Positions 1 through 64,000 of a stretch of 64,000 nt of DNA are shown here, piece after piece. A program made the position numbers and the translations under genes. The stretch lies in the NCBI GenBank assembly GCA_012295275.1, contig CM022665.1:12896001-12960000 (forward strand). Direction: 5' to 3'. Position 1 is the stretch's first letter. Every line of letters starts with the position of its first letter. The notes below the pieces were generated by a model. It was given only the letters and a program-made list of their open reading frames with translations, was not told the DNA's origin and ran no database searches. This DNA is from Chrysomallon squamiferum. Taxonomy: Eukaryota; Animalia; Mollusca.

Positions 1-1603
1 TTAGATATTTTATACATCACAGCGTGGATGTTAATTTTTCATTATCTTATAAACTGATCTTTACAGTTTACTGTTTTATTAGTTATGATTTCTTAATTAA
101 ATCAGATCAAATATATATTTATATAGCAATGCTGGTCTAAATCCAAGCAGTAGAATAGCAGTTTGGTCATTTCATCAAAAAACAATAATAAATGCAAAGA
201 ATACACCTTAAAATTAACTGAGGAACATGTTACACACACACACACATATGATCTGAAGGAAAGTGAAATATATCAGTATTATTTAATTTTAATTTTTATT
301 CATGGAGAGTGGTGCTAATGTTTTTTTTTTCAAATTTTTTTTTTTTCCATTTTAAAAGCTACACTATTTAGTTTATTAATATAAAATAATTACACTTACT
401 TTTCTATCAAAGAAAAATTCTTTTCATTTGTTTAGAAGCCTGAAATTGAGTGTCAAATGTCTTTTCTGGCACGGTGCTCTAGGAAATCTGGAAGTAAAAA
501 AGAATAATTAAAAATAAATGATATTGTTCTCAACAGGGTGGTCTCAAAATGATATTTTAAGTTTTTGTTGTCAGAAAAAGTGTTATCAGCCTGCCATATC
601 ACAAGTCCAGTGGTGAAATGACAAAACAATTGTATTTGAACATTTTCTATCTGCATTATTTTATTATCATACTTTGATATGAAAGATAATAGGTTACCCA
701 ACATGTAAAATAACTTGGAAACAAAAAGCATTCTGTTTTAGACTATTCATACTGACACAAGTACACTTTAAAATACATGTATTAAATATTAATGGTTATT
801 AATCAATAATGATGATAATGATGATAATAATAATAATAATAATGGAAAGCAGACACTTCAGCCTTTGATAAACCAGACAGAAACTGAAATATATAATAGT
901 GTAAAGCAACACTACATTAACGAGAAATGACCCAGCAAACATATTCAGCACTGTTAACATGAAAACAGCTTCCACTGTATGTTTGTGGCAGATATTTTCA
1001 ATGAATTTAATACTATTTTATTTGTTCTTTTTTTTAAAATGTTAGGTATCAAGTAAATATATAATCTGTAATGACAGAAAAATCATTGAACTGAAACATT
1101 TAAAAAAACAAAACAAAAACAACAACAACAACAACACACACACCTTAAAAGGATTTTGAATTACTGTGGATTGCTGCATCAACAATTAGTCACATTTAGC
1201 AATCACTACATTTTACCTTTGTCATTAAACATCTATTTTATGTCCACTTTTAGCAGCTGTATTTAAAAATTGATATGGATATACACATAAATACCAGTGA
1301 TGGAAATTAATGGTAATGTTGATTCCGTATAATATATATCTATCTACCTATATATGTTAAACAGAAAAGAATAATTTAATTAAAAATTAAAAGCATCCCA
1401 ATGCTAATATCTGTTTTTGACATGGTTTTCAGAGGGAGAATTAAAAGCAAAATTTAGATTTATTATTTAAACCTTATATAAAGAAAGTTAAAAGGACATC
1501 TGTTCTATATTCTACAGATTGCTTATAAAATATTAAAGCTTCTATTACATATATTTTTCAACTGACAAATATGGCTTGATAAATAAAATCAATATATCTA
1601 AAT

Positions 1604-1738
1604 GTAAATAAAATCTACAAAGGCCTTACCAACTGTAAATACAAACAGCAAAGGCCTATCCCAAAGTATATAGCATCTGCACAGACCTATACTGAAGTAA
1701 ATAAAATCAGTACAGGCCTATTCAGTTGTAGATAAAAC
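1604..1738. repeat. Degenerate ~31-bp minisatellite, about 4 copies
   Basis: Units resembling taaataaaatc..caaaggccta....aag recur at ~31-bp spacing. Confidence 0.6.
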
Positions 1739-3379
1739 TGATGAAAGTAGTAAAATAATAATTAAAAAAATATAATAATAAAAATTAAATGCTAACAATC
1801 TGTGAAGCTTTACTAATACACAACTTGTAACCATCACAACAATCAAAGGTTTTCTTTTTTAACTGACAAAGAACAATAACAGCACAGCAGACACAACTGG
1901 GCAGTATAATAATCAATATATGTGATGTGGATCTAATATGTTTTCCAGCTACCTGAGCATCTCTTTTTATTCTTGTACAAAATAATCAATCCAATGATAT
2001 ATATATATAAAAGTAAATACATTTTTTCACAACCGACAATAAAATGCCATCCATATATTCACAACAGTAAAGTAATAAGACAGTGAGGAAAAAAAAAACC
2101 AAACACACGCATATATATACATATATAAACCAGGAAAAAAAAAAAAAAAAAAACGTAATTAGTTTGGTAAAACACATAACTCAGTATATATTCATATTTA
2201 GATGATTTAACAATTTCATATCCCCAGTACAAACAGTATTTATCTGTGCAAGTTCTTATTTCAAATATATATTTTCAAATATATATTTTAAAGAAATGTT
2301 TGGCAGTTTTATTTCCCTAACTCCTTCACAAATACTTAAAAATTCAATAAAATATGGTAAATGTAAAAAAAAAAAAAAAAAACAACCACCACCAAACATT
2401 TAATATTTATTCAGTATGTAATAGTTTTGATACCCAACTATTAACCTCAGTAATTCAGATACCAGATCAAATTTTTACAATTATTAACAATAAACCATAT
2501 ATACTGTCCTTATAAAAAGTAATCTAACAAAGAAATTAATAACTACTAACCTGTTAGAGAAAGGGGGGAAAAAACAACAACACACAAAACAATATAGAAA
2601 TTGTGAAAATGATAAAATGTTACAACTTTTAATATTTTTTTACATTAAGTAAACAATGAAGTTTCAAATCTGAACTCTACTTACAAGTCAGGTTTTCTTT
2701 ATCAAATTTAGTAAATCCGTTTGTGTTACAGCTGGTTATTTTCTTGTAAGATGTATAGTTTCTATCAAATTACGATTTACAAGGTATGACTTGTACAAGA
2801 ATGAAATCTACTGCTTCCAATAAGGTGAGCCACAATGAAGCTAATGAACTGATTTGCTTGTCATTATCAATTTAATCGAGAAGGAGATCAATAAATGATA
2901 TATTAACACTGTATGACATACAAGATTGCTACATGCCATATTGCACTGATGAAACAAAAAAAAAAGAAAAGAAAGTCTCAACATACTTTTAAGAGCACAG
3001 TGAAATTAATCAGGGTCAAACTCTTGAATTAATGATGTGTTATAGATTTTTGGAGTATTCTATTTTTTTATCTTTTCTAATTGAATGCAGTCCTAAAACA
3101 TTTGCCTCTGTATGTCAAAATGTATTAAATCACTGTTGCACAACTCAACAAATAATTCTGTGAATTATATTTTGTTTTTGTCCCCTGATCTATTTCTTGT
3201 TCCAATAGGTACTGGTATGTACTGTCCTGTCTGTGAGGAAGTGTACATAAACAACCCTTTTGTACATTATTAAAAAAAAAGAAAAAAAAAAAAAAGAATG
3301 TTTCTTTTGAAGAATGTATCACAATTACCACTGAAAAGAAAATTTAGTTAGTGTGTTTTGCTGGTGTCATTAAATACAA

Positions 3380-3395
3380 TATATATGTGTGTATA

Positions 3396-3472
<77 letters not shown>

Positions 3473-3512
3473 ATATATGTATATGTATATGTATATATAC
3501 ATATATATATAT
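3380..3512. repeat. (TATATG)n/(TA)n microsatellite
   Basis: Read directly from the sequence. Confidence 0.9.
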
Positions 3513-5547
3513 AGTTTAATATTAATCTGATCACATCAAGATATTATACTATATTAAATATTTTTAGAAGGATATATGCATGCACATACACACAGTTCTA
3601 TGATATCTAACAAATACAAAGGCATTTTACTGCTGTTAAAAATATACATTATCACATCAAATATTTCTATAAAGTGTACAAAAAGGTTAGTGTTAACAGA
3701 AAAGCTGTTCAACAAATGACAGGCATATTGTTTACTTTCCTTATAGAAACAGTCACTACTCAACAAATGATTAATTAGTTTTTGTTTTTTATGACTGTAA
3801 GGTCAATATTTGTCTATCCTTTATATTTGGTTCGGAACAATAACTTTCACCAGCTTTATAAGATAAGGTGTTCCTGAAATAACAGACTGTCAATTTTGTG
3901 TTCAGACTGTACACCTGAAATACTGTCAACATTTTCCCAAACTACTTTCTGCTTTGTTATTTTTTAAATTTTTTCTTTTACAGTGATGACAAATCCAATA
4001 CATTTTCAAAATGAAATAATAACTATTTATTTTTTTAATTTAAATTTGAAACAGTACAGGTTGGAAATATTTATTGAATTGATAAAATAATATGTACAGA
4101 TACTTTAATAATCAGTAGTAGTCCACAGATAAGATATTACTATAAAAATGCAATTCATATTTGAAATTATATGTTTTGTCCACATTTTGTAAGAATACAT
4201 TTTCAGTAACATAATGCTCCCATGTTTTGGTTTTATTAGTAATATTTGGTTGTTAATGCTTTTGCCTGAGGTTTCAGTTTGTAATATCAGAATCTGAAAT
4301 TATGAATCAAGATTAATATGCTAAAATAATGCTGCCTTAAACTTAGTAATTAACTTGTATTAAGTAATGTCAGTTTCACTGTAACAGTGACAGCATGAGT
4401 GAATGTTGGTTATACAACAATTATAACTGATACATATCTCATATTTTTAAATGCTTAAAATATTATATAATTTAAAAATAAAAAGCTTAAAAGTCATATT
4501 TAAAACAAACAAATTTATTGTTATGATGCAACTGTTCAAAAATAACACAGAAATATTGAACTTTCCCTACATATTTCAATACTGTACATAAAGGTTGATA
4601 TTCAATATTAATTTCAAAATTCCACAACTTTTCCTCATCTTAGCTTCAGTTTTCCCCTACTGAATGAATGCACTGAAACAACCATTATTATCTTTATGTC
4701 ATTACAGCTGTTTCTTAATTGCCACAAAATATTTCCATGAAAGAAAAAGCAGGTACTATTTGAAAAGGGTGTACTCTGCTGCATCATGCAATTTGTGAAA
4801 AGCACACATTCAAGCCGACTTGATTCAGCTAGTGTTATAAAAACTGAATAGCCACCAAAACCAGATTGTAATTTAAACTACTTTTTTCTTCTCATACATG
4901 TTTTCTGCCCTCACTTGTCCTGTTTTTATTTTTCTCTGGAAGATACATTTATATATTTTTCTCTTTTATTAATCACCACATTTGTGTGAAGCCTTGCATA
5001 ATGTCATGCAACTTCAAAACATTCCAATAAGTTTTTAATAATTAAGTTTATAACACTGTATGTGTGGAATTATTATTTTGAAATAAGCAAATGTTATATT
5101 CAAAACAAACAAATTCATTGTTTAAAATATATATTTTATAAATCAACTGAAATAGTTTACAGGAATAGCACATTTTTATATTTCATTTTTTTTTTTTTTT
5201 GGTATTAGCTGAAAACAGGATATTCAAGTTGTTAAGGTCCAGTAGTACATGATAGAAACATTCGAAATAACAAATAATTTCATAGAACTCTATGAGCACA
5301 GAGCTACAGGATCTGTGTCTGCTCTGAAATGATTGCCAAAGAAACTGTTTAATCAAGAAATAAAATAAACAGAAGCTTCTGATTTTTGTATCCATGATGG
5401 GACCAGCACTGCACTGTTGTAAATGGCAATATAAAAAAAAAAAAAAAAAATTTGTAAAATAAATTATCATATATTATGAACTATTACATTTTAAAGATTG
5501 TATTGCTTTAAAAAAAATAAAAATAAAAATATATATATATATATATA

Positions 5548-6199
5548 TAGTGGTAACTTAACTAACAAATTAAATTTCGTTCTGTGGCTGAGCTCACAAG
5601 TCTAGTTGCTTGTATATCAAATCAATTTTTCCAACTGAAATACCATTAATCAGTTCCAGCCCCTAAAAAACCACCCCAGTTTTTTGTAATGTGTTTTTAA
5701 ATAAGAAAAATGTATTTATAAATGACAAATATTGTATAAAAACAAAATAAAAGTGGTTTTGTAAAGTGTACAGGGTTAGGGTTTCATGGACAGAGATCTG
5801 CAGCTTAGAAATTATTTTAATGCCTTTGGCTAGAGTTATGGCCTTAATTGACTCATTCTGCTTCAGTATGGTACGTATCGTTGACATACTACGCTTGTAC
5901 TGCATAGCCAAGTACTACACATACCTTGCTCATGTTTTCTATGATTTCATGCTTTAATTCAATGGACATCATCTGCTTCCAGAGATGCTTCCACGGTGAG
6001 GTAAACCAAGTAAATGAATGAGACGCGGGATGCTGGGTGGATGTTGTGTTGTTTGTTGCGCCAACTAGCAGCAGCATATCTGAAGCTTGCTTGTAACTTG
6101 GATTTTGGCTCACAACTCAAAGCACAAAATTGACTGGTTGACTGCTCGTAACTCAGAAAACGTGTCCGTTGGTGCACTTGTAAGTCAAGGAACCACTTT
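5548..6199 (-). mobile_element. Internally deleted Tigger/pogo-type DNA transposon (non-autonomous)
   Basis: Degenerate terminal inverted repeats (tagtggtaacttaactaac ... taagtcaaggaaccact) in TA context. Minus-strand remnants KQMMSIELKHEIIE and QYKRSMSTIRTILKQNESIKAITLAKGIKIISKL match the CENP-B-type N-terminal HTH of Tigger transposases. Same family as 59655-59795 and 62435-63148. Confidence 0.85.
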
Positions 6200-7379
6200 A
6201 TTTATAAATTTATTTTTATTTATTTATTCACATTTATTTTTCGGAAAGTCACATTTTTTTTATGATGGAGTTAAAAAAAAAAAAGGAATAATAATACAAA
6301 ATATATATATGTCTGATGATCAGTGGTAATGTTTCTATTACACCTGCATACAATTATAATAACCAATCTTTCAGTACCAGTCTAATGTCAACAAGTTGGA
6401 ATAAGTTGAATTTTATTACTGCCAGTACCAGAGTGTACAATGTTTGTTTTGATGGTTTTTAAGTGTTTCATATCCCTAACAATCCATATAATGGTGAGGC
6501 AGCCATTTTTTATTCCTCAAATAGCATGTGCAGAGGAAATAGCTGCCAGGGCTTCAATTTAAAAAATGAATAGAAGAAAAAGAAAATAGAAATAATTTAT
6601 TTTAATGAATTGTCATGAAGGACAATGCAGACTTTCATTTATTTTATTTAACAAATTACAATGTGTAGTCTCACTCAATATTAAAGCAAACATAGAATTA
6701 AAAAAAAAAGAAAAAAAAAAGGTTTAATCTGTGACAACTGCATTTTATTTCTAGGACATATAAACTGAATTCATTTTATAAACCATCATTTTAAAATATG
6801 TTTTAATGCTATTCATTAAAGGCTCTTCTTTCGTAAAACAAAATATAATCCATACATTGAACTTCATGCATCAGCAGGCTTGTTAAAACCTTGGATGGAA
6901 ATATAAGAAAATATGAATGAAAGCTTCCTAACTCTGCTTTGGGAGTTTTTATTATTATTATTATTTTTTTTTTTTTTTTTTTTTTATTATTATATATATA
7001 TAGTTGTTGTGTTTTTTTTTTTAATACAATACTTTAAATGACAGTAATGTAATAGTAAAATATCCACAAAATTTTTAGCTTTTGTCTTTTTATTAGTATT
7101 TTTTATAATTTAAAGTAATGGTTAAAATGTTTTAAAAATATCTATAATAATAATCTAAAGCTGTAAAGTGCAATGGTTGAATATAATGATAACCTTATGA
7201 TTAAATTTAAAGTTTATTAAATAATAATTATTGTAGATCAAATATTCTGATAAAAATAAATAATCTTTATAAATTAACTAAATAATAATTGTATTTCAAT
7301 TATGTTTTGTATTTGGAACATAAATCGAAATAGTAACGTAAAAAACAAAACAAATTCAAGCAATTCATAAAGGCAAAAA

Positions 7380-7710
7380 TCGGTTAACAATCGGAAGTGA
7401 TCATACACGATAGAGCGTGCATAACGACAAGAATGAACTCGATTCCGGCAACGTATATTAAGTTTATACAGTGTAAAACAGATAATTACATGGCATACAG
7501 ATCAGCAAAAATATCTACTAAATACTACAGTTCATGTTCATGACCCAATTTTTGTTTCTGATTTACATTACCTGCAGCAGTAGAATCAACTGAAAACAAA
7601 CAAAGTATGTACAACAACAAAAGAAGTCCGCGGCGATGTTATTTGTATATTTTGATTGGATAAAAATTGGCTCTAAGCGACTTCGCCACCTGGCGACAAT
7701 GCCATTCAAG
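7380..7710. promoter_or_regulatory. CpG-rich promoter-like patch
   Basis: Local CpG retention in CpG-poor DNA, ETS-type CGGAAGTG near 7392, and CGCCACCTGGCG near 7684, upstream of the minus-strand donor at 7572. Confidence 0.45.
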
Positions 7711-8339
7711 TTATACTCAACAATAAAATAAAAGCTACATTTAAACAAAACAAAACAACAAAAAATGAAAGCTAAAACAGTGCTAACTGATTACCTTTGA
7801 TGTGCCTAAATTATTTTAATGGAAGTTAAAGTGCATTAAATCTGTATATGGTACAGATTTTGTTAATCATCATTATTATAATTTACAGACTATTATATTT
7901 GTAACATTCAGATAACGTGCACTCTGGTATTAATTAATAAATAAAAACATAACGATGCCTTTATAGAGCAAAAGTAAGTATAAAAATTAATAATAATAAA
8001 ATAAATAAATAAACAGAAAATACAATATTAAAAAATACAATAATAAAAAAAAAATTAATGAATGGATGAATGGATAAATGAATAAATAAATAATTAGAAA
8101 ACCACTTTTGGGGACCATGTTTCAAACTATGTCATCATTGATGCATCAAATGGGCCATTTTTATGACTAATGTATCAAAACTCTATGCTTTCCTAGCTAT
8201 GGTGAAATAATTATAAAATATTCTCATAATCATTAAAAGTAATTAACTTTATAAAAACACTCAAGACATTTCTTTATTATTACAAAAACTATTTAATAGT
8301 AGCTAATATAATGTATTGGAACATCATCAAATCTTCAGG

Positions 8340-8375
<36 letters not shown>

Positions 8376-8429
8376 ATATGCACTACTGAATACTTTTAAT
8401 TAATTATATATTAAAATTATCTTTCCAAC

Positions 8430-8463
<34 letters not shown>

Positions 8464-8858
8464 CAGTATTGAATTATATTCTTTTGGCAGATAAATTAAA
8501 TATTTTTAAAAATCCTGCCTCTCAATATCTTGATTTTTATTTTGTTAAATTTTAACATTTGGAATTTTTTGGCTAAAACTCAGACTGAAGACAGAATGTG
8601 ATAAAGATTGATGCTCAGAAAAAAAATGAACAATGATGAAAAGAGAAAAGTAATCAAAGGTTCAATAACAATTTTTCAATTTTATTATTATTATTATTTT
8701 GTTGTTGTTGTTGATAAATACAAATAAAAACAGTATTGGCTATTGAAAACTTTTAATAACAACAAATTAAATAATACATAAATTGTATGTCATGAGCATA
8801 ATTTAATGACTGCATAACAATAATTCAGAAAAAAAAAGAAAAGAAGAAGAAACTGAAA

Positions 8859-8956
<98 letters not shown>

Positions 8957-10751
8957 CTGCAATAAAATACACATGGAAGAACTATTCTTTTTCCAATTTC
9001 TTATAAAATAATAAACCACAACAGTTTGCTTTTGCTATAGACATTAAAACTAAAAGTAATTTACTCAACTCTAAACTTCCTAGCTTTCTTCTTTCTGTTT
9101 TTCTCTTCTTTTTTTTTAAATACATTTTTGTTTCACTATATTGTAGGCTGTATATAATACAGAGAACAAAAAAAGTTATGTATACAACTCAGTTTTGGTT
9201 TTTTCTTCTCTGTTTATTATTATTTCTAATAATAATTAAATTCAAAACTTTTTCAAATATTTCATAATTAATATTAATACAACAGTATATTATGGATAAT
9301 TAATACTTTGCTTTTAAAAAAGTGTATCTCATTATTAAGATAAAAAAGAATAATAATAATAAATAAAATAAATATGACAAATAAAAATAGAAGAAAAAAA
9401 GAAAGAAATGATTTTGGAATGAAAAAGAAAAAAAATTTGTAATAATAATGTGATCATTGTGATCAATATGATCAAAGTATTAAAGTAACACAGAATATTT
9501 GTTGTCAAGTAAGTGCACAATACTAACATGCATAATAATACATAAATGTTTAAATACTAAATAAATTAACAACAATTATTATAACTGACAACAAACAAAA
9601 TTCTACATCTAAAAATAAATGTTTTTACTGAACAAAATATATATGTATATATTTTTTGTTTGTTTATACTTAGAAGGGAAATAACTCTATTTTAATCAAT
9701 ATGAGTACCAATTTAAGCATACAAGAAGACTATTATTTAAACAAAATGAAAACAAGAATGTGTTTTTCCTAAAAAAAAAATTGCGTTTCCTTTTGTTTTT
9801 TTAAGGAATCCACATTAAAAGATATGTGGGACACAACAAAAAAAACCTACAAGCTTTAGATTTCCTAGAATTTAGAACCAATTTTTTGTTGAAAGTTGCA
9901 ACTCAACAAAGGCATATATATTTTATATATACACATAAATATATTAAAACCTTCAGAGAAATTAACCAATGTTTTATTATTGTTATATAAGTTCATAATA
10001 TTCAGTGAGTAGACTCATATAACTTGACAGTCTGATTATACTTTTATTGTGACACTATAAATATAAAATCACATGACAAGTTTAGGAGTGGCAAAATTTC
10101 AGACAACCTATTGTTTCTAAAATAAATACATACATATATACATATATATGTATGTATTTTAGAAACAGTATTCTGTAAAGAATATGACATTTTGTATTTC
10201 TTAATTAGTTGTTCAGTCAGAAATTACAAGAACAGAAACTGTTTTCAAACAGTTTGCATGTCACTATCTAACTGGTCCACACCTACCACAGCCAACTGAG
10301 CCAGATCAAATTTAAAATGAGAACATAAATAACAGTCTTGGGTGACAACACATATATAATAATTTCATTGTTTGCAATGCTATTCTTCTATGAGGCAAAC
10401 TTTGTCTCATGTGTGAAGCCTCAAGTATATAACAATATTATTTTTAATTTAAAGCAAAATAAATAATATGTAAATTAAATGGGAAAAGATACCATGAGAA
10501 ATATTTTGGAGGAGGATACTAACTGAAACAGTTCCTTGACTTGACTGTATCTGAGCACTGTTTATATAGATAATGTATATCTATATAATTAAAAAACAAG
10601 GCACTTCCATCAAGTAAGTCAACATTCTGAATACCAAAAATAAAACATTTCCTGCAATTACCACATGCACTGAACTTAGAAAATTTCAATTCATGGATTA
10701 TGTCTTGTTGAATGTTACTGAAGAACATTATAATAGTTTTCAAAAATGAAA

Positions 10752-13700
10752 TTAAAAATCATTGGGGTCTTCTGTTCGACTGCTTTTTCCTCCATATCCT
10801 TGATTACCGCTCCATGATACCTTTAAATTTACATCTGAATTTGACTTGGAATAGTCAGTGTAGCTAAATCCTTTCCTGTTATTCCATGCTGGATAGTTAG
10901 CTGTAACGGCAAAACAGAAAAAGAAGAAGACAAAATTATGAATAGGGAAACAGAATTTTTAATATAATATGTAGTAAAAAGTAGGATATAAAAAGAACAA
11001 AAATTACAAGTAATGAAATAAACGATAACCTAGAGAATATAAATTTACACACAAGTAATATGAAAAAAAGATTTGTGTGTGTGTGTGTATATATATTATC
11101 ACCATCCTGCCACTAGACAAAACAGCAAATTATGAATCACATAAACAGAACATCTTTATTGGAAAACCTATTTCTGATATAAAATTATGCTGTGTAGTTC
11201 TTTTTTCACTCTTTACAAGTATTGATTTGTACTGAGATAAGAGGATCAAAAAGGATTAAATGTGTGTTTCTGAAAAGTTAAGTATTATCTGTTAATGTGG
11301 TATAGGTAAAACAGCAAAAGATGAAAATAATACTAATTTACTTATGACCATGTCAAATTCTTTTATTGTTGTTACTTACATGTTGAGGATCCAGAGTTCT
11401 GACTTACAGACATTGATGTATTATCTGAAATAAAATTAATTATTGCAATGATAATACATTACATTTTTTGTATAAAGCATCAAAGAAGCATACATTTACT
11501 CACACATGTATGCATATAATGTATTTAAATTTCTCCCAAAAGGCCTTAAAGCATTGAATGATAAAGTTATATTTAAAGAACCCCTGAATAAAGTAATATA
11601 AATAGCTTAATAACCAAAGTGAATTATTAATATAGTTACACATAACTTTTATCAATTTCAAAAGGTAACAGAAAAGTTTTCCTGCTTTTAGAACTAATTA
11701 CATACATTTTTTTTTTTTTTTTTAAAGTTGTATAATGTGTGATAAATATGTTTACACTGACCTTTTATACCACCATGACGAGAGTAGTAATTCTTGTTTG
11801 CATTCAATGTTAGTCTGTCATGTTGAGAATTTCCCACCACCACATTTCGTTTGATGCTCCAAACACTGTCCAAGTCAATAGCTGGCTCTGTAACATGTTT
11901 AATACAAATATTTCACTAGAATTTAAAAATATTTCAGATAGAGAAAAAAAACCCAAAAAACAATTTGGTTTCTTTAAGACTGAAAAAAGGACAAAGAGAC
12001 AAATAATTAGTTTTCATTCTTTACTTTTGGATTAACAATACCTTTTTCACATTATAACAAAGTCCAGGATTAAGCAAAAAAAAAAAAAAAAAAAAAAATC
12101 CTCTAACACACAGTCTCATAGAAATAAATACAGACATAAACAAATACAAATACACTAACCTTCCCAGGATAAAAAAAGACACAAAAACAAACAAACAAAA
12201 AAAGACCACCAACAAACCATAATTTTTTTTAAAAATTTAAAAATAAAAATAAAAATTAAACGTACATATAAAGTAAAAACAAACAAAAACCCCACAAAAA
12301 ACCCCAACAACAAACAAAACATAAATAATAATAAAATTCAATGAGAATTAAATGTCACTCAAAGAATAAAAAGGGCTAACTTTTACATATTATTATAATA
12401 AATAGTTTATTCATTTTTTTTAAATTTATATTATAAATGTGTCTATGATGCAGTGTGTGAAGAAGAAGATGATGAAAAAAGATTATTAGCAAATTTAAAT
12501 TTAATCTTTAGAGATCTTTTACATTTAATGTATAATGGCAGATATTTTGTCACATTATTTTACATTAAAATGCCTTTTATAAAAGCTATTAATTTAATGA
12601 ATCTGTTTACTTATCTAAATGATAACCTTCCATAGAATCCATTATAATTCATTATAATGAAATTTTATGCAATACCTTTTATTTTGATTTTTAAAATCTT
12701 AAAATTATTTTTTTACCATCATATTAAGTTTAACAGTAGAAAGAAAAAACACAATAGTCTGTTGTTGCTAAATGTGTGTGATTTGCTGCCATTAGTATGT
12801 AGGCTGACAATGTGTACAAAGTGCTTTTCAGCAAATTTAGATCTCTTCATTAGCAAATAATAATGGGCCATTAATAATATATTATTACATATCGATAAAC
12901 AAAGGATAACAATAAACTGACCCTCTCAAGCCAGTACATCATGCAGACTATCACACAAATCAATATTACAGGTACTGCAGAAGATATTCCCATGGCAACT
13001 ATATCTTACAGTTTACATGAAGAAATTTTGCTGTTTTTTTTCTTCACAAGTGTAAATGGATGTAAATAATTTTGATATAATGTTATTAATAACATACACT
13101 TAATAAATAATTTGGTTTCTTCAGGCATTACAAATATAAGTAATCTGTTGAAATAACCACAAACACAGAACCAATAATTACAAATTTGAATTTTCCTTCT
13201 TAAAATTAAGAATCATTTTGTACCTTGATTTTAGTATTTCAAGGCCTAAAAAGAACAGGAAGGATTATAAAAATAGCTTTACTACATATACAACTGAACT
13301 GTCATATGGATACATGCAATCAGTTATGAAATGGAAAATACATTTAATCAAAACTACAACATGTGATATTTTCTTAACAAACTTTCTTAATAGACAACTC
13401 ACTCTGAAATGGAGGGGTTCCAGAACGAGGAATGAATTGCCATTTATCATTTTCAGTTTCTTTACTCTTTGGTCCTGCATATAAGAACTTCTTCTTGCTA
13501 CCTGAAATGATTAATTTATAAGATACAAAATAATAATAAGAACAACAACAACAACAATAATAATGCCACCTGCCTTATTATGAAAAACAAGCCAGAACTA
13601 ATAAGACTATAACATTTGATGTTTAAATACTTCTAAAACAAAAACTGAAATTCAATTTCTATTTGAGAATGAATAATTCCAAATTAATTTTTAAAAATTA

Positions 13701-14638
13701 ATGAAATAATTTACATATTTATGAATTTCCAGAAAGGGTGGATATGTTTGTATACAATATATGAACAAACAAAAATTCATAAGGTTTACATATATATCCA
13801 GTAACTCACCATATATAAAAAATAATTTAGTTATATTTATTATACTAATTTATTTTCATTAAATTATTGCCAGTTTGTATTTTTATTAGGTACCTGAAGT
13901 CAGCTGCCACCTTATAACATAATAAAATGTATTTGTAATAAGATATGTACATTGTGAAAAGTACATTTTGGCACACTGACATATAAAGCTGAGGTGGCAA
14001 TATAATTTCACATCTCACTGAACTTCAGTTATGATTCATATTAACCAAGTATATATAATGTTTAGGACATATATACCCACAGGTACACATTACCAGACAT
14101 TTCCCTCCTTCCAAATTTACACTTTAAACTTGTTTGTTTTTATTTTTATAATTTCAAAAATATTTATATAGAGATCAAAGAAAACAAAACTTGATTATAA
14201 GTGAATATTCAGATACTATTACCAGGTTCCAGGTATCAGATTTGTTTGCATATGTATTTATGTTTCGTACAGTGATATTAATTTTTCTTTTAATTTTTTT
14301 TTTTTTTTATATAGTTGACTGAGCTAGAAAATATCTTTATATAAAGGTTAAAAATAAGCTCTGATCTAAATGTATAATCCAGTGTACATGATTAAATACC
14401 AGTATACTCTTTTCTAAAATATTTATATAATGTGCTAAAGTATACATATGTTTTTAATTAAAAGCAAAATCTAGGATAAAACTATATAATTTAAATCATA
14501 TTAAAACATTATGATCTTTGATGTAAATATCTAAATAAATATGGTTACATATAGCTTTTATAATATTTATCATAAAAACAAAATCAAAAGCAAACAATTA
14601 TATTTAAATTTAATAATGTCAAACGTACCTTGATCCAT
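10752..14638 (-). CDS. Uncharacterised 142-aa protein, 5 coding exons
   Basis: Exons 14629-14638, 13403-13501, 11762-11887, 11380-11424 and 10752-10900 have GT-AG boundaries and phase-1 junctions. They join into one open 429-nt frame: MDQGSKKKFLYAGPKSKETENDKWQFIPRSGTPPFQKPAIDLDSVWSIKRNVVVGNSQHDRLTLNANKNYYSRHGGIKDNTSMSVSQNSGSSTSNYPAWNNRKGFSYTDYSKSNSDVNLKVSWSGNQGYGGKSSRTEDPNDF*. The 5'UTR runs to 14811 plus an upstream exon ending at 17881 (AAAG|gtaaga). Confidence 0.8.
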
Positions 14639-16274
14639 CCTGATCAGAGTTTGTAATTAAATGAAGACGATTCCAAAATGAAAGTAACTGGTTAATTTGT
14701 TCTGCCTATCAGCGATGTTAGATCCATGCATTACATATAAATTAGTATGCCAGTTAACATGAAACAAACTTGACGAAAACCTCCTTTAGTTTTCTGACTA
14801 AACTTCTTGATCTAAAACAAGAAAGTAAAAGAAAAAAGAAATAGATAATTGTTTCAAAAGGTGAAAAACCATACAATGATATATAAAAAGAGACAAAAAT
14901 ATTTATATGAGAACAAAGCAATAATGGAAATTTAAAATTTATTTACAGTACTAGTAAAATAATTGTTTTTGAAAAGTACTTACCATAAAAATTATTTTTA
15001 AAGTTGATTATTTTACTATTATAGATATATAAATTTTATTTAATTATCTTAATAAAATATAAATAATTATTTATTGTTAAATAAATAATAAGAAAATGTG
15101 TATGTAGTTTTGCACAATACACTTACAGGTTGAATTCATATACATTTCCAGATATTCAAAATACATTTAAAACACAGTTGTTACTAAATATAACCAAATC
15201 CGATTCTTCATTATTCTTAATATTTGATGATAAAACTGAGAACTACAGTACATCTAGACTGCTATTATTATATACGAAACAAATACTTACAGTTTGGTGG
15301 TAGGACTTATTCATAAACACAGACTTGGTAATCAGATATTTATCACACATATATAAATACCACCAATCCATAAAAACTGAAAATAATCTTAACTATTTTT
15401 CCAATATCCATTAAGGTGAATCATTACAATAATGCTTTCTTCATTTGCTTCTTTTGTGACACAGTGTTAAAGAATAAATCTATAAAAAGCAGTGTGTAGT
15501 TATTACCAGTGGAGTTAAACCTTCAGTTCTCAAAGGCAAAAGCAGATCACTAGTGTCTTAAGCAGGCACAAGCAGTCAAATAACTAGGTCGATCAGAATA
15601 CATTAATCAAATGACTAACAAAAGGAATGCCTTTACCTGAACAGATTAATTTCATTATAAAACTGTCAAATGTGTTTTTATTTTTCTACTTAAAAATTGT
15701 ATTTAATCTTTTTTGTTTTGTTTTTTTCTTCTTTTTTTTAACAGTTAGCATGCTATGAAGAAGATATAATAATTACATTCATGATATTTCTGTAGAGAAT
15801 GACCTTTACCATTATAGTAAATTATTAACTGAGTAACTGAACTGTAAAGAAATGCTAGTATTATCTATGTAATAAAATCACAGGTAAATACATTAATAGG
15901 TAACATAAAATCAGTCACTGATTCTGAGTAGCTGAACCAGTATTTTTCAGATGATTTACAGCAGTTAGCAAGGAAAAGCATGTTGATACATAATAAAAGT
16001 AAACTCTATTGCTATCTTAGTATCAAAGCTGGAGACAGTATAAACAAATCAATAAAAATCCATGTTGGGTCAGCCATATCAGTAAAAGGTATGCAATGAC
16101 AATGTAAACCATAGTGACATGCCTTATAAACTGTATAGCTAGATTTATGGTAATACCAACAGAAAAAAATAAAAATAAAAGTAAATTTTACTGAATTGAA
16201 TTTTTGCTAAATTTTCAGTAAATTATTTGCAAACCTTAGTACCAAGTAAATAAAATGAAAAAAAAACAAAGAAA

Positions 16275-16318
<44 letters not shown>

Positions 16319-17089
16319 TAAATAATGATAAAATATAACAATTAAATAAATAAAATAAAAAAAACATCATTTGACACAAGTTTTTAAATGATTATATTTC
16401 CTGAGAAAAGATCACCTTTACATTTAAAAGTTGTGAAATGATGATTAAACAAGAATTAAAATTCTAAATAATAATTAATTATGGGCTAATCTGGAGTTCA
16501 TAAATTAGCAAGGTCTTTAAAATTCTGTTGTCTAAAGTTGGGACTAAATAATTAAACATAAGTTAATGAAGATACATATGTTTTTATGTAACAGTTTAAT
16601 AAATAAACACAATGTCTGTACATGTTCACACATTCATACACACTCACACACAAACACTGTATAAATGAACTAAAATATAAATTATAACTTAGTGTTTTGA
16701 GGTGTAATTGTTGAACATACCTAAATAAACTGAGTAATTTAAATACTTCTATATTATCCACTTTTCTTGAATTCTTTTGTAAAGTATTAGGTCTTAATTT
16801 ACAAATTTTATTGTTAGTTGTTTATGATTATAAATAAATCTTTAGCTGCATTTCAGTTTATATCAGAAAATCAGTTGTTGTGCTTTTTGATACTAAAGAC
16901 ACTTGGGGCAATAGTAACAGATGGTATTAAAACTGCAAGCCAAATTATTACCTTTCTTAACTGTTATTTTATATAATCTACCTGCAGTAGTTTTCTTATG
17001 TAGATTATTTTTATTATCTCAAACTAATTGTCAAACTTTCTAATAATATTAATTAAATTCAATATTATTACTTTAGTACATAAGAATAT

Positions 17090-17426
17090 TGCAGAATCTA
17101 GAGCATCGAGTATTTTGATATTAGGAATGGGCTGTAGTTTTGTTCATCAAAGAGTTGCAAGATCAATCCTGCTAAGCATATTCAGTCAGATATTTCCCTT
17201 TCTAGTTTTAAGCAGGCTTGTTAAAGGCTGTGGTATGAGTTTTGTAGTGCATTGTAAGGCACATAAAAAAAGCCCCTTGCATCTAATTTATAAAATAACA
17301 CAAGGAATAGTGGTATTCCTGTCATTTCTTACATATATTTGTACCATAGATGACACCCTGAAACTGTTTAATAACCATCAGACTAATATTAACATATGTT
17401 AAGGCTAATATAAGTATAAATGGTTA

Positions 17427-17430
<4 letters not shown>
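17090..17430 (+). mobile_element. Decayed SINE-like element
   Basis: Core aaaggctgtggtatg...gcacataaaaaaagccccttgcatctaat resembles molluscan SINE cores as I recall them. Related fragments occur near 3209-3263 (+), 50560-50705 (-) and 54560-54635 (-). Confidence 0.5.
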
Positions 17431-17494
<64 letters not shown>

Positions 17495-18058
17495 CATCAT
17501 CATCATCATCGTCATCATTATTTTTTTCTTTCTTTCTTTTACAGTGTACAGGTTTAAAATAATATACAGTGTAATGTAAGATTAACTCGAACATATATAA
17601 TATTTATTACAAGCAGTAATTAAACAGAATACAGAAAGAAGAAAATGAAAAAAAAAAAAAAAAAAAAAAAAGAACGAAAGAAAAGAAAAGAAAGAAATTA
17701 AACGCTAATTATATTATGTACGGTATTGATAGTCTTTGTCGGCTTGAAATTGGGAAGGAGTACTAAATTTGTCGTCTGCCAAAATTGTATGTATTATAAT
17801 AATTATAATGGGGTAATGACAATCGACAGTCACTTATTTTGGTTACTTAAGAGGCATATTCCGTTGTCTGGTTTTCTTACCTTTAATAATATTCTTGCTT
17901 CGTACCTCCATTATCGATACTAACCTAAGATTCATGTCACTGCCAGTAGAAAAACAACAACAAAAAAAAAAAAAAACCACACAACCTTTTAACAACATTA
18001 CCAAAAACCCTAAAAAGACTGAGCCTAAAAAGGAAACTTTTTTTAATCGTCTGATAAA

Positions 18059-18066
18059 TGACGTCA
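18059..18066. promoter_or_regulatory. Palindromic CRE (TGACGTCA) upstream of the first exon of the 142-aa gene
   Basis: Exact CREB/ATF consensus in a CpG-retaining patch, about 180 bp upstream of the 17881 donor. Confidence 0.5.
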
Positions 18067-19608
18067 CTGAACTTAAACCAGACGTACACCTTCAAGCCTA
18101 CCTATGTTATTAAAATCTGCACGTTAGATTAGTTCATACTCATTAATAGCACTATTTACTATTTGAAATGCTGTTTAATAATAATACAAGTGCACAAATG
18201 CATGCATACTTTATTATAAATGCTATAAAAATTTTATGGGGTTCTGAAAATTAAAAAAAGTAAACAAAAAGTAAATAAAAAGTAAAAAGTTAACACAGAT
18301 GTGAGCTTACATGGCATCTGGAGGGTAATCAGTTTCTGTCTGTATATCACCGTCATGAACTTTACAAATCCTATAAATGATCAGCAAGGCCAATTAACTT
18401 TTTCTTACAAAAAGATATTAATGGAGGAAAAAAAACCACAACAACAACAACAAAAAACCAACAACAAACACAACAACAACAAACAAACAAAAAACTGAAA
18501 ATTAACAAAAAAAAAAAAAAAAAAAAACACAAATAAAAATATTAATACAAACCATTAAAAAAATAAAAATAAAAATAAATAAATAAATAAATAACCATAC
18601 AAAAAACCAACAAAGCAACAACAACAAAAAATTCATGCATACTACTACTACTAATAATAAATAAATAAATAAATATATAAATAAATAATTAAATAAAAAT
18701 GAAAACAACAATGAAACTGCATTTGAGTGAATTGCGCTATGAAAAAATATAAGAGGATAAATCATAAATTAATCTAATTTAACTAACCAAAACATGAATT
18801 TATTAAAAAGAAATAATAAAACATATTTACTGTAAGAATACTGTATTACATTTATTAATTTGGCACCTTTATATTAAATACATTTTACAGATGTAAGAAT
18901 AAATAGTGATAAATCATAAACCAGTAACAAAATGAAAACATGAACACATACATAGACTAATCTCAAAATGAGCCTTCACTGAAGAAAAGGTTCATCTGCG
19001 CTATATATATATATATATGGATTTACTTTCGATTATTTTAAAGCGTACTTTATTTGAATTAAGGTAAATAATAATAATAATAATAATAAGGTGATTATAA
19101 TGATAATTATGATGATAAAATGTTAGAAAGAAAATTTGTATGCAAGAAAGTATTAAGGTGGAAACATAATTTAAAAATAACAATAGCTAAAATACAACTA
19201 ATTTGCAAAAGTTCATAAATTATCATAGTATGCTAATTTTACAAAACAATAAAATTTGAGTATTGATCAGATAAAGCAAAGCCAATGCAAACATTACAAA
19301 CAGTTAGATTAAACTAATCAGTAGTATACATGTATATGTAGATATTCAACCAAAAAGTGAATAATACATTATTCAAAAATAAAAACTATATGTATGTTAC
19401 TCAGAAAAACGAAAATACATTGTATTCATGGAATTTATTTTCAGGGAAAGTATCTAAAGCACAGTTTAAAGTCAGTCTCTTATACATTATCCAGCTTTTT
19501 GCTCCTAACAAAACAACAAAATGAAATGAATTTTGTAGTTTTGATATCTCGATCTTTTATTCTGAGCAACAATGACTAATAAATCGCAAGTTATGTAACT
19601 GTCAAACA

Positions 19609-28425
<8,817 letters not shown>

Positions 28426-28695
28426 TATTATCACCTATGTCGTCTGCTTATCACTTTGATGCGTAATTAATTTCCGAACAGGTTAATGTGACATTGTAGA
28501 TATCTGTGTTTGAAGACAGATCAGCCATTGTGCGTCTTGAAGTGTAATACATTATATCCGATAACTTTCTGCCATTTACGATATCAGCATCAAAAATGTC
28601 GATTGTCTGGAATGAGCAAATACAGAAAATTGATTGTTTGACAATTGTTACATCAAAACAGAGCATAAAATTTTAAATTATATCATGTATGTATA

Positions 28696-28748
<53 letters not shown>

Positions 28749-29160
28749 CTAAAAGCAATTATTACATTAATTCATAATAATTTTAACGATTTTTTAAAAA
28801 TAATTAACAATAATATCAGTTGATAAGCTTTGCTTAAATATAGAAATAAATATATTTAATAGAATTTAAAAGCAGTATGAATTCGTAATATTATGAATAA
28901 TTTGACAGTTAAAGTTCACTATTAAATCTAAAGGTTTTAAAATCATTCCACAGCATAAATTATATACATTATAAAAAGCCTTTAGAAACGCCCCCTTAGT
29001 AGTAACTTGTAGCCTTTCAAACTATTTTTGTTTTCATCAAGTAATATTTTTAAGTCATTTTTATTTATTTATGATTTTAAATATATAAATATAGCAAGAC
29101 AATTTACATTTTAATTTTTTCAACTGAGTCTGATACTTTAGCAAATGATACAGTACTAAC

Positions 29161-29347
29161 CTGTTCGTTTCGTGACAGTTTCTCGCTTCAGTGGTCTACA
29201 GGGGGTGTTTCCAAAGCTAGTCACGTGCTTATCTATGAAAACCTCTTATTCAGCTAAACTGGTTTTAAAATGGCGTTACGCTTTGCGGTACGCTTAAAGT
29301 TACAGTATGACAGTGGAACAGTTTACGATGAATTAAAGGTCATGATG
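29161..29347. promoter_or_regulatory. Compact bidirectional promoter and first exons shared by the CUB-sushi gene (-) and SKA3 (+)
   Basis: Minus-strand donor at 29161 and plus-strand donor GATG|gtgagc at 29347 are less than 200 bp apart. CpG-rich, with E-box TCACGTG (29221) and YY1-like AAAATGGCG (29267). Confidence 0.65.
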
Positions 29348-29898
29348 GTGAGCGCCACATTTTGAACAGGTTAAATTAACAATTTAGTTAGATCTGAAAT
29401 AATAACAATCTATTTTAAGTAACCAGTTAAAATGATCAGTCCTATATCATTAGATTGTTCTAATTATAATCTGTTCATTTTCTTTCTTTTGTTAGTTTCG
29501 GAGTTTTCGATCTTTATTTGAATAATTTGCTTTGACATTTCCGACTTCCCATTTCAGTTTGTTAAATTTATTAGTTTATCAAAGAACGGTCATCAGATTA
29601 TATATCTTGTGATCAGTTTCGTGTAGAAATAGGGATGACAATGGATATATATATTACCTAAATATGGTTGTGGTGTTGGAATCTTGATAAACAAAGGACA
29701 GATGAAAACATTGGTTACATTATTATCTGATTGTCATTGCTAAGTAACTTCTAAGACGACAGTTGAAAAGAACTGTCAATAAATTTAAAATAAGGAACGT
29801 CTAATTAATATTAAAATTTTTAATTATTGAAGCTACTAAATAATAATGCTTCGTATACAAAAATATTTTAATAAATTTAAAATTTTACATTTCAGAAC

Positions 29899-32800
29899 AT
29901 GGCAGAAAAGACAGAAGAGTTAAGCTTTTTTCAACAGTTACACCGCTTAGCAAACCGAGTTGACAGTGGTGCAAAAGAGTTACAGCTGAGTCTTGATAAG
30001 AAAAACAATGATGCTGAAGACAGTCATATTGCTGTTAGGAATATTCTGAATAATCTTATAAAAGAGACAAAGCATTTAAAGGTTAGTTTAATACTTTTTC
30101 ATTTTCTTTTCTTCTTCTTTTCAAAAATTAAATACCGTTCTGTAAATGATATCTATATGTATGTATTTTTACTGTTCACATGCAGATCATTCTTTTGTCG
30201 AAAACCACAGAATAATTTCCTTCTTAGTTCTTTCCGTGATCTGTGGTATGGGGAATTGGCTAGAATGGAAAAACAACTGATGTTACTATAGTAATATTTT
30301 TTATGTGTCCAGACTTTATTTTGCAAAAGTATCTGAGTTTGATATTTTTTAAAGTGCAGTGTAAATTGTAATGATTCTAGAAATATTAAGGGAGACAATC
30401 ATGTTTTATATTTGTACTTTTGAAATTTTATATAAATATATAATATATTCTTTTTTGTTGTTGTTTTTATATATAAAACATACAGATATTATTATATATT
30501 CATTAAAAAATATTACTTTTGCCCAGTGCTTAAAAAAAAAAATATATATGTTTTTATTAAAAAAAATTGGTACAAAATTGTAACAAATATATGATTGATG
30601 ATTTTTCTTTCTTTGCTTTCAGCAAGAAGGTTTGTCATTTGTTGCTAGTTTTGAAGAAAAAGGCAGTCTGTTCAGTCACACTCTCACAGCGTGTCAAGAA
30701 TTCCTAACAATACAGAGACAACATCTGACTGCTACTGAAGAATATCTGGAACAGTATGGTTATGAAAGACTTGGTTAGTTTTCTGATCTTTATCAGAGGA
30801 AAATCAGAGAACAATCATTTTCAAAATTTAGATTAGCATTATCACTGAAATATAATTCTGGTGAACAATATGGATAGTGAAATTGTGTCATACATTTCAG
30901 AATTGTGTAGCAGTCTCTGAAATGTGTATAACCATATTAAACAAAATGTTCACAGAAAGTGTGACTTAATTTAAATAATTAATTATGGTTTTCTTTTGAT
31001 CTGAACAGTAAATTTTATTTTGGTGCTATTCTGTATTTATTTATGTTTTTGACAGTTTGAATACTATATTTTATACTTTGAAGTATAGTTGTATAATTTC
31101 ACAGTATATAGAATTTAAGGATTTTAAGGGTGATAATACTTGTACACTGAGCTCATATATTAATTTTTATTTAAATTCATTGGACATTTTGCTTTTATAT
31201 ATATATTTAATATTTCAGGGAAGTAGAATTTTTGAACTGCAGGGGAAATACATTTTTATTCAATAGCTACTGAGGAAATTTGAAAAGATAAAGTGATCTT
31301 CATTATTAATAGGTGCTTGTCATATACAGATGCATTATTTTAAATTAAATTTATACTATTAATGTTTACTATTAAAAGATCCTGTGACATACATTAACAG
31401 TAAGCCTTTGATACTTTATAGTAAAGGATACTGTCGACAAGAATGAAGATGCTGGTGACAAAAGTGATGATCAGGAAGTAAAAGTGGAAACTGGAAAAGA
31501 TGTTGACACTGTTGAACATATTTCATCTGCTGATAAACATGTGTATCCTTTTTCTTTTGATTATTATTGTTACTATTACTGTTGTTGTTGTTGATATGTT
31601 ATAATTTATATTATACCAGTAAACTTTATTTTTATGTTAAAGTGACACTGACATTCTTTAATTAATTACTTAATGTACTAAAACTTTTTTTAATTTGTTA
31701 ACCAAATCAAAGTAACAAAAGTCAAACAATCAGTAATTTTGTGTGGTGCAGAAGGAACAAATACAAACTATTTTTCCAAAAGCTACTGTCATTTTTGAAA
31801 CCTTAAAATTAAGGCATTTAAGTTAAATGAAATAAAAACACATTTCAATTTTGATTTATTACCAATAAATATTAAAATATAATATTACTGATGTTTAATT
31901 ATTAGTAAATTGAACTAGCATAAACTGTTTGTTACTGTATTATTAAATATTCTTTTAGTATACATACAGAAACTCACACAGACATTTAAATTACAGACAG
32001 TCCCCCACTTATGACCAAGTTATATTCTGACCAACTGGACATTTCTTGGAATTTACTTAAGTTTCTTTGCATGTGTTTACTATTTTACTGTATTGTAAAA
32101 CAGCCCTGACAGACAGCATATGCAGTAAGGAAATGAATCATGATCTTTTTTTTATCTTGCTTTTAATTCAGTTTTTCCTTGTAAGTAGGCAGCTAAATGA
32201 ATAACAGTTGATTTTTTTATCCCTCATAAATAATAGTATTATTTTAATATTTTAAATGGTAGCTTCTCCTTTCTCTTTTTTTGTTTGTTTTGTTTTGTTT
32301 TGTAACTCCTGTGTCTATGGTCAGAAAAATGTTTTTTTTGTTGTTGTTTTTTTCAATCATAAATGGTAGTATTACTTTGTATTTGAAACAGCAGCTGACT
32401 TCATTATTGTTGCTGTTGTTGCAAAGGTAATTTATAGGAGACCAACTTTATATCAACCAGTTTTCTGTTTTTCTTCATCAATAATAGTATTACTTTAAAA
32501 AAAAAGTTGTTGCTGCTCTCTTATTGGTCATAACAATTTATTATTCCTTATCTTTTTGTTCATCATAAATAATAGTTATTTTAATATTTTAATAAATAGT
32601 TGACTTCTTTTCTCTTGCTATTTGTAAACTGTTGTAAAAGATTCTTCCTTAGCTTTCAAGGGGCCAGAGGAAAGAAAACAGAACACCGAGACTGGAAAAT
32701 GTTGGAATCAGCTCCTTCACCATGAACCTTATAAACAAAATGAAGAACAAAACTGAAACAGAATCTGACAGGTATGCACCAGTCTTATAAGAAAAATATG

Positions 32801-35095
32801 ATAAAATATGAAAAAAACTTGTGAAAAAATATATTACAAACATTAATCAGTCAAAAGGTAAAAAGACCAAATGTGAATAATTAGTATTTATGTTAAAATA
32901 TAAAAATTTCAGTTATTGTATGTGGAACAATGGACTTTCTAACATTCATTTTAATTTTTGTTATTAGTTTTGATGGGTTTCTTTCATTTTTGTTTTTGTA
33001 TATTGGTAGTATTAATTGTGTTGTGGTTTTTATTATTTGAAATGTATGTATATTTCAAAACGTTTCTGATGGCATATTTTTAAACAATCTACTCTTAAAT
33101 TTAAAAAAAACAAAAAACAACTTCAGCATGTCATTTTATTTCTTAACATTTATTATCAAAATCATACAGCTGTAAAAATTAACCAGTTTTTATTTTTTTT
33201 GAACTGTAATAGTACTATTGGTATGTGTTTTATAAAATACATGGTCCAAAAAATAATAACAATAAAATGTATTCATAAATTGATTTTTTATTTTCTTTCT
33301 CATTATTATTCCTATGACGTGTACATGTCATACACTTTTTTTTTATTATTATTAAAAAAAACAAATTATCATTATTTTATTAATTTAAATTTTAATTTTT
33401 ACCATGCTATAACAGGTTTTCACTTTATTAGACAATTTTATGTTTTTCTTTCAGTGTTGTGAACTCTCAGTTTGGTGATGATGAAGAAGAAGAAACTGTT
33501 CCTTCAATATTTCAGCACAATGGTCTCACCTTGACTCCAAGTGTGTGGGATCACTCAGGTGATAAAAGAAACCCACGTGACTTTGAAGGTAAATGTATCT
33601 CTTTTTGTGTGTGTGTATGCGTGTGTTTTCATGTGTGTATAAGTAGCCATGTGCAATATTTTGTTATGGAAATGAAATCTAGACAAAATACAGATAAAAG
33701 AAAAACACAGTTTCAGTTTTTTCAGTAAAGTATACCTTCCTGGTAATATCATTACACAGTGTGTTTCATCTGGTACAAATATTTTTGAAATGGCTATATA
33801 TATACAGCTTTTGTTCTGAAATATATTTTGGTTATTTAGAACTGTACATCTTTGAATATTAAATGGAATCCTTAAATCTAGTTACCAATTATTTTTGATT
33901 TGGTTCGTTTTTTCTTATCTATAATAGCAAGGAAGAACTTTTATCTAGATAGTGCTTGTAAAGAAGGACTAAATTCTGAGAATGTTGAAAATAAACTGAA
34001 GTCAGACATTGGAAGTACTGCTGTACCTGTTATTCTGACAACTGGAGACAAGCCAATAAACAAAATCCAGAAACCCAGTCAAATAGCTAAGATCAAGAAT
34101 GACAGAAGAAGTAACAGTCCGATGGACCCACTTTACACTGCACCAGGTGCCAATCAAGTAAGCAGTAAAACACCAAAGTTTGAGACCCCTGGAGCCAAAC
34201 AGATTAATAAAGTCCTAAAACCAGCTGAAGAAACTAGAGTGAAAGAAGAACCATTACTTAATAGTCCTGTTCCACCTGTGTTTATCACACCAGGAGCCAA
34301 ACAGATAAAAAAATCGATTATGGAGGAAGAAAATGATAAATGTAACTTCAAGCTACGAGCTAAAAGAAAAGTGAACACAGAATTATTTAAGGAGGATGAC
34401 AGAGAACCTGAACCACCAGAAATTACTATGAGTTTGCAGGTAATGGTTGATTTTAGAAAATAAAGTGAAGAATATTTTAGAGATTTGTTTTTATATTTAA
34501 TGCAGAATATACACAATTAAATGTGTATGTAGTGTCATTTAAAAATATAAATTAAAATATTTAAAAAAATCTCAGTGTAGCAAACCCCAACAAAAAACCT
34601 TTCTTAAAACAAAAAAAATGAAATTAAAAAGCCCAATGCTCAGAACCAATCAGAACTAACAAAATTCCTGTCCAAAATATTTTTAAAAAGTCATGAAACA
34701 CCTTTATTCAGTTATTAATTTGTCACACTAATTATATTTTTAAGATGTTTTTATATTCACGTCAGAAATTACTCTTAGAAAAAATTATTTTATTGCCATT
34801 TCAGGATCTCAACAAACTGACTGAGACGTTTAACATGAATACTCAGTCTGTTGATCTCACTGAAGGTATTGAGTGCAGCATAAAACAGGTAACTCCAGTG
34901 AAACAAGAACTCTTATCAGAACAGCTAGAAAAACTGGGAATGTTGCCTCTGCCGAATGTCACCCCTCAGTGTGCAACCAGTACTTTCAAACCAGTGAACA
35001 GCAGAATTCCACGCCCTCCAAAACCTTTCAGCAAATTCAGCAACTGCACATTCACAGAAAGATGTGACGAGAATGTGCCACCATTTGAAAAATAA
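29899..35095 (+). CDS. SKA3: Spindle and kinetochore-associated protein 3, about 502 aa, 7 coding exons
   Basis: Exons 29899-30081, 30623-30773, 31422-31540, 32653-32771, 33455-33588, 33928-34439 and 34805-35095 splice in frame. SFFQQLHRLANRVDSGAKELQLSLD...EEYLEQYGY and RTPRLENVGI parallel vertebrate SKA3 (SFCGKLRSLASTLD...REYFQKYGY; RSPQLSDFGL). The C-terminus is rich in TP/SP sites. AATAAA near 35313. Confidence 0.85.
31993..32062 (+). mobile_element. Terminal fragment of a second pogo/Tigger-like MITE in a SKA3 intron
   Basis: ta-cagacagtcccccacttatga... resembles TA-flanked Tigger-type termini; no partner end was recognised. Confidence 0.35.
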
Positions 35096-36751
35096 TGGAA
35101 TTTTTTAAAATTTTAAAACAGTTTATGTTACTGAAATGTTTTAGTTTCAGTTCTGAAATATATTTGTGTGAAATATGCTTAATGTTTTGTATTTATAATG
35201 ACTAGCTTGTATTAATAATTCTGCAATACAAAGGCACAGCTATCTCACAGGTACTGTGACATCATATAGAATGTTGATATCTGGAGGAAAGTATATCAAA
35301 GAAACTGATAAAAATAAATATAAATAAATACATTTTTAAACCTTTTGATGCTTGTTTAAAACTAACTGTTAGTATTAAAAAAAAAAAAAAAAAATCTTTA
35401 AATCATATTACTGTTATTCTCGTTTTGCATTTCTATAGTTGTTTGTTTCTTTGTGAAAATAAATTCATCACAGAAATATTTGAATTACATGAAATACATT
35501 TTATATTTAAACCATTTAAAAATAAGTACATCAATTAGAAATTTAAATTAATATGTTTGTTAAAATTAATTATCTTTTACTGTTTACCTTGATGGCAGAT
35601 TGTGATTTCATCCTGTTGTGTAATTATATATTGTCAAGTTTTCTAAGAAATGATCAACCAAAACTATAGTCTCCATAATACTCACTAGCGTCTGTTTTAA
35701 ATACTAGAAAAACGGTCCGGAATGTTTGGATTTCCCCGTAAAAATGTTGCCCACAGTTTCAGTATTGATAAAAAAAAAAAAAAAAAACAAAAACAAAAAA
35801 AAAAAAAAAAAAAAAAATAATAATAATAATAATAATGATAAAAAATAAAGCAAAACAAAAAAAGGGCAAACATCTGTACACAAAAAGTCAAAAACCTTTA
35901 AAAATTATTTTTGTTTTACTATTCTATAAATTGATGTTATTTTTATTTTTTACCCGACTTAATATAAGAATATGCTTTTCAGTTTTTATAATTAAAGATA
36001 TTCAAATGTAATACATTTTGTTTTTCTCAACAAATATCGAAAAAGAATTTATCTTCGTAATACTTATAATTAAATTTGTTTGTCATCCATATATAAATAT
36101 TTCAGATTATAGAAACTGATGCAACATGTTTGCAAACATAAGTATTGAATATTTATTTTATACCGTAAATTTGCATACGTACCTTATATATATACATACA
36201 TATATATATATATATGAGAGATTTTTTTTTTTTTTTCAAAAAGTTTCTCTGATATGTTCCAGGGTAACAGTTTTTATATAGGCTTATTCAGAATTTCAGG
36301 TTAATGATGCCAGTATGATTTTAAATAGTGGTTGCTAGGATATTTCTTAAAAACAAACACATTTCTATTACTTGAGCTAAATGATTATTATACATTTTCT
36401 TCATATTACTTCTGCTATGTAATTTTATTAAGCTCCAACGCCATTTTGTTTATGATTATTAATTTGCTAAACCGGTAAAACTCCCACCGGCCAACTTCTC
36501 TGGCACCGCCGCTGAAGTTTTCAATCAAATATCGGTAATCGTTAACAAATATTTCGTCGGTGTTGCTATATACACAGTCATGAAAAGAATATTACAGTGT
36601 TGTGAAATGCGCTGACTATAAATAGAAACTGTATGGTCTGTTTATTTCACAACATACAGACTGAAAACAACAAACAGGTTGCTAGACTCAGTATCGTACG
36701 ACTAAGATACCTCGAATCCATCTTAGTTTAAGATAATACAATATTATCAAA

Positions 36752-37776
36752 ATGAGAGGACGAGGCCGTGGTCGTGGTAGAGGAAGAAGTCGCGGTAGAG
36801 GTGACAGACGTAACGAACCGAAATCGTGCACACCCGACGAACAAACGAAGGAGAAAGTGGAGCTGGATATTGAGGCCGATCCCCGTGCTTTTTTTGTTGG
36901 GACAGTGTCTGTTGCCGATCACATGAACGGGCAAAACACAAACAGAATTAGATATGCTGCCACAATGGCAGCGTTGCAGGGAACCGGTGTGGCAGTTGCT
37001 CAGAGTGAGTTTTTTTTTTTTATTTTTATTTTTTTTTTTTTACTCTATTAAAATACACGCACGCACATACTTTCCTACGTGTTTCATAATAATTTTGTAA
37101 TGACAAAGATCTCTTTATTAATATATAATCTTGTCTAAACTCATAATTGTATTACAAAACAGTATACAGATTCTGTTAAAGTTAAAAAAAATAAATAAAT
37201 AAAGGTTTGTTCGAATCAAAACTGTCCAGTTTAAATATTGATCGTATCTAAATTGAAATTAATTAAACATTTGCATATTTCTAACAAACAACTAAATAAA
37301 TAAGTAAGTAAGTAATCATGTTTACCAACTGTCTGACTAACTAGCTTGTCTTCAGTTTCAGATATATACCTTAATTACTGATGCGTAATAAACAGATTCC
37401 CCAAGACATTAATATATTTATTTTTTTATTTGGTTATGTAAATATTTATTATTTGCTTTATTTTTCAAACTTTCGTCACTAGAAATCTCTTTTTATTTTT
37501 ATTTTTATTTTATTTTATTTTATTTTTTATTTTTTAATTTAAAAAAAAATTTTTTTTGCTTAATTTTATAAATTAGTTCTGAAAAGAAATACTTTAAGAA
37601 TTAAGGCTAATTTTATTATTATTAGTAGTAGTAGTAGTAGTAATAGTAGTAGTATCAGTACCACCATCATCATCATGATAATTATTTATTTATTTATTTA
37701 TTTATCTTCATCACTAGAAATATTAATTTGTGTTTTATATATAGTCAGGACTGTGAATAATAATATTTACTACTGG

Positions 37777-37825
<49 letters not shown>

Positions 37826-37965
37826 AAAAAAAACAACAACAAAAACATAAACACAAAAAACAACAACTTTCGAACCTAAAACTAATTATTATTATTATTA
37901 TTGTGGTACTGTTTTTACTAATAGTAGTTGATATTATAATTATAATTTTTATGGCTTTACCGTTG

Positions 37966-38005
<40 letters not shown>

Positions 38006-39734
38006 TGTTCTGCTGCTGCTCTGGCTATTGTCGTTGTTGTTATTATTTATTTATTTATTATGATTATTGTGATTAATTAACTTTCAGATGCACGTATTCG
38101 GGCTCTAGCCGCTGCTTGGGCACGTAATGACTACGAACTCTCAGAGGCCTTTCTGTGCAACAGATCACAGTTTGGCTTGGTCGAAGTCCTCAAGTCCTTG
38201 ACTTTACTAGATTCAGGACGTCAGATTCGCGTCCTTGAAAAGAAGGTCAAAAGGCTACAGCTTTCAGGAAACAAGGTCAGCAGTAAAAAGATGGGAAAAC
38301 TGAAATCAGATATTGATAATCTGAAGGCAATCAAACCTCCGGTGAGTAGTCGACGTAACTCGATTTAGCGACTTTGATGGAACTAGAAATAAGTACCCCG
38401 CCACAATTATTTCATAGTATACTGTTTATATCAGAGGTGGATATCTGTGCATAAAATATAAACAACAACAGCAACAGAAGCACCAGCTACAACAAGAAAA
38501 ATGAACAAACAAATAAACAAACAAAAACGACCATGTCACATAGCAGTTTCAGCAACTTCTAAAAAAAAAAAAAAAAAACAAAAAGAAGATACTTTGAATA
38601 TCAAACATCCTATATTCAGTTTAGAATAAAATTTGTTATAAATGAATATTGCTGTCAGCAAACTATTAAAGAATAAACTAATGAAACTCCCAAAATAAAC
38701 ATTTTAATACTGTTTTTACTATTATTGACACACACTCACACACACAATAATTATTATTATTTTCTTTTACAGCGTGGAAGTGCTAGCGGTGCTGTGTGCA
38801 AACACATCAGGAGCTGGGTTCGAAACTTCACGTCGGACGATTTAGAATTCTACGCTCTACACTACCCTAAAGACCCGTGGAAGAAATTAGCTGATATTTG
38901 CCATTTCAGTCCTACTCAGGTAGCTCCCCGCTTACTAATCTGAATTGGTTTGACATACACTCTATTTATACTTTTTAAGAAAAAAAAAGAAGAAAGAAGC
39001 GTGCCCCAAACAAAAACAGTGACAACAACTCTAACGACAACGACACCAATAACATACGGATTTCTAGATTTTCTTGCATTTCAGTTCGTAATTAAGTAAT
39101 ATTTCCCAAATTATTATTGAAGTTTTTAAATGCACAGTAATATTTAAATAACAATCATATTTGTGGCATATTATAATATTCAGTAACCATAATATTTAAA
39201 CAATCACTAACTAAGTAATTATAATCTGTGGTAAGCTGTTGCATACTGTTTCGTAATCAGATTATTTATACCGCAGTTTACAACTTTTAATTCTGAAGCT
39301 GACTTATGCAAAATAACCAATTAATTGTATGCAATCCCGTAATTAATAATATGATGCTTATGGATTTTAAAAATACAAAATAATATCATATTTGTAGCAT
39401 GCTTTATTCACAGACTTTTTTTCTGTCAATGAATTTTTAATTAATTAAGTGACTGATTGTTTTTCAGGATTTCAGCACGTTACCATGGTTTCTCCCATAC
39501 TGTTTTGGTGGGCCGGCTCCCGAGAATTCCATGGTTGAAAAATGCCATGACGTCAGTGAATCGAATGTCAACGAATTACTGAAAGAATACCCAGTCCCTT
39601 ACAGCCACATCAAAACGTTCAAAAACAAGCTGACAGAAGAATCGAAACAGCGGATAGCTGAATATGAAGAAAAATTAGATACACTTTTATGGTAAGTTAC
39701 AAAACAGATGACAAAAAGTGGAATCCAGTTATAC

Positions 39735-39774
<40 letters not shown>

Positions 39775-40422
39775 AATAAATGGTTACTGCCTTAATATAT
39801 CAACTTTATCCAGAAAAAGTGAGAAAGCACCATAACAGTGAGGCTATGCCAAACAGCACTGGGCCATTCGATCTAAAAAAAAAAAAGGTAAAACTGGTAT
39901 CTTAAGACAGTAACCAATTATTTCTGTATCCTGCCGTCCTACAATCCATCTCCTGCTCACTCACTCAATCTCTCCACCACCCTCTCACGCACCCACTCGG
40001 TCACTACCTTACCAATTCACTCACTCACTGGTCTATTCATTTCATCAGTCTCAATAAATTCACATATCTCACATCGGCCTAAACAAATCTTATAAACATC
40101 TTTTAATTTACCAGTGATTTTCTTCAGGTATTACGAAGATTTGCAGTCTCTGGATGTTGACAAAACGGTCGAGAGACGTATTAACAACGGTGAAAAAATC
40201 AGCCTCCCCAACGGCAAACTGCTGGAAAGATTGCTAACCCTGAAAATAATCAGAGAGAATATTGTGAAGTCGTGGAATAAGAGTATCACGAGAGAGGAAA
40301 ATCCCGTTAAAGTTTGCTTCTTCAAAGATCTGATTCCAGCTGCCGAAGAAAGACTGAAGTCTATGAGGTTTGTATTATTTAAAGACAAATAACTCAAATC
40401 CCCACCCAAAACTAACCCCAAC

Positions 40423-40474
<52 letters not shown>

Positions 40475-41547
40475 TCACGCACACACACACAGAGACATAT
40501 GCACACAATAATAAATAGAAAACCTAACAACAATAAACAAAACAAAAAACAACAACAACAATAAAAAAGAAAAAAAAACAACAACAAAAAGCCCAGCCTA
40601 CTCCAAATAATCAAACAAAAACAGAACAACATTATTAAAAAAAACACACAAAAAAGAAAAAAAAAAAAGAACAAGAAACAAAAAAGAAAAAGAAAATATA
40701 AATAGACTCACTTCTTACAACTGTTATTTATACAGCCTGTCCCTAGAAGAGCCTATCGTTGTAATAGGCGATGCCTCTGGTTCTATGGAAGTGGCTATCC
40801 AAACGAGTACCATCATTGCAAGTATACTGACCGCCGTAACTTCAGCACGACTCGTGTTCTTCAACACAGAAAATCGCGAAGCTCCTTACCTACCCAAGAA
40901 CATAGAGGAGATACTTGAGTTAGCCGTGACCACCAAGGCAGAGGGAGGAACCACCCCTGCGGCAAGTCTCTGGCCATTCTTCGAGAAGAAGGAGATCGTT
41001 AAGACCTTCATCATGGTGACGGATGAGGAAGAAAACGGAAGTTACCAAACTTACAGGTGAGAACAGTTTAAAGTGTTCAGTAATTATGTCAGAATGAAAA
41101 TTGTTAAAATTACAAGTAGAAATTGTGATACTTTCGTATATGTGAAAACGAAAGATGACCAACTTCATACGTTGCTCATTTGATAAAAATAGATTTTCTT
41201 ATTCGAACGGAAATGAGTAAATACTAGAAATCATTATCCATGCGTATACTATAAAAAAAATATATAATTAAAAAAATAATAAAATAAAAAAAATAAAAAA
41301 AATAAGAAGAAAAAATGCCTAAGAAATACTACTCATTAATGAATACATTATTGATTTACTGTTGTTGATATTACTGTTACTTTGTTATCATCATCCTCAT
41401 TATTATAATTATTATCATTGTTATTATTATTAATATTATTATTATTATTGTTATTATTATTATTACTGTTGCTGAAATTGATATTGTTGTAAATGTTTTT
41501 TGTTGTTAATATAATAATAACATCACCGTCATCATCATTATTATTAC

Positions 41548-41618
<71 letters not shown>

Positions 41619-41939
41619 CTGCATTTCAGGTTTGCAGAGTTATTTAAAAAGTACTATGAAGATGTGTATCCGGCCAAACTGGTTTTCGTCTCCTTCTTAG
41701 CTCACCAGCACGTCCATGGACATATGGTCAGCGAACTCAACAAAGTAGGAATAAATCCGCTTCAGTTCAGGTTAGACGGAAATCGGCCAGACCTGACCAA
41801 ACTGGACAATCTGTTCGGACTCCTCTCCTCCGAAGCGGAAACTTTTAAGGACGAAATTGGCAGCCTGGAGAACAAAATTAATCTGAACGGATTGCAGAAT
41901 GTTTTTCAAGAACTGAAGTCTGTGGAGGAATCCGAATGA
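36752..41939 (+). CDS. Ro60/TROVE-like protein with C-terminal vWA (MIDAS) domain and N-terminal RG repeat, 582 aa, 7 exons
   Basis: Exons 36752-37004, 38088-38341, 38773-38919, 39468-39691, 40128-40367, 40736-41056 and 41630-41939 join into a 1749-nt open frame. vWA motifs [11 protein letters not shown] (DxSxS), GGTT and [10 protein letters not shown] follow a helical-looking region. Starts [17 protein letters not shown]. The gene model is solid; the Ro60/TROVE affinity is an inference. Confidence 0.8.
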
Positions 41940-43082
41940 AAATGTATTTGAAATCAAACTACTCCAGTTTTGGTGAATGTTAATGTTGCGTTAAATCTCT
42001 TGTTTGATGTTATTGTATTAAAGAATGAGATTAAACCAGAGAGTTTTAGTTGTTTTTTTTTTTGCTGTTTTTTTTAAAATCGGATTTTGGTTTCAATATA
42101 CGAGTGAAAAGTTGTCTTGTCTAGCTGCAGTGTCAAAGTTACGATTACAGCATAATTACTGATCATCCTTACGTTCAGTTCTATATTTTACATTTCTTTT
42201 GGCTTACATTTTAAATAGAAAACTGAAGAAATCGTAATCGTACTAATAAAACTTAACAGTTAAAATTATTCCAATCTTTATTTAAATTTCAGTATAGTCA
42301 TTTTATATTTTGTTTCACGTCAGACTTTAAAACTTAAACCAGATAGATCGACAGATAAGATATTTCGACAGACTGATAAAGAGAGATCATTAGACAGATA
42401 GAGATACATTTAGAAATATAGATAGATCATTAGAGATACATTTAGAAATATAGATAGATCATTAGACAGAGATACATATAGAAATATAGATAGATCATTA
42501 GACAAAGATATAAAAATATACATGGATGCACTGACGGGCAGAGAGAGATAAACACACAGACAAAAATCAGAAAGAGAAAGAAACAAAACAAACAAACAAA
42601 AAAACCTCCCGATGAGTGCAATACAGATAATAATATGCTTACTTTATTAAACAAAAAACAGCCGATACAAAAAAAAACCCCATAAAAACAAAAACAAAAA
42701 ACAAAAACATCAGTATTATGCTAATAACAAAAAGTACTTTATTACATATATTTTACCTTAATAGATGTGTGTAACATTTTCTTAACTGTCATCATCTGAC
42801 GGTCTTCATAAAAAAAATACATATCATGATGTATCCATATCATTAGCAACATCCGGTGCTTCATATTCAGTTTAATTTCTTTCAGTTTTAATCAGTGGAT
42901 GCTACAAGAATTCGGATTAGTGTCAGAATATCCAACATTCCGCTTATACATTGAAGAAAAATAAATCTAAATAAATAATTAAGGACTCCTCTACATTGTT
43001 ATATAACTGTCTTATTAATACGATCGCGGAAAAAGACTTAGATGTAAGCTGCTGCTAATGTGGAAAATTCCTAGGAAATGTT

Positions 43083-44151
43083 TTATTTCATCAGCGTGGC
43101 AAAAACACAGCCCATCAAAGAAACACATCCCATAGACAGCATGGTGGCATCAGATTTTGTCTGAAACAAGTAAGTAAGTAAGTAGGTAAATGTGTATGTA
43201 TGCATGCATGTATGTATATATGTATGTATTTATGCATGTATGAATGTATGTGAAATTATAATATTAGATAAAAACAACAATGAGAATAATCATAATAACA
43301 AAACAAACAAATAAACAAATACATTTAAAATAAAATAAAATAAATAATAACAACAACAAATACATAAGAACAAAAAAAAAAAAAAAAATCATAATAATAA
43401 TATAAACAAAATAAAATAAAATAAAATAAATACGTAAGTAAGTAAGTAAGTAAACAAAACTGATTTAATAGAAAAAATCGGTCTTACTGTGGTTTCCAGA
43501 CATGTTGTTGCTGTTTGTCGTCGAACGCGTTTTAATGGTGCTACAGTGACTGGTACTAGTGTTCCAATGGTTTCTTCTCGTGTCCCAGCGGTTGTTGTGA
43601 TACATGGGTCCTTTGCTTTACTGTCCCCTTTTGATGACGCATATATACGTATATATACACATATATATACACACACACAAACACACATACGCACATAATC
43701 ACAGCCATCCAAACACATATAACCACCTCACACACCCATACGTCAACACGGAAACGCAAAGACAGTTAAGAATCTCAACAATAATTATATTTAGAAATCA
43801 AAAACAAATTTTCTCTCATCTTTTTTACAGATCATTTCTATCATTCGTAGACGTATACAAAATTTAAAATTTTACAAGGACTTTATAATGACCCTGTATT
43901 TATAATGCAATCCATGAAATCACTTACATAAAAGAATATCACAATAATTCAGATTAAGAAATGGAAAATGTATTATAATATATAAAAAGGCTATTTAAAC
44001 GTTTTTTGATAGTTGACTTCATTTGATAATGAGTTTAATAACGCGAATAAGTCACTTGAAAATCTAAATAGTAATAAAAATACCAGTAAAACATACTTAT
44101 TAGTAGAGCGAACCAGAAGAAAAGAAGACTTCCAAAAATACACAGCTTCAT
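43083..44151 (-). CDS. Small predicted GPI-anchored/secreted peptide precursor, cluster gene 1 (about 90 aa)
   Basis: Exons 44097-44151, 43488-43627 (AAG acceptor inferred) and 43083-43160 give MKLCIFGSLLFFWFALLI-RDSKAKDPCITTTAGTREETIGTLVPVTVAPLKRVRRQTATTCLETT-TKSDATMLSMGCVSLMGCVFATLMK*. Non-coding exon 1 ends at 44921. Confidence 0.65.
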
Positions 44152-44519
44152 TTTGAAAATCAGCAAAGAAGATAATCTGCGATAATGATCATTAAGAATA
44201 TTGAAACTTGAAAAATGAAAATCTGATGTCGTCCAAAAAAAAAAAAAAAATTCGAACAACTTTTTCTATACGTTTGAATGTCTGCTATATTTTGATTAGT
44301 CACCAGTCTTTGATAATAATGAAGTAACTTGAATTAGAGAATGTATACAGAATTATATATCTTATTTCTTCGTAATGTCATTATATATTTATATTACAAA
44401 TTCCTCAGGATACATGTTTGTAATAATTTAGCCTGTAAATTAGGTGGCTTTATTATTATTATTTTTAATCACTTTACATTTGCATCTACTCTCACTGTTA
44501 TATTAAATAAAAAGTAAAC

Positions 44520-44890
44520 AAAACTAAACTCAACCAATTTAAACTAAAACTAAAACTAACACTAAAACTAAACTTAACTTAACTAAACTAAATTAAATTA
44601 AACTAAATTAAACTAAATTAAATTAATCTAAACTAAACCAAACCAATCTAAAACTAAAACTAAAACTAAAACTAAAACTAAAACTAAACTTAACTAAACT
44701 AAACTAAATTAAACTAAATTAAATTAATCTAAACTAAAATAAAATAAACTTTATCAAAGCAAGCTAAATAATATTAAACTAAACTAAAACTAAGCTAAGC
44801 TAAACTAAACTAAAACTTGGCTAAGCTAAACTAAACTAAATTACACTACATTAAACTAAGCTAAACTAAATTAAACTAAACTAAACTAAA
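44520..44890. repeat. (AAACT)n/(AAAACT)n satellite, duplicated at about 49320-49580
   Basis: Read directly from the sequence; lies in intron 1 of both duplicated genes. Confidence 0.9.
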
Positions 44891-46108
44891 ATATATTTTT
44901 AATGTGATATCGTTACTTACCTGAATCCGTTTTAACTTTCACTAACTGCTATCCATTTCACATTGCTTATTAATACACATCCGTTATTTACTTTTCTACT
45001 TATCTAACATAACTGTTTCATATTAAACTTACACTAAAGAAATAGTTAAATATATTTTCCATTTTACCTGAATTTGGTGTAAACACTTTAACAAAAAGCA
45101 TTTGAACGTCCTCAAATAGTATTTCATAAATATGTATTTAAAGTTTTTATTATCTACCACAGTGATTAAGAAAGGCGACATCTCGCTGCCATCCCGTTCT
45201 TCAGAATCAATAGAAGTCCATTAAGTAATTTTTGTTCTTAATCTGAGTGTTTTATAACAATTGCTTTATACGTGCGTTGCCAACCTAGGGCACGATATTT
45301 TATCATCATCAAACGAAATTCACGCGGAACACATTTTAATATTACTGAGCTGTCCGTTTATTCGTCACAGTGGAATCTTTTGTCCATCTATGGCCTAGTT
45401 AAATTAGCGACAATTCTTTGTCAATGTAGGTAAATATGTTAGAGCACTAACTTTGTTAATTAATAATCACATCTTTTGAACTTAGCACGTATGTCGCTAC
45501 CCAGTAAACAGTTAATATTAAGAGTACAAAACGAGAGTTTGTTTGTTTGAAGATTCCTCATGAATTTTAAATATTGATCATTAATAATTTTTTGTATAAT
45601 ATCACTGTGAGACATAAACCTCTAAGAGATCGTTTTACTTATTAACATCAAGTGAACAGTTAACAGGAAATACAAACAAACAGAAAAGTACGCAGTATGA
45701 CCTTTGATATTCCAGTTCTTGGACAGTGTCTGAAAGAACATGTACTAATAACTGCATGCTGAAGAGTCGATCTATTGAACTACTGCTCTTCAGGCAGGTA
45801 CCAACGTACTCACAGCTGTTATCAGATTTTATAATAAGTGAAGAGATTTTGTTCTTAAAACTGGTTCAATGTTCTTCAAGCTTTAAAATTTATTTTGTGA
45901 AAAATAGATTTGCTTGATAGAATATTAAAAAAAACCCCAAAACTGACAACCCCCCCAAAAAAAAAACCACACAAATAAACAACCAGTCCCCCACAAAAAA
46001 GAAAAAGTTAGGATTAAAACAAAAAAGAAGAAGTTAGGATTAAAACAAAAATATCCATAATCCTTACTTTCCTTATTACATTGTACTTGTTTACAGTTCA
46101 AATTTTAA

Positions 46109-46153
<45 letters not shown>

Positions 46154-46882
46154 CAGATAGACTGATAGATAGAAAGATAGATAGATAGATCATTAGAGAG
46201 AAAATGACTGGACAGATGGAGACAGATACACGTAGACAACCAAAACGAAAGAAAGAAAGAGATAAAAAAGTAAACAACAATCAAGAAAAGAAGTATATTT
46301 TATTTGAAATTGTAACAGACAAATGCTAAAATACAAATAACAGTATCACTTTATTAATACTTTCTTAATTCTGTTCTAAAAAACAATATTTTGCAAATAA
46401 AAAGTTATGCCAATAAATTCAGAAACGATATAAAGTTCTTTACTAAATGTATTTTGTCATAGTGTTTATATCCGTTTCTGTTTTCAAAAAATTCTCTTTT
46501 GTTTCTTCTTAATCTGGCGGTTTTCATGAAGACATTAAGACATGAGAATCTTAGCAATCAAAATTTAAAAAGAAATTCTCATTAGTAATAAGTATATCAA
46601 GCACGATACACAGACAAATTTAACAGACATACATATATATTTATAACATCCACATCATCAAGAGCATTCAGGTCCTCTTTTTCAGTTTCAATCAGTGGAT
46701 GCTACAAGAATTCGGATTAGTGTCAGAATATCCAACATTCCGATTATACATTGAAGAAAAATACATCTAAATAAATAATTAAGGACTCCTCTACATTGTT
46801 ATATAACTGTCTTATTAATACGGTAGAGGTAAAAGGCTTAGATGTAAACTGCTGGTAATGTGGAAAATTCCTAGGAAATGTT

Positions 46883-48152
46883 TTATTTCATCAGCGTGGC
46901 AAAAACACAGCCCATCAAAGAAACATATCCCATAGACAGCATGGTGGCACCAAATTTTGGCTGAAACAAGAAAGTAAGTAAGTAAGTATGTATATATGTA
47001 TGCATACATGCATGTATATATGTTTGTATGTATGTATGCATGTATGTATCTATGTATGTATGTGTGTATGTGTGTATGTATGTATTATTAGGAAAAAAGG
47101 AAGAAACTCAATGATCATAAATTTAATGAGCATAATGATAATAAAACAAACAAACAAACAAAATAATAAATAAATAAACAAAAATAAAATTAAAGTAACA
47201 GCAACAAGACTGAGTTCAACAACAACAATGACGACAGTAATAATATAACTGACGATAATATTTAATTACTGCATTTCCACAGATTTAAATATGAAATTAT
47301 GATGAATTACACTGAATGAAGCAACAGCAGCAACAAAATAATCAAACAAAAAGCAAATAAAATAAATAAATAAATAAAAACAAAAAGAGAAATAATGAAA
47401 AAAGAAGACGAAGAAAGAATAAGAGACCACTGTGCATTTATTTATATATTTTCTAATGAAGAGTAGCAGTTTCTGTGTCAGCTAGTACCCTCGACGTGTT
47501 TATCAAAAGTGTTGGTCTAATTTACAAGAGAGACCATTTGAAGTGGCAGCTACAGCTTTTATATCTTATACGATCATAACAAACACAACCACACAGACAT
47601 ACACATAAAACAAAACAACAACAAGAGAAAAACAACAACAAATAGAGTAAAAACAACAATAAAAAACATCATACCTGTAAATATTAAAATGTTAGATTAA
47701 TTTACATATGTTAAAACATTTATTTATTTATTCTAAACGCTCATAGTTTTGCATTATACTGAATTATGCAAGAATTACAAGAACTAATTTAAAAGGAAAA
47801 AAAAAATAATAATAATAATAATAATGAAAACAAACAAAAAAATAAACTAAACATTAAAATTAAAATTAAATAGATACAAATAAAACCTATCTTACTATGA
47901 TTTCCAGACATGTTGTTGCTGTTTCTTGCTGTTTGTCTGGTGGTGCAGTCGTATCTCTTGGTTGTGCAGTCGTATCTCTTAGTGGTGCAGTCGTGTCTGA
48001 TGGTGGTTCAGTCGTGTCTGTTTGTGGTTCAGTAGAATATTCTTGTGCTGTAGTTATTTGTTCTGATGCTGCAGATATACATACATACATATATATAGAT
48101 ATACATACACATACATACATACATACACATACATACATTGTATACAGAATAA

Positions 48153-48185
<33 letters not shown>

Positions 48186-48944
48186 CACTTACCTATACAC
48201 ACAGTCAAACATGCACAAAATTCTCCACACCATTTATATATATATAATACACACACACACACACACACACATGCCTGTGTATCTAAGCTTATATACGCAT
48301 AAAAAAACTGGATTCAACATTATCAAAATAATGCATCAGTGGGTTTGTTCTTTGTGTTACATAATACTAAACTCTGTGCCTTTAATAAAAATGATATACA
48401 GCAATCATGAAACACTTATTAAGTATGTACTACAAGGTCGTTATAAAGTCCTTGCGTAATACTGAATTTTATAATTCTAATCAATACAACGTTATTAAGG
48501 ATACAAATCATAATTCGATTCTGAAGTTCTAGAAATACATTTTGCAGCTGATTTTCTGTTATACCATAATGATGGCCATGTGGAAAATTAAGAATCTCAA
48601 TAAATATATTTAAAATACTTTACAGAACAGAATTATTCAAATTTAAAATTGTACAAGGACTTTATGATGATTCTCTGTTTATAATATGGTTCATAAAATC
48701 ACTTACAAAAAGGAATTTTACAGCAATTCAGATTACAAAATAATAAAAAAAAGAAATTACAATATATAAAAAATCTAATTAAAATCTTTTTTTTTTTTTT
48801 GACAATTAACTTCATTTGATAATGAGTTTAGACTCGCAAATAAGACACTTGAAAATCTAGATAGTAATAAAAATACCAGTAAAACATACTTATTAGTAGA
48901 GCGAACCAGAAGAAAAGAAGACTTCCAAAAATACACAGCTTCAT
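46883..48944 (-). CDS. Small predicted GPI-anchored mucin-like peptide precursor, cluster gene 2 (101 aa)
   Basis: Exons 48890-48944, 47896-48068 and 46883-46960 with canonical splice sites give MKLCIFGSLLFFWFALLI-TSEQITTAQEYSTEPQTDTTEPPSDTTAPLRDTTAQPRDTTAPPDKQQETATTCLEII-PKFGATMLSMGYVSLMGCVFATLMK*. Non-coding exon 1 ends at 49612. Confidence 0.8.
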
Positions 48945-51400
48945 TTTGAAAATCAGCAAAGAAGATAATCTGCGATAAAGATCATTAAGAATATTGAAAC
49001 TTGAAAAATTAAAACCTGATGTCCAAAAAAAAAAAAATTCGAACAACGTTTTCTATACGTTTAAATGTCTGTTATATTTTGATTAGTCACCAGTTTTTGA
49101 TAATAATGAAGTAACTTGAATTAGAGAATGTATACAGAATTATATTTCTTATTTCTTCGTAATGTCATTATATATTTATATTACAAATTCCTCAGGATAC
49201 ATGTTTGTAATAATTTAGCCTGTAAATTAGGTGGCTTTATTATTATTATTTTTATTATTATTTTTTATCACTTTACATTTGCATCTACTCTCACTGTTAT
49301 TTTAAATAAAAAGTAAACAAAACTAAACCAAACAAATCTAAATCTAAATCTAAAACTAAAACTAAAACTAAAACTAAAACTAAAACTAAAACTAAACTTA
49401 ACTAAACTAAACTAAATTAAACTAAATTAAACTAAATTAAATTAATCTAAACTAAAATAAAATAAACTTTATCAAAGCAAGCTAAATAATATTAAACTAA
49501 CTAAAACTTGGCTAAGCTAAACTAAACTAAATTACACTACATTAAACTAAGCTAAACTAAACTAAACTAAACTAAACTAAAATATAATTTTAATGTGATA
49601 TCGTTACTTACCTGAATCCGTTTTAACTTTCACTAACTGCTATCCATTTCACATCGCTTATTAATACACATCCGTTATTTACTTTTCTATTTATCTAACA
49701 TAATTGTTTCATATTAAACTTACACTAAAGAAATAGTTAAATATATTTTTCATATTTTGTCATCATCAAACGAAATTCACGCGGAACACATTTTAATATT
49801 ACTGAGCTGTCCGTTTATTCGTCACAGTGGAATCTTTTGTCCATCTATGGCCTAGTTAAATTAGCGACAATTCTTTGTCAATGTAGGTAAATATGTAAAC
49901 TAACTTTGTTAATTAATAATCACATCTTTTGAACTTAGCACGTATGTCGCTACCCAGTAAACAGTTAATATTATGAGTACAAAACGAGAGTTTGTTTGTT
50001 TGAAGATTGCTCATGAATTTTAAATATTGATCATTAATAATTTTTTGTATAATGTCACTGTGAGACATAAACCTCTAAGAGATCGTTTTACTTATTAACA
50101 TCAAATGAACAGTTAACAGGAAATACAAACAAACAGAAAAGTACGCAATATGACCTTTGATATTCCAGTTCTTGGACAGTGTCTGAAAGAACATGTACTA
50201 ATAACTGCATGCTGAAGAGTCGATCTATTGAACTATTGCTCTTCAGGCAGGTACCAACGTACTCACAGCTGTTATCAGATTTTATAATAAGTGAACATTT
50301 TTGTTAAAAATGACAGAAATGTTAAAACTGGTTCAGTGTCCTCCCAGAAAAAGCGACACATTAAAAAACAAGAACAATAATAATAAAAAAGATAAATAGA
50401 TAAAAAAAAATAAAAAAAATAATAATAATAAATAATTAAAAAAATAAAGCCCAAAACAAAGAAAAACCTAGACAACTAACAAACCAACAAAAAACAACAC
50501 ATTAACAACAAAATCTAGAAATAAACAACGAAAACAAATAAACAACAACGTGGCCTGCTGTAAATGATTAGCAGCAAAAGGAATATTTTACGTGCAGCTC
50601 TACTAGTCACAGTCTTTAATACAGGAGTATTAGTTGTAACGGGAAATATCTCAGTGAAAAGCTTGATCTTGCAGTCAGCCATACTTCAGCTGTACCACTG
50701 AGTTAATGATTCATTTTAATGTCCGCACCTTCTTCTTCGTGCTGTTTATTAAACACATATAAAAAATAAAAAAATAAAATAAAATAAAATAAAATTAAAT
50801 TAAATTAAATTAAATTAAATAAATAAAAATAAATAAAATAAATAAATACATTTTTTTTTTTTTTTAAATTAAAAATTTAAAAATAAATTCTTGATTATTC
50901 ACTGCGAGATTTTGTGAAACACACAAACGAAAGTGACAATTCAGTTTGTTGTTGTCTGGTTTTTTTTTTTCTCTAATCTAGAATGCTCATTCACTGATTC
51001 AGTTAGAGCAAAAAAACGCGTGCGCTCAACTGAAATCAATGGTTTCTCATGTCGTTCTCGTAGTACGCGCCCGGTTAGGATACAGCATAAAAACAAAAAC
51101 CTCGATTCTAGCCATTAACTGTTTGATGTCTGATGTTTTTGCAGTTATATTTTTCATCGCAACGATGTCGGTATTTTTCAAACGGTAACCGTACACATAA
51201 ACGAATTCATTCAGTGGATATCGTTTCTATCGGAATAGTTACGGCCATGTAATACTATTCTTTATGCACTGTCTTCAAATAACATAGTATGAGTTGTCGC
51301 CCTTCCTTCAACATAATTTTAACTAGATGTACAAGATAATTTTAACTAGTGGCTTTATCATGCCTGTTAGAAAATGAAAGTAGTCCAAAAAAACAACAAC

Positions 51401-51439
<39 letters not shown>

Positions 51440-53285
51440 ACAAAAAACAACAACAAACAACCCCCCCAAAAAACCAAAACAACAAAAAACAACAGCAAAA
51501 CAACCAAGTTTGATCCTGCCGGTCATGTTCTCTGAAAACAAAAATCTCACTATAATTACGTTGCAGTCAATCGGCTGTAACAGCTGTGTATATGTTCATA
51601 TACACGTATATCTGTATGTCATTATGTATGTCTGTATTTGTGCGTGCGTGCATGAATTTATGCATGTATGCATAACGTATGTACGTGTATATGTAAATAT
51701 GTATACGTGTATGTGTGTGTGTGTGTGGTACGTGCGTGCGTATATATGTATCTATTTTTGTGTGCGCATGTGTATATGTGTGTGTTAATGTATCTGTATA
51801 TGCATGTTAATGCATACGTATTTGTAAATCTTATTAAAATCCTTTGCTTTAATTTTTGATATCATAATGCAAAATAAATAAATAAATATATAAACAAACA
51901 AACAAACAAACAAAAAAAATAAAAAATAAATAAATAAATATTTGTTTAACGAGCTCCCAACCTATTTTAATATTAAGTTATAAACATATTACAGTGAAGG
52001 CTTACTCCCATTTGGTCGTAGTCTTAGCATGTTGTTACCTCAGTCATTATAATGAACATTTTCAGATTAGTTTGCAAGCAATTATTATTGCCTTTAAATA
52101 ATTAAACAAGAATGTATCTATCTAAAAATGTTTATTATTAAATAACGTAAGATAAGATACTGCTTTACTGTCCATAAGAAAATTATTTTTGCATCATAGA
52201 TTCAGCACTCACACCAAAAATACAACGAAAAAAACAACAAAAAAAACGATGCTTGACAATGTGAAGAACGAAGAGAACTAATACTGAATAAAACAGACAT
52301 TAATAAGAAAATATTATAAAAAAAATATACTGTGCATCAAACGTTAACAGTTACATAAAAAGGAAACACTAATTGGAATACACGATGACAGTGACTCATA
52401 TTATGGATATAAAAAGTTGTCTGAGTTTTTCTAAAGCAAAACATTTTTCAGCAGTTTAAAACATTCATTAATTCAAATCACAGCTGCTTCAGAAAGTGAA
52501 CACTGATGTCCACTTCATTAATTACACAGGTAATAAAGTAATGTTAACGTAAGTTTATTTCAAACAACTGGCATTTCGACCAGTTGGGAATTCGACCACA
52601 TGGGACGAGACGAATGTGAAAGTAGCCATTTTGTGTGTGTCAAAATAACAGTCACTACAATACCAACGACAGCAACAAAAACAACGCAGACAACAACGAT
52701 AGTAATGTTAACAGCAGTAGCAGTAGTTGTAGCTATAATAATCATAAAAGGAAGAAGTAAAAAGAAAAAGAACATTTGACGCCAATAAAAATAATGACAA
52801 TAACGATTAAAAAACAAAATAAAACCACAACAACAACAAACCCCCCTAAACCAACAACAAACAAACAAGAAAATGTAATGTTTAAAATATTTTATTGACC
52901 TACATAGCAGTTGTATTGTAGGTTGTGAAATTATCAAACTTGTGCAAAGCACCAGTTTTCACGTACACAACTCACAGTAAGAAAAAAGTAAGAACAAATG
53001 CAACCTCTGAGAAAAAAAACGAAAAAACAAAAACGAAAAAAAAAAACCCAAAATATAAGAAAAAAAACGAACCCCCAACCAAAAAGAAAAAAAAATACCA
53101 AAAAAAACAAAAAAAAAAAAACTTTTGAAAAGAACAAAAACAAAAGAACAAAACAAAAACAGAACATCATCAGACATTTAGAATGAAAAATTAAAAAAAT
53201 AGAATTTATAAATTAAGAAAAAGCCAAACAACCATAACCACCAGCCCTCTGCATATTGTAATGAAAAAAAAAAAAAAAAAAAAAA

Positions 53286-53323
<38 letters not shown>

Positions 53324-53466
53324 CAACAATAAAAATCAGAAATAAAAATTAAAAAATAATAATAATTAGGTTCATTTCTAAAGAGTATTTGTAAAAAATT
53401 ACAGTCACATTATATGAACTCCGTGAAAGCAGCAAACTATAATGAAGTTCGTGTTCTTCATTTTTT

Positions 53467-53953
53467 TTATTTCACAAAGTTAGCGACAGCGCTCGCAAAC
53501 ATACACATGACGACAGAAGCCGTGAGCACAGTGAAACCAGATTTAGTCTGAAACAAAAAGAACTGCATATTAAATCCAGAGTTAATTGTTAATTATACTT
53601 TTTGGGGACGATTCTAGTCTGCATACTTCCAAGTTATGTTTTATTTCTTTTTTTTTTTTTAATTAATTACCAAGCATAACATCTTAATTGTACTCTTTTT
53701 TGACTAATTATGTTTTACCAGTCTGTTTCAGTCTTAATTAATACCGAAGTATAACAACTATTAATTTTTAATTAAACTTCTTTATTTTTTTCTTCTTTTT
53801 TTTTTTTTTTTTGTGAAAATTTTCTGAATACTTATATAAGCTATATTTTTTTTTTTTTTTTTTTTTTATCAACTATCTCAATCTTAATTAATAACGAAGT
53901 ATAACAATAGCATCTGGGTGCTGCTACAATTATTTATTTATTTATTATTATTA

Positions 53954-54005
<52 letters not shown>

Positions 54006-54462
54006 GGCGACGTTCAAATGTTTTATAACAGTTTTATTTTGCTGTCATACTTAATCATGTACAATGGCATGCCACCGAAAACAATAAAAAAAACAACAAC
54101 TTATGAACATGAAACACTTTTATTAAACCATTTACTCCTAAAGTCTGAGATACCCTTTAACATAGGTTTATTTTATCTTCTTTGTCATCGTCATTTAATT
54201 AATTAGTTTTTTTTTTTTTTTTTTTTGTTTCTTTGTTTATTACATACTAAGTGTGTAAAAGGAAAATGCTCACCGATGAATCTGTCGCTGCGGTTGTATC
54301 GCTGGCTGCTTCCGTACTGTTGTCTGTTTGCGTAGCTGTGACTTTGAAAAAATCAAAGACAAATTAAAGAATATATAGTTAAAAACCCAAAAGAACAACA
54401 AAAACAGAAAAAATAGCAAAAAAGCAAACAAACAAAACACAACAGCAACAAAAGAAAGAAAG

Positions 54463-54493
<31 letters not shown>

Positions 54494-55170
54494 GTTGATG
54501 TGTGAGTTTAAGAGAAAAATAATATTTAACAATTTTTAATTTACGATCTTGCAGTCCGTCATATGCTCAAGGACTAAGGGATCTTTTTTATACACCTTCC
54601 TTTAAACGAGATAATAAATACGATGGCATACTTACTGGGAAAATAACGCAGATATGTTGTTGTTGTTTTTTGGATAAGAATATGCGCTTCATGATAATAG
54701 TAATAAAAATAATAATATATTTACCCGTTTAGGAGATTTTTACCCGTTTGTAAGTCGTAAGTATATGAAAGTACGAAGAAAGTAAGTAAGCAACTACTAT
54801 TCATAACAAGTAAATGAATAACTAATCAACTTAGGAAATATTTCCATATATTGATTTATTTCTTAGTTAAGTCATATCACCCATGTTATTACAACAACAA
54901 CAACAACCTCTACTGCTACTACTACTACTAATAATAATGATAAGTAAATAATTAAATAAGTTAGTAAATAAGTTAAGTTAAATTAAATTAAACAGAATTA
55001 AAAAAGGTAATAATAATAAATAAATAAATAAATTTAAAAAATTAAAAAATTAAATAAAATAAAATAAATTAATAAGGGAAAAAATCCTTTCGTGCGTTAT
55101 AAAAATGTGTCTGCTTACCTACAACAAACATCAAAGAGAGCAACAACACAGAAAAGTATACAAACTTCAT
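53467..55170 (-). CDS. Tiny predicted GPI-anchored glycopeptide precursor, cluster gene 3 (66 aa)
   Basis: Exons 55119-55170, 54274-54341 and 53467-53547 give MKFVYFSVLLLSLMFVV-VTATQTDNSTEAASDTTAATDSS-TKSGFTVLTASVVMCMFASAVANFVK*. Intron phases (1 then 0) match genes 1-2. Non-coding exon 1 ends at 55541. Confidence 0.8.
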
Positions 55171-55608
55171 TTCTTACACGGTATATCTGAAAAAAAATAA
55201 CGAAACTTATCTTTAAATATTCATTTTGTTATACAACAGCATTTATAAAGCGTGAAAACATTATAATTTCTTCTAATAGTACATTTAAAAAAAAAATAAA
55301 ACTCCTGTAATATAATAGTAAATAAATTATTGAAGAATGCTTTAAAATATGAATAAATTATTATGTTACTTAAAAAGGTTTAAAACGTGAATAAATATTT
55401 GCTAAAATAAATAAATGAAAAAAAAAAAATTAGTGCAAAAATTCTTGAAAATAAGAATAAGAATAAATTACTATCAAGACCTATATAAAATATAGCATTT
55501 CCTTACAGTAATATTAGAATAAATAATTTAATCTGTGTACCTGAAAATGTTCAACGTTCTTGTTCAGAAAGATGTTACGTATGTGCTGCAGACCCAAGTC
55601 ATGTCGGA

Positions 55609-55614
55609 TTTATA
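55609..55614 (-). promoter_or_regulatory. TATA box of cluster gene 3
   Basis: Minus-strand TATAAA about 70 nt upstream of the exon-1 donor at 55541. Confidence 0.55.
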
Positions 55615-57116
55615 AATGTGTTAATAATCTTTGAATTGGTCGTCACTACAACAAACATACCTTTCTGAGTTACATCTTCCTTAGAAACGACAAATCTTCA
55701 AATTAATCATAGAAATATGAACTGGCGAATTGTGTCTTGTAAACAGAAATACACATTGGCTTACCTAATCATTGTGTACAATACACTTATGTTGAGACGT
55801 ATACAAGATGGGCGGTTTCTGGTCTACCGATGCAAAGAATTAATTCAGTTTTTTAATGTTTTCTGCACCACAGTGATCGTACATCACATATTTCTGAAAC
55901 TTTAGATGCGTCATTTCTTATTTAGTATACGGGAACATTCAATTTGTTCAAAAAAAAAAAAAAAAAAGGACCTGACTGGCACCAACGTACTTTAATACAA
56001 CGCGTGATACGTTCGTAGATAAACAGTATAAAATTACCTACTTGAGAGAAAAAGAACTAATGCGTTTTTCTCAGGGTTCACGTTCTGAATTTTAACTGTA
56101 TGGGAAAAAATGTATTTCTGTTATGTCTAGCACGTACAGCTAGCCATAACAGAAATGAATGTAGATTTTAGATTACTGCGAAATTTTCTGTCAACCCCCC
56201 CCCCGACCCCACAACAAACAGCAAAAACAAGCCACTAATGCAATAAATAAACTGATACGCTGATTATTTCGTTAGGTTTTCGTGGGTTAACATTATCATC
56301 AGAATTTAAATGCATCTTTCTTATTATAACAGAATAATCATCGGTTTTCCTTTTAGGTCTTTGACTGGAACGGGGAAAAAGGCCTAATGAGCTTAGGAGG
56401 AGGAACGATTTTGCAGCTTTTCACATCCTATACGGTGAATGTTCTTACTATTATAATATGCCTTAAAAAAAAAAAAAAAAGAATAAAAAGAAAACGAAAA
56501 AAAAACAGAGCAAAATTTGAAATCTCGTTTTGGAATTCGTACAGACAGAATAATTATATTTGCTTTATTTTAATTATGCAACCACCCTTTGCTGAAACAT
56601 TACAGTTCTGCCATTTTTCTTTTTACTGTTGTAGTCTCACAGATTACCAACAGAAATTTCTCGAGGTGTTAACAGAATGTTTTTTAAATATATATTTTTC
56701 GACGAAATGTGCTTTAAATTAAGAGTATGCTTCAATATTTAAACTGTGCTGCTTCTTTGTTTTAAGCTGTCTTTGAAAAAAGAAAAAAAAAGAAGAAATG
56801 GAAGATGAAAACACGTTTTATATATACATAAATACATATTTATTACACAAACACACACATACATAGGCTATACGTACACAAAATACGTTTATTAAAATAT
56901 AAACATTCGTTGACTTTATTCATCTATTTTACGGAGCTTACTGACAAATCATTAATTTACTCTATCATTATAAACCTTGCTCCTGCTATATAAATCATTT
57001 TGTAGAATTATCAAAATTCTGAAGTGTATAAAACGTTCTAAATCTGTCCATTTTTATATATATATATATATATATTTTATTTTTTTCTCTTGGAAAATCT
57101 ATGTCACATCAGCACT

Positions 57117-58361
57117 TTACAAGATGATTTTGAAAATTCCCGCGTAGATCAACAGAACCAGAAGATAATACGAGTGTACAGGACTGTTCCCGCCATTAGA
57201 TTTGGTTGTCGTAGCAACGTAGCCACAAGCGGCCCATGTATCATCGATAGCAGAATTATTGTTTTCACTATAAATAGAAATTACAACTGTAGCAGTAAAG
57301 ATATACTGTTAATATACATGCACTAAAAATCAAACATTGTTATAAATTCAATTTGAAACATAACTGGAAATAATAATAATAATTATTATTATTATGTTAC
57401 AAAATATCTGAAGGTCGACATTTTACCCCCTTCACAAATGACGTTGTGGTGTCGTCTGGTACAAGGCGGAGTGACAACTGCATTATTTCTAACATTACTA
57501 GAATACGCTTCAGAGAACATCGATAGATGCGATGAAGTCATAATTAAGGAAAAATGGCGGCGCTCAGACATTTTAATCTATACTCTTTCGTTTTTTACAC
57601 TCAGTATTAATCAATACTGCATACTTAATATTAAATAAAATAAAACTTAACTTGAAAAGATACTGAATACATTTCGACTATTTCTAACGTACACTTTAAG
57701 GTGTGTGCATTTGATACTGAGGTACAACAAATTTTCTTTATATGAAGACTTAAGTTACTCTGCTCCTAATAATTAAAACTGTTATATACTTACTTGCATA
57801 TTTTCGTTTTGGCTTCACAATCATTGGCAGCGATGACACCATCTGTGAAACAGAATCGGTTTGTGTCTCCGCTGACTATACAAGTAGCTGGGTCGAATGT
57901 ATTGCAGTCAACTGTCAAACTCTGACATGTTCCTGATTTAATTTTAAAATATTAGGTTTTTTTCTACCGATTAAAAAGCACTATTATATGATATCACAGC
58001 TATTTAATTGTAGTGCATAGTAATGGAAAGACAGCAGGATGCTCCTAGTTTAATATAGAAATAATTAGTTAATTTCAGAGCAGACTGAAATTTGTTTAAC
58101 TTCTTACAAAATAAAGAAAGAAAAGTGAGAGATGAAACTGAAAGACAACTTTGACACTGAGAAAAATAAAAATAAAATAAATCAAACCGAAAATAGTTCA
58201 TTGAGAGAAAGAGAAAAAAAAAAAAACTTACTGAAAGACAAATTGATACTGAGAAAAAAAAGAAAAAAAGAAAAAAAAAGGAAACATTAAAAACTGTCTT
58301 TGTCTTTGTTTTTTTACATACCTGACAAAATCAGGAGGAAAAACAGAACTGCAATATTCAT
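57117..58361 (-). CDS. Small Cys-containing predicted GPI-anchored peptide precursor, cluster gene 4 (79 aa)
   Basis: Exons 58322-58361, 57794-57842 and 57117-57267 (phases 1 and 2) give MNIAVLFFLLILS-DGVIAANDCEAKTKIC-NENNNSAIDDTWAACGYVATTTKSNGGNSPVHSYYLLVLLIYAGIFKIIL*. Candidate 5'UTR exons: 59086-59111 and one ending at 59409. Confidence 0.75.
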
Positions 58362-59537
58362 GTTTCTTCTAGTCTGCGTTATACTTCATAAATGTTAACA
58401 TTTATATAATCGTTACTTTTATAACAACAGTGTCATTAAACACGGACTTTTTCAGTACTAAAACAAAGGAAGGCTCTTGAAGCCAAAACCATGTTTTTAT
58501 TTCAAGTCAATGTCCACAGTTTTATCTAAAATGCAAATCTTCATTGCTTTTCAAGCACCAGGCTTTCGTTTCTAAGTAGTTTTTTTTTTTTTTACAATAT
58601 CAGCATACATTTCAGTGTGTGAATTAAAAATTAAGAGATTATTGTTATCGTCGAATCTTTGTAAGTATCATATTTTAGATAAAATCATTTTAGTGATCTC
58701 TCTCTCTCTGGTTATAGGATATTGTTTGTGTATGTGGGTATGGGTATATGTATCTGTATTTGTAAAAGAGACAAGGACAAAAATAAGGAAGTTTATATAA
58801 AAATCATTTTGCCATGCATACACATGTACGTATGCACATAATGAGAATTAATGAATGAATATAATATTTATTTAATAATACATTAACACATTTTGTTTAT
58901 TAATAATACACAGACGCATATACATGCACTCACACACATATACACACATATACTCCCATGTTTGAATTTGCAAAAATGATTTATCAGACAACAGGAAAGA
59001 ACGATCTCACCACAGACAGGAAAACATATACCGCAATATTTAATAAGTATCTTGTTATGTATGTTTGTACACTGTATTCACCTACCTCTGCATGTTTCTC
59101 AGCACATTAACCTGAACACAATATCCTTTAACTAAATTAATTTTGCTTTATTTATGCACTTGGTGCATTATTTGCACATATTAATGCATTAGATATTTCG
59201 ATAATTATAATTCGCCACAACATATGCAGCTGCACAGGGTATGATTATATATTATTATTTCACTTGTTGTCTGACTGTTCCTTTAGATATGTACTCACAG
59301 CTAATATAATTAACTCAGGTGTTACGAGACCGCTGCTGTGTATGTTCATAATTAGATACATATTTTTGTGTGCAGGGTAAAGCATTAAGTCCCAAGGTAC
59401 AGCCATACCTGTAATATATGCCAGGTACAAGAGAAACCGCACCCAGTACTGAGTGAGTGAGTGAAAAAATTAACGTGCTAATCAGAACAAGCTGATGCGA
59501 AGCACGTATGCGACGGCACCCATTGTCACCGTATCTC

Positions 59538-59544
59538 TTTTATA
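59538..59544 (-). promoter_or_regulatory. Candidate TATA box for cluster gene 4
   Basis: Minus-strand TATAAAA upstream of the CAG|gtatgg donor at 59409. A second TATATAAA lies at 58401-58408. Confidence 0.45.
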
Positions 59545-59654
59545 CCAACCCGATGTAAACAGTAGGGTGATAAGAATTATACTGGGCTACCGATTCATTC
59601 AAATTGTATATGTGTATGTATATTTGTGTATGTTTGTATCAATGTATGTATATA

Positions 59655-59795
59655 CAGTGGTACCTAGAGTTACGAGTGCTCCAAGTTACAAGTTTTCCGA
59701 ATTACGAGCAGCCGCCCGGTCGATTTTTTACTTTGAGCTGCGAGCCAAAATCCGTGTTACGAGCTAGATATCGATGCGCCGCCAGTTGGCGCAGC
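59655..59795 (+). mobile_element. Left end of a Tigger/pogo element
   Basis: TA followed by CAGTGGTACCTAGAGTTACGAG, an imperfect inverted match to CTCGTAAGTCAAGGCACCACTG-TA ending at 63148. Homologous to the end of the 5548-6199 copy. Confidence 0.85.
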
Positions 59796-59819
59796 CATCC
59801 ACATCCACATCCACATCTA

Positions 59820-60792
59820 CATGGCGTAATTTCAAATTCAGAAGGTTCACGTGTTCTTAGTACAAAAATTTAACGAACATGGCAAAGGTATATAGATGAC
59901 AATGCTAAAGATGCAGCATTTTATAATAAAGTTAATTTAGAAGAATGCGTAGACGAAGGCTTTCATTATTTGCATTATCAGTATATTGCTGCATCTGTTA
60001 CGCCAATACAGTGGCAAGAAGCTGTCATTAATGCACAAACTTTTCGACCTGTTGAAATGGGGTTTGAAAAATTTGATTGTACTATGACAAAAGAAGATAT
60101 TCAAACTCATCAGGGTATTCCTTTTTCACGCGCAGAATTCGTTCGACAACCGAAAATATTATACACCATTGATAATAATCATGAATGGACTCATCATCTA
60201 ATACGTAAAAAGGCTAATGGTGATGATAAAAGTCGATTTACCGTTAGTAATAATTTCAAAAATCAATGGGCTGTTTCAAAAGTAAATGCAACATTGCCTC
60301 GATGTGAGTTTTATTACCTCCATATTTCAGTAATGTTAATTGTGGTCAAGAACAAGTTCAGTATGACACACAAATAAATGTCAAGAACATTGGTATATGT
60401 TGTCTCATTTTAGTTCAGGTTTGAATACATTCGTTCAATCTACCGTCAGAGATATACAAACTTTATATGATGGTAAACCATTTGGTGGTACTGAAGCATT
60501 ATTAGAATCTGATACAAATATTGAAATGTTAACTGCGACTGCATTTTTGTTGAGACTTTGTCCTATTTTTGGCACGGACGAACCTATTTCCCAATCCACC
60601 TGCTTATTTGTCATATGTTTTTCAACTTTTGAATTCATTAAGAGATCACCTTCATATTTGTCTCTTGATTTCAGAAGTTTGCCAAAAGGTCCATCGAAAC
60701 CAGCACAAGTGATAAGACGGCCTAAGTTTTCACATCATAAGAAAACAAAGAAAATTAGATATGAAACTCGTACAATATACAGACAACCTTAA
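59820..60792 (+). pseudogene. Endogenous parvoviral element: decayed capsid (VP) gene
   Basis: Reading through a TAA at 59871-59873 gives SEGSRVLSTKI*RTW...EGFHYLHYQYIAASVTPIQWQEAVINAQTFRPVEMGFEKFDCTMTKEDIQTHQG...ILYTIDNNHE. This is colinear with the parvovirus jelly-roll core (AAV: GDRVITTSTRTW...[51 protein letters not shown]...VQVFTDSEYQ). After frameshift(s) near 60315-60395, LLESDTNIEMLTAT and AFLLRLCPIFG...CLFVICFSTFEF resemble later VP strands. Intronless. Confidence 0.7.
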
Positions 60793-62434
60793 AAAAAAAA
60801 AAAACTGCTCATTAACCGAGGTTAATTATCGCTTCCCACGAAGCACGCCGATCTTTGTCTGTCGTCATTTCTGCGGGCATCTGTTTTTTGAGGGAAAACT
60901 AGCATTGGCAAGTATGTATTTTTTAAGGATTTTTATATGTACGCCTATATGTGTGTATGTGTATATGTATGTATGTATTGATATGTGTGGATAGCAGTCA
61001 CCCGGTCGATGTATACATATGTATGTATGTATATATTTATGTGTGTGTATACACACACACTCACACACACATAAACACACACTAGAAGATTTTATGGATG
61101 TCTGACAATAGTTCATAACAAAATTATACCTTGAAACGTGACACTGACAGGTAAGATGAAGATAATAAAGTATTAGGAATCTGAAATGCTCGTCTCAGTT
61201 ATTCTGTTTAGTTTCTGTGTTTTGTCATCAGCAGCTTTTATTTATTTAATTGTTCTTCAGTCAGTGTTATCTGTTTTCTTTCTCAGTAATCAAATGAAGA
61301 AAGTCAGTAATGAATTCTTAGCCTGCTAATCAATGCAGACCACATATGATTATATATTTTATTTTAAATAAAAGCTGAAAAGAATGCTGTGTTTAAATAA
61401 TACCATGCTTCGTTCTGTTTCTTTAGTTATTTCTATTTCTATTCATTCTTTCTTTTTGTTCTTTCTTTACGTTGTTTCTGTATTTTCTTCCTTTCCTTTC
61501 TTCTTTCTTTTCTTTCTATCCTTCTTTCTTTTCTATCTTTCTATCATTCTTTCTTTTCTTTCTTGATTTTCTATCTTTTATTTCCTTTCTTTCTATTTTC
61601 CTTCCTTCTTCTTTTTTTTTTCGTATTTTGACTTCTTTATTATTTATTTATGATATTTTTTTAATCAGTTCATACAATCTGCTCTCACTGATTGTTTATT
61701 TAAGCTTTTGTAATCAAATTTCCTTGCTATCGACCTTCATCGCTCTGATTTTTTGTATTATTCTCATTTCTCTAACACCCTCGATTGAATATTGATCAAA
61801 GAGAAGTTTATCAAATTTTTGATGAAAACATCTTTCTGAAATCTTCAGCAAAATCATCGACCTTTGGTAAAAATCTTAGGTGAGTCAATCAATCAAAATA
61901 GATTCCCCGTATAGATATACTTATTATCAATTATTGTGCTTAATTTCAACACATTTTATGGTTGAGAGCGATGATTCTGTGATTGCAAAACATTGCATGC
62001 GCAATTTTTACGCAAAGCCCGAGATTCAGAGGATCCATAATGACAAAGCAGTCCAGGTCACGCGACATCAACGGCGCTTTCTGATTGGCTCAGACCGGTG
62101 TTGACAAACATTGGAGAACGGTAAATTTCAGCTAATTCAGTTCGATTAAATAACTAAAATTCATGAGTATTAGCAACTTGCTTAAAAATACAGTACAGGT
62201 TTAGAACTCTTCATTTTGATATATAATACATGTATAGTGGATTGAACCTATATGAGATATTCATTATTTATGATGCAAAATGACAGAAACGGATCACACT
62301 TTCTCAGCAGATTATCATTATGAAGGAAAAATATCCGCAACTTTTATTCCGATACATATTCGTAATTTTTTTCGCATCAGTATTATCAAAGACATCTTCA
62401 TATCATTCTAATATTAATGTTTTGCTCTTTCTAA

Positions 62435-63148
62435 TGATTTTTTGCTTTGAGCTGCGAGCCAAAATCCGAGTTACGAGCTAGATTCAGATACGCCGCCGCT
62501 AGTTGGCGCGGCGAACACAACATCCAGCTAGCATCTTACGTCTCACTTGTTTGCTTCACGTGGTTACCTCGCCGTGGAAGCATCTCTGTTGTGTTGTGCT
62601 CGCGTTTTATGCGTTATTTTGCCAAATTTCCATGCATCCTTAGAAAGTGAGTGCAAAGGACAGTACTGAGAAGAAGAAGCGGATGACGTCCATTGCATTA
62701 AAGTATGAAATCATAGAAAAACATGAGAGGTGTGCGTGTAGTCAAAGTGGCTAGGCAGTACGAGTGTAGTACTTTTATGATATGAACCGTACTGAAGCAG
62801 AAGGAGTCGACAAAGGCTGTATGTCCAGCCAAAGGCCTTAAAATAATTTCTGAGCTGAGGACATCTGTCCATGAAGAGATGGAGAAACCCTAACCCTGTA
62901 CACTTTACAATAGCAATTTATTTCTTTACATTCTCTTTTATTTTGTTTTTATGCAATATTTGTTATTTATACATACATTTTTCTTATTTAAAAACACTTT
63001 AAAAATAACTGGGGTGGCTTTGGGGGAAGGAACGGATTAATGGTATTTCAATTAATTTCATTTGGGAACACTGATTTGATATACGAGTTTATTTGAGTTA
63101 CGAGCTCTGTCACAGAACAAATTAAACTCGTAAGTCAAGGCACCACTG
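62435..63148 (+). mobile_element. Tigger/pogo non-autonomous element body and right end (lacks its own left TIR)
   Basis: Transposase N-terminal remnants KKKRMTSIALKYEIIEKHER and TVLKQKESTKAVCPAKGLKIISELRTSVHEEMEK. The right TIR ends CACCACTG followed by TA. Homologous to 5548-6199. Confidence 0.88.
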
Positions 63149-63268
63149 TATATATATGTATGTATACGTGTGTGTGTGTGTGTGTGTGTGAAGGTATGTA
63201 TGCATGTATACATGTATTAATGTTTTTTTGAAAGTGTGTTTGTGTCTATATATATATGTGTGTGTATG

Positions 63269-63304
<36 letters not shown>

Positions 63305-63700
63305 TGTACGTTTGTATGTATGTATGTATATGTGTGTGTGTGTCTGTGTGCATATATATATGCATGTATGTATGTGTGCACAAAGTATGTAAGTACGTAT
63401 GTATGCTTGACAAAGTAATTTTCGTATTCCACTTCTCTACACACACTGAAAGAACAAAAACATAAATATTTATATATTTCTTTATTATCACTTATATTTA
63501 CTAAGGAATACTGCAAGGTGGTTTCATCATGGGTTATACCAATCATTTATAACTTGCTCCGGATAAATAAACAACTTTTAAGACATTGTTTGAAAATTAC
63601 ATAAACTATTCGAGGTCCTTGAAATGTTCCTGGTGGCTTCTAACTTCAAACTCACTCGTCAATAACAATTCTAGTTACATTTTACACGAAGACAGATGTT

Positions 63701-63866
63701 CTAGTACGTGACAGTACTGTCCAGAACTAATTTCAAAACTGCAGCGAAAATCAGCAGAGGCAGAATTTGAACCAAGGATTCAGAGCTGTTCCCGCCATTA
63801 GATTCTGTCGTCGTGGCAACGGTACAAGCAGCCCAAGTGTCGTCAATAACTGAAGTATCACTTACA
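63701..63866 (-). CDS. Last exon of cluster gene 5 (paralog of gene 4); upstream exons lie beyond the window
   Basis: ttccag acceptor, phase 2 as in gene 4. VSDTSVIDDTWAACTVATTTESNGGNSSESLVQILPLLIFAAVLKLVLDSTVTY* shares IDDTWAAC and VATTTxSNGGNS with gene 4, followed by a hydrophobic tail. Confidence 0.8.
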
Positions 63867-63924
63867 CTGGAAATAAATAAAAATAACATATTTCATTGTT
63901 GTTTTTAATATTCATGGACAAACT

Positions 63925-63927
<3 letters not shown>

Positions 63928-63997
<70 letters not shown>
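63928..63997. repeat. (CT)n microsatellite
   Basis: Read directly from the sequence. Confidence 0.95.

Positions 63998-64000
<3 letters not shown>

What the first reader, a model, noticed from the sequence alone, without database searches (positions are those of the whole stretch)
43083..63866. Hidden cluster of at least five spliced micro-genes for CD24/CD52-like GPI-anchored surface peptides
Seen: five same-strand genes whose coding exons (40-173 nt) the ORF track misses or shows only as fragments. The four complete ones encode a signal peptide on a phase-1 exon, a ~20-60-aa Thr/Ser/Asp-rich mature part, a small-residue motif (TKSD, PKFG, TKSG, TKSNG; TESNG in gene 5) and a terminal hydrophobic stretch with little or no cytoplasmic tail. 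There are two subfamilies: genes 1-3 (phases 1/0) and genes 4-5 (phase 2 before the last exon, IDDTWAAC motif). Established: this layout is that of GPI-anchored glycopeptides such as vertebrate CD24 and CD52. Inference: an undescribed invertebrate family of surface glyco-tags, possibly for mucus/epithelium, gamete or immune/symbiont recognition. No sequence homology to CD24/CD52 is claimed.
Basis: partly seen in the sequence, partly recalled or inferred. Interest (0 to 1): 0.85.

Follow-up and report, generated by a model that had tools for sequence, protein, structure and literature searches.

The report
Snail membrane-anchored Kazal and glycopeptide cluster
A likely snail genome carries five small spliced genes in a row for predicted lipid-anchored cell-surface proteins: three would be sugar-coated peptides laid out like human CD24/CD52, while the fourth, and probably the fifth, belongs to an unannotated snail family with a predicted Kazal (protease-inhibitor) fold that likely shields the cell surface from proteases.

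Summary
The cluster is real, but it holds two kinds of gene. A three-exon scan finds four complete minus-strand genes here and none elsewhere in the window; shuffles average 0.01-0.09. Gene 5 shows only its last exon. They have no RNA test or large-database search, and gene 1's acceptor is doubtful. One RNA contig shows a 139-nt middle exon, and the mature part is a six-cysteine domain. Its relatives are uncharacterised gastropod proteins (Gigantopelta, Lottia, Pomacea, Babylonia, Littorina) with a signal, 1-5 such domains and a hydrophobic tail. A model of a 52%-identical relative matches Kazal folds almost exclusively, though weakly (Z 5.4); Pfam misses the family. Gene 5's exon matches the same family. 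Best reading: GPI-tethered Kazal-fold proteins beside CD24/CD52-like glycopeptides. GPI anchoring and protease inhibition are inferred. The nearest relatives have Pro at P1 and gene 4's loop has a 2-residue insertion, so a non-inhibitory role is a close rival.

The parts
44097..44151 (-). Gene 1 signal-peptide coding part (55 nt, phase-1 donor); 5' UTR part of this exon runs to about 44221
   Evidence: 55/55 identical to gene 2's
43488..43627 (-). Gene 1 middle exon (Thr-rich, 2 Cys, one R-x-R-R furin-type motif); 5' boundary uncertain (weak AAG acceptor)
   Evidence: no RNA test
43083..43160 (-). Gene 1 last coding exon: TKSD, predicted omega site, hydrophobic tail, stop
48890..48944 (-). Gene 2 signal-peptide coding part (phase-1 donor)
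47896..48068 (-). Gene 2 middle exon, 173 nt, Pro/Thr/Asp-rich, with a coding 21-bp tandem repeat (4.6 copies, 47938-48033)
46883..46960 (-). Gene 2 last coding exon: PKFG, predicted omega site, hydrophobic tail
55119..55170 (-). Gene 3 signal-peptide coding part (acceptor at 55186, phase-1 donor)
54274..54341 (-). Gene 3 middle exon, 68 nt, 50% Ser/Thr, one N-S-T sequon, no Cys
53467..53547 (-). Gene 3 last coding exon: TKSG, hydrophobic tail
   Evidence: 69% DNA identity to gene 1's last exon
58322..58361 (-). Gene 4 signal exon coding part (40 nt, phase 1)
   Evidence: its last 13 nt match the RNA contig's end
57794..57932 (-). Gene 4 middle exon, 139 nt: end of signal peptide and Kazal-type Cys1-Cys5; phase-2 donor
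   Evidence: RNA contig covers all of it; family profile E 3.3e-10 on this exon alone
57117..57267 (-). Gene 4 last exon coding part: Cys6 (DDTWAAC), short Thr stalk, TKSNGG omega region, hydrophobic tail, TAA
63701..63866 (-). Gene 5 last exon only (Cys6, stalk, TESNGG, hydrophobic tail); upstream exons would lie beyond the window's right end
   Evidence: 27 of 48 codons give the same residue as gene 4's, dS 0.73 > dN 0.30; an 11-residue stretch is identical to Gigantopelta P0004
44920..44980 (-). Probable non-coding 5' exon end of gene 1 (CAG|GTAAGT); the paralogous donor for gene 2 is at 49611
   Evidence: inferred, start not known

Best explanation
Five same-strand spliced genes encode small precursors with a signal peptide and a hydrophobic tail that are predicted to be GPI-anchored: gene 4, and probably gene 5, carries one six-cysteine domain of predicted Kazal fold that likely acts as a surface-tethered serine-protease inhibitor, while genes 1-3 would display short O-glycosylated Thr/Ser peptides. 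Steps: (1) splicing: shown for gene 4 by one RNA contig, inferred for the others; (2) ER entry and signal cleavage after about residue 18-20: inferred from hydropathy; (3) gene 4 folds into a three-disulfide Kazal core with an extra C-terminal helix: fold predicted on a 52%-identical relative, disulfides inferred; (4) GPI transamidase cuts at a small residue 21-26 residues from the end (S83-G86 in gene 4) and adds the lipid: inferred from established GPI rules; (5) on the outer membrane leaflet the loop between Cys2 and Cys3 binds extracellular or microbial serine proteases in substrate-like fashion, and genes 1-3 add a glycan coat on the same surface: inferred, the weakest step. Genes 1 and 2 are an old tandem duplicate whose ends were probably homogenised by gene conversion, so the pair differs almost only in the exposed peptide.
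For: RNA joint 57267/57794 plus exon-1 letters; the DNA run covers most of the intron and shows no joint. phmmer with the exon-2 peptide: 4 of 9 hits share the Cys pattern, all gastropod; a profile search added 6 more. Signal + 1-5 domains + C-terminal hydrophobic stretch (KD13 2.1-2.7) in 8 of 10 relatives examined; the exceptions are one isoform and one fragment. Cys spacing 7-9-10-6-14 in gene 4 versus 7-7-10-6-14 in the two Gigantopelta proteins, with which it forms a clade (97/98, rough bootstrap). PDB sequence search: 9 of 10 hits are Kazal-type, E 0.18-1.4. AF2 model of P0004, pLDDT 83-87 over residues 21-70. Foldseek: 47 of 48 listed rows are Kazal/follistatin-type by title or recall. 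VIA: 25 of 26 rows likewise, top 1cho_I Z 5.4, rmsd 2.0 over 49 residues. Atlas: 10 of 10 structural neighbours are follistatin-type or Kazal-bearing clusters. Caenogastropod domains vary at P1 (M, L, K, R, H, Q, S) with Asp fixed after it in 18 of 19 domains, as expected of reactive loops (established Kazal knowledge). Conkazal-M1 inhibits subtilisin A (Ki 1.1 uM) with, by my count from the paper's Cys numbers, the same 9-residue Cys2-Cys3 loop as gene 4 (PMC13101452, sections 2.3-2.4). Gene 1 vs 2: signal 100%, upstream blocks 97-98%, last exon and 3' UTR 95%, middle exon 61%, its flanking introns 67-69%.
Against: No fold match is individually strong: Foldseek best E 0.29 and none at or below 0.001; VIA best Z 5.4, under the tool's Z 8 caution; Atlas TM 0.37-0.50. 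No relative reaches Pfam's Kazal cut-off (best 16.5 vs 21 bits). The fold was modelled on a relative; gene 4's own exon-2 model was poor (pLDDT 49). P1 is Pro in both Gigantopelta domains and 3 of 4 Lottia domains; Pro at P1 is a poor inhibitory residue (recalled). Gene 4's loop has a 2-residue insertion and the usual Tyr of the Kazal core motif is missing (motif recalled). RNA support is one 282-nt contig at depth 2.6 in 1 of 3 RNA runs. No GPI or signal predictor was available. Tails of genes 1-2 are only moderately hydrophobic (KD13 1.8-2.1). Genes 1-3 have no expression evidence and gene 1's acceptor is weak.
Confidence: 0.5

Rival explanations
1. Same anatomy, but the Kazal-fold domain of genes 4/5 is a non-inhibitory binding or recognition module (as Kazal/follistatin modules are in SPARC, agrin or follistatin), displayed on a GPI anchor for cell, gamete or microbe recognition.
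For: Pro at P1 in the nearest relatives and a 9-residue loop in gene 4. Follistatin/SPARC modules are among the fold hits. Schistosomin, a molluscan Kazal-fold protein with the same intron layout, has no settled inhibitor function (PMC13101452, Discussion passages).
Against: Caenogastropod relatives carry typical inhibitory P1 residues that vary between tandem domains. The best fold matches are canonical inhibitors.
Confidence: 0.35
2. One reading: all five genes are one family of unstructured CD24/CD52-like glyco-tags (gene 4 would use a short 49-nt middle exon).
For: A CAG acceptor at 57842 gives an in-frame short model. All genes share a T[KE]S[GDN]-type motif before the tail (gene 2 differs) and a phase-1 signal intron.
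Against: The RNA contig covers the whole 139-nt exon. The short form would leave 3 Cys. Relatives conserve the full six-Cys domain. Genes 1-3 and gene 4 show no significant protein similarity (blastp E 0.34 or worse), and their second-intron phases differ.
Confidence: 0.05
3. Genes 1-3 (or at least gene 1) are not functional surface-peptide genes but decaying duplicates or chance exon-like stretches; only genes 4/5 are real.
For: Gene 1 lost the paralogous acceptor. Gene 1 vs 2 middle exon has dN 0.68 vs dS 0.79, near neutral, and all 4 last-exon differences change residues. No RNA was laid on them.
Against: Frames are open and phase-compatible in all three. The gene 1/2 middle exons differ in length by 24 nt, in frame, despite 39% divergence. 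The three-exon pattern is absent from controls. Genes 1 and 3 share a last exon at 69% (unrelated pieces median 56%, 95th percentile 65%).
Confidence: 0.12
4. The C-terminal hydrophobic stretch is an uncleaved transmembrane anchor, or the proteins are shed and act in mucus or haemolymph.
For: Hydropathy cannot tell a GPI signal from a tail anchor. Pomacea isoforms X2/X3 lack the tail, so soluble forms probably exist in the family.
Against: There are almost no residues after the hydrophobic stretch, and small-residue omega candidates lie at the canonical distance in all five.
Confidence: 0.12

Closest known systems
Uncharacterised gastropod proteins XP_041353194 and XP_041368627 (Gigantopelta aegis), V3ZE50 (Lottia gigantea), LOC112566653 / A0A2T7P798 and LOC112566521 (Pomacea canaliculata), XP_076445591 (Babylonia areolata), XP_070189661 (Littorina saxatilis)
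   Same: Signal + six-Cys domain(s) + hydrophobic tail; 47-48% identity of gene 4 to the Gigantopelta pair over 66-88 residues. An intron read-through in P0014 points to an intron right after Cys5 in a Pomacea-identical sequence, as in gene 4 (phase inferred from the protein only).
   Different: Gene 4 has a 2-residue insertion in the Cys2-Cys3 loop. Relatives carry 1-5 domains. I found none of them described in print.
Kazal-type serine protease inhibitors (ovomucoid domain 3, SPINK, infestin, rhodniin; Pfam PF00050/PF07648)
   Same: Six Cys with C3-x10-C4-x6-C5, a D-G...C motif, and a predicted beta-hairpin + helix core.
   Different: Below Pfam cut-offs; extra C-terminal helix; GPI-type tail; loop of 9 residues in gene 4 or Pro at P1 in its nearest relatives; inhibition untested.
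Schistosomin / conkazal (MKAVA) and MKTAV molluscan Kazal-fold families (PMC13101452)
   Same: Phase-1 intron by the signal and phase-2 intron between the Cys equivalent to Kazal C5 and C6 (paper section 2.6, my mapping); extra C-terminal helix; schistosomin 9rt6 is fold hit rank 4, Z 4.0. MKTAV's Asp/Glu three residues after Cys2 matches Asp in 18 of 19 relative domains.
   Different: Schistosomin/conkazal have 8 Cys and Glu at P1. The paper has no mention of GPI.
CD24 and CD52 (vertebrate GPI-anchored glycopeptides; features recalled)
   Same: Gene 3 layout: signal, about 23-aa Ser/Thr-rich mature peptide with one N-glycan sequon, GPI-type tail. Genes 1-2 are longer versions.
   Different: No Pfam hit on any exon piece. 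Neighbours are CUB/Sushi and VWA genes, not CD52's neighbours as I recall them. Three coding exons. An analogy, not homology.
RECK (GPI-anchored protein with Kazal motifs; recalled)
   Same: Kazal motifs held at the cell surface by a GPI anchor to restrain proteolysis.
   Different: RECK is a large multidomain metalloproteinase regulator; these are about 110-aa precursors; no similarity appeared in any search.

Membership tests
Kazal-type domain (genes 4/5) | Six cysteines in Kazal-type spacing | tested here: met
   Gene 4 spacing 7-9-10-6-14; 18 of 19 distinct relative domains have x7 at C2-C3, x10 at C3-C4 and x6 at C4-C5. Gene 5: only Cys6 lies in the window.
Kazal-type domain (genes 4/5) | Kazal fold (beta-sheet + central helix) | tested here: met
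   On relative P0004, not on gene 4 itself: searches agree, each weakly (Z 5.4, rmsd 2.0, 49 residues; Foldseek E 0.29).
Kazal-type domain (genes 4/5) | Pfam PF00050/PF07648 at gathering threshold | tested here: not met
   Gene 4 exons give no hit (scanned in pieces). Whole relatives: best 16.5 vs 21 bits.
Kazal-type domain (genes 4/5) | Disulfides C1-C5, C2-C4, C3-C6 | not testable with these tools
   Model coordinates are not returned; inferred from alignment only.
Canonical Kazal inhibitor | Seven-residue reactive loop between Cys2 and Cys3 | tested here: not met
   Gene 4 has 9; met in its relatives. Conkazal-M1 inhibits with 9 by my count (PMC13101452).
Canonical Kazal inhibitor | Inhibits a serine protease | not testable with these tools
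   Needs an assay.
GPI-anchored protein (all five) | N-terminal signal peptide | tested here: met
   Hydropathy rule only: best 13-mer KD 2.35-2.92 in genes 1-4; SignalP not available; gene 5's signal lies outside the window.
GPI-anchored protein (all five) | Small-residue omega site about 20-30 aa from the end, then a hydrophobic tail without cytoplasmic domain | tested here: met
   Own rule: candidates in all five; tails KD13 1.8-2.6; gene 5 has a few polar residues after its tail. Such tails are common by chance.
GPI-anchored protein (all five) | Lipid anchor actually attached | not testable with these tools
   Needs PI-PLC or mass spectrometry.
CD24/CD52 family | Very short Ser/Thr-rich mature peptide without a folded domain | tested here: met
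   Gene 3 (23 aa, 52% S+T, no Cys); looser for genes 2 (59 aa, 29%) and 1 (48 aa, 31%).
CD24/CD52 family | The same feature for genes 4/5 | tested here: not met
   Gene 4 mature part: 67 aa, 19% S+T, 6 Cys.
CD24/CD52 family | Sequence homology | tested here: inconclusive
   No Pfam family at E up to 10 on middle and last exons scanned separately, 22-57 aa each; no large protein search was run for genes 1-3.
Schistosomin/conkazal | Eight cysteines and Glu at P1 | tested here: not met
   Six Cys; no Glu at P1 in gene 4 or in 19 relative domains.
Schistosomin/conkazal | Phase-1 intron at signal, phase-2 intron between Kazal C5 and C6 | tested here: met
   Gene 4 introns against PMC13101452 section 2.6 passages.
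MKTAV two-domain Kazal family | Sequence similarity to MKTAV precursors | not tested
   No such sequences in the seven readable supplements by name search; figures not held.

The most novel reading that the evidence does not exclude
Gastropods keep an overlooked family of GPI-tethered, Pfam-invisible Kazal proteins that is the endogenous stock of the cone-snail MKTAV venom family. In this lineage, tandem copies shed the Kazal domain and became CD24/CD52-like glycopeptides with conserved ends and fast-changing exposed parts. That would be an independent origin of the CD24/CD52 design caught in one locus, serving surface defence or microbe recognition.
Probability: 0.2. Interest if true: 0.75.

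Novelty: new variant of a known kind. Interest (0 to 1): 0.45.

Why it matters
It defines a gastropod family (at least five named genera) of small, probably GPI-anchored Kazal-fold proteins that Pfam misses and databases call uncharacterised. That gives direct candidates for surface protease control in snails and a possible link to the schistosomin/conkazal/MKTAV group. Genes 1-3 show a CD24/CD52-like design in an invertebrate, in exons too small for ORF-based annotation. If they derive from the Kazal genes, the locus would show how such glyco-tags can arise. Both components have known precedents in kind, and function is untested, so the interest is moderate.

Tried and rejected
No whole genome is held, so gene 5's upstream exons and further copies could not be sought. 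Word-index protein searches with gene 4 exon 2 and exon 3 (lengths 'longer') found nothing; phmmer over representatives did. Five of its nine hits (P0002, P0005, P0006, P0008, P0009) were dropped as noise: long repeat or surface proteins with unrelated or no confident Pfam domains; only P0005's sequence was read. P0014 was left out of the domain profile as an intron read-through, P0017 yielded no full domain, and P0007 was left out of the P1 count and tree as an isoform. Atlas feature search with exon 2 gave two bacterial leads under 0.9, rejected. Single-protein PDB search gave chance hits only. Single-sequence AF2 of exon 2 was unusable. RNA runs X1 and X3 laid nothing on 57085-57990; their small word shares were not traced and are no evidence for gene 3. 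No RNA was laid on genes 1-3 or 5. An exact 31-nt pattern of the gene 1/2 last exon found 0 metagenome records, and related-locus scans could not be run. Positive selection on the gene 1/2 middle exon was considered and not supported (dN 0.68 < dS 0.79; flanking introns about as diverged). A Val/Thr-rich open stretch at 52560-52958 was judged low-complexity; the three-exon scan did not pick it up. Rfam: 0 hits in 42000-64000. No complex prediction was run: a Kazal-protease pair would pass by likeness to solved structures. Literature searches with no relevant paper: (listings only). led to PMC13101452.

Full report
Setting. The window is AT-rich (20-37% GC), microsatellite-laden animal DNA with spliced neighbours (CUB + Sushi exon at 27094-28434; weak VWA hit at 40611-41060). 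No whole genome is held. The nearest relatives of gene 4 are from the snail Gigantopelta aegis, so the source is likely a gastropod; I did not determine the species.

Observation. Splice-site listing and exon models give four complete minus-strand genes and the last exon of a fifth. Gene 1: 44151-44097, 43627-43488, 43160-43083 (90 aa). Gene 2: 48944-48890, 48068-47896, 46960-46883 (101 aa). Gene 3: 55170-55119, 54341-54274, 53547-53467 (66 aa). Gene 4: 58361-58322, 57932-57794, 57267-57117 (109 aa). Gene 5: 63866-63701. All 8 introns are GT..AG, 327-935 nt, with phases 1/0 in genes 1-3 and 1/2 in gene 4. A scan for signal exon + hydrophilic middle exon + tail exon in compatible phase found 5 starts (4 genes plus one microsatellite false start) in this region, 0 on the + strand and 0 elsewhere on the - strand. 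Shuffles gave means of 0.01 and 0.09 over 100 runs each; thresholds were chosen knowing the genes. The tail exon alone is common by chance (25 hits over both strands).

RNA. Of four public runs holding part of the region, three are RNA. On 57085-57990, 1 of 3 RNA runs laid one 282-nt contig (depth 2.6). It covers 57138-57267 and 57794-57936, skips 526 nt with CT..AC ends, and ends in 9 loose letters found only at the end of gene 4's exon 1. The fourth run (type not on record, DNA-like) covers most of the intron and shows no joint. So gene 4's middle exon is the 139-nt one, not the in-frame 49-nt form that an internal CAG would give. RNA support for genes 1-3 and 5 remains open.

Gene 4 is not a bare glycopeptide. 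Its predicted mature part (residues 19-85) is 19% Ser+Thr and holds six cysteines spaced 7-9-10-6-14. phmmer with the exon-2 peptide over 1.84 billion representatives gave 9 hits. Four share the cysteine pattern and are gastropod: two Gigantopelta proteins (55% and 52%), Lottia V3ZE50 and Pomacea LOC112566653, one isoform of which UniRef names 'Kazal-like domain-containing protein'. The other five were dropped as noise. A profile search returned 9 proteins, 6 of them new: Pomacea, Babylonia, Littorina and three unnamed records. Of 10 relatives examined, 8 have signal + 1-5 domains + hydrophobic C-terminus. A domain profile built without gene 4 scores gene 4 at 6.8e-17. In six-frame translation of the window it finds only exon 2 significantly (3.3e-10 among 3358 pieces); the last exons of genes 4 and 5 score E 0.5. 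Gene 4 groups with the two Gigantopelta domains (97/98, bootstrap not settled). Gene 5's exon shares 27 of 48 residues with gene 4's (dS 0.73, dN 0.30) and an 11-residue stretch with P0004, so it is probably a paralog whose Cys1-5 exon lies off-window.

Fold. No relative passes Pfam's Kazal cut-off (best 16.5 of 21 bits). Four weak, partly dependent lines agree on Kazal. (1) 9 of 10 PDB sequence hits, E 0.18-1.4. (2) An AF2 model of P0004 (11-row alignment; pLDDT 83-87 over residues 21-70; two strands, a central helix and an extra helix at 70-75), whose Foldseek rows are Kazal/follistatin-type in 47 of 48 listed cases, best E 0.29. (3) VIA rows likewise in 25 of 26, top ovomucoid domain 3, Z 5.4, rmsd 2.0 over 49 residues, with schistosomin at rank 4. 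(4) 10 of 10 Atlas structural neighbours, TM 0.37-0.50. Family assignment of some PDB rows rests on my recall of the entries. Gene 4's own exon model was unusable.

Reactive loop. Across 19 distinct relative domains P1 (second residue after Cys2, by Kazal convention) is Pro 6, His 3, Ser/Lys/Leu/Arg 2 each, Gln 1 and Met 1; the next residue is Asp in 18. Gene 4 has two extra residues before that Asp. From PMC13101452 I saw the abstract, sections 2.3 and 2.4 whole, passages of 2.6 and the Discussion, the supplement list and one name search; figures and the large figure supplement were not seen. It reports that conkazal-M1 inhibits subtilisin A at Ki 1.1 uM; by my count its Cys2-Cys3 loop is also 9 residues. 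Schistosomins and conkazals have a phase-1 intron after the signal and a phase-2 intron between the cysteines that I map to Kazal C5 and C6, which is gene 4's layout. MKTAV domains have Asp/Glu three residues after Cys2, as here. These are leads to kinship; no sequence test was possible.

Genes 1-3. Gene 3 matches the CD24/CD52 layout as I recall it: about 23 mature residues, 52% Ser+Thr, one N-glycan sequon, no cysteine. Gene 2 has a 59-aa Pro/Thr/Asp-rich part with a coding 21-bp repeat. Gene 1 has 48 aa with two Cys and a furin-type motif. Genes 1 and 2 are tandem duplicates: signal 55/55, upstream blocks 97-98%, last exon and 3' UTR 95%, but middle exon 61% and its flanking introns 67-69%. 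That fits an old duplication with later homogenisation of both ends (inference); dN 0.68 vs dS 0.79 gives no sign of positive selection. Gene 1 has lost gene 2's CAG acceptor; an AAG 9 nt further in keeps the frame. Gene 3's last exon is 69% identical to gene 1's, so genes 1-3 are probably one subfamily. They show no significant similarity to gene 4 or its relatives; only adjacency, orientation, the phase-1 signal intron and a T[KE]S[GDN]-type motif link the two groups. Pfam gives nothing on their exons. They were not searched in the large protein collections, so absence of homologs is not claimed.

Mechanism and odds. Shown: gene structure, splicing of gene 4, the six-cysteine family. Predicted: Kazal fold (about 0.9) and GPI anchoring (about 0.85, from hydropathy and omega rules). 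Inferred: protease inhibition at the surface (whole reading 0.5) versus a non-inhibitory recognition module (0.35). Genes 1-3 being expressed glycopeptides: about 0.8 for genes 2-3, lower for gene 1.

Novelty. The Kazal fold, GPI-tethered Kazal motifs (RECK, recalled) and CD24/CD52-type peptides are all known kinds. I found no paper on this family or on GPI-anchored gastropod Kazal proteins in the held library (open-access texts only), and no earlier finding on it. Verdict: a new variant of a known kind, interest 0.45.

Noticed in passing
window:59655-63149: A 3.5-kb element with inverted ends (arms 59636-59677 / 63126-63167, 81% complementary) flanked by TA, with decayed transposase-like fragments near 62620-62900. 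It looks like a pogo/Tigger-type DNA transposon (label recalled), sits between genes 4 and 5, and has a shorter inverted relative at 5530-6204.
   Followed up: partly
window:59874-60792: Two overlapping + strand open frames (167 and 141 aa) inside that element, without Pfam hit; possibly captured foreign sequence.
   Followed up: partly
window:19609-28434: Minus-strand gene with a 446-aa CUB + Sushi exon and two very long exons (651 and 425 aa); the first starts with a transmembrane stretch followed by an acidic low-complexity tail with repeated Tyr motifs.
   Followed up: no
window:36737-41939: + strand multi-exon gene with an RG-rich start and a weak VWA hit (E 1.4e-5, under cut-off).
   Followed up: no
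window:29881-35095: + strand exons of an unassigned gene (coiled-coil-like start, Pro/Thr-rich middle); no Pfam hit on the two pieces tried.
   Followed up: no
window:43488-43627: Gene 1's middle exon has an R-x-R-R furin-type motif 16 residues before the predicted omega site, absent in gene 2; cleavage would leave a very short anchored peptide. May be chance.
   Followed up: no
P0007, P0010, P0011 (Pomacea LOC112566653): Isoform X1 ends in a hydrophobic tail while X2 and X3 do not, suggesting alternative anchored and secreted forms in this family.
   Followed up: no
window:57877: Run X4 differs at one position in gene 4's middle exon; by my reading a synonymous third-position change.
   Followed up: partly
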